64,000 nt of DNA, taken from a virus. How positions within the stretch are numbered: position 1 is the first letter of the stretch; every line of letters starts with the position of its first letter. This document shows, in pieces, positions 1 to 64,000 of the stretch. The translations under genes and the position numbers were made by a program. The stretch spans positions 61,806 to 125,805 of IMG/VR virus record IMGVR_UViG_3300034102_001514. One strand, given 5' to 3'. The notes beneath the pieces are model-generated. The model ran no database searches. It was not told the origin of the DNA and was given only the letters and a program-made list of their open reading frames with translations.

Positions 1-633
1 TCGCTCTTCTCTACTCAACTTTCTTGTATAAACTTGAAATCCATAATGACATGGTGGTAAAGTCATTTTATCCAACTCCCCCACATTCCAAGCTGATACC
101 ATTAACCTTCTACTATCAGGATTTGTTTTAAGTTCGTTGATTAGATTTTGGATTTGGTCTGTGTTAGAGTTTAATCCTTCCCAACTTCTCCATTGTGCAC
201 CATAGATTGGACCTAATTCTCCCCACTGTTTAGCAAACTCATCATCGGTTTTGATTCGTTCCGTGAATTCATCCATTGTCAAGTTTGATAACATATGAAG
301 CTGTTCAAGATAATTTTTACCACCACTTTCTCTGCTTTCAATCTCATATGTTTTCATGTAGTGCTTATAAGCGTCACCGGTCCATATATTGCAACCATTC
401 TGAACCAAATACTTGATATTGGTATCACCACGAAGAAACCACAACAATTCGGTTACGATTGTTTTGAATGGCATTTTCTTTGTGGTTAGTAAAGGAAACC
501 CATCCTCCATTCGGTGTTTGATTTGTCTACCAAATACTGATAGAGTTCCGGTGCCGGTTCGGTCCGTTTTTTCTATACCATTATACAAGCAACTACCAAG
601 TAGTCCTTTATAATCTTCATCTAATTGATTCAT
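1..633 (-). CDS. thyA: thymidylate synthase ThyA (3' end truncated by window edge)
   Basis: Not in the ORF track. Manual translation from ATG at 633 gives MNQLDEDY...[14 protein letters not shown]...FPLLTTKK...[11 protein letters not shown]...[10 protein letters not shown]...[13 protein letters not shown]...LPPCH, all canonical ThyA motifs. Confidence 0.96.
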
Positions 634-995
634 TATTCAAATGTTTGAATTTTTGCGTCTACTTCTTTTAATTCTGACCAAGTTCCAAGATATGTGATTG
701 CTCTAACCTTACGATTGTCAATCCACACATATTCTTGCCCATCCGTGATTCTGGGTTTATCCATCACCAATCCGTGATATTTAAATCCGTGATTTTTTAA
801 CCACCATTCAGTTACGGTTTTATCTTTGGATTCTCTCGCGGTAAAAAAGGTTATAATGTTTCCTTCATCATACCATTTGTTGATAATCCTCAAAGCGTCT
901 GGATAAACTGCTGTGGTAGCAAACAAATGACTATCCTCGTTTTTGATGTCATCGCAGATGGTTCCATCAATATCAATTAAAAATACTTTACTCAT
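633..995 (-). CDS. small HAD-superfamily phosphatase-like protein
   Basis: IDIDGTI motif I, FFTAR motif II and LVMDKP. Likely start MSKVFLID at 995. Confidence 0.8.
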
Positions 996-1666
996 TGTTC
1001 TTCGTTCCAATCTTCATCATTCTCTAAACCATCCATCAAAGTTGTATCCCAATCACGAAGTGCATCAAGTTCATCTTCCGTGTAAATATCGGTTCCTTCA
1101 TTATCAAAGTAGTCAGCTTCGTTGACTATCAATTTACATTGTTCCAATAGTTCATCTTTAATATCACCAATCTCTTCCCACATAGTTTCAAGAGCTTCAA
1201 GATATTCATCCTCGGTTTCAAAATCTTCTTCTTGTGGCCATTTATACGAACTTTCCTCAATATGAGAACCATCCTTTGAAATATACATAGCACCAATTGG
1301 TTCAAGTGATTCATCTTCGTAAGTGATAGAAAAATCACACTCTTCATCCGTTTCACTACAAACTGAATACATTTTTTCAACAAGTGATTCTGGAAATGAC
1401 CATGCTGAAGTCATAGTGATTTGCATTTCAGTATCACTAACCACATCCCATTCGTTGATGTGACACCATTTTGCACCAACATTCTCTATCATCCACTCGT
1501 AAGTGTTTTGATATTGATTTTCATAAAACAAACGTGCGGTTTGTTCAGTATTCATTTCTTCAGATGGATTGTCTTGTAAATCTACCGATGATAGTTTTTT
1601 ATCCAATGAAGTAATTAAGTCAGAATTGCCTGAAATAAAGATAAGTGTAGTAACGTGGTTTGCCAT
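992..1666 (-). CDS. acidic hypothetical phage protein (DUF1281-like)
   Basis: YEWMIENVGAKW and MTSAWSFP resemble the DUF1281/ferredoxin-like phage family. Very acidic C-terminus. Confidence 0.55.
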   Translation of the reverse strand: MANHVTTLIFISGNSDLITSLDKKLSSVDLQDNPSEEMNTEQTARLFYENQYQNTYEWMIENVGAKWCHINEWDVVSDTEMQITMTSAWSFPESLVEKMYSVCSETDEECDFSITYEDESLEPIGAMYISKDGSHIEESSYKWPQEEDFETEDEYLEALETMWEEIGDIKDELLEQCKLIVNEADYFDNEGTDIYTEDELDALRDWDTTLMDGLENDEDWNEEQ

Positions 1667-1747
1667 TTTTAATCCTTGTTAATTGAACTTGTGGTTTCGG
1701 TGGGATACTCATCCCAATAAATGAAAATTTGGTCGTTAGTCATATTG

Positions 1748-1778
1748 TAAATATACGAAATTAATTTGAATTATCAAA
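1748..1778 (-). promoter_or_regulatory. Bacteroidetes-type sigma70 promoter
   Basis: Minus strand TTTG-N19-TATATTTA. Confidence 0.65.
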
Positions 1779-2438
1779 GTTTTTTCCGGGCTCGCCTATT
1801 AATTTTATTTCTTTTGGCGTTTCGGGTTTTAAATCATTTGGATAGTCATCAACTTTTACTTTTAAATTTGTTTGTTGTTCTACTATCTTAATAATAGTTT
1901 TTTTTGTATTTAAATCACCAGAACCCCAACCCCAAGCCAAAGTGTTTTTCATTCTTTGTATTTCAGACTCAATATGTTCTATACTCTTGGTTATAAGTTG
2001 TATTTCATCTTCACCCATCTCAAATTCAACATTACACTCTTCTGCAATAGAAATCAAATCAGCAAATTCACCATTTTCAAAGTGAGATTTTACTTTTAAG
2101 AATATTTCATCATCACCCCCATTTACATCGGGATGTGTTATAGATGATAGTTTTTTATACAAAGATTTGAGGCGTTTAGACTTAACCTTTAAGTTTTTAC
2201 GCTTTTGGGCTAAATTTAAACGCTTTTTCTCAAATTCTTTCTCCAATTCTTCAAAATCTGGAGCTTCTTCCGGTTCTTTAGATTTTTTTTGTAAATTTAA
2301 ACGAGCACTTTCATCATAATATTTTTTGAAATGTTTTTCAAAATCTAAAATGTAGTTCGTGAGCTCAATACGAACATCTTCTTCCTCCATTTTGAGGTAT
2401 TCGTATTTCATTTTTAACTTTTTACGATTTCGGGTCAC
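1761..2438 (-). CDS. J-domain (DnaJ-like) coiled-coil protein
   Basis: LYKKLSSITHPDVNGGDDEIFLKVK contains the J-domain HPD motif. Adjacent to groEL. Confidence 0.75.
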   Translation of the reverse strand: MTRNRKKLKMKYEYLKMEEEDVRIELTNYILDFEKHFKKYYDESARLNLQKKSKEPEEAPDFEELEKEFEKKRLNLAQKRKNLKVKSKRLKSLYKKLSSITHPDVNGGDDEIFLKVKSHFENGEFADLISIAEECNVEFEMGEDEIQLITKSIEHIESEIQRMKNTLAWGWGSGDLNTKKTIIKIVEQQTNLKVKVDDYPNDLKPETPKEIKLIGEPGKNFDNSN

Positions 2439-4020
2439 TTTCTTTCTCCGCCGGCTCTTCTACAATCATACATTCAGTAGTAAGTAGTGTTCCAGCGACT
2501 GAAACTGCTTTTTCAATAGCAATACGAGTCACTTTTGTTGGGTCAATGATACCCTTTTCAATCATATTGACAAGGTGTTCACTAACTACATCGTAACCCA
2601 TAGAAGTGTCTGAAGCGTAATTTGCGTCTAACAATCCGAACACTTTGTGGTGGTCAAGCCCTGCGTTCTTTAGAATTGCTTCCATTGGAGATTTACAAGC
2701 CTTCATCACAATTGCGTATCCCAATTGTTCATCACCTTTTGGTTGGTTAATGTTTTTGGAACAATGATACAAAGCAGCACCACCACCCGCGACAATACCC
2801 TCTTCCAAAGCAGCTTTAGTTGCAAGGAGTGCGTCATCAAATAGGTCTTTCTTTTCTTTCATCTCAACCTCTGATTGAGCACCCACTCGGATTACAGCCA
2901 CACCACCACTCAATTTAGATAAACGCTTGTGGAGTTTCTCTTTTTCAAAGTCTGATTTTTGTTCTGAAATTTCATTTTTGATTTGGTCAATGCGAAGTTT
3001 CAAAGCATCCGCGTTTCCGTGACCACCAATCAAAGTAGTTTCTTTTTTGTTAGACACCACTTTATCACAAGAACCCAAATCTTCCAAAGTTGCGTCTTCC
3101 AACTCAGCGTCAATAGTTCCAAACATCTTACCACCCAATAGAGCAGCCATATCACGCAGGATTTCAGTTCGTTCACTACCAAAGCCAGGAGCTTTTACAG
3201 CAAGGGCCCGTAAGGTTCCACGAACGGAGTTTACAACCATTGTTGCCAGAGCTTCACCTTCTACATCGTGAGCTACAACCAAAATTGGTTTACTTTGAGT
3301 TGATACTGCTTCAAGGATGTGAATGATTTGGTCCATTGTAGAAATCTTACCATCATACAACAATACAACTGGCTCATCAATAACACAATTAAGTTTTGTT
3401 TGGTTGTTGATAAAGTAATGAGATAGGTATCCATTATCAAACTGAAGTCCTTCTACGATTTCAAGTTCATCCTCATTTGAGTTTCCCTCTTCAACTGTAA
3501 TTACACCATCACGACCAACTTCTTTAACTGCGTCAGCAATCATACCACCAATCACCGAATCACCATTTGCAGAAATGGTTGCAACTTGTTTTACTTGTTC
3601 GTTATCTTCAACTTTGATTGAGATTTCTTGAGTTAACATTTTGGTAATTTCAGCCACAGCAATTCCCATACCTCTACGAAGTAGAATTGGATTAGCACCC
3701 ATCTCAACCACATCCATACCCTGGTTGAAGATTGATTGAGCCAATACAGTAGATGTAGTGGTTCCATCACCGGCGTGGTCTGCGGTTTGTTGGGCGGTTT
3801 CTTTAATAACCTGCGCCCCCAAGTTTTTAGCTGCATTACTAAACTCAATAGATTTAGCCACCGTAACACCATCTTTTGTGATGTGAGGTGCGCCGTCTTT
3901 TTGAATGATTACATTACGACCACGAGGTCCAAGTGTTACCTTAACCGCATTGGCTAATTCGTTTACACCTTCCAAGAGCTTTTCTCTTGATTGTTTTCCG
4001 TGAAATACTTGCTTTCCCAT
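2422..4020 (-). CDS. groEL: chaperonin GroEL
   Basis: VKVTLGPRGRNV, ITKDGVTVAK, AGDGTTT, KAPGFG and GIIDPTKV motifs. Lacks the GGM tail. Confidence 0.98.
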   Translation of the reverse strand: MGKQVFHGKQSREKLLEGVNELANAVKVTLGPRGRNVIIQKDGAPHITKDGVTVAKSIEFSNAAKNLGAQVIKETAQQTADHAGDGTTTSTVLAQSIFNQGMDVVEMGANPILLRRGMGIAVAEITKMLTQEISIKVEDNEQVKQVATISANGDSVIGGMIADAVKEVGRDGVITVEEGNSNEDELEIVEGLQFDNGYLSHYFINNQTKLNCVIDEPVVLLYDGKISTMDQIIHILEAVSTQSKPILVVAHDVEGEALATMVVNSVRGTLRALAVKAPGFGSERTEILRDMAALLGGKMFGTIDAELEDATLEDLGSCDKVVSNKKETTLIGGHGNADALKLRIDQIKNEISEQKSDFEKEKLHKRLSKLSGGVAVIRVGAQSEVEMKEKKDLFDDALLATKAALEEGIVAGGGAALYHCSKNINQPKGDEQLGYAIVMKACKSPMEAILKNAGLDHHKVFGLLDANYASDTSMGYDVVSEHLVNMIEKGIIDPTKVTRIAIEKAVSVAGTLLTTECMIVEEPAEKESDPKS

Positions 4021-4023
4021 AAA

Positions 4024-4632
4024 TTATTCTTGTTCTTTTTGTTGTTGATTATAAAGTTCTTTTGCTTTTTCAATTTGTTCTACTCGCCATTCAGGTTGTC
4101 TACCACGAAGGTTTCCACGAAGATTGTGGAAACAATTATAACATAAAAATCTAATGTTATCCTTTTTGTGATTATGCCAATTGTCATCCATATGGTCAAG
4201 AATCAAAGGGATAGTTCCATCCGATAGTCGTTTTTCATCGTATCCACAATTATGACATTCTGCTGGAAAATCTTTTATTTTACCGGCATTACTAATCAGT
4301 CTTCGTTTAAGTAGGTAAACGGAATAGTCGGGGTATTTTCCTTCCAACACAGCCGTTAATGCGTATTTACCCTTATCTACATTATAAGGTTTAGTTACGC
4401 CAGTTCCTTTTTGGTTTTTATGTAAGTCCCACAAGGATTTGCCTGTGGTCTCATCAATATACATTTTAGAGTATTTTTCAAAGGTGGTCAATGATATATT
4501 TAAAAATCTTGCAGCACCACTATTACTCTTGGAGTTTTTCATCGCATAACGAATCTGAGCCTCCGTGAGGTTTAATGGAGTCCTACCAACTCCTAAAACA
4601 TAACCATTGGGCATTTTGTCACCCCTTTGCAT
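4024..4632 (-). CDS. HTH + Zn-binding HNH endonuclease-like protein
   Basis: N-terminal HTH-like SNSGAARFLNISLTTFEKY. C-terminal CHNC...LILDHMDDNWHNHKKDNIRFLCYNC. Confidence 0.7.
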   Translation of the reverse strand: MQRGDKMPNGYVLGVGRTPLNLTEAQIRYAMKNSKSNSGAARFLNISLTTFEKYSKMYIDETTGKSLWDLHKNQKGTGVTKPYNVDKGKYALTAVLEGKYPDYSVYLLKRRLISNAGKIKDFPAECHNCGYDEKRLSDGTIPLILDHMDDNWHNHKKDNIRFLCYNCFHNLRGNLRGRQPEWRVEQIEKAKELYNQQQKEQE

Positions 4633-4648
4633 AACACTCCATTTTTAT

Positions 4649-4656
4649 ATAAGTAG
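4649..4656 (-). promoter_or_regulatory. putative phage late-type promoter motif (CTACTTAT)
   Basis: Variant of the recurrent minus-strand (A/C)TA(T/C/G)TTAT motif, found shortly upstream of gene starts. Confidence 0.4.
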
Positions 4657-4661
4657 TTAAC

Positions 4662-4871
4662 TCAATAGTTTTCGTAGATAGTTTCCAAAAATTGAAGGTC
4701 TTCAACTCGTAAAAGTTTACCACTCCCAACTCTATTTTTTAACTTATCTATTGTTTTTTTGTCATTATATGACTCAACGCCCTTTAAATGTTTTGGGTTT
4801 TTGAATATATACTTTTCAACATCCAAAACAAACAAAAGGTGTTTACGAAGTTCACGATTTACTAAATCCAT
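4662..4871 (-). CDS. hypothetical protein
   Basis: Fits the packed minus-strand gene array. Confidence 0.65.
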   Translation of the reverse strand: MDLVNRELRKHLLFVLDVEKYIFKNPKHLKGVESYNDKKTIDKLKNRVGSGKLLRVEDLQFLETIYENY

Positions 4872-4873
4872 AT

Positions 4874-4978
4874 CTAATCTTCAGAATCTTCGTAGTCACT
4901 GTAGATTGGATTGTTTTTTAAATACTCGGTATACTGATAATCATCATCTACCCAATCTTCAAATTCTTCACCGGTCAT
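4874..4978 (-). CDS. 34-aa acidic hypothetical peptide
   Basis: Manual translation MTGEEFEDWVDDDYQYTEYLKNNPIYSDYEDSED. ATG overlaps the groES stop and the ORF fills the gap. Confidence 0.5.
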   Translation of the reverse strand: MTGEEFEDWVDDDYQYTEYLKNNPIYSDYEDSED

Positions 4979-5259
4979 TGCTCAATACGAATTAAGATTT
5001 CACTTTCACGAACCATTACATATTTCTCCCCATCCAAACGAACCTCGCTGCCAGGAATATCCAAGATTACTTTATCACCCACTTTCAATCTCATCTCAAT
5101 AAGATTTCCGTTTTGGGTAAAAATGCCAGGACCAACAGCCACAACTTCTGCGAATTGAGCTTGTTTAGCACTATCTGGTTTGTAAAGACCACCTTTGGTC
5201 TTTTCTTCTACTTTTGTTTTTTTAAGTAGAACATAATCATTTAGAGGTTGATATTTCAT
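4975..5259 (-). CDS. groES: co-chaperonin GroES
   Basis: PLNDYVLLK, EEKTKGGLY, AEVVAVGPG, KVGDKV and RESEIL motifs. Confidence 0.96.
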   Translation of the reverse strand: MKYQPLNDYVLLKKTKVEEKTKGGLYKPDSAKQAQFAEVVAVGPGIFTQNGNLIEMRLKVGDKVILDIPGSEVRLDGEKYVMVRESEILIRIEQ

Positions 5260-5262
5260 AAC

Positions 5263-5463
5263 TTATTCTCCTTTAATAGTTTTATATAGTTGATAAGAAA
5301 AAAACCAAATAAAGAAAACATTGATACCAAGATGGACAAAATCCCAATTGGTTACAATTTCTTGTCTGGTTAACAATACGACTTTAGCTCCCGTAAGAAA
5401 CGAGAACATAATAGTCATAAACAATTCAAAGTATTTTTTCATAGTTAATAATTTATAATACAA
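5263..5463 (-). CDS. small membrane protein (2 hydrophobic segments)
   Basis: Two predicted TM helices. The true start is probably the downstream MKKYFELF. Confidence 0.6.
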   Translation of the reverse strand: MYYKLLTMKKYFELFMTIMFSFLTGAKVVLLTRQEIVTNWDFVHLGINVFFIWFFSYQLYKTIKGE

Positions 5464-5492
5464 ATATACAAAAAATATTCCAAACTACCAAA
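5461..5492 (-). promoter_or_regulatory. Bacteroidetes-type sigma70 promoter
   Basis: Minus strand TTTG-N20-TATATTTG. Confidence 0.7.
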
Positions 5493-5928
5493 AGTTTTCA
5501 TCTAAAAATTCTTTTTGTTTGTTAATTTGGATATCCAATTCAGAACGCTCGTTATTAGATAAGCGCTTGGGTTGTGTTTCTGAAACGACATTAGTCCTTG
5601 TTTTGTAGGATTGGATTCGTTCGGTTGCAAGTGTTTTTTCACCATCGGTTATATTTTCGGTTAAAATTGTTGATACATAGCAATATGGGTCGGTGGGGTC
5701 ATCTACCTCAAGGTCATAATAAATACAGGCCTGTTTTGATACTGAACGAATTGTGTATGATGCGAATCCTTCACGATTCATTTTCAATTCAGAAATAAAT
5801 CCTATTTCTCGTTCACCAATCCATTTTAATACCACGATGTCCCACAATTTGTATTTGTGTTTTTTCAGGCGGTATTTACCTTTATTTACATTCTTTACCT
5901 TTGGTAAAGTATCAGTATTTGTCTTCAC
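5485..5928 (-). CDS. hypothetical protein
   Basis: Open frame overlapping the upstream gene end. No recognised motif. Confidence 0.65.
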   Translation of the reverse strand: MKTNTDTLPKVKNVNKGKYRLKKHKYKLWDIVVLKWIGEREIGFISELKMNREGFASYTIRSVSKQACIYYDLEVDDPTDPYCYVSTILTENITDGEKTLATERIQSYKTRTNVVSETQPKRLSNNERSELDIQINKQKEFLDENFW

Positions 5929-6652
5929 CCTCTGAATCGTGTCTACAAGTTAATGCGTTGATGTATGTTCCGGTGTATCCGTTTTGTGGAATAAATCTAC
6001 CCAATCTATCCCAAAAGTCAGCGTCAGTTGGAACCAGTTTACCATCTTCATCCCAAACATCTCTATAACGAAATGGGATTCGTTTCATACTCATAGCCAC
6101 AGCAGAATGAATTACATTATAACCCCTTGGTAAATGATATACCACATCCCACCCATTGGTTTCTACAATCGGCATAATATCGTTTGGACCAAAGGTGGCT
6201 TGTGTTGTTATCCAAATACACTGGTGTCCATATTGTTCTATCACATTGTTTATAAATTGGAGATGGGTTGGTTCCCAAAAATCATCGTGGTCTAAATGTG
6301 CTACCCAATCATATCCGTTGTGAAGTGCAAGTTCAATTCCAATATTCATTGGAGTTCTACCACTATTACACCATAATACTCGGTCAGTATCAAAGTCAAG
6401 ATTTTCTGAATCTACTCCTTTGTATTTTAGTCTATCGTAAGACTCGGGAAGATTTACTGCATAGATTTTATCTTGTGGATATTGTGATATAATCTCATTA
6501 AATTCAGTATTGTCTTCGTAATTATCACCAACAATAAAAATTCTAAAATCTTGATGGGTTTGATTAAATACACTATCTAAAGCACGCTTCAATAGTTCTG
6601 GCGTTTTACCATCTTTTCGTTGGTATGTAGCTATGGTTACTGCAAATTTCAT
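5912..6652 (-). CDS. glycosyltransferase family 2
   Basis: VTIATYQR, ALDSVFNQT, IVGD and LDHDDFW (DxD) motifs. Confidence 0.9.
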   Translation of the reverse strand: MKFAVTIATYQRKDGKTPELLKRALDSVFNQTHQDFRIFIVGDNYEDNTEFNEIISQYPQDKIYAVNLPESYDRLKYKGVDSENLDFDTDRVLWCNSGRTPMNIGIELALHNGYDWVAHLDHDDFWEPTHLQFINNVIEQYGHQCIWITTQATFGPNDIMPIVETNGWDVVYHLPRGYNVIHSAVAMSMKRIPFRYRDVWDEDGKLVPTDADFWDRLGRFIPQNGYTGTYINALTCRHDSEGEDKY

Positions 6653-7314
6653 TTTGATAGTTCTACTTTTATATAAATTTTATTTCCATCCTCATCATAA
6701 AAGTATGCGTTTTTGTAATCACCATAAGTCAGAGCCCTTAACTTATTGATGTGACCCTCAAAGGTATCAACATCCCAAAGATTGATTTCACATAACTCTT
6801 TGAAATCTTTTTTGTAATTTATGTTTCCCTCACTATGTGGTTTAGTTTTCGTGTAAGTTCCGTAAATAATCTCATCAAAGTGGGATTCAAACAATTCCAT
6901 TTCAACTTTCATTATCCGCTCGTGAAGCTCTTTTGAGTCTTCATACATATACATATGAACTTCCCTTTGAACTATAATATCACCATTATCAATTTTTTCA
7001 TCAATTTCGTGGATTGTTGCGCCCGTGGGTAATCCATTTGTGATTGAAAATATATGAGGATACATACCCCTATTGTATGGATTCAGACCAGGATGAATAT
7101 TGACAATTCGTGTTGATTCTACTAACTTTTTATCAAATATCTTTTTACAATGTGCTGATATAATCAAATCATATTGACCAATCAAAGCCCACGAATCTTC
7201 ATACAAATCGGAAGATTCAATTACTATTGGAAAGTTTTTACTATCAAATATTTTTTTGATTTCTACACCAATCCAATCATTATCACATAGAACTAAAACA
7301 TTAGGAATTCTCAT
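6649..7314 (-). CDS. sugar N-formyltransferase (dTDP-4-amino-4,6-dideoxyglucose formyltransferase-like)
   Basis: VNIHPGLNPYNRGMYP, GATIHEIDEKIDNGDII and LRALT...YKNAYF. Confidence 0.88.
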   Translation of the reverse strand: MRIPNVLVLCDNDWIGVEIKKIFDSKNFPIVIESSDLYEDSWALIGQYDLIISAHCKKIFDKKLVESTRIVNIHPGLNPYNRGMYPHIFSITNGLPTGATIHEIDEKIDNGDIIVQREVHMYMYEDSKELHERIMKVEMELFESHFDEIIYGTYTKTKPHSEGNINYKKDFKELCEINLWDVDTFEGHINKLRALTYGDYKNAYFYDEDGNKIYIKVELSK

Positions 7315-7952
7315 TGGTTATATATCTCAAATTTACTTAAATCAGGATATGGTAATTCCAAATCCTCTTGATGTTTCTTTTCACCGGATGGTGTATAAAA
7401 CTGATTCATTAATAAAATACCACGAGCCGCAAGTTCCGGCATCATATAAAAATTCCAACCCAACATATCAAAGTGGTCATCGTGATAAGAACATTCCCTA
7501 CGACCACTAAATCTGGCTCTTTTAAACCACAAGTATGCGTGTAGGTCATCGGTCAAAATAGCACCACCCTTGGATAGTTTAAAGTGTTTGTAAGGTCCTG
7601 TAAAAGATAGACACATATGTGTATTTGGAATATACATATCTGCTGTAAATCTTAAAGCTGAATCCCAAACATTAGAACCTTCAAGTTGGTATGCTCCTTT
7701 TATTGTTTTACCATCAACGGATTTCCAACCAATCTTTAATCCTGCGTGAATAATCTCACACGGAACGGATGGATATGTTCGTGATGGTATGGTAATAATA
7801 TCAGATGTATTATTTTTTACTATGTGTTCATAGTATAGGGCAAGAAATAATGCGTTTGACTGATTATCCACGCAAACAACATAATTTGCACCGGTATAAT
7901 CAGCCAGCATTTTTTCAAAGTCTTCCGTAATTTTGTGAACTCCGTTAGCCAT
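7311..7952 (-). CDS. short DegT/DnrJ/EryC1/StrS-family aminotransferase
   Basis: FEKMLADYTG, ALFLAL, WDSA and CLSFTGPYKHFKLSKGGAILTDD (PLP Lys region). Confidence 0.85.
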   Translation of the reverse strand: MANGVHKITEDFEKMLADYTGANYVVCVDNQSNALFLALYYEHIVKNNTSDIITIPSRTYPSVPCEIIHAGLKIGWKSVDGKTIKGAYQLEGSNVWDSALRFTADMYIPNTHMCLSFTGPYKHFKLSKGGAILTDDLHAYLWFKRARFSGRRECSYHDDHFDMLGWNFYMMPELAARGILLMNQFYTPSGEKKHQEDLELPYPDLSKFEIYNQ

Positions 7953-7961
7953 TCATATTCC

Positions 7962-8315
7962 TTAAAAGTATCCGTTAAAACCACCATTTTTTTCAACCTC
8001 AACGGCTGTAGCTCTTTTGTCGGTGCCGTTTTTATTACCACTCTTGTTGTTGATTAGGATTCGTTCTGCACGACCAATACCCATCACCAATTGGTGGAAA
8101 GGGATTCCCAACAAGTCCATCTCTTGGATGGTCAAGTTTCGGAGATATTCTGGTCGTGCGGTAGTCAATACAATGTGGTGACCTTCTTTGAACCATTTAG
8201 TCATTGTTTCTACAACACCGGGCAGAGCACGGCTGGTGAAAGGGTCAATTTCTTCAAATAGAACTTGGTGGACAAGCGTCCCATCAATATCGCTGAAAAT
8301 AGTTTTGTTACTCAT
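7962..8315 (-). CDS. small HAD-superfamily protein
   Basis: FSDIDGTL, LTTAR and QLVMG. Likely start MSNKTIF. Confidence 0.8.
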   Translation of the reverse strand: MSNKTIFSDIDGTLVHQVLFEEIDPFTSRALPGVVETMTKWFKEGHHIVLTTARPEYLRNLTIQEMDLLGIPFHQLVMGIGRAERILINNKSGNKNGTDKRATAVEVEKNGGFNGYF

Positions 8316-8333
8316 ATCTTTATCACTTACATA

Positions 8334-8388
8334 CAAATATACAACATAGTTGGTTATCCGCCAAATTTGTATGTTAAATTTTTGTTAA
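8334..8388 (-). promoter_or_regulatory. sigma70 promoter with upstream TTAACA-N5-TTAACA box
   Basis: TTTG-N20-TATATTTG. Plus-strand TGTTAA at 8372-8377 and 8383-8388. Confidence 0.7.
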
Positions 8389-8490
8389 TATTATGGAACC
8401 AATCGGTTAAGAGCACGCTCCATAGCGGGCTTGTTAGCGTAATGAACATTTTGGATTTTTAACATCCATTCAATAAAGCCGAGTCGTTCG

Positions 8491-8673
8491 TTAGATGGTA
8501 AGGTGGGTGAGTTTTTCATTTAATCGTTTCATATGTTTACAAGGAGTGTGTCTGCGGAATTCGCGGGCGGGACATTTACAATCCACAATTTTCCAATCTT
8601 CTACTGTGACTCGGTAATACTTTAAATTACCTTTCTTGTCACGAGAACCCATTTCTTTATACTGCCATTTCAT
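8491..8673 (-). CDS. SWIM-type zinc-finger protein
   Basis: YRVTV...DCKCPAREFRRHTPCKH (CxC...CxH). Start uncertain. Confidence 0.7.
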   Translation of the reverse strand: MKWQYKEMGSRDKKGNLKYYRVTVEDWKIVDCKCPAREFRRHTPCKHMKRLNEKLTHLTI

Positions 8674-8971
8674 AGACTTTCGTAATTTCTTGTTCCAAAC
8701 CTTTAACCACAAATGGTTCTGAAAATACCATTTCATGGTCAATATACTCAAAGCGCTCACCAATGGTGTTTTGCTTTTCTACAAGGTTTTTAATCGCTTG
8801 AATCACAACCTCGGTATCAGCGTAGAACATTGTATCCGAATCAATCGGCATTACAAAATCAAAACCACCCTTGGGTTTCCAATGTGGGGTTTCACCAAAC
8901 CCATCGGGCCCAATATTATAGTTTTCAAAATACTGACAGTGAACAATTACTTTAGCTTCGTTATAATTCAT
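8657..8971 (-). CDS. hypothetical phage protein
   Basis: CQYFENY...PHWKPKGG looks like a conserved phage motif. Likely start MNYNEAK. Confidence 0.7.
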   Translation of the reverse strand: MNYNEAKVIVHCQYFENYNIGPDGFGETPHWKPKGGFDFVMPIDSDTMFYADTEVVIQAIKNLVEKQNTIGERFEYIDHEMVFSEPFVVKGLEQEITKVYEMAV

Positions 8972-8975
8972 ATTT

Positions 8976-9188
8976 TTAAAATTTGAGGGGTTTTTTATCA
9001 ATTTTAGAAAGAATGTAACCCAATCCTAAAAGAAAGATGAATACACCTGATGCGTGAATTGGATATTTAAATATTAATAACAATCCAAGGAAAAATCCGT
9101 GAATGATACCAAAAAAAGCGAGAACTAATAATGATATCAGAAGAAGTCCAATTCCTAGCTTGATTAATTTTTTAGAAAACTTATTCAT
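8976..9188 (-). CDS. small membrane protein
   Basis: Two long hydrophobic stretches. Lies directly downstream of a promoter. Confidence 0.65.
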   Translation of the reverse strand: MNKFSKKLIKLGIGLLLISLLVLAFFGIIHGFFLGLLLIFKYPIHASGVFIFLLGLGYILSKIDKKPLKF

Positions 9189-9212
9189 GTTGTATTAATT
9201 GTTATTACTATA

Positions 9213-9267
9213 TAAAGATAATCATTTTTTTTGAACTGGCAAACTTTTAATGTTAAGAAATTGTTAA
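9213..9267 (-). promoter_or_regulatory. sigma70 promoter with upstream TTAACA-N5-TTAACA box
   Basis: TTTG-N19-TATCTTTA. Plus-strand TGTTAA at 9251-9256 and 9262-9267. Confidence 0.7.
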
Positions 9268-10029
9268 ACTTTCAAGTTTGGCCTGAAGTTTAACAATCTT
9301 CTTTTGGGAATCCTTAATACGTTGTTTAGGCCATTTAACATCCCAATTCAACATCTCAACCACACCATCTTCAATCAACTTTTGTTGTTCCATTTCCCAC
9401 TCTTCTTTAGTTCCTTTGTAGTAGGTTTTATCAATGTTTTCCCATTTGTAATCATTCTTAACTCGCCACGACAACACTGGGTGGTTACCCAACTCCACAA
9501 TCAACTCCTCTTTATTCATCGGAGCCAAGTGGTCAATTCGGGCTTGGGCGGTATTGATTAGGTTTTGGTGAGTTTCAATCTCTTTTTCCAATCGTTCAAT
9601 CGTATTCAATCGTTTTTGTTTTTCAACATACTCTTTAGCCAAATCACTCATCACACGGGGCATCTTTGTTTTGGTGATGTATCGGTAGTGGAATCGTTGG
9701 ATGTTGTAACCACCAGCGGTGATGGCTTCAGTCATAAAGTTGTGGGTCTCACCACCACGACCAATCAAAGCGGAAATCTCAATTCCCTTAGCACCCTCAT
9801 ACCAATTCATTTGTTCCAACTCATCGGTGGGGAGGATATAGTTCTGAAGGGCTTTCATTAGGTCAATCACAAGACTCAAACGAATCATCTCTTCCATATG
9901 TGGAGTGATAGTCAATTCTTTACCAACTTTTTTAAGGTAATGTGCTTTCTCACTCTCAATGATTTGAGCGGTGAGGTTGTTGATGGGACCTTCAAGGTTT
10001 TTGAGGATTTGTTCTTTGATGTTCTTCAT
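9253..10029 (-). CDS. hypothetical coiled-coil protein
   Basis: 258-aa ORF with its own promoter. Contains AGGYNIQRFHYRY. Confidence 0.75.
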   Translation of the reverse strand: MKNIKEQILKNLEGPINNLTAQIIESEKAHYLKKVGKELTITPHMEEMIRLSLVIDLMKALQNYILPTDELEQMNWYEGAKGIEISALIGRGGETHNFMTEAITAGGYNIQRFHYRYITKTKMPRVMSDLAKEYVEKQKRLNTIERLEKEIETHQNLINTAQARIDHLAPMNKEELIVELGNHPVLSWRVKNDYKWENIDKTYYKGTKEEWEMEQQKLIEDGVVEMLNWDVKWPKQRIKDSQKKIVKLQAKLESLTIS

Positions 10030-10048
10030 ATCTCTTTTTATTACATAG

Positions 10049-10103
10049 TAAAGATACGAAATAATTTGGAACTGCCAAATTTGTAATGTTAAGTTTATGT
10101 TAA
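10049..10103 (-). promoter_or_regulatory. sigma70 promoter with upstream TTAACA-N5-TTAACA box (near-duplicate of 57175-57229)
   Basis: TTTG-N19-TATCTTTA. Plus-strand TGTTAA at 10087-10092 and 10098-10103. Confidence 0.75.
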
Positions 10104-10774
10104 ATCTTTCTTGGAAATGGTAATCTTTCTGATGTTGTTTGCGTATCTCCGTTTAGTTTTGGTTTACAATCCCAAAGATGGTCGTAGGTATCCCACTTAC
10201 CATATCCCAAATTATCATAGTCTTGTCTAAATCGTTCATATACCAACTCACGAAGTTCATTTTCATCCCAATTAGTATCCCATGTAGTGGAATTTGATGG
10301 AACTGGCCTCCATCTCATTTGTGTTGGTGTAAATGTCCAATTAAAATCATTAGGAATAAATGGTAACTTACGAAGGTCTTCCAATACTGATTCAGCGTGT
10401 ATAATATAATCAATTCTTGGTTCAAATTGAGTTATTACCCTCCATTCAGACCAAGCAGAACATCTTTCATCAGAGGACCATTTTAGAGCATCCAAAGGGT
10501 TTAGTCCATTTGGTAATTCATTTCTATCATAAATTCCATGCTTCCAATATGATACCCACCTATAATATGGATGTCTAACTGAAACTATATGTAAATAATC
10601 TTGCGGGCAATCTTCAGGCCATGCGTTTTCATGGGTAAATATCATCCTTGGATTATCCGGCTGTGGTAAATGCGGATTCAAATCCGATGTTTCTCTAAAT
10701 ACATCGGCTGTGGCTCTGCTTGCAACCTTAAACGGAGCGTGCCAGACAAACTTATGTTTGTATGACCTATTCAT
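10100..10774 (-). CDS. sulfotransferase-like protein (Sulfotransfer_2 type)
   Basis: WHAPFKVASRA (5'-PSB-like), SVRHPYYRWVSYW (3'-PB-like) and C-terminal YERFRQDYDNLGY. Confidence 0.7.
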   Translation of the reverse strand: MNRSYKHKFVWHAPFKVASRATADVFRETSDLNPHLPQPDNPRMIFTHENAWPEDCPQDYLHIVSVRHPYYRWVSYWKHGIYDRNELPNGLNPLDALKWSSDERCSAWSEWRVITQFEPRIDYIIHAESVLEDLRKLPFIPNDFNWTFTPTQMRWRPVPSNSTTWDTNWDENELRELVYERFRQDYDNLGYGKWDTYDHLWDCKPKLNGDTQTTSERLPFPRKI

Positions 10775-11358
10775 TAATATTCAGTAGAAAAGAAAAATGT
10801 TTGAAATAGTCTTCCGTTTTCTTTATTAGTTCCAAAGTAATCTAACGACTGGTGGAATAAATCACCACGATAAAGAACCATTCTATTGTAGACATTTGCA
10901 AGTCGGTCTACTAAATCCCACTTTGTAAGGTCTTGAGAATCTATTCCAATATATCCAAGAAGTTCTCTATCTACCGAACCATCTTCTAATTTTGGAGAAT
11001 ACATAAGTCCGGTTTCTTTGTGTCTAAAAATACCAGTTCCACCACTTAATGGTGCGTTTGGTGTTAAATAAATTACACCAGCCCAAGTGTTATGCATATC
11101 TGCGTGAATCCAAGACCTTTCATATTGAGTTGTGTATTGATATGCACCATTATATTCATCGGTGCTCCATACTGTGATTTCACCAGAATGTGGTCTCAAT
11201 ATACTGCCAATGAATTCTTTTAAAGAATCATTTGCAAATGAAGTGGTTCTTTGACCGGGGTAATTTCCCTTTACTCCAAATTCTTGTGATAATGCAAATT
11301 CTCGTACATCATCAACATTATTGTAAAAATTATCAATAATTAAAGATTGAATTTTCAT
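10774..11358 (-). CDS. 2OG-Fe(II) oxygenase-like protein (DUF6445-like)
   Basis: IIDNFY, YPGQRT, WIHAD, GVIYLTP, GGTGIF, YNRMVLY...FHQS and RLFQTFFF. Confidence 0.8.
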   Translation of the reverse strand: MKIQSLIIDNFYNNVDDVREFALSQEFGVKGNYPGQRTTSFANDSLKEFIGSILRPHSGEITVWSTDEYNGAYQYTTQYERSWIHADMHNTWAGVIYLTPNAPLSGGTGIFRHKETGLMYSPKLEDGSVDRELLGYIGIDSQDLTKWDLVDRLANVYNRMVLYRGDLFHQSLDYFGTNKENGRLFQTFFFSTEY

Positions 11359-11374
11359 AACTAATTAATTTAAT

Positions 11375-12301
11375 TTATGCCATATTGGCGGTAATTGATT
11401 TGGGTGCGTTTTCTTTTACCCATTTGAATAAGATTTCTTTCCACAAACTTTCTGGGTAAGTTCCACTACCAGCTTTTTTAAGTGGTAAAGATAAAAAGTC
11501 TGATGGGTATTTTTCACCCTTTGGTCCTGTAATTTCGTTTCCTTCAGCATCTTTCATATACACTGTATTTTCAGGATTGTTTAACACCACATCAACTCTA
11601 CCATTCATTCCCTTTGGTAAAGCACGAGTAACAACCCCCCAAATAGTGTTTCCAGCACCCTCATGGGTTTTTAATAGGATATCTTCTGGAACTTGTCTTT
11701 CTCTTTTTTTGTTGTTCTGCATAGCAATCATATAGTTAGTCAAAACCCAAGTCAAATGAATGTTTTCAGGTTTATAACCAGCCGCTTTTAATTGAGGTAA
11801 AACTTGGGTAATGTCTGAAATGTCTTTTGCTGTGATATCAAACATAATGTTAGGTAAAACCTCGGGATTAGTTTGAGCTGCTAACATATTAGCAAGTGAT
11901 TTATCTTTTATACCCATAGCTTTAACAAGAGTATGTAGAGCCATAACGTGCTTTGGATTTCTTAAATCCATATTTTGAAGTCTATACCCATCCGCTTGGA
12001 TTTGTTTAATATTATCAATATCGGATTGTGAAATAGATTTACCATACTTGTTTAAAATTTGGTCTATGGTGATTTTACCAATACGATTTAAGATTTGAAG
12101 TTGTTTTTTCATCTCATCTACATCACGAAGTTTGTATCCAGCAGAATCCAAAAAGTTTGAAATAGCAAATCCTTTACCTGAACCAGCACCACCGGCAAGA
12201 AATACCACTTGACCATAGGGAGCTCTATTGTTGTAGGTAATAAGTTTTTCAACGAGTAATTCTTCGTTAATAACTTCTATAATCAAATCTTTTACTTTCA
12301 T
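11375..12301 (-). CDS. P-loop kinase/NTPase (zeta-toxin/AAA_33-like)
   Basis: VFLAGGAGSGKG Walker A, and NNKKRERQVPEDIL lid-like motif. N-terminal MKVKDLIIEVINEELLVE leader. Confidence 0.75.
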   Translation of the reverse strand: MKVKDLIIEVINEELLVEKLITYNNRAPYGQVVFLAGGAGSGKGFAISNFLDSAGYKLRDVDEMKKQLQILNRIGKITIDQILNKYGKSISQSDIDNIKQIQADGYRLQNMDLRNPKHVMALHTLVKAMGIKDKSLANMLAAQTNPEVLPNIMFDITAKDISDITQVLPQLKAAGYKPENIHLTWVLTNYMIAMQNNKKRERQVPEDILLKTHEGAGNTIWGVVTRALPKGMNGRVDVVLNNPENTVYMKDAEGNEITGPKGEKYPSDFLSLPLKKAGSGTYPESLWKEILFKWVKENAPKSITANMA

Positions 12302-12516
12302 TTTGACTTCCGTGGAAATGGACTTTTTGAAGTATTGTATGGAAAAATCTGATTGAGTTTTTGTTGTCTTGCTTTACAACCACAATCATCAGCACCAACT
12401 GCTTTAGCAATTTGTTCTGCAACTACATCTAATTTTGTAGCTGATGTGATTTTAGCAATAGTATCTCCCAATCCTTGTGATGCGGGTGATTCTGACTTTT
12501 GTGGTAAATTACTCAT
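12298..12516 (-). CDS. small conserved phage protein (GLGD...CGC motif)
   Basis: GLGDTIAKIT...DCGCKARQQKLNQIFPY pattern, recurrent in aquatic phages. Confidence 0.75.
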   Translation of the reverse strand: MSNLPQKSESPASQGLGDTIAKITSATKLDVVAEQIAKAVGADDCGCKARQQKLNQIFPYNTSKSPFPRKSK

Positions 12517-12752
12517 AATGTTTTTATTTCTATTTTAAAATCTTCATTAAGTAGGACTTCTTGGATTCTTTTTAAATCATCAAAGTCATCACTACTTTTG
12601 ATTACACATCTACCCGTTGTATGAACTATTTCTATAATTGAATCCGAATGTAAACTCGGATACGCAAATGTTCTTTTTAACATAGAATGAACCTCACCAA
12701 ATGTGTGGATGTCATCATTTAATAAATATAGTTTATACATTAAATCCATCAA
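12513..12752 (-). CDS. clpS: ClpS-like N-degron adaptor
   Basis: LYLLNDDIHTFGEV...IVHTTGRCVIKS matches the ClpS core (NDD and VH motifs). Confidence 0.7.
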   Translation of the reverse strand: MMDLMYKLYLLNDDIHTFGEVHSMLKRTFAYPSLHSDSIIEIVHTTGRCVIKSSDDFDDLKRIQEVLLNEDFKIEIKTL

Positions 12753-12930
12753 AAAAGATAATTTCTTCGGGAGAGTGTTTTTCTTTAAATTTATTTACAA
12801 TATCAATCACAAATTTCCAATCATTGGCAATTTCTGCTTCTATTTTTGTTTTATCGTGATATACATAAATAATATAACCACTTTGTGGGTCTATTACTTC
12901 ATCTAATTTCTTGACTTGAATCGTTACCAT
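12733..12930 (-). CDS. hypothetical protein
   Basis: Overlapping start and stop with neighbours. Confidence 0.55.
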   Translation of the reverse strand: MVTIQVKKLDEVIDPQSGYIIYVYHDKTKIEAEIANDWKFVIDIVNKFKEKHSPEEIIFFDGFNV

Positions 12931-13120
12931 TCATTATCTCCAGCATACTCAAACTTATTTTAAGATTACCACACTTTTCGTATTCTTCTAAAGCATCATA
13001 ATAATCAATTAAAGTTTGGATTATAGTTTTTTTCATTTCCAATGAAACTTCCGAGCCTTCACCTTGTGTAATAATTTCATACACTTGGTTCATAGCTTTT
13101 TGTTCATAGTTTTCTGACAT
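12899..13120 (-). CDS. small helical protein (UVR-like EEYEKC motif)
   Basis: LIDYYDALEEYEKCGNL. Likely start MSENYEQK. Confidence 0.6.
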   Translation of the reverse strand: MSENYEQKAMNQVYEIITQGEGSEVSLEMKKTIIQTLIDYYDALEEYEKCGNLKISLSMLEIMNGNDSSQEIR

Positions 13121-13146
13121 AAATAGAGTTTGGAGATTTAATAAAA

Positions 13147-13524
13147 CTACATTACCCCTGAAATAATGTATCCAACAATACCAACTAAAGATGTAAACAC
13201 AATCCAAAGTGCTTTGGTGACTCCATCTTTCCAATCTTTCATCTTTTCAAACTCGGTAACCATTTTATTGTAGTAATCTTCGTTATCTTCTTGGTCCATA
13301 CGATATTCGGTATTTTTGTTTACACGAACAATAATCCCATCCTCTGGATTTAATAGTGTATATTTGATATCAGACACATCATTTTTTAAAGTAGTGTAAT
13401 TGTCACGAAGGCTTCGGATAGATTCTTCCATACGCTTTAACTCCCCATTTGGGAGTTTGGTCTTCATAGAAGCAATTTCTACAAGAATTTTTTCTAAAAC
13501 TTCTTTTTGGGATAGAGCAGCCAT
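13147..13524 (-). CDS. coiled-coil protein with C-terminal TM helix
   Basis: C-terminal ALWIVFTSLVGIVGYIISG. Confidence 0.75.
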   Translation of the reverse strand: MAALSQKEVLEKILVEIASMKTKLPNGELKRMEESIRSLRDNYTTLKNDVSDIKYTLLNPEDGIIVRVNKNTEYRMDQEDNEDYYNKMVTEFEKMKDWKDGVTKALWIVFTSLVGIVGYIISGVM

Positions 13525-13550
13525 ATGGATTCCTCGTTAAAATAAACTGG

Positions 13551-14120
13551 TTATAAATATGACTTGAATTGGTCTGAAATATAATTTTCTAATAATTCTT
13601 TGGTTTCGGAGTGAGAAAGATGTTCTACTGCAAGAATTGATTTTAACTTTACATTTGGGTATTTGTTTTGTAAAGCACCCACAGCTTTTACATTTTTGAT
13701 TGAATCATCCATAAATGCAATATCGGTGTATCCATTTTTGATATGTTTTTCAATCCAATCAGCTTTAGCTTGTGGGTCAGCATCACCCAATGCGACCACA
13801 TATACATCTAAACCATATTTGTCTTTAAAAAACTTTTTAATAGGAAATCCAATTGCTCTTGCAGTTAAGATGGTTACTTTTTTATGACCACTTGATAACA
13901 TCTTTTGAAGTATAGACAAGTTCTTTTTGATAACTTGTGGTTTATTCAACATTCTATTGAATTCTCTAAAATCAAATGTATCACCTTGTTTTGGTTCGTA
14001 TTTAGCGTATTCCGCCGGGTCCATTTTTGTTTCTGAACCATCCTTATCTTTAACATAGATGTATGATACACTTTTAGCAAGCGTATCATCAAAATCAAAT
14101 ACTCTTAATACTTTTCCCAT
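13551..14120 (-). CDS. HAD-family phosphatase (RNA-repair HAD-like)
   Basis: VFDFDDTL, ILTAR, K and FMDDS motifs. Confidence 0.82.
   Translation of the reverse strand: MGKVLRVFDFDDTLAKSVSYIYVKDKDGSETKMDPAEYAKYEPKQGDTFDFREFNRMLNKPQVIKKNLSILQKMLSSGHKKVTILTARAIGFPIKKFFKDKYGLDVYVVALGDADPQAKADWIEKHIKNGYTDIAFMDDSIKNVKAVGALQNKYPNVKLKSILAVEHLSHSETKELLENYISDQFKSYL
13553..13560 (-). promoter_or_regulatory. putative phage late-type promoter motif (ATATTTAT)
   Basis: Recurrent motif, here 28 nt upstream of the ATG at 13524. Confidence 0.45.
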
Positions 14121-14980
14121 TATCTATAATAACCAGTGTTTCTTCTATAATTCTGAACTATTTCAGCATCCGTTAAAGCTCTCCCATAAACTCTAGCAAT
14201 ACCAAATCTACCATCAAAGTAAGAACCATCACCTTGGCTTGTTCCATCAAGAGCACCAAATGCAATACGAAATTCTGAAGCTAAATTATCCATAGGTGAA
14301 CTAAAATTTACATTTGCGGTTTGGCCTACTAAAACACCATCAATATAACCCTTTACAGGAGTTCCGTGACCCCCATAAGTTAATACAAGTTGATGCCATT
14401 CATTAAATGATAAAGCACCAGTTCCACCGGTACTTGTAATACCCGCACCGGTCCATAATCCAAATTCAACTTGACCCGATACTAATTCGATAATACTATT
14501 ATGATAGCCATCATCAACAGCACTTTGCCCTAAATGAGAAGCTATAACCCCATTATTAGTTGGATTAATCCAAACTTCAACCGACTGAGCTTCATCTTCA
14601 ATAGTTATCACTTGGTCTAAATCTGGAGTAATAATATGGTCGTTTGAAAATGTAAAATATCCAGCAGAATTCCAAGGTGGAGAACCTACAATTGTTCCGT
14701 TTCTATTGTTTTTTGAAAGGTCGTTGATTGTAGACCCACTTCCACTATATGATGCAAATATACTAGCGTCATAATACAATAGTAAATCATTTTCTACATA
14801 TGAAAGAGAACTATGAGCATATCCAAGACCAAATGTATTTCTCAAATCTTGTTGATACTCTAACCATTTTTTTTTGTTTTGCTCTTCAACAATTCTTTTA
14901 CGGCTAGCTTTTTTAGCAGCCTCTTCTATCTCTTTTTTACGAAGATAATCTTTTAAATGTGGGTTATTACTGAAATCCAT
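14120..14980 (-). CDS. LamG/concanavalin A-like domain protein
   Basis: LLLYYDA...SYSGSGSTINDLS, SVEVWINP, WHQLVLTY, YIDGVL and ARVYGRALTDAEIVQNY. Confidence 0.85.
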   Translation of the reverse strand: MDFSNNPHLKDYLRKKEIEEAAKKASRKRIVEEQNKKKWLEYQQDLRNTFGLGYAHSSLSYVENDLLLYYDASIFASYSGSGSTINDLSKNNRNGTIVGSPPWNSAGYFTFSNDHIITPDLDQVITIEDEAQSVEVWINPTNNGVIASHLGQSAVDDGYHNSIIELVSGQVEFGLWTGAGITSTGGTGALSFNEWHQLVLTYGGHGTPVKGYIDGVLVGQTANVNFSSPMDNLASEFRIAFGALDGTSQGDGSYFDGRFGIARVYGRALTDAEIVQNYRRNTGYYR

Positions 14981-14984
14981 ATTA

Positions 14985-15743
14985 TTACTTTAAATTAGGG
15001 ATACCGCCAATTTTTTCAATTCTGGCTTTCCAAGTTTTATAAATTAAACCTTTATTGGATATTGTGATAATACCATCATCCACTAATGAATTCAAGTAAT
15101 CGTTCACCACAACTTGATATGGTCTTTTCATTGTCTTTGCTTTTGAATACAATCCGTGAATGTTAGCATCTACTTCTTTTGGTAGTAAAAAGTATTTGTA
15201 ATACAATTCGGGATTTTGGCGAATTCTAACTCTCATTTTTTCATCACCCCTTAAAACCTTTGATGCTTTTGCAAGGGCTGACTTTCTTCCGTGAGTCAAG
15301 TGTTCTACTTCGTGTCTTACCAAATCACGGAGAATCGGTTGAATCTTTGAAAAAATAGTTTCACCATCGGATGGGTGAATACCAATGTGAACTTCAATTG
15401 AAGGATATTCAGAATCAGCTTCAGCAGAACCATCAATGTAAAACTTACCCGGCTTAACACCCTCTTCACTAATAGCGAACTTCAATTCTACTTCAACACC
15501 AACACCACTTGTTGAGTCGTTGAACTCGCCAACATAAATGGTACGAGTTTCGTTTTGGAACAAATCCTGCAATGAGGTGTTTGTTTCTGGATTTTTACGA
15601 ATAGTATATCCTTTGTATTTCTTTGGGGATTCTCCTGAACCACTGCCCTTGATAGCATCTTTTACCTTTGTAAAGATTGCTTTGTTGATTTCACCCGTGA
15701 GTTTATCGTACATTCCTTCTAATATGAGTTCTTTGAGCTTCAT
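14985..15743 (-). CDS. HExxH zinc-metalloprotease-like protein
   Basis: LVRHEVEHLTH plus downstream EVDAN. N-terminal MKLKELILE leader. Confidence 0.65.
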   Translation of the reverse strand: MKLKELILEGMYDKLTGEINKAIFTKVKDAIKGSGSGESPKKYKGYTIRKNPETNTSLQDLFQNETRTIYVGEFNDSTSGVGVEVELKFAISEEGVKPGKFYIDGSAEADSEYPSIEVHIGIHPSDGETIFSKIQPILRDLVRHEVEHLTHGRKSALAKASKVLRGDEKMRVRIRQNPELYYKYFLLPKEVDANIHGLYSKAKTMKRPYQVVVNDYLNSLVDDGIITISNKGLIYKTWKARIEKIGGIPNLK

Positions 15744-15744
15744 A

Positions 15745-15776
15745 CAAATATACGAATAAAATTTGAATTATCCAAA
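15745..15776 (-). promoter_or_regulatory. Bacteroidetes-type sigma70 promoter
   Basis: TTTG-N20-TATATTTG. It abuts the ATG at 15743, so the gene it serves is uncertain. Confidence 0.55.
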
Positions 15777-15847
15777 TTATTTAAAATAATTTTATGTTTA
15801 GAGTCGTTCATGTTAAAATGCCGATTGTATTAGGTTGTCTTTATAAA

Positions 15848-16384
15848 TTAAATATTATCAATTACAAAATCCAATGTAGAATCTTTACCTTTTAATTCTT
15901 TCCAATATTTGGAATTAATAAAGGTAGAATATAATCCATTCATATTTGTGTTTGCTTCTACTTCCCACGGTAATTTTACATAGGATGCAATATCAGTTTT
16001 CATTAACCTACCATAATCCTTTGCGGTGATATACTCTTTACCTTTCCATAGGATGGCAGTATAATCTTTATTTGGTAGGAGTTCATTTTTAGAAACTTGT
16101 TTAACATGAGTTAGTTCATGTATCATAGATTGTATAATTCGTTTATACGATTGGTTTGGGTTGAAATGTAGATAAAATTTATTACCATCTACTGAATTGG
16201 AGTTTAGGGATATATCACCAATCATTCCAGCTTTATCTTTTTTCTTTACGATAATCTTTGCTTTAAAGTTAAACTTATCCATCATAAAAGAAACTACCGA
16301 TTTAACCATTAAGGTTTCGTGTGGTTTTAGTTTTAAAGATGTTCCGAAAAGGTCTTCGGATAATATATCTTTTAACTTAATCAT
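15848..16384 (-). CDS. HExxH zinc-metalloprotease-like protein
   Basis: MIHELTHVKQ...YVKLPWEVEA. Likely start MIKLKDILSE. Confidence 0.75.
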   Translation of the reverse strand: MIKLKDILSEDLFGTSLKLKPHETLMVKSVVSFMMDKFNFKAKIIVKKKDKAGMIGDISLNSNSVDGNKFYLHFNPNQSYKRIIQSMIHELTHVKQVSKNELLPNKDYTAILWKGKEYITAKDYGRLMKTDIASYVKLPWEVEANTNMNGLYSTFINSKYWKELKGKDSTLDFVIDNI

Positions 16385-16385
16385 G

Positions 16386-17624
16386 TTAAGCTCCGGTTTT
16401 TGACAATGTAGGTTTTTGTCCTTTTGATTGCTCTCCACCCTTTTTACTATCACCTGCCTTTTTTTGGTCGGCTCTTTTTCTTCTTACGAATGCAGCTCTA
16501 CCTTCAGGTCCTAATTTTGCAGCTTTTTCTTTTGATAAACACGCTGCATAAGCATCACCCTCATCACCATCACCACACTTACCTAATTTCTGACCATCGG
16601 AACCATATCTATCCCAACCGCCACCGCCAGATGAACCTGTTTTACCCGTACCAAACCACTTACGAAGGTCTTCTTCAAGTTGTTGTAACTCGTTCTTTTT
16701 TCTACCTTGACAATGTGCTTTTTGTGAAAACCCCTTTGGATTATTACAATCTATGGAGCGTTTGTATTTGTCACTCCAATCTTCATTACGGGCTTTACTT
16801 GCTTCAATAGCTTGTAATTGTTTTAATGCGTCTTTGTAAGTGTTGTGGGTTCCTAATCTATCGCCGCCTGATTTTGGATATACAACATACTTGCCATCTA
16901 CTTTTTTAATAGTTTCAAATACCCCTTTGGTTTGGGTTTTAATAAATGGTCCTCTTCTGATAGTTTTAAATGGAACATTCAATTCTTGTCCGAAAAGGTT
17001 TTTTGGTGATAATACTCTTAATTTAACAAGTTCTGATTTATTATCAGTAGACACCACTTCAAATTCAATATCAGAATATTTTTTACCTTTTAGTGTAAGA
17101 TTTTTACCTGTAATGAATTTATGTATCTTACTACCACTAACCGCTTGTGCTTCTTCAATTCCACCGGGTGGAGTTTCTACTGGCGGTTCTGCTGGCGGTT
17201 CTGAATCTGAAGGGGGTGTGGTGGGTTCTTCTTTTGGTTCTTCTGCTTTAGAAGTCATATAAAGTGGAAATGCGTATGTATATCTACCACCACATCTTCT
17301 TTTATATTCCGCGTCAGATTCTCCTTTTATACGAGGACCACACCCCATTTCACAAATACCAATAACATCCTCACCTTCTTGAATCATTCTAAATTTAAGT
17401 AATGGTTTTCCGTTGATAGTAATGTCACCTTTTTCGTTTTTATCTATTGACTTTACAACAATTCTTTTGTTTTTGAATTTACCACCAAGTAAAGTATCAC
17501 CCACATTAATTGGAATGTTAATGTCTTCACTAATTGGAACGCAGTTAGGAACCATGCGGTCACCCTTTTTCTTCAGGCCCGCTTGTCTATACCCTTTCCA
17601 ACACGCTTCTACAATTACGCCCAT
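16386..17624 (-). CDS. mosaic protein of short modules (putative head polyprotein)
   Basis: Modules CWKGY..KKKG..VPNCVP, WSDKYKRSIDCNNPKGFSQKAHC and DLRKWF..GGW..KCG, separated by x-x-E sites. Pro-rich linker. Confidence 0.75.
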   Translation of the reverse strand: MGVIVEACWKGYRQAGLKKKGDRMVPNCVPISEDINIPINVGDTLLGGKFKNKRIVVKSIDKNEKGDITINGKPLLKFRMIQEGEDVIGICEMGCGPRIKGESDAEYKRRCGGRYTYAFPLYMTSKAEEPKEEPTTPPSDSEPPAEPPVETPPGGIEEAQAVSGSKIHKFITGKNLTLKGKKYSDIEFEVVSTDNKSELVKLRVLSPKNLFGQELNVPFKTIRRGPFIKTQTKGVFETIKKVDGKYVVYPKSGGDRLGTHNTYKDALKQLQAIEASKARNEDWSDKYKRSIDCNNPKGFSQKAHCQGRKKNELQQLEEDLRKWFGTGKTGSSGGGGWDRYGSDGQKLGKCGDGDEGDAYAACLSKEKAAKLGPEGRAAFVRRKRADQKKAGDSKKGGEQSKGQKPTLSKTGA

Positions 17625-18136
17625 GGATGATTATCTTTTACTCTATTAAAGAAATTTACCAACCCAAGAACTTGTGGTTGCATTTTCACATCATCAAAGT
17701 GTAATTCATAAGTATCGGTATCATACTTCCAATGAGCTTCACTTTCACCTCTACGAACTCCCCAAATTGTGTCACTTTTAAATGCATCATCAATTATAAT
17801 ATTTTTTGGATTTAACTTTTTGTAATTGACTCTTAATTTAGTAAATGATGATGGGTCAAGTGGTACTCTGTGCTTGAAGATATTCGCTTCTTTTAGATTT
17901 GCCTTACTAATACCTGAAACTATTTCCATTACAGGATGAGAACTACCTTCTTGAATTTCAGCACCCAAGTATTTTTTATACAACATAGCAAGAAATGGTA
18001 TTAACTCAGCAACCATTTTTCTTTTTTCATCCTGACTATCTTTACTCACTCTAACTTGTTGAGTAGCGCTAGGTGGATTGTGGATGGCTTGAAGAGCTTG
18101 TCTTTGTAATCCGCGTTTTGTTTTTACCAAAGCCAT
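17615..18136 (-). CDS. hypothetical protein
   Basis: Tightly packed ORF with internal IQE and LKE sites. Confidence 0.7.
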   Translation of the reverse strand: MALVKTKRGLQRQALQAIHNPPSATQQVRVSKDSQDEKRKMVAELIPFLAMLYKKYLGAEIQEGSSHPVMEIVSGISKANLKEANIFKHRVPLDPSSFTKLRVNYKKLNPKNIIIDDAFKSDTIWGVRRGESEAHWKYDTDTYELHFDDVKMQPQVLGLVNFFNRVKDNHPWA

Positions 18137-18780
18137 TATAGTTTTCCCATTTTAATTAAATACAAAAAAAGCTCGTTTCCTAATTCAATACCAAATTTAG
18201 AATCCGATGGGTAATGCATATGTCCCACGTTTCTAGCATAAGATATATCATCGGCCAGAGCCATAAAATTGTATTTATGTTCAGGATATAAATATGAAAA
18301 ATAATTAGCAAGAAGTAGTGATTGAGCAGAATGTCCTGATGGGTATGATGGAGTTGCGGCCGTGTCTGGTTTTTCACTTTTTAATTTTATCATTACTAAT
18401 GGGTGGTTTGCAACTTGGTCGGGTCTTGGTCTATTATAATGATATTTTAATTTCAGAATAATTGAACCACTTTCATCCATAAGTTCTTTTATCAATTCCT
18501 TTGAATATTTTAATTTATTTATTTTCATATAAGAATCAAAATATTTTTCAACATTATCAGTTTCTTCTACAAAAGATTTATCAACTTCTATATTAGATAA
18601 TTGTAATAATTCTTTTTTTGTCTGACTTGAACTTGGTAATGATGGTGGATTTCCCATAAAGTTTTTAATTGGGAAGTTTTCAAAATAATTTAAACGAATA
18701 TCCATACGCTTTTTATGCTTACTCGGAATTTCATCCGTGTAAACCATCGTGTTTAGACTATGGACATCTGATAATTTCAT
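18136..18780 (-). CDS. PAP2-superfamily acid phosphatase / haloperoxidase-like protein
   Basis: KYHYNRPRP, PSYPSGHS and RNVGHMHYPSD catalytic motifs. Confidence 0.88.
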   Translation of the reverse strand: MKLSDVHSLNTMVYTDEIPSKHKKRMDIRLNYFENFPIKNFMGNPPSLPSSSQTKKELLQLSNIEVDKSFVEETDNVEKYFDSYMKINKLKYSKELIKELMDESGSIILKLKYHYNRPRPDQVANHPLVMIKLKSEKPDTAATPSYPSGHSAQSLLLANYFSYLYPEHKYNFMALADDISYARNVGHMHYPSDSKFGIELGNELFLYLIKMGKL

Positions 18781-18893
18781 TTTAATTTATTCAAAACCTT
18801 ATTGTTGTTAAGCATTCTTTTTTCAAACTTTAATCGGGTTTTTTTACTCGTTGGCTTTGATGGTGCCAATCTTTTTTTTGGTGACTTTGCCAT
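18777..18893 (-). CDS. 38-aa basic peptide
   Basis: Manual translation MAKSPKKRLAPSKPTSKKTRLKFEKRMLNNNKVLNKLK. ATGA overlap with the next gene. Confidence 0.6.
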   Translation of the reverse strand: MAKSPKKRLAPSKPTSKKTRLKFEKRMLNNNKVLNKLK

Positions 18894-18894
18894 C

Positions 18895-19038
18895 TTATCT
18901 ACCTTGCCCTCTATATTTTTTCTTGTAATTTTTTGAGGACTTTGAGTGTGATGTTTTTGTCTTTGAGTGAACTCCGGGTCTACTTACTTTTGAGCTACCT
19001 CGGAATGAAATTGTTGTTTGGGCTTTGATTTTAGCCAT
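18895..19038 (-). CDS. 47-aa basic peptide ending KKYRGQGR
   Basis: Manual translation MAKIKAQTTISFRGSSKVSRPGVHSKTKTSHSKSSKNYKKKYRGQGR. The C-terminal motif recurs in T4-like phages. Confidence 0.75.
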   Translation of the reverse strand: MAKIKAQTTISFRGSSKVSRPGVHSKTKTSHSKSSKNYKKKYRGQGR

Positions 19039-19053
19039 TTCATATCTCCTGTT

Positions 19054-19872
19054 TTATAGATTGATTTTTTTCACAACTACTTTTATCCTCGGAGTTCTAC
19101 CCTCTGGAAGTTTATTCACAACTCCGTGAAACTTTTCTACCTTACTTTCAAAGAAATTTAATTCCAATACTAAATCAGTAAGGTTTAACATCAATTGAGA
19201 TGAAGTAAACATTTTTAGGGTGTCTCTTCTCATATTGAGAGGTGAATCTTGTTTATACAATTGTTTTCTTAAACCTTGTAAAATCTCAATAGCGTCTTCA
19301 ACGCCGTCTACCACTTTTTCAGCAGACATCTTTCTGATTTTGGATGATAAATAATCCGGACCTTCGGTGTATCCAGCATCACCATAATGGTATCCGTGGT
19401 TTGTTCTTGCAAAGTTTTCGGAGTCAATATCTCTAACATCAATTTTAGGTGAGTGTTTAGAAGTCATTTCAACTGAAATTACTTTTTGTGGAGTTCCAAT
19501 CAAAGTGTGACCTTTTACACCACTATCACCTTTTACTACTTGAACAAGTGTGTCTTTAAGTGTTTTCTTTGAAAGTGCTTCTCTAATTTTTGCACCATCC
19601 TTTGAAGGTTTACCACCCTTTTTTACAATCTTCTTTTCATTTTCATCATATCCAACCATAAGAGCTGTATTGAGAATACCAATACCATACTCATTCATCC
19701 CTTCGGACCAATCGGTAATGGTATCTCGTAGATATGCTACTTCAACCCCATCAATAATCTCGTGAACCACTTCAAGTTCAGGTTTATAAGCCCTGTCTCG
19801 GTTCTTCGCCATGATAAGAGTATCACCAACCCTCTTGGCTACTATGATACATTCGTTGAGTAGATTTTTCAT
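19054..19872 (-). CDS. N-terminal-nucleophile (Ntn) hydrolase-like protein (C45/NRDE-like)
   Basis: CIIVAK...IMAKNRDR, WSEGMNEYGIGILNTAL and ARTNH. Cys preceded by a 7-aa MKNLLNE leader. Confidence 0.72.
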   Translation of the reverse strand: MKNLLNECIIVAKRVGDTLIMAKNRDRAYKPELEVVHEIIDGVEVAYLRDTITDWSEGMNEYGIGILNTALMVGYDENEKKIVKKGGKPSKDGAKIREALSKKTLKDTLVQVVKGDSGVKGHTLIGTPQKVISVEMTSKHSPKIDVRDIDSENFARTNHGYHYGDAGYTEGPDYLSSKIRKMSAEKVVDGVEDAIEILQGLRKQLYKQDSPLNMRRDTLKMFTSSQLMLNLTDLVLELNFFESKVEKFHGVVNKLPEGRTPRIKVVVKKINL

Positions 19873-19876
19873 ACCT

Positions 19877-19884
19877 ATAAATAT
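19877..19884 (-). promoter_or_regulatory. putative phage late-type promoter motif (ATATTTAT)
   Basis: 4 nt upstream of the ATG at 19872. Confidence 0.45.
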
Positions 19885-20282
19885 CAGTTAAGAGCGTCTT
19901 CCAATGATTTTTTTAGGGCTACTGAAAACTCGGTTCTTTCAAATGGTAATTCTTCATCTTGTAATTGCATTAAGGTAGCAGCCACATTTGTTTTTGCCTT
20001 ACCAATACCATAATACTCTTTACCATTCATTACCACTTTGGTTTTTACAACAGTCTTTTTTGACTTAAATTCAAATGGTCCAATCTGAATACCTGTGGTT
20101 GGAGCATCTACTGAAATGATAGTCACTTCTACGGGCTTACCACCATCACAAAGTGAGTATTTCTGACCAACCAACTCGGTTGTAATTTGTCTTGCACCAA
20201 AGGTTAGTTTTTCAGCCGGAACTCCTGGTAAACTTGCTAATGAAATTACCGATGAAATAAAATAACATACCACTGCGTTCAT
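19884..20282 (-). CDS. small CsgG/HfaB-fold-like protein
   Basis: LTFGARQITTELV, a beta-hairpin, GIGKAK and FSVALKKSLEDA parallel the layout of the 24694-25434 protein. Confidence 0.45.
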   Translation of the reverse strand: MNAVVCYFISSVISLASLPGVPAEKLTFGARQITTELVGQKYSLCDGGKPVEVTIISVDAPTTGIQIGPFEFKSKKTVVKTKVVMNGKEYYGIGKAKTNVAATLMQLQDEELPFERTEFSVALKKSLEDALN

Positions 20283-21445
20283 TGTATTCTCCTTGCGTTT
20301 GGACTTGTTTGATTTCTATGCTTGCCAGTTCCCATAATATAAAATTGATTTTGATTTTGAATTGTTCTATTTTGGGATGGAAAGTATGTGTTATAATAAT
20401 TAGTTGTTGGATTAGCTTCTATGGTAGTTTTTTCTGATTGAGTGAAAATATATTTGTTATGTAATGAATTTGATTTCAACAATGTATAACAAAAGTTTAT
20501 ATCATCCCAACTAAAAGTTGATGAGTTATTACAATCACAAGTATAGAAATCCCAACTTTGTAAATCATTTGGAAATGCTTTCATATACATCATATAAATC
20601 ATATCATTATCAGTAATAGTATGAAACTTTTGAGATACATCAATACTGACTCTATATTGTTTGTTAGATGGGTTGGATACTACAACTTGCCCATTTACAT
20701 TTGTGTTTTGAGTTGATACCACAGCCCAATTCCCTTGGGTTTGTGAGGTTGTAAATTTAAAAGAAGTTCCAGCCACATAACTTGTAGTTGTAATATAATT
20801 AACACCTAACCAAGCAGTTCCGCTTGAAATACCCATCTGCTCTTGGTTTGAACCATCAGCAGTGAATGCTCTCATAACCACATAAAATTCAGTTGGTTGA
20901 TTTTTTAAAAAATACAAATCCCATATTACATTAACACCGCTCTGATTGTACCTACAATTACCTTCGTACCTAACTCTAAACACATCACCCCAAGTCACAT
21001 CGGTATAGGTTTCAGTTGAAACTTTAGACATATTATTATCAGTAGCTCCATTATCAACTGAAGTAATGTGAATTGTAGGAACGGTTGGATTGGTTGCGTT
21101 TCCTTGATAACCTGAGCTACTTGTTGTTCCAAAACCAAACCACGAATTTGAATTAACGTGACCTTGGGTGTAAATAGTTGAACCTATTGTTGGAGTAAAT
21201 CCGCTTGGAAATGTTACTGCGGCTGACGCCTCATCGGAGTTTGCGGTACTGAACAACGTAGTTCCCCCAGCCCCTCTATCCGCTGGAATATATAGTGTTT
21301 GTGATTGAACTGTTCCTGTTAATCCACCTGCGGTAAAATGTTCTACTGTAATTGGAATACCACTAACATCCTGTGTTCCGATTGGAGTCAGAGTTATAGT
21401 TTGTGCTGCTACATTTAGGGGTAATATGATGAACCACCATTTCAT
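20279..21445 (-). CDS. secreted protein: beta-sandwich chassis with inserted NIDO-like domain and dockerin-like repeat
   Basis: Signal peptide. FPSGFTPTIGSTIYTQGHVNSNSWFGFG is NIDO-like. DCNNSSTFSWDD is an EF-hand/dockerin-like loop. Confidence 0.6.
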   Translation of the reverse strand: MKWWFIILPLNVAAQTITLTPIGTQDVSGIPITVEHFTAGGLTGTVQSQTLYIPADRGAGGTTLFSTANSDEASAAVTFPSGFTPTIGSTIYTQGHVNSNSWFGFGTTSSSGYQGNATNPTVPTIHITSVDNGATDNNMSKVSTETYTDVTWGDVFRVRYEGNCRYNQSGVNVIWDLYFLKNQPTEFYVVMRAFTADGSNQEQMGISSGTAWLGVNYITTTSYVAGTSFKFTTSQTQGNWAVVSTQNTNVNGQVVVSNPSNKQYRVSIDVSQKFHTITDNDMIYMMYMKAFPNDLQSWDFYTCDCNNSSTFSWDDINFCYTLLKSNSLHNKYIFTQSEKTTIEANPTTNYYNTYFPSQNRTIQNQNQFYIMGTGKHRNQTSPNARRIQ

Positions 21446-21446
21446 T

Positions 21447-22436
21447 TCAATAACTTAAAGTAGATTGATTATTATATCCTGGTGATAATAAATAGAAATT
21501 AGAAGTTCCTCCCGATGTTGGAGTAAATGTATAGTTTGTTGTTAGTCCGGGTATGGTGTTTCTTAAATCTGATGTACCCGTATTTAGGGAAGTCCATTGT
21601 GAGTTTGTGAATAATAATGTTGACTTTGTGAATGGTGTTCCATTTATTCTATCAGCAACTATACACACATCCCCAACCGTAAGTTTACCATCATTATTCA
21701 AATCGTACTTATGGTAATGAAAAGGCTTTAATGCTGTCTTTCCTAATACCACATCACCCGGTCCATCAAAGTCTGAAATAGATGGGTTTGTAGATACTGT
21801 TGGAACTACTACCTCAATATACCACTCCACCGAAGGATTCGTTGGTCTACTAAAAGAATACTGACCACTAGCATTTGTAACCGAAGTAGCATCTAAAGTC
21901 CAAGCCGTTGTTGTAACAATGTATTCAAATTCTAATACATAAGGTAGTGAAAAATTGTTTGGTAAATCATTCCATCTACCCCCACCAACAAATTGTACAT
22001 AGTCTTCATTACCCACGTTGTTGGGCTCTCCAGGATTCCAAGAAGAATATGAATAAGTCTCTCCGGTTACCCATCTCCAAACACCTTCAGTAACTTCATC
22101 AGTTAAACCTATCCACCCAGAAGGCCATAAATTAAATATAAAATTATTTTCAGCAGCTGAAGTTACCGTTACAAGGTGGCCACCCATTGCTTCACAGTTT
22201 GCTTTCGCCGTAGACCAGAACGCATTACCGGTTGAGCGGTAGTAGGAGTGTCCGTTGTAGTTCTGCTGATTTGTAAATCCGGTTATCACCGGAGTAACTC
22301 TTTTGTATAGGTTTACTGTTACGCCTGGTATTCCGGTTCCCACATCAGTTCTAATAGTGCCAGAATGAGTAAAATTTTGCCCTAAAAGAGATAAGGGTAG
22401 AATTAGTAGGATTAGTATTTTTGATTTAAAAATCAT
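21447..22436 (-). CDS. secreted C-type lectin domain protein with dockerin-like repeat
   Basis: Signal peptide. C-type lectin: YNGHSYY...AKANCEAMGGHLVTVTSAAEN, WIGLTD, WNPGEPNN, WND. Dockerin-like: YDLNNDGKLTVGDV. Confidence 0.85.
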   Translation of the reverse strand: MIFKSKILILLILPLSLLGQNFTHSGTIRTDVGTGIPGVTVNLYKRVTPVITGFTNQQNYNGHSYYRSTGNAFWSTAKANCEAMGGHLVTVTSAAENNFIFNLWPSGWIGLTDEVTEGVWRWVTGETYSYSSWNPGEPNNVGNEDYVQFVGGGRWNDLPNNFSLPYVLEFEYIVTTTAWTLDATSVTNASGQYSFSRPTNPSVEWYIEVVVPTVSTNPSISDFDGPGDVVLGKTALKPFHYHKYDLNNDGKLTVGDVCIVADRINGTPFTKSTLLFTNSQWTSLNTGTSDLRNTIPGLTTNYTFTPTSGGTSNFYLLSPGYNNQSTLSY

Positions 22437-23250
22437 AATTACACCCTATTGAAAATATATACGGAGTTGCTTTACGGAACCCAAGATTTTTATCTGAAAT
22501 AGAGTATGTATAACAACTTCTAATTTTAGTACCAAGTATAAATTTTTCAGTCAGTTTATATTTTAATGAAGCTCCATAGTAGGCATTAAGATTGAAGTCA
22601 TCCCAATACCAGATGTCTAACGCACCTTCAAATCCATCTAAATTAAAGTAGTGAGTTCTTATAGAAGACAGTAAAAATACTTCAGGTCCTACTACAAATC
22701 TACCATATTCAAAGTCTTTCATTCCAATCAACATAATACTATACTTTGTGTATGATGCTGCCGGATAAAATTCATCAAACAAATAAAAATCATCGTGCGT
22801 ATTATCTCTGATGAAGAAAGTGTATCCAAGTTTGGTATTATCTTTAAACTTGTAAATTTGATTAAAGTATGGACTTATTGCTACAGCAGAATGGTCAGCA
22901 AATGCCGATATTGTAATTCCGTATGATGTGGTTCTATCTACATTTTTAACAGTTTTAACTCTACTATGACTATATCCAACTTTGGTGTATTTAAAGAAGG
23001 GAGTATTGGATACAAACACTCCGTTTGTTATATTATGCTTACCCCATTCATAGGTTAAGTTATAACTCAATATACTCATATCACCTAATAAACCAACTGA
23101 TATATTAGAGCTACTCATAATATCAGTATCAAAATCAATATATTGTATTGAAGTTATATCTGATATTGTTTGTGTATTCTCCGAAGTTTGAGAATAAGTC
23201 TGAATTGATACTAATAGTATAAAAATCGGAGTTAAAACAAACTTTTTCAT
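22426..23250 (-). CDS. putative outer-membrane beta-barrel protein
   Basis: Signal peptide, alternating aromatic beta-strands, and C-terminal FSIGCNYDF (BAM-type terminal Phe). Confidence 0.6.
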   Translation of the reverse strand: MKKFVLTPIFILLVSIQTYSQTSENTQTISDITSIQYIDFDTDIMSSSNISVGLLGDMSILSYNLTYEWGKHNITNGVFVSNTPFFKYTKVGYSHSRVKTVKNVDRTTSYGITISAFADHSAVAISPYFNQIYKFKDNTKLGYTFFIRDNTHDDFYLFDEFYPAASYTKYSIMLIGMKDFEYGRFVVGPEVFLLSSIRTHYFNLDGFEGALDIWYWDDFNLNAYYGASLKYKLTEKFILGTKIRSCYTYSISDKNLGFRKATPYIFSIGCNYDF

Positions 23251-24704
23251 AACATCATCTTCGTACCGGTCATTACTTGATAATTTAAAATTTCAGCACC
23301 CAACTGATAAGCACCACTAAAAGATACACTCCATTTGAATTTATCAGTTAGTTTAAAATCCATATTTGTTAGAGGAACTAATATGAATCCGGACTTATAC
23401 CATTGGCCCTCATAATAAAAGACATACGGACTATAAATACCTAATAACATTATATTAGAACTAAATGACTTACCACCTTTGAAATTTGTAAATGTCCCAC
23501 CTACCAAAGATAGGTTTTGGAAATCACTTTTACCCAATGAACCAAATGTATAGTTTAAACCCAACAACCAAGTCATAGGACCCGTCTTTTGGGCGTTTAA
23601 GAATGAGCCGGTATTAAACCAATCAGTTTGAAAGTTAGTCATAATAGAGTTGGAAAACACTCCCATATAACCTTTTGCTTTAAAACTACCATACAAGGTT
23701 AGGTTAGCCACATTCTCTCCGGTCTGATAGTTGAATGCAGCGCCCTTGATAAAGTTTTGTTTTGTGTTAACGTGAGTTAGTGATAGGTTTACTTTTAAAT
23801 TGTCTTTGCCCGTATCTTGGATATTTGCTGAGTTTCTAATCACAACAATATCACCCGCACCAATTAAAGCACCTCTTGCAATACGTTCTTGTTTGGATTT
23901 GGATTTACCACCACCTCCACCACCACCTTCGGATGATGATGACTCCGACTCACCACCACTTGCGGTTGTTGTAGAACTTTCACCCACAGCACCTTGTTCG
24001 GCTCCACCACCTTCGGTTGAACCACCACCGCCGGAAGATGGTAATGAACCACCACCACCTTCGCCTTGTCCCGATGCGGGTTGTCCACCGCCGGAGCCAC
24101 CACCACCAGATGGAGTTCCACCGCCCGAACCGCTACCGCCGGTTGAACCGCCACCAGAACCACCACCACTTGATGAACTACCGCCGCCGGTTGGTGGTTT
24201 TGTTCCGCCACCGGAACCAGTACCACCTGATGTAGATGAATTACCACCGGCTCCGTTTTCACCGGGGTCTCCACCGCCGGAACCACCACCCATATCACCA
24301 CCCATACCACCACCGATATTTCCAGCAGCACCTGAAGCGGAACCGCTTACTGAAGTGGCTATACCAACAATGTTTGTGATGTTTATTGCGGAGTTTGTTC
24401 CAATCGCAGCATTTGAATTGTTTGCGTTTTGCCCACCATTACCCGAACAAGGGTTTGAACCCGGTGGAAATTGAGCGTTAATAGCAGCAACCCACGTTTC
24501 ATACGCTCCGGCTTGTAATTGAGCTGCTGTAAAAGTTTGATATTGACCAGCGTAGAAAAGCGTGACTGAACCGCTGGGTTGTGAGATTGTAACTGTGTTT
24601 AATATCCCTGTACAGGGGTCGGTGTAACTATACTGATATGTTTGTGCAGTTACACCAAAACCCAATACAAGAAATAGAAAAATTATCCAATGTTTACCAT
24701 CCAT
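23247..24704 (-). CDS. secreted Gly/Ser-rich protein with C-terminal beta-barrel-like domain
   Basis: Signal peptide, Cys-containing N-domain (YTDPC...NPC), ~150-aa GGS/GGT low-complexity tract and amphipathic beta-strand C-terminal half. Confidence 0.7.
   Translation of the reverse strand: MDGKHWIIFLFLVLGFGVTAQTYQYSYTDPCTGILNTVTISQPSGSVTLFYAGQYQTFTAAQLQAGAYETWVAAINAQFPPGSNPCSGNGGQNANNSNAAIGTNSAINITNIVGIATSVSGSASGAAGNIGGGMGGDMGGGSGGGDPGENGAGGNSSTSGGTGSGGGTKPPTGGGSSSSGGGSGGGSTGGSGSGGGTPSGGGGSGGGQPASGQGEGGGGSLPSSGGGGSTEGGGAEQGAVGESSTTTASGGESESSSSEGGGGGGGKSKSKQERIARGALIGAGDIVVIRNSANIQDTGKDNLKVNLSLTHVNTKQNFIKGAAFNYQTGENVANLTLYGSFKAKGYMGVFSNSIMTNFQTDWFNTGSFLNAQKTGPMTWLLGLNYTFGSLGKSDFQNLSLVGGTFTNFKGGKSFSSNIMLLGIYSPYVFYYEGQWYKSGFILVPLTNMDFKLTDKFKWSVSFSGAYQLGAEILNYQVMTGTKMML
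23910..24330. repeat. low-complexity (CCA/CCG)n tract encoding poly-Gly/Ser
   Basis: Dense ccaccaccg/ccgccacca runs with local GC elevation. Confidence 0.8.
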
Positions 24705-25434
24705 TTTGTTCCATACGCTTGATGAGGTTCATTGTAGCAACCTCCAAAGCGCGTTGTGTAGAGATACCTACGGTAGAGTTATCAAATCCCATAGTTGGAT
24801 TTTTAAAATAACCCTCACCAACTTGAGTAGATGTTCCTTGACCCGATGCTACAATATATTGTGAATTATCCACATTTACCATGCGGATTTGAATACCAAT
24901 AATTGTAGTGTTGGTCTTACTCAATTTACCCTTGTCGTAAGTTTCAGCGTAAGATACTGAAAAGTCATAGATTTCAGCATACACAATATACTTTGGCAAT
25001 ACCACAGAACCAACATTTAATTTTGTTTTACCATCACCAAGACCTTGTAAGTCTTTTTCCCAAGTATCCAACATTTGGTTTACAATGGCTTCTTTTTCTT
25101 CAGCATAAGTAAACCTGTTAGTTACCTCAAGGTTCTCTACAATACGATTAGAAACACCCATACCAACTCGTTTATCACGCAGTTCAGGAAACATATCCCA
25201 AAGTTCTTTATTTACATTAAGATTAGCAAGTTGAACTACTTGTTTTTCACCAGTATAAGCTGATAATGTATTTAATGGTTGCGATTGTTCAAACTCGGCT
25301 TTGTATGCTTCCGTAGAAATAGATGACTTACAAGAAGTAGCCATCGTTCCTACAAGTACCATACCGCCTATTACTACTAATATTCCTAGAGGTGCGAAGA
25401 TAAGTTCTAAAATTTCATCTTTACGAGTTCTCAT
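24694..25434 (-). CDS. CsgG/HfaB-family (curli secretion channel-like) lipoprotein
   Basis: Lipobox-like ATSC after a hydrophobic stretch. GMGVSNRIVENLEVTNRFTYAE, YIVYAEIYDFS and IGIQIRMVNVDNSQYIVASGQG match the CsgG fold. Confidence 0.75.
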   Translation of the reverse strand: MRTRKDEILELIFAPLGILVVIGGMVLVGTMATSCKSSISTEAYKAEFEQSQPLNTLSAYTGEKQVVQLANLNVNKELWDMFPELRDKRVGMGVSNRIVENLEVTNRFTYAEEKEAIVNQMLDTWEKDLQGLGDGKTKLNVGSVVLPKYIVYAEIYDFSVSYAETYDKGKLSKTNTTIIGIQIRMVNVDNSQYIVASGQGTSTQVGEGYFKNPTMGFDNSTVGISTQRALEVATMNLIKRMEQNGW

Positions 25435-25829
25435 TACTTACCAGCTTCCTTGGCTTCTTTTTCAGCTTTTAGTCTTGCAACTCTTTCAGCAATTGTTTCC
25501 TTTTTTTCAACCACAGGAGCAGCAGCTGCCGCAGGTTGTTGAGCAGGAACTTCTCTGATGATTTCTCTTGTATGAGTACCACCGCCTGAATTACTTTGCT
25601 GTTGAGTGTTATTATTTTCAAGGTTAATAACCACAGGAGCTGCAGCAGGTTGTTGTTGAAACTGTTGAACTTGTTCAGTTTTTACATCGGACTCTTCTTC
25701 TACACCAAAAATTTTATTGATGTTTGTACTTGCCCAGATTCCAAAACCTGTAACAGCGGTTCCAGCTATGCCGAGGATGGTCTTTTTAAGACCTGATAAT
25801 CCACCTTCTTGTTGTTCTTCTGACATCAC
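25434..25829 (-). CDS. membrane-anchored low-complexity protein
   Basis: N-terminal TM (ILGIAGTAVTGFGIWA) followed by a Q/A/P-rich tail. Confidence 0.75.
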   Translation of the reverse strand: MMSEEQQEGGLSGLKKTILGIAGTAVTGFGIWASTNINKIFGVEEESDVKTEQVQQFQQQPAAAPVVINLENNNTQQQSNSGGGTHTREIIREVPAQQPAAAAAPVVEKKETIAERVARLKAEKEAKEAGK

Positions 25830-25846
25830 TTCTTCCTTATTTTAAA

Positions 25847-26095
25847 TTAACCTAATTCTTCTTCATCTTTTTTCTTGCCACCGAAAATCTTTCCAGCTTC
25901 AGCAATACCAAAAGCGCCTAAAGTAATCATTACGAATGAATTGAAAATAGTGTCAGAGATGATTAGCTGTTGACCCATAATACCTGTTACTACATCAGCG
26001 CCGGCGAAGATAGCCATAACTGAAAATGACAAAAATCCCACGATTGTTTTTTCATTAAAATCGTTTTTGTCTTTAAAAATGTCACTAAATGCCAT
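25847..26095 (-). CDS. small two-TM membrane protein (holin-like)
   Basis: Two TM helices and a charged C-terminus. Near the endolysin. Confidence 0.55.
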   Translation of the reverse strand: MAFSDIFKDKNDFNEKTIVGFLSFSVMAIFAGADVVTGIMGQQLIISDTIFNSFVMITLGAFGIAEAGKIFGGKKKDEEELG

Positions 26096-26109
26096 ATTTT
26101 TCCTTTTTA

Positions 26110-28029
26110 TTAATATTTAACAATTTTCACAACTTTTTCTCTATCCGCCGCAACTAACTTAACAAAGTATACTCCATTTGGTAGGTCTTTAACATTTATT
26201 CCGTGTAGTTGGAAACCAATGTCCGTAATCTTTGTTTGGTAAACTTGTGATACTTGACCGTTGATGTTGTAAATTACACCAGTAAAGTCAGAATTTCTAT
26301 ACTCGTTAAAGTGTTCAATCACTAACCAACCATCAGTAAGGTCAGTAACGGGATTTGGATACACTTTAAATCCGGTCATCAATTCAGCAAGGTCAGGATT
26401 CATTGAGTTTCTATTCACTACCGAACCATCGTTTGGTGATGGTTTAACTGATAGGTCTTCTGCTTTTTCATTACCAGCAGATTTGTCAAAGATTCTCAAA
26501 GGCGAGGTCTGCCATCCAAGTGGATTAATAACATTAAATACAAATGTGAATTGATTAGTCATTGTTTCAACTAACGATGGGTTCATCTTATCCTCGTGTC
26601 CTGCGAAAAATACTCTACCTTTTTCTACTGAAATTAATGATGTCCATTTTGATACATCATCACCAACTTTGATAGAACTAAATTCAAAGATTGTAGTATC
26701 AAACTCAATACCCATTTGAGCAGCACCAATCTTATTACCAAATGTAAACATAGTCACGGGTACTTCCATCTGGTTGTTTGCAATCACCAATTTAGGAATA
26801 CGGAATTGAACCGTGTCATCTCTATTAACCATATAAACCGCTGGGTCAAGGATGTATTCAGTTCCATTGCCTGGGTTTGCAATTCTTGCCATAATAACAG
26901 CAGGGTTGTTATAACCCGTGGTAGTTGCGTCACCTACTACATAAATGTATGGATTAATTGAGTCAAGTGAGTTTACAATAGTATCAATTTGGTATCTTCT
27001 TGGTGAAGTTGTCCAGTTTGGAGCAGCCGTTGCTGATGTAGCGGTGATATACTCACTTGGCCATAATACTGATACGTTGTTTACGCCTGTAAATAAACCA
27101 TCCCAATCCGTAGATTGAAGAGCCAATCTATTAAACACAGCAAATGCGTCAGAAATCGTTACTGTTTGTGATTGGTTTACATCACCTTCATACCACTCAA
27201 TACCACTCAAAGTATCTTGCATTGAAGTGTGGTTTGCTAATTTGTATGCGTCCGTAATTGAAATAGCACCACCATCGGACATAGTGTCAGTTTGAGCGGT
27301 AATTTTTAAGTTCCAAAATGCGGTATCAAGTGGATGTGTAAATGATACTAAACCCAATGCGTTTGTTGAGTCGGATGTAATTGGCTGCCAAGTTGATTGT
27401 GGAGTTGACTTTAATCTCTTTGATGCTGAGAACCATACTCCTTGTGCTGGAGTTCCATCTGCGTTTTTAACTCTGATTGGGAATGTAATTGGTTGCATTT
27501 GGAATGCTCCACCATAATTGAATAGACCCAAGGTCACATCCGTTCCGTTTCCGGTAGTAGCGAGGTTTGAATACGAGGTAGTTCCCGTAGTAGCCATTGA
27601 GTTTACCACACCTTGGTATGTAGAACCATGTGTTAATCTTACCTTAAACATAGCACCATCAGACCAATCAAAGTTTTGATTGTTTCCGGTGTAAGTTCCG
27701 ATGATATTTACATAATCACCGCTTTTAAAGAACGAACCATACTTGTCTGGTATAGAAAGAGCAGTTGGTCCCCAAAAAACTTGAATATTTGAAAACTTTG
27801 TGTTATCGTAGAACAATCTGAACTGAACGGCTTTTACAGCACTTGCAGTTGGGTTTGCAAAGTGAATATAAATATCCGTGGTTATAGATGTATCCTCAAG
27901 GGTAAACAAAGTATCAACCAAGATATATGGGCTATTTGAGTTTGGAGCCAGTAATATCTCGGTCTTACCATTTTGTGCTACAGCACCAATTGATAAAATT
28001 CCCAATAAAAGGAATAATAATTTTTTCAT
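26110..28029 (-). CDS. secreted cohesin/dockerin scaffold-like protein with T9SS type A C-terminal sorting domain
   Basis: Signal peptide. Cohesin-like VKAVQFRLFYDNTKF and VPVTM...IGAAQMGIEFDTTIFEF. Dockerin-like ISITDAY...GDVNQSQTVTISDA. CTD VYPNP...IYNINGQ...DLPNGVYFVKL...KIVKY. Confidence 0.8.
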   Translation of the reverse strand: MKKLLFLLLGILSIGAVAQNGKTEILLAPNSNSPYILVDTLFTLEDTSITTDIYIHFANPTASAVKAVQFRLFYDNTKFSNIQVFWGPTALSIPDKYGSFFKSGDYVNIIGTYTGNNQNFDWSDGAMFKVRLTHGSTYQGVVNSMATTGTTSYSNLATTGNGTDVTLGLFNYGGAFQMQPITFPIRVKNADGTPAQGVWFSASKRLKSTPQSTWQPITSDSTNALGLVSFTHPLDTAFWNLKITAQTDTMSDGGAISITDAYKLANHTSMQDTLSGIEWYEGDVNQSQTVTISDAFAVFNRLALQSTDWDGLFTGVNNVSVLWPSEYITATSATAAPNWTTSPRRYQIDTIVNSLDSINPYIYVVGDATTTGYNNPAVIMARIANPGNGTEYILDPAVYMVNRDDTVQFRIPKLVIANNQMEVPVTMFTFGNKIGAAQMGIEFDTTIFEFSSIKVGDDVSKWTSLISVEKGRVFFAGHEDKMNPSLVETMTNQFTFVFNVINPLGWQTSPLRIFDKSAGNEKAEDLSVKPSPNDGSVVNRNSMNPDLAELMTGFKVYPNPVTDLTDGWLVIEHFNEYRNSDFTGVIYNINGQVSQVYQTKITDIGFQLHGINVKDLPNGVYFVKLVAADREKVVKIVKY

Positions 28030-28083
28030 AATTTCAAGTCCTATTAGTTGTTGACCCGAAACTTCTTAAAAAAACTCTTTTAA

Positions 28084-28091
28084 ATAACTAT
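28084..28091 (-). promoter_or_regulatory. putative phage late-type promoter motif variant (ATAGTTAT)
   Basis: In the gap upstream of the exported-protein cluster. Confidence 0.35.
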
Positions 28092-28092
28092 C

Positions 28093-28938
28093 TTAAACGA
28101 TATCTTTTGATTCAATTAAAGTATAAGTAAACTTTTTATTTCCAGCAGCTGCTGCTTTTCTTGCAATTGTCATAAATTGTTCAAAGTCAGCCGCTCTTTT
28201 AAATACTTGACATCCTTCAGACCAGTTTTCTACAAATGTAGAATCAGCACCTGCTTTGTGGATGTTAATACCAAATACACCTTCTTGGATTTTGGTTTCA
28301 TCGTAGTTCATATCACGATTTGCATCACGATAAACTTTTACTTTACCAAATTGTTTTAGCGCCTCATACTTACCTTGGTGTAGACCCAAAGCGTGTGAAT
28401 CAGCATACTGACCAGGAACCAATCTTGCAACACCTGCTGCGTTATGGTATTCTTTAACACCTTTAGTACCAGGGTCGGTAGTATTCATCCACTCGTTGTA
28501 AACCCAAACACCATTTTCTTTGTATGATACAGTAATTCTATCATCAAAAGCGTTGGTTACTTTTTTACCCGTATCTGAATTACGAACACCTACGATATTA
28601 AGTTCAAGGTCTTTACTTTCAAACCACTTGTATCCTTTTGCTTTTACTGCTTTTTCAATAGATTCTTTATTGTATTTTGCAGCAGCACTTGGTTTCGCAG
28701 GAGCAGCTGCTGCAGGTTTAGCAGCGGGCTTAGCAGCAGGAGCTGCTGGGGCTTTGAGACCTAATTTAACTAATGTGGATTCACCGACAATACCATCAGC
28801 GGTAAGTCCGTGTTTCTTTTGAAATGCTTTTACAGCATCTTCGGTTTTTGGTCCGAAATTACCAATTGGGTCAACACCCAATACTTTTTGGATTTCTTTG
28901 ATGAATTCGTTATTATCACCTTTTTTGTAAACAGCCAT
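28093..28938 (-). CDS. putative endolysin: peptidoglycan-binding domain + YkuD-like catalytic domain
   Basis: GNFGPKTEDAVKAFQKKHGLTADGIVG (PG_binding_1), an A/P/K linker, and GINIHKAG...WSEGCQV. Confidence 0.75.
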   Translation of the reverse strand: MAVYKKGDNNEFIKEIQKVLGVDPIGNFGPKTEDAVKAFQKKHGLTADGIVGESTLVKLGLKAPAAPAAKPAAKPAAAAPAKPSAAAKYNKESIEKAVKAKGYKWFESKDLELNIVGVRNSDTGKKVTNAFDDRITVSYKENGVWVYNEWMNTTDPGTKGVKEYHNAAGVARLVPGQYADSHALGLHQGKYEALKQFGKVKVYRDANRDMNYDETKIQEGVFGINIHKAGADSTFVENWSEGCQVFKRAADFEQFMTIARKAAAAGNKKFTYTLIESKDIV

Positions 28939-28984
28939 TTTAAACTCCTATTTTAAAAACCAAAAGGATAAATTTATCCCTACC

Positions 28985-29152
28985 TTAATAAGTATGGATA
29001 AATTCAAGAGGAACCACCCATTCTATACCAAATGGGTCTAAAATATTACAATGAGTGTTGGTTGATTTAATAATCGTTATCCGTTCGCCCTCTATCAAGC
29101 TTCCCCGATGATTGGAAAATGTTTTCGCCATCTTGGATTTTATTTTTTCCAT
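28985..29152 (-). CDS. 55-aa hypothetical (SH3-like) protein
   Basis: Manual translation MEKIKSKMAKTFSNHRGSLIEGERITIIKSTNTHCNILDPFGIEWVVPLEFIHTY. Overlaps the 29067-29252 ORF. Confidence 0.5.
   Translation of the reverse strand: MEKIKSKMAKTFSNHRGSLIEGERITIIKSTNTHCNILDPFGIEWVVPLEFIHTY
28988..28995 (-). promoter_or_regulatory. putative phage late-type promoter motif (ATACTTAT)
   Basis: Upstream of the endolysin start at 28938. Confidence 0.45.
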
Positions 29153-29252
29153 TTTTTCTATTAATTTTTTCGTATGATTTATATTCCGTTTCGTAACGGT
29201 CCAATTGTTGAATGTTAATTTTTGCCATTTTACTGAATAATTCGTAAACCAT
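29067..29252 (-). CDS. hypothetical protein
   Basis: Short ORF, likely start MAKINIQ. Overlaps the preceding call. Confidence 0.4.
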   Translation of the reverse strand: MVYELFSKMAKINIQQLDRYETEYKSYEKINRKNGKNKIQDGENIFQSSGKLDRGRTDNDY

Positions 29253-29469
29253 TAAGTTTATCCAAGAATTGTTCTATGGAATAAGATTTATTGTTTTGGT
29301 CTTTGATAACCACTTCATCAAGGTTATCAGGATACTTTTGTATCATTTGTTGAAGGGCTTGGAAACCATCCTCTGCCCAAAAGTTTTTGAACAAAACCTC
29401 ACCCAAAACATTCGGAGAAAAGTTTGGATTTTTAACATCATCATCCTTTAACAATATGTAATACATCAT
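29230..29469 (-). CDS. hypothetical protein
   Basis: Packed ORF containing NVLGE..F..FWAEDG and YSIEQFLD. Confidence 0.7.
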   Translation of the reverse strand: MMYYILLKDDDVKNPNFSPNVLGEVLFKNFWAEDGFQALQQMIQKYPDNLDEVVIKDQNNKSYSIEQFLDKLNGLRIIQ

Positions 29470-30635
29470 AAATTTATAAGATTCATTTCATAGTGCTTTA
29501 CTTGGCTGACCTTTACTTTAAATATGTCGAATTCATACTCACCACTATCAAAGTTGTTAAAATCAAAAATTTGAGATAGATTTTGGATAAATTGAAATGA
29601 ATTATTATTCAGCCGTAATGCGTCAAATTCCACAATAATGTCTGATTTCTCATTCATATTGAACTTTTTACTTAAATCAAATTTGGTATTAGGTTGTTCT
29701 GATTCAATGTATTGATTGATTAAATCTTGGGAACAATCAACGCTCATTCTATCACACCAAGGTTCTAATAATTCAAGGTGTTGAGCTTGACAATTTGTGA
29801 CTACAAATTCCACATTGTATTTGTGTGGAACTATCGGCTTCATTAAAGGGTCGTGTTTAACAAAGTGACCCCACTTACGAATAAAATTTCTACCATTTTT
29901 AGTTGTAGTGTGAATCCATTCTTGTGAATTTACACCAGCAGCTCCGCCTGAATGTTTATTAAATCTACTACCGCGAGATGTAAAGTGATAAACCAAAGCA
30001 TCCCAACTTTGAATAATTTTATATCCGTTCAAAACAAATCTATTGAACAAATCGGAGTCTTCTTTTGATTGCGGAGCAAACAACTCATCGTGACCACCAA
30101 TTGATAGAAAATCTTCACGATACATACACCAAGGAGCAAATATACCTTCGGTAGTTTTATTTGTATATTCAACTTCCAATTGAGATAGTTTTACGCGATT
30201 TAAATCATAATCATACTCATCAACTTCATTACCCCAATCCATAGTTAGTTTTTCAGGACCAGATGGGTGTAGTGGTGGTTCTACTCGTGTAGCACACACA
30301 ACCGAAAGAGGTGTCAGATGTTTAAGAATGTTTTTATCCATATTTGGAGAAGCAACCATATCAGCGTGAAACGCCATAATGATTGGAGTCCTTGCCATTT
30401 GGATACCTTTATCAAACATACCCACTATACCAATACGCTCAGGTCCTTCATTTCTATATGTGATTAGTTTTTTATCATTTAGTGATTTAATCCATTCGGA
30501 TGTACCATCGGTTGAAGCATCATCTAAAACTAATATCTCATGCTCACCATTTAAATCCTTAATGGATTTATATGCAAGTTGTAAAAACTCAAGGTTGTTT
30601 CTTGATGGTATTACAAATGTTATTCTTTGGTCCAT
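29466..30635 (-). CDS. glycosyltransferase family 2
   Basis: FVIPSRNN, LDDASTDGT, HADM, GGHDELF...EDSD and VYHFTSRG. Confidence 0.9.
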   Translation of the reverse strand: MDQRITFVIPSRNNLEFLQLAYKSIKDLNGEHEILVLDDASTDGTSEWIKSLNDKKLITYRNEGPERIGIVGMFDKGIQMARTPIIMAFHADMVASPNMDKNILKHLTPLSVVCATRVEPPLHPSGPEKLTMDWGNEVDEYDYDLNRVKLSQLEVEYTNKTTEGIFAPWCMYREDFLSIGGHDELFAPQSKEDSDLFNRFVLNGYKIIQSWDALVYHFTSRGSRFNKHSGGAAGVNSQEWIHTTTKNGRNFIRKWGHFVKHDPLMKPIVPHKYNVEFVVTNCQAQHLELLEPWCDRMSVDCSQDLINQYIESEQPNTKFDLSKKFNMNEKSDIIVEFDALRLNNNSFQFIQNLSQIFDFNNFDSGEYEFDIFKVKVSQVKHYEMNLINL

Positions 30636-31462
30636 AGTTCCTTAATATAATTTTTTAATTCACGAGTTGGATACCAATCCAAAACTTTGTTAGCTGTAGA
30701 ATCGGTATTCAATGTATCTCTTGCTTCACCCAATTTACCATCTTTGTAGATTGGTTCCACTCCAAACATTTTTGCAACTTCGTTTACTGAATGGTTTTTA
30801 CCCCTACCCAATTCAAACTCATAACCATATGCTTGTTTTTCCATGATAAGAATTAAAGCATCTACAATGTCATCAATATGCGTAAAATCTCTACGTTGTT
30901 CACCATCACCATAGATTTCACATTGAATCCCATTTTGGATATTGTTAATCCACCTTCCAATCAAAGTGGTGTATCCACCCTCAAGGAGTTGGTGTGGTCC
31001 ATAAACATTGTAGAACCTTGCTATGGATGATAATAATCCAAAATGAGTTTGGTATAGGGTAATAATATCTTCACCCAAATCCTTTGAAAATGTGTAAGGG
31101 TTTTTAAACCTACCACTATGTTTAGATGAAGAACCGGCGTAGATTAGGGGTATATTATACCTAATACAAAATTTAACCATTTCATATGTTCCATTGAAGT
31201 TTGTATCAATATACTCTTCAGGTCGTTCAAATGATGGTCCAATTCTTGCAATAGCAGCCAAGTGAAATATAATATTAAAATCTTTATCCATTGTGGATAT
31301 ATTTTGAATATCACCGGCCCAATAACGACAACCATCTACTTCATTGGATTTTAAACCAGTTGAGTAATTGTCCAATGATTGGACTTCGTGTCCTTCTTTT
31401 AATAATCGTTTGATGAGGTTTGTTCCCACAAAACCAGCACCACCCGTAACTAATATTTTCAT
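30620..31462 (-). CDS. NAD-dependent epimerase/dehydratase
   Basis: VTGGAGFVG, HLAA, YTFSK (YxxxK), RFYNVYGP and GDGEQRRDF. Confidence 0.93.
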   Translation of the reverse strand: MKILVTGGAGFVGTNLIKRLLKEGHEVQSLDNYSTGLKSNEVDGCRYWAGDIQNISTMDKDFNIIFHLAAIARIGPSFERPEEYIDTNFNGTYEMVKFCIRYNIPLIYAGSSSKHSGRFKNPYTFSKDLGEDIITLYQTHFGLLSSIARFYNVYGPHQLLEGGYTTLIGRWINNIQNGIQCEIYGDGEQRRDFTHIDDIVDALILIMEKQAYGYEFELGRGKNHSVNEVAKMFGVEPIYKDGKLGEARDTLNTDSTANKVLDWYPTRELKNYIKELWTKE

Positions 31463-32391
31463 AATATAGATTTTATCTTTTCTATAAATACCGATTCCAA
31501 ATACAATTCGTTGTATAGTTGCTTTGTGGATTCGCTACACTCTTTGTAAAAATCCGTATCAGATTTTAATTTGTTTGCTAATTCTTTTGCTGTGACTATA
31601 TCACCACGTTCTACACTTAAATTTGGGTGTAGATGTTTTTGCGTATTTACATCATTGTATCCAATACAAGGAATACCCAAATAAGAACAATTTAAAGGGA
31701 ATTGGCCGGCTGACGCAGGATAGCATTGTACCGCATATTTATATTTTGATAATTCAAACATAAAATCAGACCATACCATCCACGGTAAATACTCAACTCC
31801 GTTTTGTTCCTCACCATTTTTAAACTTACCAGTTTTATAACCAACCATTGGCAAGTCAAACTCACAAGCTATGGACCAAGCATCAAAACCACGATATGCA
31901 CTTGTCCAATTTCCAGCAACAAATACTTTTTCTTCTTTTGTTTTAGATTGGGTTATTCCGTTATCAATCATTAAAGTTGGTAAAACAAATGCGGGTTTAT
32001 TCGTTACTCCTCCAAAAAAAGGAACATCAATATCGTTATGACACAAAACACCATCGCTATGTATTAGTTGCTTATAAAACCAAGCCATAGATATAAATGG
32101 TTCGTCTTGCCAATCCCATTGAATACTTTCTTGCATCACATAAACTTTTTTACATAGAGACTTTATGTTTTGAATTAAATCAACTTGATTTACAGCAAGA
32201 TATTCTCTATTTTTTTCTTTGGGAATAATCACAATTCCAACATCAAAGTTCTCATTTGGAAATGACTCTGAAAATATTGGAATGTGAACTGCATCTAAAG
32301 CACATATCCAAGCTTGGTCAGTTCTCATATTTGGGTTGTTTCTTGGAACTTTTCCAAAATAACCACCTTCAGTAAAAAATGCTATTTTCAT
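31459..32391 (-). CDS. glycosyltransferase-like protein (GT-B)
   Basis: MKIAFFTE start and AGQFPLNCSYLGIPCIG. Within the glycan cluster. Confidence 0.65.
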   Translation of the reverse strand: MKIAFFTEGGYFGKVPRNNPNMRTDQAWICALDAVHIPIFSESFPNENFDVGIVIIPKEKNREYLAVNQVDLIQNIKSLCKKVYVMQESIQWDWQDEPFISMAWFYKQLIHSDGVLCHNDIDVPFFGGVTNKPAFVLPTLMIDNGITQSKTKEEKVFVAGNWTSAYRGFDAWSIACEFDLPMVGYKTGKFKNGEEQNGVEYLPWMVWSDFMFELSKYKYAVQCYPASAGQFPLNCSYLGIPCIGYNDVNTQKHLHPNLSVERGDIVTAKELANKLKSDTDFYKECSESTKQLYNELYLESVFIEKIKSIL

Positions 32392-32957
32392 ATGTTTTGT
32401 AATGCTGTATAATAGTTGGTAACATTTGGGTGAAAGTAGCTAACTTTACAATCAAAAACCGACTCATCAAGATAAGCTCTACCTCCACCACCACTTATGT
32501 ATTCAGTTGCATTGAAATGTTTACATATATCTGCAAGTCGCTGGGAACTTAATGATACGATTCCTAACTCGGATGACCTAACCATTGGCGTTGTTATACC
32601 CAATTTGGTTCTACAATATTCAATACTAGCAATGTTAATATCTACAAGATAGTTTGATAAATATATTTCAGAAAAATCTACACCAAAATTAGTTTGTAAT
32701 TTATTTAAAATTACGCGTTTCCATTTTGCATTTTTACTAACTATAATATCTTTAATCAACTTTAAGTTTGCGTGTTGTTCCAACTCCACACTAAACCATT
32801 CATCTACTCCATTTTTATTTTGGAATTTGTTTCGGTTCTGAAAGTTGTTTTTTGTATATTGAACATCATCTAAAATTACAAATAGGTCAGCCGCTTCCAT
32901 TTTTTGAAAGAATCCCATGTAAGGGAAATGCTCGGGTTGGTGTATTGTTATTTTCAT
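32388..32957 (-). CDS. wbqC: WbqC-family protein
   Basis: IHQPEHFPYMGFFQK, DDVQY..NNFQNRN and YISGGGGRAYL. Confidence 0.88.
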   Translation of the reverse strand: MKITIHQPEHFPYMGFFQKMEAADLFVILDDVQYTKNNFQNRNKFQNKNGVDEWFSVELEQHANLKLIKDIIVSKNAKWKRVILNKLQTNFGVDFSEIYLSNYLVDINIASIEYCRTKLGITTPMVRSSELGIVSLSSQRLADICKHFNATEYISGGGGRAYLDESVFDCKVSYFHPNVTNYYTALQNI

Positions 32958-33547
32958 CGAAATAATACCATTAAAAAATCAAATTTTGATTTGTGTATTA
33001 AGGTTACGTTTTCCGTTACTGATAATGCAATCTCTAATGTAGATGCTGGTGAGAAATACTCAATGTTAGTGCTTCTTATAGAAGCCCATGTACTTGGAAA
33101 ATTTACCAAAACAACATTAGAACAATCATACATACATTGTAGGTATTGTTTTAATTTAGTTGGATGGTCAGCCGGCCCTCCTTGATTTCCAGCAACTCCG
33201 GATGAAATTGCTAAATCATACTTTTTGTTAATTTTTGATTCTAAAATATCTAATACCTCAAACGAATGTTCTTTGTAATTTTCAGATGCAATTTTAACAA
33301 ACTCATCATTTATATCAATACCATGATATGACTTACAAGTATAACCAAAATCAAAGAAAGACCCCCAACCACACCCAAATTCAATAACGGACTTATCCGA
33401 AAACGGAATAATTGAATTCATAGCATCATATCTAAACTTAGCAGAACTACCATCAGCAGACCCCCATGTCAGAGACCTATAATCTCCAACCCCATATGTT
33501 TTTAAAGACTCAGCGTACCAAGTCATCATTCTTTCACGTTGATTCAT
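32954..33547 (-). CDS. class I SAM-dependent methyltransferase
   Basis: VIEFGCGWG, YHGIDI and YDLAISSG. Likely start MNQRERM. Confidence 0.85.
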   Translation of the reverse strand: MNQRERMMTWYAESLKTYGVGDYRSLTWGSADGSSAKFRYDAMNSIIPFSDKSVIEFGCGWGSFFDFGYTCKSYHGIDINDEFVKIASENYKEHSFEVLDILESKINKKYDLAISSGVAGNQGGPADHPTKLKQYLQCMYDCSNVVLVNFPSTWASIRSTNIEYFSPASTLEIALSVTENVTLIHKSKFDFLMVLFR

Positions 33548-33549
33548 AT

Positions 33550-34236
33550 TTAAACAATTATAGAAACCCAATCTACCTTACCAATATACGAATTAATTTT
33601 ATAACATCCAAGTCCACCAACAATTTTATGTAAGGGAATGTATGGTTCTCGTTTAGAGTGGTCGGTGAAATACATACCACGAAGCCAAGAACTTTCATTG
33701 CCAATCAAATTAACTCCTGCATTTTTAATTTCGGTAGATAGTTCAGTTCGTTTAATAAGATTACTTTGAATTGTAGTTTTTAGTTCATCAAAATTGTATA
33801 GAGGTAATTGCATTATTTTATCTGAAAATACGAACCCACCTCTTTTAAAGTCAATCCATTTAGATTTATTTGTAGATGATATAACAATATCAGCGTATTT
33901 ACCCAATCCAACAAGTCCGTGACATTGACTTAAATCTTCTATGATTTTTAGATTTGTTTTTTCTTTAATTGTTTTTACATCAGCACGAATTCCAAACATA
34001 TGTGGTATAATAATAGTATCATAATCATCTGCTACACGAAATACGTCATCTACATCAATTTGTAAATCTAAACCACAATCTGAAAGATGATACTCACATC
34101 CTACTTCATTTACAGCATTTAAAATATCCAAACAAGTGTAAGATGGAATTATGACTTTTTTAGCACTCAACTCGTGTAATGCTATAATTAGAGCTTCAGT
34201 ACCCGACTTAACTTGGTATGTATATTTTTTATACAT
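33550..34236 (-). CDS. short DegT-family aminotransferase
   Basis: SGTEALIIAL, IIPSYTC, PHMFG, IIEDLSQ and SKWI..KRGG. Confidence 0.8.
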   Translation of the reverse strand: MYKKYTYQVKSGTEALIIALHELSAKKVIIPSYTCLDILNAVNEVGCEYHLSDCGLDLQIDVDDVFRVADDYDTIIIPHMFGIRADVKTIKEKTNLKIIEDLSQCHGLVGLGKYADIVISSTNKSKWIDFKRGGFVFSDKIMQLPLYNFDELKTTIQSNLIKRTELSTEIKNAGVNLIGNESSWLRGMYFTDHSKREPYIPLHKIVGGLGCYKINSYIGKVDWVSIIV

Positions 34237-34886
34237 TAACGAACAATCTTTAACACATTAAATGCTTCTGCATAACTGACTCCAGATTGGCTACCTCTAA
34301 ACTTTGCTAATGTTTCAAGATTTGATATCATATCAAACCCATGAGATTTAAATTTTTCTATTTGACTTTTATGTTTTAAACATCCTTTAAGCTTGTAGTC
34401 AAACGTATTGGTAATATCAACGTAGTAATTAGCAACTGGATATGTTGTAGTGATTCGTGGAAGAGGTACTTGTTCATAACAAAATACATTTTTAACCAAA
34501 CGAGCGGCTGCCATTGTAGCTGAAAGAGTATTAATATGGTCTTGGTGAGTATCACCACCCCAATGAGTGTAAACAATATCTATCTTACGCTCTTTGATAA
34601 TCTTTTCAAGGAATGCTACCGATTCACTATTAAAAGGAACTTTGGTATCTTGAAATGGTCCAAGAATTAATTCTGCTCCAATTATATCGGCTGCTGATTT
34701 TGCTTCAATGATACTTTGAGAACTATCTCGTGTTATTTCTTGTGTATGAGCATCTTTAACATCACTTTGAGTCATCACAACCATAGTTACATTATCACCA
34801 TCGTTGATGTGTTTTTTTAGTGTTCCAAAACACCCAAATTCAATATCATCAGGATGAGCCCCAATAGCTAAAACATTATAAGACAT
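34236..34886 (-). CDS. PIG-L family deacetylase
   Basis: AIGAHPDDIEFG, DTHQDH, HKSQ and YAEAF. Confidence 0.9.
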   Translation of the reverse strand: MSYNVLAIGAHPDDIEFGCFGTLKKHINDGDNVTMVVMTQSDVKDAHTQEITRDSSQSIIEAKSAADIIGAELILGPFQDTKVPFNSESVAFLEKIIKERKIDIVYTHWGGDTHQDHINTLSATMAAARLVKNVFCYEQVPLPRITTTYPVANYYVDITNTFDYKLKGCLKHKSQIEKFKSHGFDMISNLETLAKFRGSQSGVSYAEAFNVLKIVR

Positions 34887-35844
34887 CGTTCCAACCTTTA
34901 AATTTATAATTAGGATTAAACAAATTTGCAAGATTTTGACTACTTGCTTCATAAGCTTTTTTATACCAAGAATGTTGCTCTCTTAACAGCCCTGTATTTG
35001 TGGGGTCAATACCACTCTCACCTAAAACACTTCTACGCTTTGAATGATGTTTTCTATTATGAACTAATAGAATGTTTCTAATAACATATTGTGGGATGTT
35101 ACCTAATAATCTTTGAGTCATCATCATAAATGCAGTATCCTCGTGAACAAAAAACATCCCCTTTGGAATGTTTGCGCCAGACTTAATTACCTCGGAAGAA
35201 ATTACCAACCCGCACCCATTAAATTTATGTTGTGGTAAAACAATAACTTCAGCAGATTCAGTTTCTTGGTTTATAGAATCCATTTCAGATTCAGACATTG
35301 TATATCGTAACGACCACCAATTTTCAGTATCACCTTCTATGAATGGTTTGTCGGTAAACTTTGGGTGTTCTAATAATTTCCAAGAATTATCCCACATTTT
35401 ACATCCTCCAAAAAATGAAAGGTATTTTGGAGTTTGGTCTTTAACTTGTTGATGTAATTGGTCAAGTATAACAAACATTTGCTTTGGTGCCAACATATCA
35501 GATTCACCCCAAATCAGAACATCAGCTTCTTCACAATATTTTTCATTAAAATCTCTACGATAATCTGCGATGCTGTAAATGTATTGGTTGATATGTTTTA
35601 TATTAACATTAAAACCGTCGTTATTAAGATAATTAATTTTTTTAATTATATCGTTATAAACTAATAAAAAATCATTTTTATCACCATCAAATTGTTCTAA
35701 TTGTTGACCGGTTATGATAGTAAAATCTATCACAACATTTTGTTTAGAATAATTGTTTATAGCCGCTCTGATAGATGAAACATATTCAAATATCATTTCA
35801 TACTCATACCATTGTACCAAACACCCTATTGCAAATTTTGTCAT
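34876..35844 (-). CDS. GT-A-like hypothetical protein
   Basis: WGESDML, FNGCGL and HEDT. Glycan-cluster context. Confidence 0.55.
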   Translation of the reverse strand: MTKFAIGCLVQWYEYEMIFEYVSSIRAAINNYSKQNVVIDFTIITGQQLEQFDGDKNDFLLVYNDIIKKINYLNNDGFNVNIKHINQYIYSIADYRRDFNEKYCEEADVLIWGESDMLAPKQMFVILDQLHQQVKDQTPKYLSFFGGCKMWDNSWKLLEHPKFTDKPFIEGDTENWWSLRYTMSESEMDSINQETESAEVIVLPQHKFNGCGLVISSEVIKSGANIPKGMFFVHEDTAFMMMTQRLLGNIPQYVIRNILLVHNRKHHSKRRSVLGESGIDPTNTGLLREQHSWYKKAYEASSQNLANLFNPNYKFKGWNDVL

Positions 35845-36353
35845 AGTATGTATCCTGTGTTTTCATCAAGAGCAATCCATGGCCTACCAATGTGTTCTGA
35901 AACTTTAATCATCAAAGCACGTTCTGTGTGTCTATTTATATCATCAAAAATCATTGGTACTGATGTATTAAACATATCAATGTGTTTTAAAAAACCACCA
36001 CGACCAAACATACCATTTGGACCATCAATAAGAATCAAATCATAGTGTTCTGGTAAATTATCCTCTAAAAACATAGGATTATACCAGCCAATTTGTTTTG
36101 GTCCATTTTCACTTGGTAAATCTGGCGATGTCCAAGTATCATCGTAATTTTTAATTGGTGCAAAAATATACTCTGAATCATATTTGTTTACCCATTCAAG
36201 GTAATTTTCAATTGAATACATTTTATAGTGTTTACTTAAATAGTCAGTGCCTATACCACTTCCTAATTCTAAAATAGTTTTACCTTCCGGTAAAATTTCT
36301 TTGATAAAATTGTAACAGGACTCTTGAATAGCCCATCCTCCTAATTTACTCAT
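35841..36353 (-). CDS. SAM-dependent methyltransferase-like protein
   Basis: ILELGSGIGT, YDLILIDGP and IFDD. Confidence 0.8.
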   Translation of the reverse strand: MSKLGGWAIQESCYNFIKEILPEGKTILELGSGIGTDYLSKHYKMYSIENYLEWVNKYDSEYIFAPIKNYDDTWTSPDLPSENGPKQIGWYNPMFLEDNLPEHYDLILIDGPNGMFGRGGFLKHIDMFNTSVPMIFDDINRHTERALMIKVSEHIGRPWIALDENTGYIL

Positions 36354-36954
36354 GCCAAATAACTTTTGTAATTACACCTTCAAAATCCTCTAATATTCTA
36401 AATTGCTCATTATTAGCTTTTCGCCCAAAATTGTGACCAGCACTATGACCAATTCCTTTAACAAGTTCTATGTGGTTTTTGCTTAATGCCAAATCAACAG
36501 CACGTTTTACGGTTTCACTATGAACATTACAACCATAATCATCAAACACAATATAACATTCTGAAGAACAATTCATACTAACGGCACGATTAAGGTCTGA
36601 TATTACTTGGTCGTATTGATGACCAGCATCTATTAAGAAAACCGAAATTTCTTCCTGTATGTCTAACACTTGATTTGAATATAAATCAAAATTATGATAA
36701 ACTATATTAGTTCGGTCATTATTTAGTTCTTTGGCTGATTCATTTTCGTTATTATTTATAGTATGAACTCTATCAAATAAAAATGATAATATGCGGGTAG
36801 TTTGCCCTTTATGAGTTCCAAACTCAACACATACTTTATCTTCAAATCCTTTAAAAAAGTCCCATAAATCAGTTTTGAATTTGAATGATGTAGTTGAGAG
36901 GTTTTGATGTTTATCTTCACCAACCTCTATTAATAGTTCTTCAATTGTTTTCAT
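36346..36954 (-). CDS. methyltransferase (Methyltransf_24-like)
   Basis: VEFGTHKGQT, FLIDAGHQY and IVFDDYG. Likely start MKTIEELL. Confidence 0.8.
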   Translation of the reverse strand: MKTIEELLIEVGEDKHQNLSTTSFKFKTDLWDFFKGFEDKVCVEFGTHKGQTTRILSFLFDRVHTINNNENESAKELNNDRTNIVYHNFDLYSNQVLDIQEEISVFLIDAGHQYDQVISDLNRAVSMNCSSECYIVFDDYGCNVHSETVKRAVDLALSKNHIELVKGIGHSAGHNFGRKANNEQFRILEDFEGVITKVIWHE

Positions 36955-37705
36955 ATAAATGTTTATAAGTTTTTTCCATCCAATGTTGAGATGATGGTGG
37001 AGTTCCAGCATTGTAATGACTAACATACCCATAACGAGTATGTAACATATCATCACCCAAAACTTCAAACCTCATCATATCTTGCATATTCCACTCATAA
37101 TCCAATACTTTGTAGTCGTGTGGAATGTCACGATTTACAAAAAAGTTAAACACCGGTTGGTCATTACCAACACAATATGTGTTTTGCATCCAAATTAATT
37201 TATCACGATTTGTCTTATAAAATTCTTGGAGTGTTTTAAAGAACTCTTTGTGTTTTTTGTTGAATACCATAACGCCTGAATTGAAATAGTTGTAGTATGG
37301 AAATGTGAATCCATCAAACACAAATTTTGAGTAGTTTTCAATACTCCTACACACCCAATCCATATCACCAAAGTTACGAACTGCCGTAAATTTGTGGTCG
37401 GTCAACTCAAAAATGTTTGGAGCATCAGGAGTAACTATCGTATCATAATCTACATAAAGAACTTGGTCATAATCAATCTCATTTGCTTCAAGAATATCAA
37501 GAATATACATCTTAAACCAATTCGGTTTCATCCACTCAATATCCATGAGGGGTTGGTCCAACACGAAGATTTCACAATCCCAACGAGCTGCATAATCTTT
37601 CCAAGATTTAACCGACCATTCAAAAGCACCGGTGAGTGTATTTCCACCACCTTGGAACTTTTTGTTGTGTTCTATGTTTATAAGAAAAATTACATTCTTA
37701 CTCAT
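36941..37705 (-). CDS. glycosyltransferase (GT8-like)
   Basis: LYVDYDTIV, YFNSGVMV, NDQPVFN and WN. Confidence 0.85.
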   Translation of the reverse strand: MSKNVIFLINIEHNKKFQGGGNTLTGAFEWSVKSWKDYAARWDCEIFVLDQPLMDIEWMKPNWFKMYILDILEANEIDYDQVLYVDYDTIVTPDAPNIFELTDHKFTAVRNFGDMDWVCRSIENYSKFVFDGFTFPYYNYFNSGVMVFNKKHKEFFKTLQEFYKTNRDKLIWMQNTYCVGNDQPVFNFFVNRDIPHDYKVLDYEWNMQDMMRFEVLGDDMLHTRYGYVSHYNAGTPPSSQHWMEKTYKHLYENN

Positions 37706-38480
37706 TGTACATTCCCTTTACGATATCCCAAGTTTGTTTCATCAAGGGACTTCGTTGTTTTCTATCAAAGCCGGAAAACTTCCATAAATTACCATACTTG
37801 ATAAAATACGGAGTTTGGTCTTCTTTTAATTGCCAGTTATGTGATAACCAATTAAATCGGTTCATGTGATTTATATTAAAAGAATTGGGTAATTCAAATC
37901 TAAAATCAATATCTAATTTTTGTAACATATAATTGTAAACAGGTTGGTCAGTCCCACGACTAACACTTGACTCTAATATACAAATTTTTTCGTAATTGGC
38001 CAAATAAAAATCTTTAAGTTTGTTTAAAAAATTAATATGTGATTTTGTGAAAATTTGAAATCCACAATCAATGTATCTTTTCAAATCAAACTCTACATTT
38101 GGAAACAATTCTTTATATCCATCAATTCCACCAGCGACCCATCTAACATTTTCAAGTGATTTGAATACACTCAAACCATCAAATGTCATATCAAAAAAGT
38201 TTGGGGAATCCCATCTAATCATATAAGAAGCATCAACAACAGCTACCTTATCCCAATCCAAGTGTGAAAGTTTTGATTCTAAATCAAACCACCGTGTCCA
38301 AGTTACTTTGTGTTTAGTAGTGTCCCAATCAGTAGAATCATATTCATAAAACTCTACATTATTTTTCTTACACCAATACTTCCAAGTTCTTTTAGAATAT
38401 TCAAAGTAATCAAACCCATTATGTTTTTCATTTGTTAGCTCATTTGAACTCTTAACGCCAACCCAATATACTATATTCAT
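37698..38480 (-). CDS. glycosyltransferase (GT8-like paralog)
   Basis: VVDAS, PNFFD, YIDCGFQI and TDQPVYN. Paralogous to 36941-37705. Confidence 0.75.
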   Translation of the reverse strand: MNIVYWVGVKSSNELTNEKHNGFDYFEYSKRTWKYWCKKNNVEFYEYDSTDWDTTKHKVTWTRWFDLESKLSHLDWDKVAVVDASYMIRWDSPNFFDMTFDGLSVFKSLENVRWVAGGIDGYKELFPNVEFDLKRYIDCGFQIFTKSHINFLNKLKDFYLANYEKICILESSVSRGTDQPVYNYMLQKLDIDFRFELPNSFNINHMNRFNWLSHNWQLKEDQTPYFIKYGNLWKFSGFDRKQRSPLMKQTWDIVKGMYNE

Positions 38481-38543
38481 AAATCGCTAATAGATAAATT
38501 GAAAATTTTCTTTATGACACACGATTCGTTTCCAAAACACCCA

Positions 38544-39167
38544 TCACGATAGGGTTTCGTAATAATCGTTTTGTCGTTCTTGTCTTTGTATTCCCTTTGG
38601 ATGATAGAATGAAAATTCTTCCACCCAAGGTAGATTTGAAATCGTGTTGTATCCAACGAGTTTCTCGTGAACCTTGTTTTCCCAACGAATGACTCCATTG
38701 TTTTTATAGATTCTCCATTGTGGGTCTGGAAAGTTTACCCAACCCATTTCATTTACATTCCATCCCCACTTTTGAATGTGTTCTTGGGTCAAACCTTCAA
38801 CCGTGTTTACTCGTGGTACAAGAATCACATCCACATCGTTCTCTTCCAAGATTTGGTGGATATTGTCCATAAGAACTTCGTTAGGGATTTCATCTGCATC
38901 AATCTGAAAGATATAATCACCCAAACAAGCTTCGGTCAAAGCGTTTTTCATATGTCCAAAGTGACCATCAAAGTGATAACCAATTCTTCGGATACCATTA
39001 CCCAATATAGTTAGGTATCGCTCTACCTCGGATGTTCCGTTATTTGTATCGTAGAACACCACAATTTCATCTTGTGGTTTTTTTCGGTCAATAAGGAATG
39101 TGAGTAATCGTTGTATTTCAACAAACTCATTACAAACCGTCACTGCGTAACTAATTTTCATAATCAA
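38544..39167 (-). CDS. glycosyltransferase family 2
   Basis: ISYAVTVCNE, IFQIDADE, PDPQWRIY and KVHE. Confidence 0.88.
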   Translation of the reverse strand: MIMKISYAVTVCNEFVEIQRLLTFLIDRKKPQDEIVVFYDTNNGTSEVERYLTILGNGIRRIGYHFDGHFGHMKNALTEACLGDYIFQIDADEIPNEVLMDNIHQILEENDVDVILVPRVNTVEGLTQEHIQKWGWNVNEMGWVNFPDPQWRIYKNNGVIRWENKVHEKLVGYNTISNLPWVEEFSFYHPKGIQRQERQNDYYETLS

Positions 39168-39637
39168 TCATCTTTTTCAACTTGTTCTTCTTGTCTTCTT
39201 TTATTTGCCGCAGCAACTTTATCGTTTACACCATAGTTGTAATTGAATACCATTATTTGACCCACATTTTTATAAATCAAAGTTCGGTATCCTTCTTGTA
39301 GTTTTTTCTTTTTGATTTCACCCATATAAAATACTTTGGATGCCTCATCAATTCGTAATTTAGTTAAATCTAATTTACGAACACGAGTAGATTCCGCCAT
39401 AATCTCTGGATAATCTGCTGCTAATTTTGAAAATATAATTGGACTAACCTTATCAAGGTCTATACAATGAAGATACTCTTTAAACCTTGGTTGTAAAACA
39501 AATACCAAATAATCACCCTGTTCACCATTAGTTTTGGTGTAATCAATTTTTGCAACCATACCCCTTTCTAAATTTGACTTTTGAAGTCGTGTGGGGTCGG
39601 TCATTTTACTCCGATGTTGGTTTTTAAAATCAGGCAT
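39164..39637 (-). CDS. hypothetical protein
   Basis: Packed ORF. Contains YRTL; no confident family. Confidence 0.7.
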   Translation of the reverse strand: MPDFKNQHRSKMTDPTRLQKSNLERGMVAKIDYTKTNGEQGDYLVFVLQPRFKEYLHCIDLDKVSPIIFSKLAADYPEIMAESTRVRKLDLTKLRIDEASKVFYMGEIKKKKLQEGYRTLIYKNVGQIMVFNYNYGVNDKVAAANKRRQEEQVEKDD

Positions 39638-40904
39638 CTAATTTCTTCAATTTAGGTAGTTGAAGTGTAACTTGTTGAGGTCCTTTTCCCGCGTCATGCT
39701 TTTGTAGAATATCACCAAGCAATTGAGTCATTTTCTCAATAGTGAAATTGTCCTTTACATACTTGCGGTTCTTACGAGACCTTTCTTCTGCTTTCTTATA
39801 ATTATCGTAAATCCATTTTAAATGGCCACCTGCGTCTGAATAATCTATATTAAACCAACTGGCTTCTTTCATAATCCAATCATTAGCTGATGATGGATGG
39901 ACTTGTTTAATATCGCCACCTACCAAGAAATTATAATCTTTGTGTAAAAAGTCCAAGTGACCGCTCCAATTTGATGCAAGGATTGGTTTACCACTTATAC
40001 AAGCTTCTAATAGTGGTCTACCAAAACCCTCACCTTTTGTAAAAGATACATGCGCTTTTACTTTTGGGTGATTATATAATGAGTTCATTTCTTCATCTGA
40101 AAGGTCACCATCAAGAATGTAGATATTGGGTAGATTTTTTGAATCAACTTGGTTTTTAATCATCTCAATTCTTTTTCTCAACTCGTGGACATTTGTAATG
40201 CCGGGGGCTACAATAGATGTTTTAAGGATAAGTGCTGGTTTCTTTACTTTGTTTTTAAAAGCTTCAAGAAATGTATAAATTAATCCACTAACATTTTTTC
40301 GGTCTTCGCCCGAGTTTCCTTGTAGCCAATGACCTACAAATAGAAATGTAAAATCTTCTTTGATGTCAGACATCACTTCATTTACTGAATTGTGAACTGG
40401 CTTTTTATTATCATAGATATTTTCGTGGAATCCCTCAAACAAAACCTCAACAGGTTTAGTAAGTTTCAACTCACCTACTTTTTGTTTAGTTTTATCATCC
40501 ATTTTATCATACACAACATTTAATGTAGTGGCAGAGTGTTTTGATGATACAAGATTTAAATCCATACGATTACACCCTTCAATAAAGGCTGGGCTGGCTT
40601 GGTTGGTTTCAATCACTGCGGATACACCAATGTTGTAGTGACCAACGGCTTGAAACTCATTTGGAATAGTAATCTGAATCCATACATCTGGTTTGATTTC
40701 CAACTTGGTTACAAACCGTGAGGTCAAATCAGAATCAACTTCGGTAAGAGCCGTTTGAGGTGTATTACCCCATCGTTGTGGTAGGATACGAATATCCCAC
40801 TCCTCACCCTTTACTTGAATTAGAGAACGAACAAAGTCTCTTGAACGAGAACCATACCCACTTCGTGTTGCGATAGGGCAACTAACTACACATAACTTTT
40901 TCAT
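39630..40904 (-). CDS. glycosyltransferase family 4 (GT-B)
   Basis: TRSGYG, RKN and KGEGFGRPLLEA...SGHLDF. Confidence 0.9.
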   Translation of the reverse strand: MKKLCVVSCPIATRSGYGSRSRDFVRSLIQVKGEEWDIRILPQRWGNTPQTALTEVDSDLTSRFVTKLEIKPDVWIQITIPNEFQAVGHYNIGVSAVIETNQASPAFIEGCNRMDLNLVSSKHSATTLNVVYDKMDDKTKQKVGELKLTKPVEVLFEGFHENIYDNKKPVHNSVNEVMSDIKEDFTFLFVGHWLQGNSGEDRKNVSGLIYTFLEAFKNKVKKPALILKTSIVAPGITNVHELRKRIEMIKNQVDSKNLPNIYILDGDLSDEEMNSLYNHPKVKAHVSFTKGEGFGRPLLEACISGKPILASNWSGHLDFLHKDYNFLVGGDIKQVHPSSANDWIMKEASWFNIDYSDAGGHLKWIYDNYKKAEERSRKNRKYVKDNFTIEKMTQLLGDILQKHDAGKGPQQVTLQLPKLKKLDA

Positions 40905-42316
40905 GCTTTATAAATATCAAATCGTTTACGAGGACTCCAATTTTGGAAACATCCCTCAATAGCTTCAACAAATCTACCACCCATAGATTCCATAGACATA
41001 CCTGCCTCTGACTGAATCCATTGACTACCAATCTCACCATATTCAACAAGAGCTTCTCTACCTTCTTTAAAGGACCACTCAATTTGATTTGCTACTTCGT
41101 AGTAATCAACTCGGTCATCAAAAATGTATGGAGTTGCAGGTGAACCTTGAAGTGATAGGTTAGATGGCCATACAGGAAAAGCCCACTCACCCCAAGATAG
41201 TGATTCTTTGTTTTTCCAATCTCTATGGTTGTGAATAGAACCAATTTTAATATAATCCTCTTCAGTTAGTTGTTTACCATCCAACTCAAATCCACATTGG
41301 TCTTGAAGACCGCCGGTGACATTCACAATAATTGGTGTTCCGGCTCGTAGAGCTTCACAAGACGCAAGACCGAATCCCTCATTTGATGCAATGTTTAGAA
41401 TCACATCGCCTGAATTGTAGAATAGGTTAAGTTCTTCGGTTGAAAATCTTGCATCAGTAAACTTGTATTCACCAAACTTACCATTGTATTTGATTACCTC
41501 TGGAATGTCCGTTCCATTATCATCAATTGGTTGGGTGTGCATGAACAATAGAACCTTTTTGTCTTGGTGTCGTTCTGCAAACTCGTTAAATGCAAGAATC
41601 ATATCACCTGGCACTTTTCTACGAATGTTTCTATTGTTCCAAAGAACCACAAAGTCATACTTATCAAGACCATACTTTTCTCTGAACTTTACCAAGTTTG
41701 AATCATCACTTGGTAGTGGTTTAAACAATTGTGATACTCCGTGTGGAATATATTTGTAAGCCCAATCTTCTTTTTCCATTCCATACTTTTCCAACACTCG
41801 TTTGTTGATACCATAGGTTTGTTTTGAAATAGACAATAACAAATCACACGATGCATAAAATGGAGCATTCCACATTGGGTCTGGCAATGAATCCCAAATG
41901 TTGTAATACATAATAGGAACAAACTGGCGAACTTCGTGTTCCATACCATATAACCATCCCCAAAAACGAGGGTCGGTAAAGTGTAGGATTGCATCCGGCT
42001 TTTCCATATTGATTAGGTTTCTCAATACATCCGGACTTCCGTAACCCGTGGATGCGTAAATCTTTAAGTATGCGTCTTCAATGCCAGTTTCTTTAGCAGC
42101 GTCAGATGATACATCAAACACCTTACCTTCATCAGGGTGTTTTAAAGCAGCACCTAACTGAACCCAATCGTATTTGTGTAGGGTTGATAGGACTATTTCT
42201 TTGCTTTGGGTTGCGATTCCACTATGTAATCGGAGGTCATCCGATAGAAGTAAAATCTTCTTTTTCTTTGGTTTATTAGGGTCTACTTTTCGTAGCTTCG
42301 GTAGTTGTAATTCCAT
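40901..42316 (-). CDS. glycosyltransferase family 4 (GT-B)
   Basis: NNRNIRRK and NEGFGLASCEALRAGTPII..TGGLQDQ. Confidence 0.9.
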   Translation of the reverse strand: MELQLPKLRKVDPNKPKKKKILLLSDDLRLHSGIATQSKEIVLSTLHKYDWVQLGAALKHPDEGKVFDVSSDAAKETGIEDAYLKIYASTGYGSPDVLRNLINMEKPDAILHFTDPRFWGWLYGMEHEVRQFVPIMYYNIWDSLPDPMWNAPFYASCDLLLSISKQTYGINKRVLEKYGMEKEDWAYKYIPHGVSQLFKPLPSDDSNLVKFREKYGLDKYDFVVLWNNRNIRRKVPGDMILAFNEFAERHQDKKVLLFMHTQPIDDNGTDIPEVIKYNGKFGEYKFTDARFSTEELNLFYNSGDVILNIASNEGFGLASCEALRAGTPIIVNVTGGLQDQCGFELDGKQLTEEDYIKIGSIHNHRDWKNKESLSWGEWAFPVWPSNLSLQGSPATPYIFDDRVDYYEVANQIEWSFKEGREALVEYGEIGSQWIQSEAGMSMESMGGRFVEAIEGCFQNWSPRKRFDIYKA

Positions 42317-42332
42317 ATCGTAACTCTTTGGT

Positions 42333-42340
42333 ATAAATAT
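42333..42340 (-). promoter_or_regulatory. putative phage late-type promoter motif (ATATTTAT)
   Basis: 16 nt upstream of the ATG at 42316, at the head of the glycosyltransferase run. Confidence 0.45.
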
Positions 42341-42349
42341 TAAAGTTAA

Positions 42350-44170
42350 TTATTTAAAATACATTTTATTGTTAATTACTAACACATCAACATCAGATTC
42401 TTCAAACAATTTCATAGCGTCTTCGGGCGTTTCAACAATAGGTTCACCCTTGATATTTAATGAGGTATTCATCACAATAGGAACGCCTGTGATTTGTCTA
42501 AATTTATCTATCAAATCATAAAATTTTTCATTGTCTTCTCTACGAAGAGTTTGAACACGACCTGTGTTATCAATGTGAACTGCGGATGGAATTTCTTGTG
42601 GTTTTTTACAAGGAACCGTGAATAACATAAATGGTGATTCAAAATCCATTTGGAACCATTCTTCTTTGTATTCATTCAAAACAACAGGTGCGAATGGTCT
42701 ATACCACTCACGAAACTTAACCCTTGAATTTAGAATGTCTTTCATTTCTTTTCTCCGTGGGTCGGTAATGAATGAACGATTACCTAATGCTCGTGGTCCA
42801 AATTCAGAACGACCTTGAAACCAACAAATAATTTTACCATCTGCAACTGAATTAGCAATAACATCTAAATCCAAGTCAACTGCGGTGTATTTACTTGGTG
42901 GTTGATAATCATAATCAAATCCAAGATACATAATTTCTGAATTTTTATAATCTATTTTATCATTCAACAAAATGTGGTGATATACATACAAAGATGAACC
43001 AACCGATGTACCATCATCACCACAAGCGGGCGCTAAAAAGAAGTTTTCAAATCCACTTTCGGTAATAATTTTATAGTTTGCATTACAATTTAAAAATATA
43101 CCACCAGCCGCACATAAGTTTTTATTGAACTCTTTACTTTCTTGGTAAAGGTCTTGTGAATATTTTACCAATGAACGCTCAGCCATATATTGAATATCAG
43201 CTGCAACATTCATCACCTCTTTTGATTCAGATTCTTCTTTGGTGTAAACATACTGATGTGGTCTTGTGTAAAACTGGTCTTCATCTTTTTTAATTTCTCT
43301 TGGATACCAAATTTTTGGAAATTTACCACTAATTTGAGACCATAACCAATCAATGTAAAGATTATCAAACTCTTCAGTTCGTTTTCTCATAGGTTTGGTC
43401 CATTTTTTCCAATTCTTTTTGGTTTTCGGACTAACTTGACCATATGCTGCCAGCCCCATCAAAACTCCAGCTTTTAATACACCAGGCCCAATACCACACC
43501 ATTCCGTAGCAACATCGTAAAAGTTTCCATACATATATTGTGGATTCTTAAACCGATTTATTTGATTACCCCATCCAAACTGCATAGAACTACAAGCCAT
43601 ATGGTCACTTATACTAGCATCAGCTGTAAAAATCATAGATTCTTTAAATGGTGATAGGTAAAAAGCGTATGAAGAATGTGCGGTATGGTGGTCTACAAAA
43701 TAACCTTGGAATACTTTATCAACACCATCAATCAAAACCCACAATCTAGCACACCCAATGTGGGGTGTTGTTCCACTTCCATATGGTGGGGTTATTCTAT
43801 CCATGTACCTTGGTAAAGTCCAACCTAAATTCTCTATAAGTTGTGGTGTATGATTTGGGTCAACTCCACTTAATATTCTACTTTCAAGTTCGTATGTGCC
43901 ATAGGTGCTTAATGGGTATTTTGTGTCAAGTGGTGAATAAATATTCATAAATGGAATAGACCATTGATTCCAATATCCCATTGTAATAACATCAACATCT
44001 TCAATTGATACACCATTTTTTTCTAAAAAAGTATCAAATACTTCACGACTAATAAAATCATCTTTTTTTCTACGAGATAATCTTTCTACCGCAATAGCAG
44101 ATACAATTTTACCATCACGCATTAGTGATAGAGACGCATCATGGCCTGTGTGAATTCCTAATATAATCAT
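42350..44170 (-). CDS. O-carbamoyltransferase (NodU/CmcH family)
   Basis: GHDAS, ERLSRRK, HHTAH, MGLAAYG, GGIFLNC, GRSEFGPRALGNRS, KFREWYRPFAP and NTSLN. Confidence 0.94.
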   Translation of the reverse strand: MIILGIHTGHDASLSLMRDGKIVSAIAVERLSRRKKDDFISREVFDTFLEKNGVSIEDVDVITMGYWNQWSIPFMNIYSPLDTKYPLSTYGTYELESRILSGVDPNHTPQLIENLGWTLPRYMDRITPPYGSGTTPHIGCARLWVLIDGVDKVFQGYFVDHHTAHSSYAFYLSPFKESMIFTADASISDHMACSSMQFGWGNQINRFKNPQYMYGNFYDVATEWCGIGPGVLKAGVLMGLAAYGQVSPKTKKNWKKWTKPMRKRTEEFDNLYIDWLWSQISGKFPKIWYPREIKKDEDQFYTRPHQYVYTKEESESKEVMNVAADIQYMAERSLVKYSQDLYQESKEFNKNLCAAGGIFLNCNANYKIITESGFENFFLAPACGDDGTSVGSSLYVYHHILLNDKIDYKNSEIMYLGFDYDYQPPSKYTAVDLDLDVIANSVADGKIICWFQGRSEFGPRALGNRSFITDPRRKEMKDILNSRVKFREWYRPFAPVVLNEYKEEWFQMDFESPFMLFTVPCKKPQEIPSAVHIDNTGRVQTLRREDNEKFYDLIDKFRQITGVPIVMNTSLNIKGEPIVETPEDAMKLFEESDVDVLVINNKMYFK

Positions 44171-44631
44171 TGTATGAATGTAACTTTTTTATCGTTCCAA
44201 TACACTCTTTTTTCAAAGTGTTTCCACTCTTTAATATCAATTTGACCAAAATACATAATCTTGTCTGCGTTCTGAGCAATCAAGTCGTATTGGTGTAGTT
44301 TCTGCGTTGGGTGATGTGGTTTGTCGTAGTATTCTTCGGACATTCCACTGTATAGGTTCATAGGTGTAGATGCAAGATTATACTCAATATAGTTTACATC
44401 CAATTCTATGCAAAATTTCCGAACCCATTTTTCAATACCATCTTTATTACCACGACTGATAATTGATAGTTGGTCTCCAAATTTTTGTTTTAGTTTAAAT
44501 ATAAGGTCTTTGATTTCACCGCGATTTTCATATCTAACATCACCTATCAATGCGACCTTCATACCTTCTTTTCTATTATATAAGCTTTTTACACGCAATC
44601 TATTCGGGGAATGATTTTGATATTTTCTCAT
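44167..44631 (-). CDS. SLOG/YspA-like nucleotide-binding protein
   Basis: MKVALIGD, IISRGNKDGIE and IAQNAD. True start may be at 44562. Confidence 0.55.
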   Translation of the reverse strand: MRKYQNHSPNRLRVKSLYNRKEGMKVALIGDVRYENRGEIKDLIFKLKQKFGDQLSIISRGNKDGIEKWVRKFCIELDVNYIEYNLASTPMNLYSGMSEEYYDKPHHPTQKLHQYDLIAQNADKIMYFGQIDIKEWKHFEKRVYWNDKKVTFIQ

Positions 44632-45194
44632 TAAAATAACTCTCGTAACTTTTGTTTTTCAATAACCGATTTTACTTTACTTACATAATTAGGGTCTTCA
44701 GCATAAGAAGCGTTCAAATATCTAAAATATTCTTCTTCAGTATGAATACCACCCAAATATCTACATTGGTAAAATGCGTAATCGTATACTGACTCTTCCC
44801 AACTATCGTAATATGCGTGATTGTTTTGTGTTCCTTTTGCGGTATTAACCCTTTGACGGGCTTGCTTCATACCAAATAGGTTGTTGTTTTCTCGGAAGAT
44901 TTTAGATTTGAACTGACCTGTTTCTACATAAGATTGAGCCAATACAATATGTGGAAATTTCATATTGAGCTCTTTCATCAACTTAACTAAATCAGCCTCA
45001 TTAAATGGAGTTTCTTTGATATTCAACAATAGTATGTTTTTTTCATAGATACTCAAATCGCCAAAGGCAGCGTATCTACCAACGCCATAAAATACACTAC
45101 CAATTACAAATGTGAATCCACTCAAAATAAGAATTAACTTTCGTAATCCAATTCTTTTGAATTCTAACAGGGTTTTATTGTAGCTATACAACAT
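44631..45194 (-). CDS. glucosaminidase (GH73) with N-terminal TM helix
   Basis: LAQSYVETG, NNLFGMK and YAEDPNY. Confidence 0.85.
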   Translation of the reverse strand: MLYSYNKTLLEFKRIGLRKLILILSGFTFVIGSVFYGVGRYAAFGDLSIYEKNILLLNIKETPFNEADLVKLMKELNMKFPHIVLAQSYVETGQFKSKIFRENNNLFGMKQARQRVNTAKGTQNNHAYYDSWEESVYDYAFYQCRYLGGIHTEEEYFRYLNASYAEDPNYVSKVKSVIEKQKLRELF

Positions 45195-45209
45195 AATTAA
45201 GGATTTTGA

Positions 45210-46145
45210 TTAAACTGCGTGTCGTTCTGATTTAGGACACAAATCGTATCGGTCTTTGAAAGGACAAAATCTACAATTCTTATTCTTATCACCGGCTTTT
45301 GCAGGAAATGGTCCATCTTGTCGGTAGACCCCATCAGTATTAAAAGCGGCTGATACAAAGGTATCAAAGTTTGTGGTAATTTCTTTTAGAGTCCGACTAC
45401 CGGCGGCTGGCTTGAATACTTGAACTCGTCTGTCGTAAGCATTCTCACTCAACTTTCGTTTTAATATAAGATACTGAACATCAATTCTATCAATGTCGTA
45501 TCCGTATTGTTCGGAGAAAAACTTCTTATATAAAATCAACTGAGCGGTTTTGGTTTTGTCGGCCTTAGCCCACTTGTTCCAACCACTTGTGGATGTTTTA
45601 ATATCATCAATAATGATACGACCATTTTCAGTATCCTCAAACACAAGGTCAAGGAAACCTTTCATCATCACATTTTCATTATTTGTTGGATAGTAAATTG
45701 GCAACTCAATACCCACCAACTTGATTTTCTTGGTAGAGAAATACACCGAGCGTTTCTTCTTCAAGTAGTCAATAATCTCAACACCATCTTGGTAGAACTC
45801 GTTCATTTGTTCTTTGGTGGTAAACTTTTGACCATAGATAGCCATTGTCTTTTTGTATTCTTTAGCCATCACATCCCTCAACATCGTATGTAGGTCAAGC
45901 TCATTGGCTTTCTTTACGGTTGAAGAATACATCGTATCCAACCAAGTTTGGATGGTTTCGTGCATTGCAGTTCCGAAGATGAGGTGAATGGATGGGTCAT
46001 CAATCTTGTGACCATCCATATAGGTCAACTTCCATTGTTTTGGGCAATTAGCCCACATCGTATATTGTGAATAGGAAACCTTCACATCTCCCTGCTTTTC
46101 TAAATAAACAGGAATTTGAAGTAGTGTTGTCTTTGACTTTTTCAT
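45210..46145 (-). CDS. PD-(D/E)XK nuclease (RecB/Cas4-like)
   Basis: SYSQ...CP, FGTAMHE, GFLDLV, DIKTS, QLILY and C-terminal CRFCPF...C. Confidence 0.88.
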   Translation of the reverse strand: MKKSKTTLLQIPVYLEKQGDVKVSYSQYTMWANCPKQWKLTYMDGHKIDDPSIHLIFGTAMHETIQTWLDTMYSSTVKKANELDLHTMLRDVMAKEYKKTMAIYGQKFTTKEQMNEFYQDGVEIIDYLKKKRSVYFSTKKIKLVGIELPIYYPTNNENVMMKGFLDLVFEDTENGRIIIDDIKTSTSGWNKWAKADKTKTAQLILYKKFFSEQYGYDIDRIDVQYLILKRKLSENAYDRRVQVFKPAAGSRTLKEITTNFDTFVSAAFNTDGVYRQDGPFPAKAGDKNKNCRFCPFKDRYDLCPKSERHAV

Positions 46146-46150
46146 CTATA

Positions 46151-46182
46151 CAAATATACGAAAAAGTTTTTAATTATCCAAA
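46151..46182 (-). promoter_or_regulatory. Bacteroidetes-type sigma70 promoter
   Basis: TTTG-N20-TATATTTG, 5 nt upstream of the ATG at 46145. Confidence 0.7.
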
Positions 46183-46481
46183 CTTTTTATAACTTTTTTT
46201 AGCTCAACTTCAACTTCCCAACTTGGTCTGCGTTCACGAACATACTTTAAAATACCCATAGCTACATCATTGAACTTTTCATCAGTTACGATGTAAGTCA
46301 TTTCACGAACAATTTTACCACCATCGTATGCAATTTCCAAAGCACCCATTTGAGCGCAGAGTTCACCTTTGTAGTAAATATCAGTTCCTTGATAAGTAAA
46401 GTCTTTCGTAGAAACATTAACAAGTGAAAGTGTAGAGCAAGAACTTAAAAACAAAATACTTGCAAGAAAAACATTTTTCAT
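46170..46481 (-). CDS. putative lipoprotein
   Basis: MKNVFLASILFLSSC lipobox. Confidence 0.65.
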   Translation of the reverse strand: MKNVFLASILFLSSCSTLSLVNVSTKDFTYQGTDIYYKGELCAQMGALEIAYDGGKIVREMTYIVTDEKFNDVAMGILKYVRERRPSWEVEVELKKVIKSLDN

Positions 46482-46900
46482 TATTTTCCCCACTTGCCGC
46501 GTTGAACAATCTGAGCGATAATTCCGTAGACCGAAAGGTCTTCGTATGTATCTTGGATTGACTCACCAACCTCATCTGGCTGACCCAATACAACCATCTG
46601 CTTCAAACGATTAACTTTATCGTTAATACGGAACCACAGCCCGGTCAAAGACAATCTAACCTCATCTTGGGTTTGAAGTGATGTTCCTACGGAGATATTA
46701 CCTGGTCCGTAGTTTCTCTGCTTTTTACAAAAAGTAAGATACATCTCATCCAAAATGTTTTTGAACTCTTCGGTGGTTTGCGGGTAGTTTTCTTCACAAT
46801 ATGTAACCGCAGATTGTTCTTTGGACCCACCATAGGTAGGGCGTTCTTCTTCACCAACCCACTCTATTTTGGTTTTTGCTTCTTTAATCATTTTAGCCAT
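46481..46900 (-). CDS. DUF1599 / nucleotide-modification-associated domain 1 protein
   Basis: KKQRNYG, RINDKVNRL and ESIQDTYEDLSVYGII. Confidence 0.8.
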   Translation of the reverse strand: MAKMIKEAKTKIEWVGEEERPTYGGSKEQSAVTYCEENYPQTTEEFKNILDEMYLTFCKKQRNYGPGNISVGTSLQTQDEVRLSLTGLWFRINDKVNRLKQMVVLGQPDEVGESIQDTYEDLSVYGIIAQIVQRGKWGK

Positions 46901-47343
46901 TTATCTATTTCTTTTGGGTCAACCCCATATTTAACAATTATTGATTTGATTTCATCCTTGGTAAGAATATCAAGGTAATCCAAAACTTCACGAGATGATA
47001 CTTCATAGTATTTACAAAAATACTGAATTACATTTTCATGCCACTTATCTTCGGACTTACCTTTGATATACTTGTTGAATGATTTTTTCTTTGGTAGAAT
47101 ATCCAAGTAAAACTTGTAAACCTCTCGTGGGGTTAGCTGTCCGTTGGTGTATTGATTTACAATGTTTACAATTTCAACATTATCAGCACCCATAGACAAA
47201 AATCTATTAACCATATAGGTTTCAAAAGATTTCTTATCCATCGCAGACAAGCTCTCCCACGGAGTTTTAAGGTGAGTAATACCACTCAAGTGGTCAAATA
47301 ACCCCTTGGCTTTTACTACACCTTCATCACTTTTCTTCACCAC
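46888..47343 (-). CDS. clamp loader small subunit (T4 gp62-like)
   Basis: LFDHLSGI, YMVNRFLSM and LPKKKSFNKYIK. Next to the gp44-like gene. Likely GTG start near 47340-47343. Confidence 0.78.
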   Translation of the reverse strand: MVKKSDEGVVKAKGLFDHLSGITHLKTPWESLSAMDKKSFETYMVNRFLSMGADNVEIVNIVNQYTNGQLTPREVYKFYLDILPKKKSFNKYIKGKSEDKWHENVIQYFCKYYEVSSREVLDYLDILTKDEIKSIIVKYGVDPKEIDKWLK

Positions 47344-47608
47344 CTTCAAAAAACTCTTTTGGAGTAAACTTTGGGTGAACAGTTCCACATTCATTACACA
47401 CAACCACAGGGATTGGTAACATTGATTGTTGACCATTGGGAGACATTACCGCTGGGATTTCTTTAAACATAGTCACTTCCGTGAAGAAAATACCTTCACA
47501 ATTCGGACAAGTTACTGTTTTGAGTTTAAAGGGGTCAACATTTAATTTTGGTGCTTGTTGAGTTGGTTGTTGTTTACCACCCATTGGAATTACTTTACCT
47601 TTTGCCAT
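47327..47608 (-). CDS. Zn-ribbon protein
   Basis: CPNC...CNECG. Confidence 0.75.
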   Translation of the reverse strand: MAKGKVIPMGGKQQPTQQAPKLNVDPFKLKTVTCPNCEGIFFTEVTMFKEIPAVMSPNGQQSMLPIPVVVCNECGTVHPKFTPKEFFEGGEEK

Positions 47609-47609
47609 T

Positions 47610-48524
47610 TTAGATACTTGTTATAATATTTAACATCATCGCCATTACATTGATTTCTTTATCAACGACCATTGCGTCTTTATACTGACCATCCGCGATG
47701 TTTAAGATGGTTTGTCCTACTTTACCTTTCCCATAGTCATCTACTCTATCGTAAAGGGTTCTATACAAAGGTTCAAAGCTTTTAACACCTGAATCAGCAA
47801 TAATTTGTCTGACATTAGTGAACTTTGTTTTTGCGTCATTATTAGACATCAATTCTTGCACTACTTTTTCGGTGTAATTTGCTTCAAGAGTTGATTGTTT
47901 ATCAATCACCAATTTTCCGTTGATGACTTGTCGTTGAGCTGCGTTTAAAACTCTACGAATGTCCGGATATCCACTATTAACAGTAAAAGCAAGGTCTGAC
48001 ATTTCAAACTCAATACCTTCGGCTGTTAGAATATCATTCAATCGTTTTGCAACATCCTTTTTAGATGGTGGGGTAATTGCAAATGTTTGGCAACGAGATT
48101 GGATGGGGTCAATTACTTTTTCAACAAAATTACAAGTTAAGATAAAACGAGTAGATGCTGAAAATGTTTCCATCAAATTACGCAGAGCTGCTTGAGCATT
48201 AGGAGTCAAATAATCAGCCTCATCCAAGATAATAACCTTCCACTTTCTAAAACCCATAGATGATGCAAATCCACGAATTTTATCACGAACTGCGTCTACG
48301 GAGTTTTCATCGGAAGCGTTAATATACATCAAATCACAATCAATCTGATTTGTAATAATTTTAGCCAATGTAGTTTTACCCGTACCGGCTTGACCATACA
48401 ATAAGAGGTGAGGGACATCTTCGTTTTGAATATAAATCTTTACCTTTTCAAGGATGTGTTCGTTTCCTACATATCCTTCTAATGTATCTGGTCGGTATTT
48501 TTCAACCCATAGTGAATTACTCAT
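47610..48524 (-). CDS. clamp loader large subunit (RFC / T4 gp44-like)
   Basis: LWVEKYRP, GQAGTGKTT, INASD, ILDEAD and IQSRC. Confidence 0.95.
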   Translation of the reverse strand: MSNSLWVEKYRPDTLEGYVGNEHILEKVKIYIQNEDVPHLLLYGQAGTGKTTLAKIITNQIDCDLMYINASDENSVDAVRDKIRGFASSMGFRKWKVIILDEADYLTPNAQAALRNLMETFSASTRFILTCNFVEKVIDPIQSRCQTFAITPPSKKDVAKRLNDILTAEGIEFEMSDLAFTVNSGYPDIRRVLNAAQRQVINGKLVIDKQSTLEANYTEKVVQELMSNNDAKTKFTNVRQIIADSGVKSFEPLYRTLYDRVDDYGKGKVGQTILNIADGQYKDAMVVDKEINVMAMMLNIITSI

Positions 48525-49708
48525 CTTCCTACTTCTTTTAAATATTTTTCTTTACAATCTTCCCACGACATACCAATGATATCAAGATAAAACAATGACT
48601 CTGGCTTGATACGACCCTCTTCGTGGAGTTTTTCGTATCGTTTGATTGCCTTTGGCTTCCACCACTTCATTGTGTATTCATCACTATCAACAAACTTATC
48701 CTTCATTATCAGTTGGTCTTCAGCAATCTCATTACGGAGAAACTCATTACCATTCTCATACATTTGGGCGAAATACACACCTCGTTTGAATCCGTGTTGG
48801 TAGTGAGAACCTTTTAACCCAAGTTCTTTGAAAATCATATTGATGACTTTCTGCTTTACTCCGGTTGCGGGTCCATCTACACCTTCTTTTTCAGCAGTTT
48901 GAATAGCGTACTGTTCGGATTTGTTTTCTTTAATCCAATGGTGCCAAGGTTCATAAACTGAATCATCTGGCTTTGTAGCTACCTTACCTGCGGATTCTCC
49001 CAAAGTTTTGAAGTGGGGGATACCATTATATTGAGAGTGAATACCATACAAAGAAGTGGTTCCAACTGCAATCAAAGTTTGTCCGTATTTTTCTTTCCAA
49101 TGTTTACGAACTACCTCTGATGTAGCCATACAAGCAATCAACTTACCACCCAAAAAATTGTATCCCAAAGGTTGGGTGCAGACAATTGTGGATGCGATAG
49201 TAGTATGATTCAACTTACCATCTTTGTATTTGTTGTCTTGGGTCCACCCAATGTATTTATCACGAACTCCCAATGATGTGACATCTGAAGCCAAGGAAAT
49301 CATTCCAAGTATTTTACCACTAACCCTATCTTTAATGTAAATCTTTACATTCCGACCAGGATTAGCATCAAAGGACATCGTATGAATTAGTTTTCGGATT
49401 TCAGTCCAGCGAGTAGATTCTTTTGCATCATCAACAATTTCTACATAAGGTTCAAGCGCTTCAATTTCTTTGATTGTTTGTTCCTTATTTTGAATGTCTT
49501 TCGGCATCCAAAGAGCATCGTAGTGAAGCGCCAGACCTGCTTTTCTCTTCATAGAGGTAGCCAAGTCATAGTTCCACTCCTGCCACTTTTTGTAAAGTGT
49601 TTGTTCTTCTACGGACATAGAAGAAAGGTAGTCCATATTTTCAATGAACTTACCCTTTTCTACATCATAGTCAAACGCAGGTTTCGCTGGTTCAGTATCC
49701 CAAAACAT
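48521..49708 (-). CDS. DUF4338 / DruA-like protein
   Basis: RDKYIGW, QPLGYNFLGGKLIA and TTSLYG..SQYN. Confidence 0.75.
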   Translation of the reverse strand: MFWDTEPAKPAFDYDVEKGKFIENMDYLSSMSVEEQTLYKKWQEWNYDLATSMKRKAGLALHYDALWMPKDIQNKEQTIKEIEALEPYVEIVDDAKESTRWTEIRKLIHTMSFDANPGRNVKIYIKDRVSGKILGMISLASDVTSLGVRDKYIGWTQDNKYKDGKLNHTTIASTIVCTQPLGYNFLGGKLIACMATSEVVRKHWKEKYGQTLIAVGTTSLYGIHSQYNGIPHFKTLGESAGKVATKPDDSVYEPWHHWIKENKSEQYAIQTAEKEGVDGPATGVKQKVINMIFKELGLKGSHYQHGFKRGVYFAQMYENGNEFLRNEIAEDQLIMKDKFVDSDEYTMKWWKPKAIKRYEKLHEEGRIKPESLFYLDIIGMSWEDCKEKYLKEVGR

Positions 49709-50409
49709 TACTTTACTTCTACGAGGTAGTAAGATGATTTGTATCCTTCGTGTTCAAAAGAAACCGAAGCAAGACCTTGTGATGATACCTTCATAGAAGA
49801 TGCTTTAGCACCACGATTTGCGTTCAAGATTTCTTTCAAGTATTTAGCAGAGAATGAAATAGGTTGAACATCACTTTCACAAACACAATCTACATTGATA
49901 GAGATTCGGTTAGAGTTGATTTTAGAATAACCCAATACAATCTTACCTGCGTTTGATTCACCACTACAAGTAAATGTAAAGGTATCCGAATCACTCAAAG
50001 CACCCTTTGATTTAATAAAGGTTCCAATGAATGCTTCATCCAAAGTGATGGTAGCATTAAAGTTGGGGAGTTGCTTGAGTTCTGGAACTGCTGGGATTAC
50101 TGACAATTCAGCCAACACATAGTTTACCGAAGTTTTAGTGTCTGAAAATACCAATGAACTTTCATTAGATTTTACATCAACACTTGCGTCAAGAACCCCC
50201 AACAAACCTTTTAGTTGTGAAGTAGTGTAGATACCAAATTCTCCGTTAGGGAATGTTTTATCTTCACTTTCTACAACACCCAAAAGGGTTTTGTCATCGG
50301 AGATGAATCGGACTGATAGTCCTTCATCAGTTGAGACCACTTTAACGGATTCAACTTCACCGCCAAGATTATAACGAGAGACAAATCCCTCAAATGAACT
50401 TTTTTTCAT
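49708..50409 (-). CDS. sliding clamp (T4 gp45-like)
   Basis: 233 aa. EFGIYTTSQL, FSAKYLKEIL and VSSQGLASVSF...YYLV. Between PolB and the clamp loader. Confidence 0.82.
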   Translation of the reverse strand: MKKSSFEGFVSRYNLGGEVESVKVVSTDEGLSVRFISDDKTLLGVVESEDKTFPNGEFGIYTTSQLKGLLGVLDASVDVKSNESSLVFSDTKTSVNYVLAELSVIPAVPELKQLPNFNATITLDEAFIGTFIKSKGALSDSDTFTFTCSGESNAGKIVLGYSKINSNRISINVDCVCESDVQPISFSAKYLKEILNANRGAKASSMKVSSQGLASVSFEHEGYKSSYYLVEVK

Positions 50410-50431
50410 GTTTTTTTATTTTTTATTTATA

Positions 50432-50463
50432 CTAATATACGAAATAATTTTGAATTATCCAAA
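50432..50463 (-). promoter_or_regulatory. Bacteroidetes-type sigma70 promoter
   Basis: TTTG-N20-TATATTAG. Confidence 0.65.
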
Positions 50464-51069
50464 CCATTGGTTAATTTTTTGTTTTCTTTTTTTAAATCGG
50501 TAAATGTAAATGTTCTTTGTAAGGGTTTCCACATACTGAGCACTTCCATCATCCAATGCATTTTTCAATTCAATAGCAACGGGTTTTAATTTCCCATTGT
50601 GTTTGTTTCTTAAAGTTTTGCCGTGATACCTACGACCATTCCACATAATAACTCTTCCCGTTGATGTTTCACCCATACACTCAAAATTTGTAGCTTTATA
50701 AACCACCCCCTCGTGTCCAAATGTTTTATCAGCGTATGAGATTATCATTTCTAAATCAGTATTTCGTTGTAACCACCGAAGTGTCCAACCTATAAAATAC
50801 GATTCGGTATTTTTTGGAGTATCATCAATACACACCAATCTTTTTAGTTCTAAAATCTTGGATGGATTTTTGGGGTTATATTTTTCAGCAACCCCAAGCA
50901 TACCCAACGACCCATACACCATAGCACCAATCATAGTATCACCATCCATCAACTTAAAACAATATGAAATGTGTAATCCATTCATATTTTTTGAATAGTG
51001 ATGGGTTTCCACGAAATCTACAATTTCACTCCGTGGGCAAGGTTCTACTATGTAGTTGGTTACGCTCAT
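50455..51069 (-). CDS. Mom-like (GNAT-fold) DNA modification protein, paralog 1
   Basis: HHYS, LELKRL, NTESYFIG and ISYADKTFGHEGVVYKATNF. Confidence 0.8.
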   Translation of the reverse strand: MSVTNYIVEPCPRSEIVDFVETHHYSKNMNGLHISYCFKLMDGDTMIGAMVYGSLGMLGVAEKYNPKNPSKILELKRLVCIDDTPKNTESYFIGWTLRWLQRNTDLEMIISYADKTFGHEGVVYKATNFECMGETSTGRVIMWNGRRYHGKTLRNKHNGKLKPVAIELKNALDDGSAQYVETLTKNIYIYRFKKRKQKINQWFG

Positions 51070-51272
51070 TAATTTCTTCGCTCGTGGAATTCATCATGCA
51101 GCATTTCATTGATTTTTTCAATGGTATATGCATTTTGTAAAACTGAATCTAACACATCATATGCCTCATCCTCTGAAATATCACCAAGGTGGTGAACATC
51201 ATCGGTGTGCCAGAGATTATCTACATAATAGCCATTCTCCTTCAATACTTGTTTTGCTTGTTCAATAGTCAT
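51069..51272 (-). CDS. small acidic hypothetical protein
   Basis: MTIEQAKQVLKENGYYVDNLWH, directly after a promoter. Confidence 0.7.
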   Translation of the reverse strand: MTIEQAKQVLKENGYYVDNLWHTDDVHHLGDISEDEAYDVLDSVLQNAYTIEKINEMLHDEFHERRN

Positions 51273-51276
51273 AATA

Positions 51277-51308
51277 CAAATATACAAAAAATAAAATTAA
51301 AATCCAAA
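51277..51308 (-). promoter_or_regulatory. Bacteroidetes-type sigma70 promoter
   Basis: TTTG-N20-TATATTTG. Confidence 0.7.
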
Positions 51309-53816
51309 AAATTGTGATGCTTTTAAAAGATTAGGATTTGGTTTATCCCAATTCATTGCATCGTAAAAATCATCAAGTTTGTTTTCCAAATCTTGTTTCC
51401 ATATTTTATTATAGTCAATGTATTGTTGAACAAACTGATTGATTTGGGGTGGGTCATTATGACCTGTAAATGCGGTGGTTTCTAAACCAAGTGGATTCTT
51501 TTTCAAGTAAACCCACTTAATCTTATCACCATCCTTCATAGGTTCATACTTGTAAGGAGCGTTATAGTGTTTCAATAATCTATTATAAGTTATAGCAGCT
51601 TTAACATGCGCTGGGGTTCCTTTTTCAAATTCACCCAATGCGTATTCCTTACGAGATTTTACATACTTGGACATATCCTTCACAGCAGAGTTCTTTGCAA
51701 TATCCGTAAAGTTTTGGTCCGACATTTTTTCTTTGAATTTGATGAGTTTATCATCAATTATAGATTTATCAACACCTTTTAGAATATCCAACAAAACAGT
51801 CTCCATCACCTTCTTAAAGTAAGTTGGGAATGATGACCTACGAACATCCAATCCCTTTACATCCATTTTATCACAAGGAACTGTATTGTCGTTGATAATC
51901 CATTGTGCGTATCTTTTCTTTGATACCCAAAACCCACCCTTTGCGATGGTTTCTTGTTTGATATCAAATCGGTGAGAGTCCACATTGAATAACTTTTTAG
52001 ACATTGTGTCGTAGACCTTGTTGATGTGGGCTTGAACCTCTTGAGCAACTGATAAAATCGCAGGAACCATTTGTTCATCAGACTCCACATCAATTTGTGG
52101 GTTTCTTGCTTTTACAAGCGGAGCTGCCTGATAGAATACGGAATCAGTATCGGTATACACATTGTAGTCATCCTCTTTACCAATGATACTTTTGTAGTAT
52201 TGGTTAGCAATCATCTCCGTGGTCTTGATTACCGTCTGACCTGTAATTGTGGTGGCTTCCGCATTATCCACATCATAAAATCTGAATGATGGTAGACCTA
52301 ATACTCCATAAAGGGAGTTCAACATAATCTTTTGAACCAACTGGCGTTGAGAATAAAACTTGTAAAGTTCATCATTACCCGCATTACCATGCTTTTTCAT
52401 CAAGTCTTTATACTCAACTCGTTTGTCAAACCAAACATTTAAGATTTCAGGTATTACACCAACTCTATCTTGGGTATACAATACACCATTTGATGATAGT
52501 GAATAGTTTGATTCCGTAATAAGTTTTTGGAATTCATCACGGGTCATTGGTGGAAACTCTACGCCAGAATCATCTACAATTGAATATGTATCAATTTTGT
52601 TTTTCATATAATCCTCCGAAGAGAAAGATTTGAGTTTACCAATCTTGGTTTCTGGCGACACATTCAAGGTCATAATAATGGATGGATACAGCGATGTTAA
52701 GTCCAAGTCATATACCCATTTGTAAAGACCAGGTTTGGGTTCTTTCACATATGCGCCGGTGAACTTACCTTCACCATCCGACCCATCTTCGTTTTTGTCT
52801 GCTCTTCGTGGTTTGTCTGGCGCGACACGATTACTTCTACGCAAGAAAGTTAAGATAGCACCTTCCAACCACTTTGATGAGAATAGGAAATCTTCATAAA
52901 ATACGTGCCCTGCGTGACAAATCGCCTGAGCCAATTCAATGAATTGAAGTTTTCTATCCATTTCAACAACCAACTCCACATCCACCAAGTTATACTCAAT
53001 GAACTTTTCCAAGTCATCTCGGAACAATTGGTCAAGATTACCTTTGTATTCAATCTTACCCCTACCCAATACAATATTAGCAATGGTATCCAATCGGTAG
53101 TTTGGGAATTCTTGGTAGGTAAAGTTTTTGTAAAGAGCAAGGTAGTCTAAACAACTTACTCCCGCGATAATATAACGATTACGATATTTGTTGTATCCAA
53201 TCTTACCAATGGGAGAAAGTTTACTAGCCATTCTCTCACCCAACACATTCTTTAAACGATTATATAAGTAGGTGACATCAAAGTAATCAATGTTCCAACC
53301 CGTAACGATTGTTGGGTTGATTTCTTGCCATTTGTTTAGGAATGCTTCAAGTAGGTCAGCTTCAGTTTTAAACGAACGAACCTCTGCTCCTTTGATGGTT
53401 TTATCAACATAATTGTCTGATACAACATATACGAAATAGTCGTTGGTTACCGAATCGTGACCTGCAATTGAAGTGATTGCATTACCTGCTTTATCAATGT
53501 CCGGCAGACCCGTATTCATCTCAACCTCAATGTCAAAGGTTAGAGTGGTATGACCGGTTGATACCTCATCTGAATCACCATATTGGTCAATCAGAAAACG
53601 AGTCATTTCGTTTACATCACTTTCGTAAAGTTTAAGATTATCCTCTTGTTTCCAAAAGTTTATCTTTTTAAGACGCTCTCCGTGAATAGAAGTAAAAGAA
53701 CCATTCCCATCTCTAACATAAGCATATCTACGGTACTTACTTGTAAAATAACCTTTTTGGTCATCCCAACAATGGATGATACCATTTTCTTTTTCATAGT
53801 ATACATTTTGATACAT
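51297..53816 (-). CDS. family B DNA polymerase (T4 gp43-like)
   Basis: Exonuclease FDIEV, GWNIDYFD and YNLVDV. Polymerase DLTSLYPS, KIMLNSLYG and YTDTDS. No intein or intron seen. Confidence 0.97.
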   Translation of the reverse strand: MYQNVYYEKENGIIHCWDDQKGYFTSKYRRYAYVRDGNGSFTSIHGERLKKINFWKQEDNLKLYESDVNEMTRFLIDQYGDSDEVSTGHTTLTFDIEVEMNTGLPDIDKAGNAITSIAGHDSVTNDYFVYVVSDNYVDKTIKGAEVRSFKTEADLLEAFLNKWQEINPTIVTGWNIDYFDVTYLYNRLKNVLGERMASKLSPIGKIGYNKYRNRYIIAGVSCLDYLALYKNFTYQEFPNYRLDTIANIVLGRGKIEYKGNLDQLFRDDLEKFIEYNLVDVELVVEMDRKLQFIELAQAICHAGHVFYEDFLFSSKWLEGAILTFLRRSNRVAPDKPRRADKNEDGSDGEGKFTGAYVKEPKPGLYKWVYDLDLTSLYPSIIMTLNVSPETKIGKLKSFSSEDYMKNKIDTYSIVDDSGVEFPPMTRDEFQKLITESNYSLSSNGVLYTQDRVGVIPEILNVWFDKRVEYKDLMKKHGNAGNDELYKFYSQRQLVQKIMLNSLYGVLGLPSFRFYDVDNAEATTITGQTVIKTTEMIANQYYKSIIGKEDDYNVYTDTDSVFYQAAPLVKARNPQIDVESDEQMVPAILSVAQEVQAHINKVYDTMSKKLFNVDSHRFDIKQETIAKGGFWVSKKRYAQWIINDNTVPCDKMDVKGLDVRRSSFPTYFKKVMETVLLDILKGVDKSIIDDKLIKFKEKMSDQNFTDIAKNSAVKDMSKYVKSRKEYALGEFEKGTPAHVKAAITYNRLLKHYNAPYKYEPMKDGDKIKWVYLKKNPLGLETTAFTGHNDPPQINQFVQQYIDYNKIWKQDLENKLDDFYDAMNWDKPNPNLLKASQFFGF

Positions 53817-54934
53817 TAATTAAAATTTTTTCGTGCGGTATTAACAAAGTTTTCTTCTACATTCCAACTTTTTAATTGGTGTTCCCAAAGTAAGGATTCT
53901 GCAATATGTGTTACATCAGGACGTTCAATATCACCATCCAATAATTTTATTACCATTTCTTTAAATTCATTTTTACCATTGTAAAGTAGTGGATAATCAG
54001 TACCTACCATTTCAGGATAACAAAAGTCATTTGGTAGTAAATATGGAACACCTCTACTTAACCCATCAGTTGCTGACATAGACCACGCAGAATATCCTTG
54101 GAATGTACCTACACCAAAATGTGCTTTTGACATTTGGTTCATATACACATCTCTATCGGCGTGTCCAATGTATTTTGTATATGGTTTACCCATTTCTTTT
54201 AATGTGGTCCATACTTGGAAATCTTTACGAGTTTCCCATAACTCATCCATTACCTCAAAGAAGAATTCCGAACCTGTATACACACCCCATCTATGATTAT
54301 ACAAAATAGTTTTGGGTTCGTATGTAGATGTTGGAGTTGCTGAATCACAACCCAAATACCAAGGTTGAATGATTTGTTCTAATTGTTCAATGATATGTGG
54401 TTGAAATGATTCCGATGCACGTTTAATTACTAAATCTTTTACCCATTGTGAGTTTACACCACAAACTTTCATTTCCAACATACCTTTGATATTTCTCCAA
54501 AAAGAATTATCATCTCTAGCACCATTATCTTTAATTTCCCACCAATGGCAATATCCAATAATAGGTTGAGTTTTATTGTAGATACGAGTAATCTTATATT
54601 CGTTAGTCCATTCGGGTAGGTGTGACCATATTAGGTTAAATTCACCCTTATATTTGTCAATAATCCTCTCAAAAAACTTATGTGGGTAATCTACCCTCAT
54701 CTTTGGTGGAAAGCAATCCAATCCATCCATTTTAAGCAATTGAACATTTGGATATTCAAATTGATTGATTATACCAGGGTGGTTATTCAAATCAGGATAT
54801 GGTAGAATCCACTCCCAATCTTTTCCGATTTGTGTATTATCTAAAAAGGACTTGAACACCAATAGGAACGAATCCCTATTGATGTCTTTAACAGCCCCAA
54901 AGTTTGTATAATTTGGTATTACTAAAACTCTCAT
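53816..54934 (-). CDS. GT-B glycosyltransferase adjacent to DNA polymerase
   Basis: WSHLPE, YCHWWE, YNHR and WSMSATDGLSRGVPYLLP..CYPEM. Stop overlaps the polB start. Confidence 0.7.
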   Translation of the reverse strand: MRVLVIPNYTNFGAVKDINRDSFLLVFKSFLDNTQIGKDWEWILPYPDLNNHPGIINQFEYPNVQLLKMDGLDCFPPKMRVDYPHKFFERIIDKYKGEFNLIWSHLPEWTNEYKITRIYNKTQPIIGYCHWWEIKDNGARDDNSFWRNIKGMLEMKVCGVNSQWVKDLVIKRASESFQPHIIEQLEQIIQPWYLGCDSATPTSTYEPKTILYNHRWGVYTGSEFFFEVMDELWETRKDFQVWTTLKEMGKPYTKYIGHADRDVYMNQMSKAHFGVGTFQGYSAWSMSATDGLSRGVPYLLPNDFCYPEMVGTDYPLLYNGKNEFKEMVIKLLDGDIERPDVTHIAESLLWEHQLKSWNVEENFVNTARKNFN

Positions 54935-54935
54935 A

Positions 54936-56723
54936 TTATGCTCCGAAGTTTAAACCCGTTTCAAGGATTTGATAAATTGTATTAATTGATGAAGTGACAA
55001 TCCGTTTTTCAATTAGACTCAAATTGTCAGACATCTTCTCGTTATGGTCGGCAAGCATCTCCCAATACTCATTTGGTGTACAATTCCAATTCTTATATTT
55101 CTGATTACCAGTTAGGTTATCATCGGTCATACCCAAAAATCCATCTTTAGCATCACCTCCGGTTGAGTTGGGTGATTTATGTAACCATTGGAAACCCTCT
55201 CCGGTCTTGAAGTTTACAAAACTCAACACATCAGTAGATAGTGGATATAGTTTCAATCGTTGGGGGATACCCTCTGACTCAAGGAAGGATGACATTCGTG
55301 TCAACGATTGGTCACGATATTCAGCTTGAAGGTCACGGTCTTTAGAACCAGCTTTCAAGCTAGCATCAACATTCTGAAAAACATACTTGAACAATTTGTC
55401 AAATCGTTGACCGGCACTTGTTGAAGAGTAAACGGAAGATTGTGTTCCAAAATACTCCCATACCAAGATTTGACTACCTTCGTGGTTAACACTACCATTT
55501 AGTAGTTTAGAATACTCATTGACTACTTTAGATGTTAACTTTGATAGTCCAACCGATTTATTGGTTCGTTTGAAGTATAAAACAAAGGTGAATAACAAAA
55601 TTCCGGTGTGGTATTTCTTAATGTGAAGGTCATCCATTGCTGTGATTTTTTTCCCACTTAAATTATGATTTACAATTTTGTTAATCGTATTTGTGATTGT
55701 CTTCCAATCATCCGATTCAAATACCTTTACATATGTGTTCTCATACCATTTAATTAACTCACCATAACTCACTTCCGAAACTACACGCCAGAACATTTTT
55801 TGCCAGTATTCGGTTTCGTTACCATCATCCTTACCATTCTCAAACCCAACAACCATATCGTTGAATTTCTTAAAGTCATCAATCGTTTCACAATAGTGAG
55901 AACCAATGTAGGCTTGGAGGATAGGAATAATCTTAGCTACTTTGTGTTTATCAGCGTAACCCTGATGCCCATACATTAACTTACCTTTACCAAAGATATC
56001 AGTTCCAGCTTTATTAGTGAAGTATTGTAAAACTGTGTCGCCACAATAGTAAGTTTTGTACTCATCTGTTCGTTTCAAAGGAGTCATATAGAAGTTGTAA
56101 GCCAACCAAGCATTTGGTTGTCGGTTACAATTAATCATATCCTTTTCAAATTGTTTTACAGTGTGTAGATTAACGACAAATGCCATTTGACTATTATTAT
56201 AGAATTGACGAAACTCGTCAGAACCATCCACTACATTTTTCAGAGAATACTGAATATCAAGTTCTTGGGGCGTCTTGGTATTAAAATAGGCAGTAATCAT
56301 GTTGATTATACACTTATCATCTTCATTTGTGATGTCGTAATGTTCAATGATGTCTTCACACATCATCAACCACTCATTACCCGTAATGACTTTACTATCA
56401 AAATACTTACCAAACGCCAAAGAAAACATTGTTCCGTTATCACGAATGTAACCAACTTTTGATGGTTTGTCTTTTAGGACAGATACCAATAATTGACCCT
56501 TTTCGGAGATACCACTTATGAAACGAATCAAGTGGTGAAGTTTACCCCAATACTTTTTATGAGTATCCAAATCTTCATCTCGGTTACCCTCATTATCAAG
56601 AGCACCATTTTCAATCAATTCACCACACATTTGGAATGTCACAGTACCCATTGTCCTAACAAAAATAGCGGGCTTTGCTTTGTTCTTACCAACAAACTCA
56701 AGTGCTTTTTTTAAATTTTTCAT
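54936..56723 (-). CDS. large hypothetical protein (possible degenerate C-terminal HNH-like motif)
   Basis: ~595-aa ORF with its own promoter. C-terminal WLHKSPNSTGG...DDN. Confidence 0.7.
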   Translation of the reverse strand: MKNLKKALEFVGKNKAKPAIFVRTMGTVTFQMCGELIENGALDNEGNRDEDLDTHKKYWGKLHHLIRFISGISEKGQLLVSVLKDKPSKVGYIRDNGTMFSLAFGKYFDSKVITGNEWLMMCEDIIEHYDITNEDDKCIINMITAYFNTKTPQELDIQYSLKNVVDGSDEFRQFYNNSQMAFVVNLHTVKQFEKDMINCNRQPNAWLAYNFYMTPLKRTDEYKTYYCGDTVLQYFTNKAGTDIFGKGKLMYGHQGYADKHKVAKIIPILQAYIGSHYCETIDDFKKFNDMVVGFENGKDDGNETEYWQKMFWRVVSEVSYGELIKWYENTYVKVFESDDWKTITNTINKIVNHNLSGKKITAMDDLHIKKYHTGILLFTFVLYFKRTNKSVGLSKLTSKVVNEYSKLLNGSVNHEGSQILVWEYFGTQSSVYSSTSAGQRFDKLFKYVFQNVDASLKAGSKDRDLQAEYRDQSLTRMSSFLESEGIPQRLKLYPLSTDVLSFVNFKTGEGFQWLHKSPNSTGGDAKDGFLGMTDDNLTGNQKYKNWNCTPNEYWEMLADHNEKMSDNLSLIEKRIVTSSINTIYQILETGLNFGA

Positions 56724-56747
56724 ATCTTTCAATTTTTATTTATATTA

Positions 56748-56779
56748 CAAATATACGACATTTTTTTTAAATTACCAAC
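56748..56779 (-). promoter_or_regulatory. Bacteroidetes-type sigma70 promoter
   Basis: GTTG-N20-TATATTTG. Confidence 0.6.
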
Positions 56780-57149
56780 CACCGGCAAAAATAATTTTCT
56801 TCAAATCACTTTTAGCAGTTTCAAGTACCTTGGTTAAAGAAACACTTGAAATTGGTTCAGTTGAATAAGATAGGTTTCCGTGGGCAGTTTCTTTCAACTT
56901 ACAAACACTTTGTGCCATATTCAACATAGGTTTTGGCCAGTTCTTGATGGTATCAACTTCACGCTTCATACCACCATCACCCATATGTCCATTGTATTGG
57001 AACTCCAAAATGTAGTGATTGGTGATTGTTGAGTGAGGGTAAACTGAAAACTGAACCTTACTCATTTGTTTACCATTGTTTTTTAATTTGAAGATTCGTT
57101 TCTCACGACCTTCAGCTAACATAGGGGAAACTTTTTCTACTATTTTCAT
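56772..57149 (-). CDS. hypothetical protein
   Basis: Single gene behind a TTAACA-box promoter. Confidence 0.7.
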   Translation of the reverse strand: MKIVEKVSPMLAEGREKRIFKLKNNGKQMSKVQFSVYPHSTITNHYILEFQYNGHMGDGGMKREVDTIKNWPKPMLNMAQSVCKLKETAHGNLSYSTEPISSVSLTKVLETAKSDLKKIIFAGGW

Positions 57150-57174
57150 TTGTTATTTCTTATTGATTACATAG

Positions 57175-57229
57175 TAAAGATACGAAAAATATTGGAACTG
57201 CCAAATTGCTAATGTTAAGAAATTGTTAA
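57175..57229 (-). promoter_or_regulatory. sigma70 promoter with upstream TTAACA-N5-TTAACA box (near-duplicate of 10049-10103)
   Basis: TTTG-N19-TATCTTTA. Plus-strand TGTTAA at 57213-57218 and 57224-57229. Confidence 0.75.
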
Positions 57230-57231
57230 AT

Positions 57232-58026
57232 TTACCAAAAGTTTACCATATTTTCTGGCTCGTAAGTTTCGTATCGTTCACTCTTTGGTAGAATGTCGCT
57301 GATATCCTTGGGTGGGGTTTCACACGGATGTTTGAGTGAGTTCATCAGTTTCTTCTTCTCGCCTTTATTCGTTGGTAGAATTTGAATGTATCTTAATTTA
57401 GACATTTCCTTTCTACGCCAGAACTCTTTATATCCATCCTTACCAATTTCGGTTTTGAGATGTTCTAAATTGTGAGAACCCCACTTTGAAAATACAGTTC
57501 GTGAGTGAATATAAGTTCCATCTTCACCTTCTAATGAAATACCATAGTTCGGCATCAATTGGATTTTATTGGTGTCTTGGAATAACCAATTCGTAGCACG
57601 ATAAATACCACCTAAATGACCTTGGAATGGGTCTGAATAAGATAATAACATTTTGATGTTAGGAGCGTGTTCCCTCATCCACCTAAATGTTTGTCCCAAT
57701 GCGTATGACTCAATGTTTGACCCATACCCATCGTGAATAAACAATCGTGTTAACTCCAAACATTGGTCGTTACCCAATCCATCAATGATTGAGGTTACAG
57801 CCGACCTACCAACGGGAAACCCATATACAGCGACACCAATCAGTTGTTCATCATTACCAAGAATGTCCAATTCATCAGTTTTGTAAAATATCCCCAAGGC
57901 GTACCTACACATAGTCCACGCATGGGAATAATGATAGGTCACAATCATATCCTTCGCAATGGCTTTGTTGATTTCACGAATGGATACTTTTGAGGTATCT
58001 ACATATGTCTTATTGTCCTCTTTCAA
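57232..58026 (-). CDS. Mom-like (GNAT-fold) DNA modification protein, paralog 2
   Basis: YHYS, LELTRL, NIESYALG and LSYSDPFQGHLGGIYRATNW. Confidence 0.8.
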   Translation of the reverse strand: MKEDNKTYVDTSKVSIREINKAIAKDMIVTYHYSHAWTMCRYALGIFYKTDELDILGNDEQLIGVAVYGFPVGRSAVTSIIDGLGNDQCLELTRLFIHDGYGSNIESYALGQTFRWMREHAPNIKMLLSYSDPFQGHLGGIYRATNWLFQDTNKIQLMPNYGISLEGEDGTYIHSRTVFSKWGSHNLEHLKTEIGKDGYKEFWRRKEMSKLRYIQILPTNKGEKKKLMNSLKHPCETPPKDISDILPKSERYETYEPENMVNFW

Positions 58027-58771
58027 TTGGGTCTAATTTGTAGATTTCTTCTATAAATTCTTCATTTTCCGTTGGATAGGGTAATGATGGGTATTTTAAT
58101 GACTTCAATATACGACTTTTTTTTGAATTATCCAAAATATAAACATACCGATGTTTTCTTAATTCTTTTTTTATCCAAAAAGTAGCTGATGTCATCTCTT
58201 GGATTTTCTTTGGATTGTTGGTTCCAAACTTTACAAATGATGTGCGTGAGTGAGTCCAATCACCACCTTCTTCCCACTTAAATAACCACGAGTCGTTTGG
58301 TCTGATACGATTACCTTGATAAATCCAATTGGTAGACATATAAACAGTCCCCTTATGACCAACTTTTGGGTCAGAGTATGAAATGAGTCCTCGGATGTGG
58401 GGTGCGTTTTCCCTTAACCACTTAAAGGTCTGACCCACAAACCAACTTTCTACATTACACCCATATCCATCAAATACAAATAATCTTGTGAGTTCCAACA
58501 CTTCGGTTCGGGCAAGTAGGGGTGAAATAGATTGGCCGGAATGTCTACCTATGGGGTCTCCATAAGTAGCAACTCCAACTAACTCTTCGTTGACTCCACT
58601 AAAAAATTGGTGTTCCGTTTCTGACTTGTAAAAAAGCCCTAACGCATAAGATACTTTTGTCCAAATACCACTATAATGGTTATTTACAATAATGTCCTTT
58701 GCAACTGATTTTGCAATAGGTCTTATTGAAAATTTGGATGGGTCAAAATATACCTTACCTTCTACTTTCAT
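58010..58771 (-). CDS. Mom-like (GNAT-fold) DNA modification protein, paralog 3
   Basis: NHYS, LELTRL, NVESWFVG, ISYSDPKVGHKGTVYMSTNW, KHRYVY and LPYP. Confidence 0.8.
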   Translation of the reverse strand: MKVEGKVYFDPSKFSIRPIAKSVAKDIIVNNHYSGIWTKVSYALGLFYKSETEHQFFSGVNEELVGVATYGDPIGRHSGQSISPLLARTEVLELTRLFVFDGYGCNVESWFVGQTFKWLRENAPHIRGLISYSDPKVGHKGTVYMSTNWIYQGNRIRPNDSWLFKWEEGGDWTHSRTSFVKFGTNNPKKIQEMTSATFWIKKELRKHRYVYILDNSKKSRILKSLKYPSLPYPTENEEFIEEIYKLDPIERGQ

Positions 58772-58986
58772 TGGTAGTCATTGAATTCACCAAAAAGAAT
58801 ATGAGTCCAAGTTTCACCTTTTACAATCTTACGAATGTTAGCGGATGATACGCCATTGTTTCGTGCAAGAACACGAATGTTTCTATGCCCAATAGCCCAC
58901 AATTTACGAATAGATTTTACCTGTATTTCCGTTAATTTATGTTGTGGGTGTGATTCTCCTCGTAACGACATTCTAAATGTTATCAT
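58768..58986 (-). CDS. stand-alone HTH protein (type found at the C-terminus of phage HNH endonucleases)
   Basis: RGESHPQHKLTEIQVKSIR...LARNNGVSSANIRKIVKGETW. Confidence 0.7.
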   Translation of the reverse strand: MITFRMSLRGESHPQHKLTEIQVKSIRKLWAIGHRNIRVLARNNGVSSANIRKIVKGETWTHILFGEFNDYQ

Positions 58987-59549
58987 TCATACATCATTTG
59001 TCCGTTGGAAACTCCTGATGGTTCAACATCCCACAAATTAATTGCAATTGCGTATCTTGTTCCACGAGTCACTTGAGTAACTTTATGTGGATATTTTCCA
59101 GCAGGAAAAATAATCAATCTATTTGGAACTGCAGCAATTCGTTCTGGCTCTTCACCTTCTTTTGAAAATACTTCAAGGTATCCACCATCAATATCGTGTT
59201 CCCACGGATAAAAAACCGTACCCATAATAGGAACCCTTAATTCGCCGGTTTCTTTGAACCAAAACTCATCTTTGTCAAAGTGCATATTTAGATTATCAGT
59301 ATTACCATCACCAACTTCGGATGCTGAATAAGTTCCAATCCAATACTCAAATCCATATAATTCATAGATGTGGTCAGGCGGACAATTGTCTCTCCAAATA
59401 TACTCAATCAATCTTTTTTTGATAGTATCTGCTGGAGAATTCCACCAACCATCCCACCAATGATATCCTTTTGTATCAAAAAGGGTTTTGTCGTTTCTAA
59501 TCTCGTTTAGAAACTCTTTGTCTTTAATAAAATTATCAATAATAATCAT
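58983..59549 (-). CDS. 2OG-Fe(II) oxygenase
   Basis: IIIDNF, MHFDKDE, GGYLE and PNRLIIF...PHKV...RYAIAINLW. Confidence 0.82.
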   Translation of the reverse strand: MIIIDNFIKDKEFLNEIRNDKTLFDTKGYHWWDGWWNSPADTIKKRLIEYIWRDNCPPDHIYELYGFEYWIGTYSASEVGDGNTDNLNMHFDKDEFWFKETGELRVPIMGTVFYPWEHDIDGGYLEVFSKEGEEPERIAAVPNRLIIFPAGKYPHKVTQVTRGTRYAIAINLWDVEPSGVSNGQMMYE

Positions 59550-59554
59550 AACAT

Positions 59555-61342
59555 CTATCCATCACAACTTAAACAATCCGGGTCAGTAGCTTTCGTAGCA
59601 ATGTCACCACGAAGAACCGATTCCGTTCTCATATAATAAAGGGTTTTAATACCCGACTTCCAAGCTTCCATATGGACTTGATTAATCCACTTTGGAGTTG
59701 CTTGAGATGGAAACGCCAAATTTAGAGAAACCGATTGGTCCACATATTGTTGGCGAATTCCAGCTTGTTTTACCAAATCTAATTGGTTAATTTCTTTGAA
59801 TGTTTTAAATACATCCTTTACCCAATCAATTTCTTTGTTTTCAAAGTTAGATTCGGTCATATCTGAACGATTGGTTAGTTTACTATTGAGGTATCCCCAA
59901 TTGTCTAATTCAGCAATGTCTTGAACTGAACCACCATCTTGTAAGATTTTATCCCAAGTATCTTTATTATTAATACCAATTTTACGGAGAACCTTTTCCA
60001 ATTCAGGATTTCTACGAATAAAGGTTCCTTTAGCAGTTTGTTCCGTAAATACATTTGCTGCCCAAGGTTCAATTCCAGCAGATACATTACCACTCAATTT
60101 TGAGTTTGATACAGTCGGAGCAATTGCCATCAAGTGAGTATTTCTCATACCTGTACCAACACACCATAGGGGTTCGCCCAATTCTTCAGCCATAGCACGA
60201 GATGCTCTTTCAGCTTCAATCTTCATTTGAGAGAAGATTTTACGAGTTTCAAACTGACCTTGTAAACCTTCAAATGGTAGACCTCTTTGTTGTAAGTAAG
60301 TATGCCATCCAAGAACTCCAAGTCCTAAAGCACGACCTTTTTCAGCAGAGCGAACCGAATTTTCAAATCCTCTCATATTCTTGGCTCTCTGAATAAACTC
60401 TTCTAATACACCATCCAAAAACCAAATTGCGGTGTAGATAAGGTCGGTGTCTTTCCACTCATCATATTTAGCCAAATTGACTGATGATAAACAACATACA
60501 AAAGAGTGTGATTCATCCGTGTGAAGTGTAATCTCCGAACAAATATTAGTCATAAAGACCTTTAATCCGTTTTGTTTGTATGCTTCCGGATTGGTTTTAT
60601 TTACATTACCTTTAAACATAATATAGGGTTCGCCGGTAGCTTTTCTTTTCTGAAGAACCTTACCCCATTTGCGTCTTGCTTCAGCGTCACCTTCTTCAAG
60701 TTTTCTCATAAACTTATCACCGATGATTACTGCTTGGTGTAGGTTTAGAGATTGTCGGTTTACATCGCCCTTTGGTTCACGGATTTCAATCCATTGGTCA
60801 AAATCACCGTGTTCAATGTTTAAGTTAATTGAAGCAGCGCCTCTACGAACTGACCCTTGGTTTGTAGCAAGGATTGTTGAGTCGTAGATTTTACAAAATG
60901 GGACCACACCATCAGATGTACCATTGCCGGTAATTTTACTACCTGCCGCTCTAATCATATTAACACCAATACCAACACCACCTCCGTGTTTGGCAAGTAA
61001 CATCATTTCAAGGTTTTTTGCCCCAATTTCTTGGATTGAGTCACCAACATCAATACCAAAACAAGATATCGGAAGTCCCCTATCAGTACCTGTGTTTGAA
61101 AGAACCGGAGTAGCAAGATTAAGCCACCCACGCCAGATGTAATCAAAAAACTTACTAGCAAGTTGGGGTTTACCCAACCTACGAGCCACTGCGGCTGATA
61201 CACGCCAGTAAGCATCCTTTGGGGTTTCTCCTACAAGTAGGTATCCCTTTGAGATTGTTTTTACATAAATTTCAGTATTGCCCCAAACCGGGAAATCTAT
61301 ACCAAGTTCCCATCCGAACTCTTCGCCATAATTTTTTGCCAT
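59555..61342 (-). CDS. nrdA: ribonucleotide reductase class I alpha subunit (no ATP cone)
   Basis: ATPVLSN, PISCF, TNICSEI, IAPTVSNS, DQSVSLN, KTLYY and C-terminal CLSCDG. Confidence 0.96.
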   Translation of the reverse strand: MAKNYGEEFGWELGIDFPVWGNTEIYVKTISKGYLLVGETPKDAYWRVSAAVARRLGKPQLASKFFDYIWRGWLNLATPVLSNTGTDRGLPISCFGIDVGDSIQEIGAKNLEMMLLAKHGGGVGIGVNMIRAAGSKITGNGTSDGVVPFCKIYDSTILATNQGSVRRGAASINLNIEHGDFDQWIEIREPKGDVNRQSLNLHQAVIIGDKFMRKLEEGDAEARRKWGKVLQKRKATGEPYIMFKGNVNKTNPEAYKQNGLKVFMTNICSEITLHTDESHSFVCCLSSVNLAKYDEWKDTDLIYTAIWFLDGVLEEFIQRAKNMRGFENSVRSAEKGRALGLGVLGWHTYLQQRGLPFEGLQGQFETRKIFSQMKIEAERASRAMAEELGEPLWCVGTGMRNTHLMAIAPTVSNSKLSGNVSAGIEPWAANVFTEQTAKGTFIRRNPELEKVLRKIGINNKDTWDKILQDGGSVQDIAELDNWGYLNSKLTNRSDMTESNFENKEIDWVKDVFKTFKEINQLDLVKQAGIRQQYVDQSVSLNLAFPSQATPKWINQVHMEAWKSGIKTLYYMRTESVLRGDIATKATDPDCLSCDG

Positions 61343-61355
61343 AATTTATCTTTTA

Positions 61356-62348
61356 TTAAAAAATATCTTCCCAATTTTCACCTTCACCCGCTTTGGAATA
61401 ATCCGTTGGTCGGAGTGCAAAGAAATCGGTGTGAGTCAAACCACCTGTTAAGTGATAGAACCATTCCAACTGGTCGGCTGATTCTTTATCGTAATTAAAG
61501 TGTGGGTCATATCCCAACTCTACTAATTTTTCATTAGCTCTTTTACGAATAAAGTTTTTCAAATCTTTTGAGTTAAGATTTTCAAGGTCACCCATTTCAA
61601 ACATTTTATCAATAAAGTTTTCTTCTAACTTTACAATCAATTCAGCCGCTTCAATAACTGAATCTCTAACATCCGTTTTTAGACCAGGAAACTCATCACA
61701 CATATGTCTGAAAAGTTGACATCCCATCTTTGAGTGTAGTGATTCATCACGAACTGACCATTTCATTTGTTGACCAATACCCTTTAGAAGGTTTCTCATT
61801 TGGAATGAGTAAAGAACCGCAAATGATGAGTAAAGTGACACACCTTCTGCAAATGCGGAAAAGATTGCGAGTGAACGAGCAACATCTTCCCTTGCTTCTT
61901 TACTCCACTTCAAATCTTCGTGGTTATATTCTGCTTTAGTTTGAATTAGTAAGTCAAACTTTTCAGCAGTAGCGGGCTCGTGTAAAAACGCTTCAAAATC
62001 TTCAAGACCAAGAGTTTCGTTCAAATACGAATATGCTGTAGCGTGAATGGTTTCTTGTGAACCAAACATTATAGCCATTTGTTTAATTTCGTGTTTTGGA
62101 AACCAATGGGTTACCATTGTAGTCCAATAATCAGAAACAGCACATTCGGTTTGAGCAAATCCTAAAAGAATGTTTCCCACCAAGTTTTTTTCCGAAACTG
62201 ACAAATTTTCATTCCAGTCTTTTACATCCCCTTGCATTGGGATTTCGGTATGTAGCCAGAATGCTTGAGCTTGTAATAACCAACCATCGGTATAATAAAC
62301 AGGATACTCAAAGGGTTTGTATGGGATTCGTTCATCAAATAGTGACAT
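61356..62348 (-). CDS. nrdB: ribonucleotide reductase class I beta subunit
   Basis: FWLHTE, QETIHATAYS, FAEGVSLYSSF, RDESLH and DFFALRPTDY. Confidence 0.96.
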   Translation of the reverse strand: MSLFDERIPYKPFEYPVYYTDGWLLQAQAFWLHTEIPMQGDVKDWNENLSVSEKNLVGNILLGFAQTECAVSDYWTTMVTHWFPKHEIKQMAIMFGSQETIHATAYSYLNETLGLEDFEAFLHEPATAEKFDLLIQTKAEYNHEDLKWSKEAREDVARSLAIFSAFAEGVSLYSSFAVLYSFQMRNLLKGIGQQMKWSVRDESLHSKMGCQLFRHMCDEFPGLKTDVRDSVIEAAELIVKLEENFIDKMFEMGDLENLNSKDLKNFIRKRANEKLVELGYDPHFNYDKESADQLEWFYHLTGGLTHTDFFALRPTDYSKAGEGENWEDIF

Positions 62349-62405
62349 GCGATTTCTCCGTTAAATTGTTAGACATATTTTTGTGTGGGTGAATATACAT
62401 AGTAG

Positions 62406-63764
62406 TTAAAAATCTATTTCACCCTTCATTTCTTTATATTTTTGAGCAAGTTCTTTTCTTACTAAACTCTCCCCACCTTTCATCTCTTTTTTGGTTTGTT
62501 GACCAGAAATGGAATCCTCATTATAGATGGAAATTTCACCCGTAGAGAAGTTCGCTTTTGATGGAAAAGTCATACCATCAGGACCAAAACGATTCTTAAT
62601 GACATGCCATCTTCCTGTTCCAGCAAGTTTATCTTCAATCTTACGAGAAAGAGATACCACAAAGTCAGCGGTCATCATTTTGGAAAATGAACCTGCAATT
62701 TTGGTGCCTGTAATAATGTCATCATCTGCACCACTGCGATTGATTTGAGATGCGGTATAAACAGGTATTTCATACTCCCCAGCCATACCCCTCAAGTCCT
62801 CAAAAATGGTTTCTAATTCTTCGTGTCGTTCTTTGTTTGATGGTCCACGCAGTAGGTCAGCATAGTCTACTATCACAACATCCGGCTTTTTACCTCGTAA
62901 AATCATCTTATCCATATGGGCTTTTAATGAAGTCACGCTGGCGGTTTTGGTTGGGTAATGTTTTACAATCAAGTCTCCCTTAACATTCATAACTGATTTC
63001 TTAACATCTTCCATATTGTATTTCAGATTTGCAACTGCAATCTTACTCAAAACAGCATCGTATCTTTGTCCTACATACCCTTCATTTAACTCAAGGGTGT
63101 AATGAGCCACAGTCTTACCTAATTTCATAGCCGCCACGCCGATGTTAACTAAAGACCACGACTTACCGATGCCGGGAGGGGCGGCAAATAAAACTAATTC
63201 ACCTTTTCCAAAACCACCCTGCGTAATTTCATCAATGCACTGCCATCCGGTTGATACTACATTTCTGATAGAATCTTCGTATCGTTCCACAATCATAGTT
63301 TTGTATTCGTGACCCAAATTAGAATCTTGACCTGCTTTCATAGCATCATCAACCTTCTTTTTAATCACATCATACTTACCTTGTTCTAATAACTCTACGG
63401 AATCAAGAATGGCGTTCTTTATACATTGATTTTTACAAAAGTCAAGGGTTTGTTCTTTAACATAGTCTAAATCATCACTTTCAAGGTGATTCCACGCAAA
63501 TTTAAGTGTATCTACAATACTTGTTTTTAGAACATCCCTATCTACGGTATTAATTCGGACTTTTAAGACATCCAGCGTTGGTAGTTTTTCGTATTCTTCA
63601 AGATGAGACATAATTTCACGAACCAGCCACTCTGATGCTTCTGAATCAAAGTATTCTGATTTTATAATGTCAAATACTTGGCGAGAAAAACTCCTATCAC
63701 TCAACAACGCTGATATGATTTTGTTTTGGAACGATGTTCCGTATTTACTTCCGAATTTTTCCAT
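62406..63764 (-). CDS. replicative DNA helicase (DnaB / T4 gp41-like)
   Basis: AAPPGIGKS, YTLEL, IVDYADLL, TASQINR and KNRFG. Likely start MEKFGSKY. Confidence 0.93.
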   Translation of the reverse strand: MEKFGSKYGTSFQNKIISALLSDRSFSRQVFDIIKSEYFDSEASEWLVREIMSHLEEYEKLPTLDVLKVRINTVDRDVLKTSIVDTLKFAWNHLESDDLDYVKEQTLDFCKNQCIKNAILDSVELLEQGKYDVIKKKVDDAMKAGQDSNLGHEYKTMIVERYEDSIRNVVSTGWQCIDEITQGGFGKGELVLFAAPPGIGKSWSLVNIGVAAMKLGKTVAHYTLELNEGYVGQRYDAVLSKIAVANLKYNMEDVKKSVMNVKGDLIVKHYPTKTASVTSLKAHMDKMILRGKKPDVVIVDYADLLRGPSNKERHEELETIFEDLRGMAGEYEIPVYTASQINRSGADDDIITGTKIAGSFSKMMTADFVVSLSRKIEDKLAGTGRWHVIKNRFGPDGMTFPSKANFSTGEISIYNEDSISGQQTKKEMKGGESLVRKELAQKYKEMKGEIDF

Positions 63765-63769
63765 AGACA

Positions 63770-63801
63770 CTAATATACGACTTTATTTTGAATTATCCAA
63801 A
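63770..63801 (-). promoter_or_regulatory. Bacteroidetes-type sigma70 promoter
   Basis: TTTG-N20-TATATTAG. Confidence 0.65.
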
Positions 63802-63803
63802 TC

Positions 63804-64000
63804 TTAAACCAAACAAAGTGGTGATTTATAAACATAACCTTCTGCATATTTTTCAATGTGTTTTGGAAATGGGTATATTACATTACGCTTATAGATTCCA
63901 TCAATTAATTGATAATGGCTGAGGTCTTCAATCTGACCATCTCTTACAAAATAGTTTGATAATTCGTAATTTTCGTGTATTTCGTTTAATTGACCTGTTT
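63804..64000 (-). CDS. C-terminal part of a hypothetical protein (5' end outside window)
   Basis: Open frame ...TGQLNEIHENYELSNYFVRDGQIEDL...KSPLCLV* running in from the right edge. Confidence 0.55.
   Translation of the reverse strand, partial: TGQLNEIHENYELSNYFVRDGQIEDLSHYQLIDGIYKRNVIYPFPKHIEKYAEGYVYKSPLCLV

Follow-up and report, generated by a model that had tools for sequence, protein, structure and literature searches.

A phage-encoded family of predicted exported proteins with exchangeable binding domains nested in a common beta-sandwich

Three genes of a large phage of Bacteroidota encode proteins of 388, 329, and 639 amino acids (aa) built on a common small beta-sandwich, denoted here the chassis. 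The loop after the second strand of the chassis is a hot spot: it stays short in the 639-aa protein and accommodates an entire binding domain (the payload) in the other two. The chassis also encloses a dockerin-type two-helix calcium-loop module, ahead of its closing strands. Recombination within conserved chassis-coding flanks has exchanged payloads, as seen between otherwise near-identical phage genomes and across chassis subtypes. The best explanation as a whole, which we consider probable, is that the three genes are paralogous members of a family, carried by phages, whose exported products are modular and bind glycans; the set resembles a viral adhesin kit with exchangeable modules.

The window (the analyzed stretch of 64,000 nucleotides) is part of a virus record of 125.8 kb; its genes all lie on one strand and include those for PolB, a clamp loader, RNR, and an endolysin. 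The open reading frames (ORFs) for the 388-aa (20279..21445), 329-aa (21447..22436), and 639-aa (26110..28029) proteins are all on the minus strand and are exactly as given in an earlier note on this DNA; all peptides quoted there are present in the translations. Between the 639- and 329-aa genes lie minus-strand genes for predicted envelope proteins of 131, 246, 485 (Gly/Ser-rich), and 274 aa (22426..25829); these four neighbours are co-conserved, and family-model searches with them gave no matches. The surroundings of the three chassis genes consist of other leader-bearing envelope proteins and lysis genes, not head or tail genes.

Compared pairwise by BLASTP alone, the three proteins show weak similarity (best E-values of 0.006–0.05). 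Relatives at E ≤ 0.001 numbered 2011 among 4236 candidates for the 329-aa protein, 522 among 3174 for the 388-aa protein, and 192 among 8000 scored candidates for the 639-aa protein. In profile-profile comparison of the family alignments (hhalign), the C-terminal halves of the 329 and 388 families aligned over 150 columns (probability 99.4%, E = 4e-21), and those of the 329 and 639 (92.6%, E = 4e-7) and 388 and 639 (92.2%, E = 6e-7) families also matched; judged by these profiles, the C-terminal halves of the three proteins are homologous. When payload columns were excised by script and hhalign was repeated to test alignment across the junction, the alignments spanned the chassis end to end (E = 5e-30 for 329 vs 388; 2.3e-10 and 3.2e-10 for the other pairs). 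The N-terminal strands added +21.6 to the score for 329 vs 388, +13.0 for 329 vs 639, and only +3.9 for 388 vs 639, and reversal of the N-terminal columns as a control changed the score by −0.1 to −0.4. The C-terminal matches, together with the gains over the controls, thus bear out the earlier proposal, made by eye, of one chassis common to all three proteins.

The spacing of the chassis segments is likewise as originally described: IRVKN...SASKR of the 639-aa protein (residues 185–205) runs nearly straight into WQPITS... (from 214; a gap of 8 residues), and IRTDV...LYKR (28–46) and WTLDAT... (from 179) of the 329-aa protein are 132 residues apart, with the C-type lectin in between. In the 388-aa protein, GTQDV...VEHF (23–37) and WAVVST... 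(from 240) are separated by 202 residues. The late strand (YIYVVGD, FYLLSPG, and FYIMGTG in the 639-, 329-, and 388-aa proteins, respectively) and the dockerin-like loop keep one register across an alignment of 22 family members, as the note had it, except that the dockerin-like module is embedded in the sandwich and does not follow it. Distant relatives contain CarboxypepD_reg and Dockerin_1 domains above the Pfam cut-offs (38.8 and 47.1 bits in P0487).

AlphaFold models and fold searches cover the 329- and 388-aa proteins. The 388-aa model (mean pLDDT 84.9) aligned to transthyretin, SdrD B, and CnaB domains over the range 13..373 (85–93 residues; VIA Z-scores of 5.3–6.1, values of 5–7.3 being middling by the tool's own scale, though the domain is small), including transthyretin 4pwe_B (Z = 6.1, rmsd 2.6 Å, 88 residues, the same range), SdrD 10ps_A (Z = 5.8), and CnaB2 8bdw (Z = 5.3). 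Because the fold alignment spans 13..373, the strands before the payload, after the payload, and at the C-terminus belong to one sandwich. The 329-aa model is weaker (mean pLDDT 51.5 overall, 67–90 on the chassis strands); it showed the same fold class over 20..215, with the lectin skipped (Z up to 7.3, for 3e8v_A), and its chassis matched SdrD 10ps_A (Z = 6.7, rmsd 1.9 Å, 62 residues). A Foldseek search of the PDB gave no match; in BFVD, the 388-aa model matched two phage proteins, one of 636 aa named for a type IX secretion system (T9SS) sorting domain (E = 3.8e-7) and one of 363 aa (E = 1.7e-6). Each of the three proteins is built on one ~90-residue transthyretin/CarboxypepD_reg/SdrD-B-like beta-sandwich. 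The split sandwich previously suggested is present in both models, and the CnaB/SdrD-like label attached to it agrees with the SdrD and CnaB matches, but transthyretin/CarboxypepD_reg-like describes the fold equally well.

The 639-aa protein combines a signal peptide, an N-terminal domain, the unsplit chassis with the dockerin-like module, a cohesin, and a T9SS type A sorting domain. For the N-terminal domain (residues 19–178; 27496..27975, minus strand), 18 of 30 ESM Atlas matches fell in the cohesin set (score 0.93), a lead to a possible second, divergent cohesin; the absence of a Pfam match in these residues and the hhalign comparison with the protein's own cohesin (probability 1.8%, E = 0.027, 29 columns) count against it. 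The chassis (residues 179–378; 26896..27495) has the 8-residue loop LKSTPQST at the site of the others' payloads and includes the dockerin-like module (~246–304), where Dockerin_1 matched residues 254–302 at E = 0.02 in a single-protein Pfam scan (15.5 bits vs a cut-off of 22.9) and scored 16.7 bits in a search of the phage's own genome, or 27.8 bits, above the cut-off, with neighbours in frame. The cohesin (residues 400–548; 26386..26832) scored 26.8 bits against a Pfam cut-off of 24.1 and, at 27.1 bits in a record-wide search, is the sole cohesin match in the 125.8-kb record. The sorting domain (residues 556–638; 26116..26364; PF18962, E = 3.6e-10; TIGR04183, E = 1.6e-9) is also the only such match in the record. 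Chassis and cohesin-sorting domain are encoded by one gene in 47 loci and by two adjacent genes in 9 (7 with a 363–368-aa ORF, plus L042 and L049). The earlier note had not seen the phage origin of the DNA, nor the cohesin and sorting domain of this protein.

The 329-aa protein consists of a signal peptide and the split chassis with a C-type lectin payload and a dockerin-like module (all features on the minus strand). Two N-terminal strands (residues 20–50, FTHSGTIRTD..VTVNLYKR; 22287..22379), modelled at 21–27 and 40–47 with pLDDT of ~74–78, precede the insertion point. The lectin (residues 51–171; 21924..22286) matches Pfam Lectin_C at 74–167 (E = 9.1e-15, 55.8 bits vs a cut-off of 22.6) and contains EPN (137–139), E144, and WND (155–157), invariant in all 26 aligned relatives; it has a single cysteine, C81, and is poorly modelled (pLDDT 31–42). 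The C-terminal chassis half (residues 172–329; 21450..21923) comprises strands, the dockerin-like module (~214–290, with the loop DLNNDGKLTVGD), and the closing strand FYLLSPG; in the own-genome search, Dockerin_1 matched this gene below the cut-off (E = 0.002, 15.9 bits).

The 388-aa protein has the same layout, with a signal peptide, N-terminal chassis strands (residues 15–39, QTITLTPIGTQDVSGIPITVEH; 21329..21403, minus strand; modelled at 14–22 and 31–38), an inserted all-beta payload (residues 40–237; 20735..21328; model strands within 41–236), and a C-terminal chassis half (residues 238–388; 20282..20734) with strands at 239–269, a helical dockerin-like module at 279–345 (CDCNNSSTFSWDD), and closing strands at 359–372 (FYIMGTG). 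The payload is beta-supersandwich-like in the model, and its region 75..236 aligned to the YidC periplasmic domain, rhamnogalacturonan lyase, and aldose-epimerase-like folds (VIA Z = 5.4–6.1). The ~200-aa insert described in the note is real, but its NIDO-like label is only partly confirmed: the lead comes from ESM Atlas (score 0.94), where the nearest clusters have NIDO in 12–14% of members, and the Pfam NIDO model did not match the 388-aa window protein and scored 24.1 bits against a cut-off of 25 in P0445, which has a related, P0201-type payload. The loop CDCNNSSTFSWDD is degenerate, with most canonical calcium ligands lost, so that the module may have only a structural role as a calcium or disulfide element, like that in SdrD B repeats.

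The inserted domain varies among homologs while the flanks are kept. Six PA14-bearing relatives are 91–95% identical to the 388-aa protein over residues 15–36 and 76–79% over 240–388, with 16–18% identity in between, and P0201 repeats this pattern of conserved flanks around a fourth payload; PA14 and two other payload types occupy the same loop between flanks that are 76–95% identical. Payloads of relatives include PA14, a second NIDO-like type, and a lectin with a nested laminin-G domain (Laminin_G_3 interrupts the C-type lectin in 9 relatives among the matches listed). Direct reading of the sequences places the insertion after the '..LYKR' strand in P0372, P0391, the L111 ORF, P0377, and P0210 and also in P0380, P0371, P0445, P0444, P0453, and P0375. 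Among 621 distinct chassis proteins pooled from searches with this family's own queries, so that proportions are not population frequencies, three payload types are common to both split chassis subtypes: PA14 (36 c329-type and 38 c388-type chassis), the 388-type payload (9 and 97), and the P0201-type payload (10 and 20). The lectin was found in 190 c329-type chassis and no other subtype, and a payload was detected in 0 of 197 c639-type chassis. At the DNA level, phage contig L093 matches the window over 27448–22424 (92.2%) and 20708–18000 (96.0%), with 691 nt between the matches in L093 vs 1715 nt in the window. These 691 nt cover the N-terminal and payload portions of a gene for a PA14 protein like P0218, so that one PA14 gene replaces the lectin gene and the payload half of the 388-aa gene, with a breakpoint at ~20706, the payload/chassis junction of the latter. 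The payload swaps among relatives and the L093 DNA substantiate the cassette-like exchange of heads inside the sandwich that the note had surmised.

All three proteins have an N-terminal hydrophobic leader (signal peptides were judged by eye), and the residue predicted at +1 is Gln in all or nearly all members of each of the three families. The leader and the near-invariant Gln point to export by Sec and fit the Q-rule described for Bacteroidetes signal peptides (PMC5837995). The 639-aa protein is further predicted to be carried across the outer membrane by the host T9SS; the 329- and 388-aa proteins lack a sorting domain and would therefore be periplasmic unless carried by the 639-aa protein or exported in a different way. 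The record totals are three chassis/dockerin modules, one Pfam-level cohesin, and one sorting domain, and Dockerin_1 matches are confined to the 639- and 329-aa genes. We tentatively propose, at somewhat less than even confidence, that the head-bearing proteins dock on a cohesin scaffold, their dockerin-like modules binding the cohesin(s) of the 639-aa protein. On this view, infected cells or their debris would present sugar-binding heads of the phage's choosing; candidate uses are to fix infected cells to particles or algae and to mask receptors.

It is also possible, though we think it rather unlikely, that chassis and exchange are real and the dockerin-like module is merely a structural calcium-binding insert comparable to the EF-hand loops of SdrD B, the proteins acting singly as soluble periplasmic or released lectins while the cohesin serves something else. 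The absence of an outer-membrane export signal from the 329- and 388-aa proteins fits this reading, as do the SdrD B domains among the best structural matches, the weak match of Pfam SdrD_B to the same stretch (24.4 bits in gp013 of Flavobacterium phage immuto), the sub-threshold Dockerin_1 scores in single-protein scans, and the lost calcium ligands of the 388-aa loop. Against it, the C-terminal-half profile retrieves proteins with 4–12 bona fide Dockerin_1 repeats through exactly the dockerin-like segment (profile positions ~40–100); chassis and cohesin are fused or adjacent in the loci noted above; Dockerin_1, Cohesin, CarboxypepD_reg, and the T9SS sorting domain occur together in single cellular proteins (P0497, P0498, and P0503), distant relatives by chassis profile; and within the 388 family no part is better conserved than the module, which keeps 76–79% identity where the payload differs.

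Two further readings fare worse than docking or a structural insert. Head swapping between conserved flanks, as observed here, is typical of phage receptor-binding proteins, and lectin-like and Ig-like domains are common in virions, so that the three proteins might be virion parts (receptor-binding fibres or decoration proteins) whose swapped heads set host range like tail-fibre cassettes; the VIA matches also include phage neck and tail-tip proteins that have this small fold (Z = 5.5–6.2). We regard this as very unlikely given the leader and conserved Gln that open all three proteins, the sorting domain that directs export of the 639-aa protein from the periplasm, the envelope and lysis gene neighbourhood, and a PHROG search with no structural family match. 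Least probable of all is ordinary tandem shuffling, in which a shared C-terminal domain has simply acquired payloads at its N-terminal end and the supposed N-terminal strands represent nothing more than a conserved beginning of the mature chain. The N-strand segment is indeed short (~25 residues), its gain for 388 vs 639 is small, and in P0381, P0399, P0496, P0434, and P0468 the payload lies N-terminal to an unsplit chassis. The intact chassis of those relatives, however, opens with ..SG.I....G..NVPVKL[YF]KR, the motif that precedes the payload in split forms, and there it runs straight into the W..T.TN..G strand; moreover, the pre-payload strands lie within the sandwich aligned to single-domain transthyretin, SdrD, and CnaB in both models, and the gains of 13 and 21.6 are absent from the reversed controls.

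Nested-domain adhesins, cohesin-dockerin systems, and phage T9SS cargo are all kinds already known. RrgA of Streptococcus pneumoniae (PDB 2ww8), a Gram-positive pilus tip adhesin, has a nested-domain arrangement; as there, a ligand-binding head is inserted in a small CnaB/prealbumin-like stalk domain (chassis matches: RrgA, Z = 5.4; SdrD, Z = 6.4–6.7), and the B repeats of SdrD-type MSCRAMMs, like the chassis, have calcium loops within the sandwich. In contrast to these adhesins, the chassis family is phage-encoded, has a Gram-negative Bacteroidota host, and lacks a sortase motif; its heads belong to lectin types (C-type lectin, PA14, NIDO-like) and have demonstrably been swapped, and the dockerin lies inside the same sandwich. 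Cellulosomes and Bacteroidota cohesin-dockerin T9SS cargo use the same Cohesin, dockerin-like two-loop, and type A sorting modules, but here the cargo comprises lectin-like heads instead of enzymes, the dockerin is embedded in a beta-sandwich instead of terminal, and the system is virus-borne, with only one or two cohesins and putative binding.

Among phages, the Bacteroidota Cryophage encodes proteins with type A T9SS sorting domains, one of them with PA14 (Bellas et al. 2020, PMC7468147), and these cargo genes are described as hypervariable between otherwise similar phage genomes (PMC7468147). As described in that report, each variable protein has its own sorting domain, unlike here, where only the scaffold-like 639-aa protein has one, and the account includes no shared split chassis, cohesin, or dockerin (PMC7468147). 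An orthologous module, gp013–gp018, is present in an isolated phage, Flavobacterium phage vB_FspM_immuto (NC_055915): gp013, a lectin-chassis protein, is 55% identical to the 329-aa protein over its full length; the halves of the 639-aa protein have their counterparts in gp014 (E = 3e-46) and gp015 (E = 3e-19), and the 246- and 485-aa neighbours in gp017 and gp018 (37% and 32% identity). The scaffold is thus split into two genes in immuto, and the gene order differs from that in the window; the stretch examined contains no 388-type gene. The immuto products are annotated only as "lectin C-type domain-containing," "cohesin domain-containing," or hypothetical, and our literature searches found no paper discussing gp013–gp018. 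Compared with animal-type C-type lectins (PF00059), the payload of the 329-aa protein matches the HMM far above the cut-off and keeps the EPN...E...WND calcium/sugar-site motif of the predicted sugar site, but it has one cysteine, lacks the canonical disulfides, and is inserted inside another domain.

The three minus-strand ORFs described in the earlier note are real (388 aa, 20279-21445; 329 aa, 21447-22436; 639 aa, 26110-28029, by ORF calling), and all the peptides quoted from them were found where the note had placed them. Two chassis segments are separated by 8 residues in the 639-aa protein, by 132 residues in the 329-aa protein, with a Pfam C-type lectin domain inside the gap, and by 202 residues in the 388-aa protein. 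Pairwise BLASTP among the three proteins was weak (E 0.006-0.05) and indecisive, so family profiles were compared instead, built from the relatives at E<=0.001 of the 329-aa (2011 among 4236 candidates), 388-aa (522 among 3174), and 639-aa (192 among 8000) proteins. The profiles of the C-terminal chassis half (C-half) matched for 329 vs 388 (probability 99.4%, E 4e-21, 150 columns), 329 vs 639 (92.6%, E 4e-7), and 388 vs 639 (92.2%, E 6e-7). For the N-terminal strands, the columns of the inserted domain (payload) were excised by script, the flanks joined, and hhalign rerun, with the same columns reversed as a control. The payload-excised profiles aligned end to end, placing FTHSGTIRTD..VTVNLYKR opposite ITFPIRVKNAD..WFSASKR, and the N-strands raised the score by 21.6 (329 vs 388), 13.0 (329 vs 639), and 3.9 (388 vs 639, a small gain that is insufficient by itself); reversed columns brought no gain. 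The C-half matches, with E from 4e-21 to 6e-7, and the three N-strand gains uphold the claim of a common chassis. Among named families, SdrD_B (cut-off 29.7) scored 14.6 bits on the 329-aa protein and 24.4 bits on gp013 of the cultured Flavobacterium phage vB_FspM_immuto, both below the cut-off, and the CarboxypepD_reg cut-off of 32.3 was passed by distant relatives only (P0487, 38.8 bits; P0484, 42.2 bits). The 639-family profile reached only E 0.36-0.58 against PDB sequences, on a mirolase T9SS CTD and a cohesin.

The AlphaFold model of the 388-aa protein is confident (mean pLDDT 84.9) and consists of strands at 14-22 and 31-38, an all-beta block at 41-236, strands at 239-269, helices at 279-344, and strands at 359-372. 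An exhaustive structural search with this model, over the range 13..373, aligned 72-93 residues at Z 4.8-6.1 to single-domain transthyretin, 5-hydroxyisourate hydrolase, SdrD B, CnaB2, and carboxypeptidase-D regulatory domains (4pwe_B, Z 6.1, rmsd 2.6 over 88 residues; 10ps_A, Z 5.8). Because the alignment spans 13..373, the first, middle, and last strand groups make up one prealbumin-like sandwich, and in the predicted structure the payload and the helical module are both excursions from it. The model of the 329-aa protein, made from a shallow alignment, is poor (mean pLDDT 51.5), and only its chassis strands, at pLDDT 67-90, were used; over the range 20..215, with the lectin skipped, they matched the same prealbumin-like class (3e8v_A, Z 7.3) and SdrD 10ps_A (Z 6.7, rmsd 1.9 Å, 62 residues). 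Both models thus align to single-domain members of the seven-stranded prealbumin-like fold, at Z values that are middling by the scale of the tool, though the domain is small (~90 residues). The split sandwich proposed in the earlier note, formed jointly by the N- and C-terminal segments, is borne out by these two alignments (388-aa, 13..373; 329-aa, 20..215); the likeness to CnaB (8bdw_A, Z 5.3-6.4) is one of fold alone. Foldseek found nothing in the PDB that resembles the 388-aa model meaningfully (TM ~0.1). In BFVD, the same model matched two phage proteins, one of 636 aa that is named for a T9SS sorting domain (E 3.8e-7) and one of 363 aa (E 1.7e-6), similarities that are consistent with a chassis common to the 388-aa and 639-type proteins.

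The payload of the 329-aa protein is a C-type lectin, as had been read from the sequence: Pfam PF00059 matches residues 74-167 at E 9.1e-15 (55.8 bits vs a cut-off of 22.6). The residues of calcium site 2 and the sugar site (E137-P138-N139, E144, and W155-N156-D157) are invariant in 26/26 aligned relatives, and the two canonical CTLD disulfides are absent, as C81 is the one cysteine between residues 51 and 171. The lectin part of the 329-aa model (pLDDT 31-42) is too low in confidence to show the CTLD fold. In animal C-type lectins, the EPN motif goes with a preference for mannose, glucose, or GlcNAc-type sugars, and by analogy the same ligands are predicted for this payload. A search of the window for a diversity-generating retroelement found no template/variable repeat pair touching the lectin gene. 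For the 388-aa protein, the earlier description of a ~200-aa NIDO-like payload stood in part. The insert is there, at 202 residues; ESM Atlas gave 0.94 to clusters with NIDO in 12-14% of members, and P0445, a relative with a second NIDO-like payload (P0201-type, after the related protein P0201), scored 24.1 bits vs the NIDO cut-off of 25. Yet Pfam NIDO (PF06119) matched neither the 388-aa protein nor any of the 10 relatives scanned, nor the six-frame translation of the record; "NIDO-like" is a reasonable lead rather than a family membership. In the model, this payload resembles beta-supersandwich carbohydrate-binding or mutarotase-like folds (Z 5.4-6.1). PA14 (PF07691, cut-off 24) occurs between the chassis halves in relatives only, at 27.5-50.7 bits (P0218, P0372, P0375, P0391, P0412, P0440, P0459, P0471, and the ORFs L002:2563-3660 and L003:1326-2426 on related contigs). 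In nine relatives of the 329-aa protein, Laminin_G_3 is nested inside the lectin. Proteins with this double nesting, Laminin_G_3 in C-type lectin in chassis (P0056, P0058-P0065, P0362, and P0395), are all encoded outside the window.

The inserted domain varies among homologues as the earlier note had anticipated, with PA14, P0201-type, 388-type, and lectin payloads lying between conserved flanks. Six PA14 relatives are 91-95% identical to the 388-aa protein over residues 15-36 and 76-79% over 240-388, with 16-18% identity in between. P0201 has a leader and N-strands near-identical to those of the 388-aa protein and a C-half ~80% identical, around a different middle domain with a NIDO-like opening motif. 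To tabulate such combinations, 1789 pooled proteins and ORFs were reduced to 621 distinct sequences with a near-complete C-half, assigned to three chassis subtypes (329, 388, and 639). The 329 subtype carried a lectin in 190 sequences, PA14 in 29, PA14 with a P0201-type payload in 7, P0201-type in 3, 388-type in 9, and no detected payload in 12; the 388 subtype carried PA14 in 38, P0201-type in 20, 388-type in 97, none detected in 19, and no case of lectin or of PA14 with P0201-type; and in the 639 subtype all 197 had none detected, with zero for every payload class (the sample is seeded from the same family, so that these counts denote occurrence, not frequency). Three payload types are therefore present on both the 329 and 388 subtypes. 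By reading of individual sequences, the insertion point always follows the second strand (..LYKR or ..VEH). Some relatives have an intact chassis with a payload in front: GEVED in P0399 and P0496, NIDO-like in P0381, and legume lectin plus laminin-G in P0434.

At the DNA level, the metagenome contig L093 matches the window over 27448-22424 (92.2%) and 20708-18000 (96.0%). Between these flanks, the window has 1715 nt (20709-22423), which hold the lectin gene and, from the 388-aa gene, the portion for the N-terminus and payload. L093 has 691 nt there (L093:4999-5689), coding for the N-terminus and payload of a PA14 protein that shares 86% identity with P0218. The right breakpoint, at ~20706, corresponds to residue ~246, six residues beyond the start of the post-payload strand. 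Four other contigs (L119, L116, L118, and L154) are colinear with the window throughout. We regard the structural and evolutionary core, that is, the chassis and its payload exchange, as very likely. L093 has one PA14-chassis gene in place of the two chassis genes of the window. In the close relatives P0221, P0224, and P0237, the PA14 protein has a leader like that of the lectin-LamG relatives (P0056) and N-strands of the 388 type; given this mixture of leader, N-strands, and PA14 payload, the PA14 gene is a three-way mosaic.

All three chassis embed a dockerin-like module. Across 22 aligned C-halves, the consensus is FY..DVN.DG.ITISDAY.VF.R, preceded by an I...DA helix. A type I dockerin has a 12-residue calcium loop in duplicate, each copy with a helix after it. 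The second loop of the 329-aa protein (DLNNDGKLTVGD) and of most of the 22 members is what we take to be a canonical dockerin calcium loop; that of the 388-aa protein is degenerate, and the first loop is reduced to I-x-x-x-D-A plus a helix. When searched against 1.84 billion representatives, the C-half profile found 376 proteins at E<=0.001, 117 of them at <=1e-10, and its positions ~40-100 retrieve proteins with 4 to 12 Pfam Dockerin_1 repeats (P0396, P0431, P0438, P0441, and P0452); P0484 and P0487 carry both CarboxypepD_reg and Dockerin_1 above the Pfam cut-offs. Direct scans with Dockerin_1 (PF00404, cut-off 22.9) gave 15.5 bits on the 639-aa protein and, in six frames, 16.7 bits on its gene alone (27.8 with neighbouring stretches) and 15.9 bits on the 329-aa gene; these two genes hold the only matches in the phage record, and the 388-aa protein has none. 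The dockerin-like loop noted earlier thus stands as a feature aligned across the family that retrieves true Dockerin_1 proteins, but it stays below the cut-off in single-protein scans and is degenerate in the 388-aa protein.

The 639-aa protein combines a cohesin (PF00963, 26.8 bits vs a cut-off of 24.1; 27.1 bits in the record scan) with a T9SS type A sorting domain at residues 556-638 (PF18962, 40.4 bits vs 27; TIGR04183, 37.6 vs 23), which lies at the extreme C-terminal end of this leader-bearing protein. Its immuto ortholog gp015 scores 36.7 bits for cohesin. Both domains are the sole ones in the record, chassis/dockerin modules numbering exactly three, and the C-half profile search finds only three chassis genes in the whole record. 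When the 639-aa N-terminal domain was compared with cohesin by hhalign, the probability was 1.8%, which leaves a second cohesin there as an ESM Atlas lead only. A short hydrophobic leader starts the 329-, 388-, and 639-aa proteins, followed after the likely cleavage site by a Gln; this residue does not vary in the 329 or 388 family and is present in at least 90% of the 639 family. This pattern fits the "Q-rule" for Bacteroidetes signal peptidase I substrates (PMC5837995), and we infer from sequence that all three proteins are probably exported. The 329- and 388-aa proteins are without an outer-membrane signal of their own.

Synteny was compared in 84 sources (83 loci plus the window). The 639-type and 329-type genes are both present in 55/84, and the 639-type gene is fused in 47. 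Seven sources have instead two ORFs, the first of 363-368 aa and the second, 1-3 nt away, a cohesin ORF of 243-261 aa (this ORF of the split pair is 136 aa as listed in locus L074), and the same 639-type gene is split into two in L042 and L049. The way in which the 639-type gene is fused or split, the dockerin-like module that the proteins share, and the presence of one sorting domain only lead us to propose, tentatively, that the head-bearing proteins dock on the cohesin-bearing one. The 639-type protein would be exported by the host T9SS, and the 329- and 388-type proteins would be carried along by docking of their dockerin-like modules to its cohesin. A broader and more doubtful reading is that widespread large Bacteroidota phages might encode a self-contained, cellulosome-like kit for surface display, in which a cohesin scaffold hijacks the T9SS and dockerin adaptors bear sugar-binding heads that are swapped as cassettes within the split sandwich. 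Such a kit would reprogramme what the infected cell, its debris, or the released particles stick to. If real, the kit would amount to a cohesin-dockerin system encoded by a virus; it would parallel, among accessory genes, the host-range cassettes of tail fibres, and would provide a natural display scaffold that works by loop insertion.

Immuto carries the same module as the window (gp013-gp018), with the difference that the 639-type scaffold is there two genes: gp014 corresponds to the 639-aa protein over its residues 1-374 (E 3e-46), and gp015, the next gene, over residues 407-638, which comprise the cohesin and sorting domain (E 3e-19). Gp013 is 55% identical to the 329-aa protein. Since this Flavobacterium phage, cultured with Flavobacterium sp. 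LMO8, has orthologous genes, the hypotheses are directly testable. In IMG/VR, 223 relatives were confirmed among 280 pattern matches, and the large aquatic phages that carry the chassis family form a widespread group. Adhesins with nested domains are already known, as are cohesin-dockerin pairs among T9SS cargo proteins and variable T9SS cargo encoded by phages. "Cryophage" is one published precedent of phage-encoded, variable T9SS cargo and differs in having a sorting domain on each variable protein (PMC7468147). In the full text of open papers, we found no published description of the combination seen here: a single small sandwich that both embeds a dockerin and holds an exchangeable head at a set position, the combinatorial exchange between subtypes, and the carriage by large aquatic phages. 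Such exchange, if true, would clearly exemplify recombination that swaps payloads in nature within a protein domain, not between domains. Into a single loop, the small natural scaffold accepts a lectin, PA14, or NIDO-like domain and even one domain nested in another, and its relatives offer a catalogue of uncharacterised glycan-binding heads and a possible route for abundant aquatic phages to alter the adhesive surface of Flavobacterium-like hosts.

The record around the window has 125,805 bases (estimated completeness 70%). Window genes, on the minus strand throughout, include a family B DNA polymerase, clamp loader, ribonucleotide reductase, thymidylate synthase, GroEL-like chaperonin, three Mom-like genes, one endolysin-like gene, and a large sugar-biosynthesis cluster. 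Three leader-bearing proteins (246, 485, and 274 aa; 22426-25434) are encoded between the 639- and 329-aa genes and have no family match in Pfam, PHROG, or NCBIfam; they might help to export or anchor the head proteins. The 246-aa protein is a possible lipoprotein, the 485-aa protein has a Gly/Ser-rich stretch of ~170 residues, and the 274-aa protein ends in ..NYDF; the first two are 37% and 32% identical to immuto gp017/gp018. A CsgG-like assignment of the 246-aa protein was dropped, as the CsgG model had no match in the record and Pfam and NCBIfam likewise had none. At 25434-26095 and 28093-28938, genes for an 82-aa protein (phrog_38409), in which two stretches are hydrophobic, and for a membrane-anchored 131-aa protein adjoin the endolysin-like gene (PG_binding_1 + phrog_3000); together they are probably a lysis cassette whose genes alternate with those of the adhesin module.

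Genes for sugar modification extend over ~15 kb (29466-45194) and encode several glycosyltransferases, aminotransferases, an epimerase, WbqC-like and PIG-L-like proteins, a carbamoyltransferase, and methyltransferases, with a formyltransferase outside this run at 6649-7314; the phage may alter glycans at the surface, and its own lectins could be able to bind them. A 286-aa protein (14120-14980) with Laminin_G_3 (E 9e-17) and a weak TafC-like match is a further lectin-like protein that does not belong to the chassis family. A repeat search of the window found a 45-nt intergenic motif in seven copies (1735-1779, 15732-15776, 46138-46182, 50419-50463, 56735-56779, 58092-58136, and 63757-63801). 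On the coding (minus) strand, it reads TTTG, ~20 nt, then TAnnTTTG, presumably the housekeeping promoter form of Bacteroidota, and this promoter-like motif is consistent with a Bacteroidota host. The replication region encodes a DruA-like protein (Druantia component, E 3e-25) and three Mom-family proteins (48521-49708, 50455-51069, and 57232-58771). Among isolated phages, the closest relative of the DNA polymerase (51297-53816) is that of Microcystis phage Mel-JY01 (48% identity), and the closest DNA match of the lectin gene is a Flavobacterium phage (72%).

Follow-up and report, generated by a model that had tools for sequence, protein, structure and literature searches.

Three intact mom genes in the replication module of a T4-like phage from lake water

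The mom genes and their products

The window (the whole stretch of 64,000 nucleotides that was analysed) is part of a 125.8 kb viral record, the source of which is a lake-water T4-like phage with three intact mom copies. The features on which the argument draws are listed in the order of their positions.

48521..49708, minus strand: DruA-like protein, 395 aa, with a predicted GNAT-fold core at about residues 80-340 and an invariant N-terminal FWD
49708..50409, minus strand: sliding clamp, gp45-like, 233 aa (phrog_223 'DNA polymerase processivity factor', 5.4e-10)
50455-51069, minus strand: Mom-A, 204 aa (PF25680, E 3.5e-35, 121.9 bits)
51297..53816, minus strand: family-B DNA polymerase, PolB (PF00136, 3.1e-41), with the tail ...ASQFFGF
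57232-58026, minus strand: Mom-B, 264 aa, TTG start (PF25680, E 7.4e-46, 156.8 bits)
58010-58771, minus strand: Mom-C, 253 aa (PF25680, E 3.6e-42, 144.8 bits)
58768..58986, minus strand: HTH72, a conserved HTH-like protein of 72 aa, the first gene of the Mom operon

An earlier note on this DNA had proposed that three Mom-like paralogs lie at these positions, and the proposal was confirmed with two profile libraries. All three proteins scored far over the curated cut-off of the Pfam 'Mom' family (27.1 bits for PF25680), and they matched phrog_1384 'Mom-like DNA modification protein' with E values of 5e-54 (Mom-A), 7e-44 (Mom-B) and 1e-48 (Mom-C). A search of the entire 125.8 kb record gave exactly these three Mom matches, and a Pfam scan found each of the proteins to be stand-alone. 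The motifs that the note had named (HYS, LELxRL, NxES and SY[AS]D..GH.G..Y..TN[WF]) proved to be invariant columns of the three-way alignment. Mom-A, Mom-B and Mom-C are genuine Mom-family enzymes, 24-27% identical to Mu Mom, and Mom-B matched the sequence of Mu Mom in PDB entry 8bv8 at 8.9e-8.

Alignment to Mu Mom showed that H58, Y59, R111, S124, D149 and Y159, of which R111 and S124 are described as essential in Mu (PMC13219725), are all present in the three Moms of the window. Among unique orthologs, the equivalents of H58, Y59, R111, S124 and Y159 were found in 14/14 Mom-A, 68/68 Mom-B and 52/52 Mom-C sequences, and that of D149 in 14/14, 66/68 and 52/52, respectively. Two further residues of Mu Mom behaved differently: R151, another essential residue of that enzyme, is conserved in none of the three lineages (H/T/S in Mom-A, G/E/F/D in Mom-B and K/N/V/E/A in Mom-C), and neither is W48, which Mu Mom requires in order to dimerise and be active and which is mostly replaced by S, A, K or N. 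R151 and W48 are traits of Mu Mom and not of the entire Pfam family, and the binding geometry or the oligomeric state of the present proteins may therefore differ from those of Mu Mom.

Mom-B was modelled with a pLDDT of 87.4; only residues 262-264 were disordered, and the extension before them was predicted to be ordered. The model aligned to 8bv8_A with a Z score of 20.7 (184 of 222 residues), the next GNAT reaching 11.7, and the alignment ran over chain range 20-241 and so spanned the Mom-specific insertion, an HTH-like, DNA-binding element at about residues 175-209 of Mu Mom; ordinary GNATs aligned over about 130-145 residues. Sequence alignment suggests that the insertion region is retained in Mom-A and Mom-C too, and all three Moms look catalytically intact. 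Median dN/dS values lay between 0.09 and 0.17 (0.13 for Mom-C), with 0.007-0.19 in the least diverged pairs, and Mom-B and Mom-C are under strong purifying selection. Contigs from four RNA libraries overlapped parts of Mom-A, Mom-B and Mom-C; carried-over DNA is a possible source of these contigs, and the stretches that they leave uncovered are uninformative.

The fold of a GNAT is reported not to predict its substrate (PMC13219725), and this, together with the lack of conservation of R151 and the low identity to Mu Mom (24-27%), would allow at least one paralog to act on charged tRNA or on protein, for host takeover and not for anti-restriction. We consider this very unlikely, because the alignment of the Mom-B model with Mu Mom extends to residue 241 and so takes in the DNA-binding insertion, the insertion region is kept in the alignment of all three Moms, the genes lie inside the replication module, and there are end tags similar to the polymerase tail (see below).

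Retention and divergence of the paralogs

HTH72 overlaps Mom-C by 4 nt and Mom-C overlaps Mom-B by 17 nt, and the start codon of Mom-B was TTG, or ATG at the same position, in the 64 unique orthologs listed. HTH72 was present in 39/39 close-family loci at 66-100% identity and lay no more than 2.5 kb upstream of 48 of the 50 FW-type Mom-B genes, and its median dN/dS was 0.09. Of the FW-type Mom-B loci, 50 extended far enough upstream to be judged; the Mom-C/Mom-B pair was retained in 43 of them, and in all five near-complete close relatives. HTH72-Mom-C-Mom-B is a translationally coupled, conserved core in a broad clade of uncultured T4-like phages. The description of this locus in the earlier note, as a tandem and overlapping pair after a small HTH gene, stands as far as the tandem order, the overlap and the small conserved gene are concerned, whereas the name 'HTH' comes from weak matches only (HTH_28, E 0.12; phrog_59, part of an HNH-endonuclease family, 3e-4). 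In Mu, com likewise overlaps mom from upstream; however, Com is a zinc-finger translational activator, whereas HTH72 contains no cysteine, so that it is no zinc finger of the Com type, and gives a weak HTH signal. It is possibly a regulator or a DNA-binding partner. The T4-type late promoter box TATAAATA occurred 5 times in the window against 8.8 expected, and this count therefore carries no information on timing.

Mom-B and Mom-C are 43% identical, with 62 conserved columns in common and 11 columns that are consistently different. Among the latter are positions 66-67, adjoining H58/Y59, and several that lie within the DNA-binding insertion or ahead of it. In a quick tree each of the two had closer relatives elsewhere; the idea that they had been acquired separately was nevertheless dropped, as the AU test did not reject a sister relationship (p 0.60) and the tree constrained to it scored better by 10.6 lnL units. 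An old tandem duplication is a possible origin of the pair.

The translational coupling of the two overlapping genes, their pairing in 43/50 loci and the presence of an aromatic end tag on Mom-B but not on Mom-C are what would be expected if Mom-B and Mom-C formed an obligate heterodimer, in which part of the catalysis would come from one subunit while its partner brought the clamp tag or recognised the DNA; Mu Mom itself is described as a tight (homo)dimer (PMC13219725). Against this, Mom-B was found as the single Mom of the genome, without Mom-C, in two relatives that are 90% and 100% complete (G010 and G007, respectively), and in four loci HTH72 was followed directly by Mom-B with no Mom-C between them. 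In addition, the orthologs of both proteins have the full catalytic set and the residue of the Mu dimer, W48, is not conserved. An obligate heterodimer is thus quite unlikely. The earlier note had left the choice between different sequence specificities and a heteromer; the former is the best reading, and the obligate form of the latter is disfavoured because near-complete G010 and G007 have Mom-B without Mom-C.

Mom-A represents a distant lineage of short Moms (about 200 aa), and its gene is packed in behind those of PolB and p72. In the tree it belongs to a 7-row clade of its own (SH-aLRT support 100%), and it is 55% identical to the Moms of Corynebacterium and Geobacillus phages. It was present in 5 of the 23 loci spanning PolB to the clamp and in two of the five near-complete relatives. 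Mom-A is an accessory gene from a distant Mom lineage.

That Mom-A is dispensable in most relatives, and that the same catalytic residues occur in all three Moms, might suggest that the enzymes are redundant, leaving the same adduct at the same motif and serving for dosage or as spares against phage- or host-encoded inhibitors. The normal fate of redundant duplicates, however, is loss, whereas Mom-B and Mom-C, at only 43% identity, both experience strong purifying selection and have been retained together across a deep clade, with the 11 positions fixed differently between them, and redundancy appears highly doubtful.

Polymerase-like tails and the sliding clamp

The clamp gene is flanked by the genes of Mom-A and the DruA-like protein, and the C-terminal ends of two of the Moms resemble that of the polymerase: Mom-B ends in ...NFW, Mom-A in ...QWFG and PolB in ...QFFGF, the ends of Mom-A and PolB being similar to each other. 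Mom-C is without an aromatic end tag and has the tail ...KL[DE]PIER.. instead. An FW or YW end was found in 56 of 66 unique Mom-B-type genes, and the PolB tails of the relatives took the form FF[GSA]F or [EN]RFF. The tail types of PolB and Mom-B co-varied in 31 of 33 distinct pairs (26 FFxF with [FY]W, and 5 RFF with another type), but the pairs come from no more than two or three independent lineages. Near-copies of the tail were also seen, with a PolB ending in ...SMNRFF accompanied by a Mom-B-like protein ending in ...SMEKYF.

Terminal aromatic pairs were not enriched in the proteome of the phage as a whole (11 of 164 genes against 9.9 expected), and the small subunit of RNR has a conserved aromatic tail as well. 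The known partner of the RNR small subunit tail is not the sliding clamp.

The clamp of T4 and RB69 has clients with similarly short terminal aromatic motifs: gp43 binds gp45 through a C-terminal PIP tail (PDB 1b8h) and RNase H does so through its N-terminus (PMC3012046). In the DruA-like protein the comparable motif, FWD, is N-terminal. None of the tags seen here matches the canonical PIP sequence Qxxhxxaa as it is given in that source, and the T4/RB69 clients named in its available text include no DNA-modifying enzyme (PMC3012046). From their sequences, the tags of Mom-B and Mom-A, which echo the PolB tail, suggest putative clamp docking. If they do bind the clamp, they would provide an example of DNA hypermodification physically coupled to replication.

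Proposed modification and related systems

The earlier note had also taken the genes interspersed in the module to be parts of one modification system. This was not borne out, as close relatives vary in whether they have the GT4-like gene, p598, p125 and the 2OG oxygenase. The 2OG-Fe(II) oxygenase itself was identified correctly (PF13640 at 1.4e-10); it belongs to a prolyl-hydroxylase-type family, and the sister genome G001 has a second copy directly after collagen-repeat fibre genes, for which reasons the enzyme probably acts on proteins and not on DNA. The other assignments fared unevenly: the DUF1599 match stayed below threshold (22.2 bits; cut-off 25), and the gene called GT-B is GT4-like by ESM-Atlas feature likeness only (0.97-0.98), with no family given by Pfam, PHROG or NCBIfam. 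For p598 and p125, no family was found in Pfam, PHROGs, NCBIfam or PADLOC. A thymidylate-synthase search of five relatives gave ordinary, strong ThyA-type matches in four, none in the closest relative G001, and no sign of a hydroxymethylase pathway.

Mu Mom is reported to take glycine from Gly-tRNA(Gly) and attach it to adenine N6 in dsDNA, the adduct then rearranging to the carbamoylmethyl form; a 6-NcmdA nucleoside of 308 u is described in the same work (PMC13219725). The earlier note had named N6-carbamoylmethyl adenine, and its chemistry needs updating in that the transfer of glycine comes first and the rearrangement later (PMC13219725). By homology with Mu Mom, of which they are only 24-27% identical homologs and from which we infer substrate, donor and motifs, all three Moms would be aminoacyl-tRNA-dependent GNATs. 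They would modify a base of dsDNA after replication, most likely adenine at N6, and the modification would block host restriction. The phage has a tRNA-Gly(GCC) gene, one of its 13 tRNA genes.

The explanation that we favour, and which as a joint reading we regard as reasonably probable, is that the phage has three independent, catalytically competent Moms which modify DNA against restriction, in differing contexts and with clamp docking. The HTH72-Mom-C-Mom-B operon would be the conserved core inside the replication module and Mom-A a swappable extra copy. The DNA sequence contexts modified would most likely differ from one paralog to the next, so that together they would cover more adenines than one enzyme could. 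The targets described for Mu Mom are SAS sites (PMC13219725), and 8,808 of the 81,633 adenines in this phage genome (10.8%) are in SAS context, which is the share that Mu-type specificity alone would reach. Mom-B and Mom-A would probably reach new DNA by docking on the clamp through their polymerase-tail-like C-terminal tags. The phage is probably shielded in this way from more host restriction enzymes than a single Mom copy could provide for.

The DruA-like gene, which overlaps both the clamp and the clamp-loader genes, was conserved in each of the 23 loci that extend as far as this gene. The earlier assignment to DUF4338 was upheld by matches to PF14236 DruA (3.2e-25, 89.4 bits, cut-off 27) and to PADLOC DruA1 (1.2e-23), which are also its likeness to the DruA of type I Druantia. 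Unlike the latter, it is a phage gene placed between clamp and clamp loader, in clusters that are 97-100% viral, and Pfam scans of the ORFs of the window found none of the other Druantia genes, only phage replication, sugar and structural families. The protein was modelled with a pLDDT of 84.9. A Foldseek search of 350,542 chains gave Mu Mom (8bv8_A) as the top match and the only one at or below 1e-3 (E 8.5e-4), and in the VIA comparison Mom again ranked first, with Z 9.5 over 166 aligned residues, but SpeG (9.0) and AAC(6') (8.8) were less than 1 Z behind. In sequence comparisons, hhalign put the probability of a relationship to Mom at about 1%, HMM cross-searches were no better than reversed controls, and a PDB profile search returned 0 matches. 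The model, which is of the phage protein, points to a GNAT fold, with Mu Mom as the nominal best match, tied with ordinary GNATs. This makes the DruA-like protein a candidate for a fourth acyltransferase in the module, and the structural tie of the DruA family to GNATs and Mom is a testable lead for a defence protein. Our literature search found nothing on the fold of DruA beyond a preprint on structural DruA look-alikes in Synechococcus phages, and no account of DruA function.

A more elaborate scheme, in which the paralogs use different tRNA-borne amino acids or target different bases, two or three chemically distinct, amino-acid-derived DNA marks are written at the replication fork by enzymes that ride the clamp on their polymerase-like tags, and the DruA-like protein beside the clamp gene is a fourth acyltransferase acting on nucleic acid, seems unlikely. 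If true, it would give the first biochemical lead for the DruA of Druantia defence.

Compared with Mu Mom (PF25680; PDB 8bv8; PMC13219725, PMC7261163), the three proteins share the Pfam family, the GNAT core with its insertion and the six residues. They differ in number (three copies against one), in the lack of conservation of R151 and W48, and in the aromatic end tags of two copies. Their setting also differs, since Mu, a temperate transposable phage, has mom at its end, whereas here the genes are found among the replication genes of a lytic T4-like phage.

Phages with several Moms have already been published: Pseudomonas phage PA5oct is credited with 'five momylating enzymes' (PMC7824862). 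As in such jumbo phages, there are several Moms in one large genome here, an arrangement that has been read as overcoming more than one restriction system (PMC7824862). By the description in that source, the Mom domains of jumbo phages are typically fused to restriction-endonuclease-fold domains (PMC7824862), whereas here they are stand-alone and occur in a conserved HTH-Mom-Mom operon, interleaved with polymerase, clamp and clamp-loader genes. Our searches found no literature on Mom-like paralogs in phages and, by title and abstract, no momylation paper on this arrangement. The chemistry of Mom was worked out only in 2026 and for one enzyme (PMC13219725). A widespread phage clade with two to three diverged, intact Moms in a replisome operon offers natural variants for the study of motif and donor specificity, and Mom enzymes could become tools for sequence-specific DNA protection.

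A megablast search of the region against cultured phages gave no match. The closest cultured-phage homolog of the proteins was the Mom-like gp53 of Polaribacter phage P12002L (NC_028924), which has 45% identity to Mom-B across 90% of its length and groups with it in one 51-row clade of the tree. P12002L, a phage of 48.7 kb, has a single copy, which lies beside DNA methyltransferase genes and not replisome genes; the protein ends in ...CDW rather than FW.

Identity and active sites of the three Mom proteins

The earlier note had described three Mom-like paralogs in this region and read them as a candidate multi-enzyme hypermodification system, whose members would differ in sequence specificity or form a heteromer. 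ORF listing found all three where they had been placed, on the minus strand, which carries every gene of the region:

50455-51069, minus strand, Mom-A, 204 aa
57232-58026, minus strand, Mom-B, 264 aa, TTG start
58010-58771, minus strand, Mom-C, 253 aa

The motifs said to be shared by these proteins were invariant columns in a three-way alignment, and their Mom-like identity was borne out: each gave a phrog_1384 match ('Mom-like DNA modification protein') and scored 121.9 to 156.8 bits with Pfam PF25680 (Mom), whose cut-off is 27.1. No other Mom match was found in the 125.8 kb viral record. By sequence, Mom-B matched the Mu Mom crystal structure (PDB 8bv8) with an E value of 8.9e-8, and its AlphaFold model (mean pLDDT 87.4) aligned to chain A (8bv8_A, chain residues 20-241) with a Z score of 20.7 and an rmsd of 4.2 over 184/222 residues; the next-ranked GNAT reached Z 11.7.

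According to PMC13219725 (Nat Commun 2026), Mu Mom is a dimeric GNAT whose donor is Gly-tRNA(Gly): the glycine is placed on N6 of adenine in double-stranded DNA, and rearrangement of the adduct yields N6-carbamoylmethyl-adenine; its targets, modified after replication, are SAS sites that hold ~20% of Mu's adenines, and an HTH-like insertion (residues ~175-209) is required for activity. The same paper gives R111 and S124 as essential, R151A as lacking detectable activity, D149A as greatly reduced and H58A, Y59A, W48A, Y159A and W181A as drastically reduced. The Mu record that we used begins 10 codons after the numbering of that paper, and at this offset 9/9 checked residues were the expected letter. 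Equivalents of H58, Y59, R111, S124 and Y159 were present in all unique orthologs (14/14 for Mom-A, 68/68 for Mom-B and 52/52 for Mom-C), and that of D149 in 14/14, 66/68 and 52/52, respectively. In the ortholog alignments R151 and W48 were conserved in none of the three lineages. Median dN/dS was 0.17 for Mom-A, 0.09 for Mom-B, 0.13 for Mom-C and 0.09 for HTH72, the 72-aa HTH-like gene (58768-58986) that overlaps Mom-C, with dS saturated in many pairs and the least diverged pairs giving 0.007-0.19; purifying selection acts on all four genes, and none of the three Mom proteins looks like a pseudo-enzyme. These genes and PolB (51297-53816) were partly covered by contigs of four lake metatranscriptome libraries, in which DNA carry-over is possible.

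Conservation of the tandem pair and relations among the paralogs

Mom-C was used to retrieve 41 viral loci, of which 39 formed a close family. HTH72 and Mom-C were present in all 39, and a full Mom-B in 31, the remaining 8 loci stopping inside or just past Mom-C. The DruA-like gene was found in 23/23 loci spanning PolB to the clamp (49708-50409), and Mom-A in only 5/23; near-complete relatives had the Mom-C/Mom-B pair in 5/5 cases and a third Mom copy in 2/5. Of 80 more distant loci retrieved with a Mom alignment, 54 had at least two Mom ORFs, the count for one (L107) being inflated by a split gene. There were 66 unique Mom-B-type genes, and 50 of them both ended in FW or YW and had sequence reaching 1300 nt or more upstream. 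Within this subset, Mom-C lay immediately upstream of Mom-B in 43/50 and HTH72 no more than 2.5 kb upstream in 48/50, with HTH72 followed directly by Mom-B in 4/50; in one (L074) the Mom-C slot was filled by a short DruA-family protein. Such proteins (~255 aa, PF14236) stood right after HTH72 in two loci, replacing Mom-C in L074 (5265-6026, 7e-23) and preceding it in L089 (4480-5247, 4e-21), and a further locus (L056:4544-6801) carried three tandem Moms behind HTH72, one Mom-C-like (67%), a second (40%) and one Mom-B-like (62%). In another lineage the position that the DruA-like gene has here, flanked by the clamp and clamp-loader genes, was taken by a Mom-B-like gene, and a Mom-A-like gene adjoined DUF1599.

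Mom-A was 28-30% identical to Mom-B and Mom-C and grouped in the tree with other short Moms, as a distant clade. Its best cultured matches (~55%) were in Corynebacterium, Geobacillus and Bacillus phages, followed by Synechococcus phages (~50-53%), in keeping with an accessory gene that is mobile. Mom-B and Mom-C were 43% identical; their sisterhood was not rejected by an AU test (p 0.60), the constrained tree being better than the quick tree that separated them, and an old tandem duplication is a possible origin. The two had 62 conserved columns in common and 11 that differed consistently; among the 11 are positions 66-67, beside H58/Y59, and several others that precede the DNA-binding insertion or fall within it.

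The 17 nt overlap of the Mom-C and Mom-B genes and their co-retention would suit products that work as a heterodimer. However, a lone Mom-B-type Mom occurred in two near-complete relatives, G010 (175 kb, 90% complete) and G007 (238 kb, 100% complete), and the active sites were complete in both Mom-B and Mom-C. This makes it unlikely that the heteromer is obligate, though a facultative one may form. Only 10.8% of the adenines of this 35% GC genome lie in Mu's SAS context, and protecting much of the DNA would need enzymes with other context preferences, which we offer as a rationale and not as evidence.

Multiple Mom genes per phage are already published: the portion of PMC7824862 consulted reports 'five momylating enzymes' in PA5oct and describes jumbo-phage Moms as typically nuclease fusions. 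Our literature search found no published account of the HTH-Mom-Mom operon, its T4-like replisome setting or the polymerase-like tags described below. Queries of a cultured-phage collection matched 251 records at 251 places for Mom-B and 287 records at 287 places for Mom-A, with no record having two.

The DruA-like protein and other neighbours

The neighbour assigned to DUF4338 (395 aa, 48521-49708) indeed matched PF14236, and also PADLOC DruA1, and its Atlas clusters were 97-100% viral. Sequence methods gave no link between it and Mom. Its model (pLDDT 84.9, pTM 0.81) had a GNAT core at ~residues 80-340; Foldseek against 350,542 chains returned Mu Mom as the best match (E 8.5e-4) and the sole one at or below 1e-3, and VIA also placed Mom first (Z 9.5, 166 residues aligned). 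Since Mom was top in both searches, with SpeG and AAC(6') less than one Z unit behind it in VIA, the modelled GNAT fold is solid, whereas a special kinship with Mom would be only nominal. The gene was present in 4/4 Mom-bearing genomes checked. Microcystis phage Mel-JY01, the nearest cultured relative by polymerase (48% identity), has the same order of PolB, clamp-loader (HolB, A subunit) and PD-(D/E)XK nuclease genes but has neither Mom nor DruA. The common genomic slots and co-occurrence suggest a role related to that of Mom.

The 2OG-Fe(II) oxygenase is indeed of PF13640, which to our knowledge is not recognised as a DNA-acting family. In the sister phage G001 (L132:9220-19871, L133:1883-3592), a 2OG-FeII_Oxy_3 oxygenase, a GT2 and then a GT1 with a fused OGFOD2-like domain come after two collagen-repeat proteins (1363 and 1527 aa), and the group resembles a set of genes for hydroxylating and glycosylating the collagen of phage fibres. 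Because this second oxygenase copy lies between collagen-repeat proteins and glycosyltransferases, protein hydroxylation is a simpler reading than a DNA role. The 372-aa gene called GT-B does overlap polB by one base; it had no match in Pfam, PHROG and further profile searches, and its likeness is to GT4, by Atlas features (0.97-0.98). The DUF1599 gene, with a sub-threshold Pfam match, belongs to the conserved replication core. The oxygenase, the GT4-like gene and p598 were variably present in the close-family loci. Two genes occupy a variable island that separates Mom-B from the GT4-like gene: p598 (54936-56732), also seen in a few relatives, and p125 (56772-57149), in none of the 41 loci. 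Searches of Pfam, PHROGs, NCBIfam and PADLOC matched neither.

In the window and in G001's extra 57 kb, Pfam scans found no hydroxymethylase, deazaguanine or DNA-modification-linked methyltransferase gene, the methyltransferase-domain matches lying in a sugar-modification cluster. This large cluster (29466-44170 and 5912-7952) holds several GT1, GT2 and GT8 glycosyltransferases, a carbamoyltransferase (42350-44170), a PIG-L deacetylase, WbqC, DegT-type aminotransferases, an NAD epimerase/dehydratase, methyltransferases and an N-formyltransferase, and ~9 kb of it is different in G001.

Terminal aromatic tags and the phage genome

PolB ends in FF[GSA]F, or [EN]RFF in another lineage, and 56/66 Mom-B-type genes end in FW or YW after a linker of variable sequence. 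Mom-A ends in ...QWFG, resembling PolB's ...QFFGF; of 15 distinct tails of Mom-A type, 4 are of this WFG kind, and the orthologs that bear them all have 74% identity or more. Mom-C has no tag. The 20 distinct DruA-like N-termini had FW at residues 2-3 in all but one, which had FF. Tail types co-varied within genomes: the 33 distinct PolB/Mom-B tail pairs comprised 26 FFxF/[FY]W, 5 RFF/other and 2 exceptions, a co-variation that rests on few independent lineages, and near-copies were found (PolB ...SMNRFF with Mom-B-like ...SMEKYF, and ...LERFF with ...ERFYE). The RNR small subunit also has a conserved aromatic tail, whose known partner is different from the clamp. Terminal aromatic pairs were not enriched in the proteome (11/164 against 9.9 expected), and disorder in the Mom-B model was limited to the last three residues. 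In T4/RB69 the polymerase binds the clamp via a C-terminal PIP tail and RNase H via an N-terminal one (PMC3012046). From their sequences, we propose the Mom-B, Mom-A and DruA-like tags as candidate clamp-docking motifs. A 147-aa protein without known family (5485-5928) ends in ...DENFW, with a terminal NFW like that of Mom-B.

The source phage is T4-like. The window is the final 64 kb of a record with an estimated completeness of 70%, and encodes a family-B polymerase, clamp, clamp-loader subunits, RNR, DnaB-type helicase and PD-(D/E)XK nuclease. G001 (168 kb; ~96% protein identity across the region, locus L008) supplies the part missing here, with T4-type portal, gp23 capsid, sheath, baseplate, gp32, RecA/UvsX and 5'-3' exonuclease. 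The phage has 13 tRNA genes outside the window (G000:C1:42665-52074), including tRNA-Gly(GCC) at G000:C1:43252-43325, and G001 has 10, with Gly(GCC) kept. At least 91% of the region's sampled words were found in 14 lake-water-labelled DNA runs from 14 studies, one possibly the source sample.

A 639-aa protein (26110-28029) has a T9SS C-terminal sorting domain (PF18962, 3.6e-10) as well as a cohesin domain, a hint that the host belongs to the Bacteroidota, although Microcystis is the host of the nearest cultured relative. The phage also encodes a GroEL-type chaperonin (2422-4020; Cpn60_TCP1, 1.5e-72). As listed, a 93-aa ORF (47327-47608) and the clamp-loader A-subunit ORF (46888-47436) have 110 nt in common, and the true start of the A subunit is probably downstream of its first in-frame start codon.
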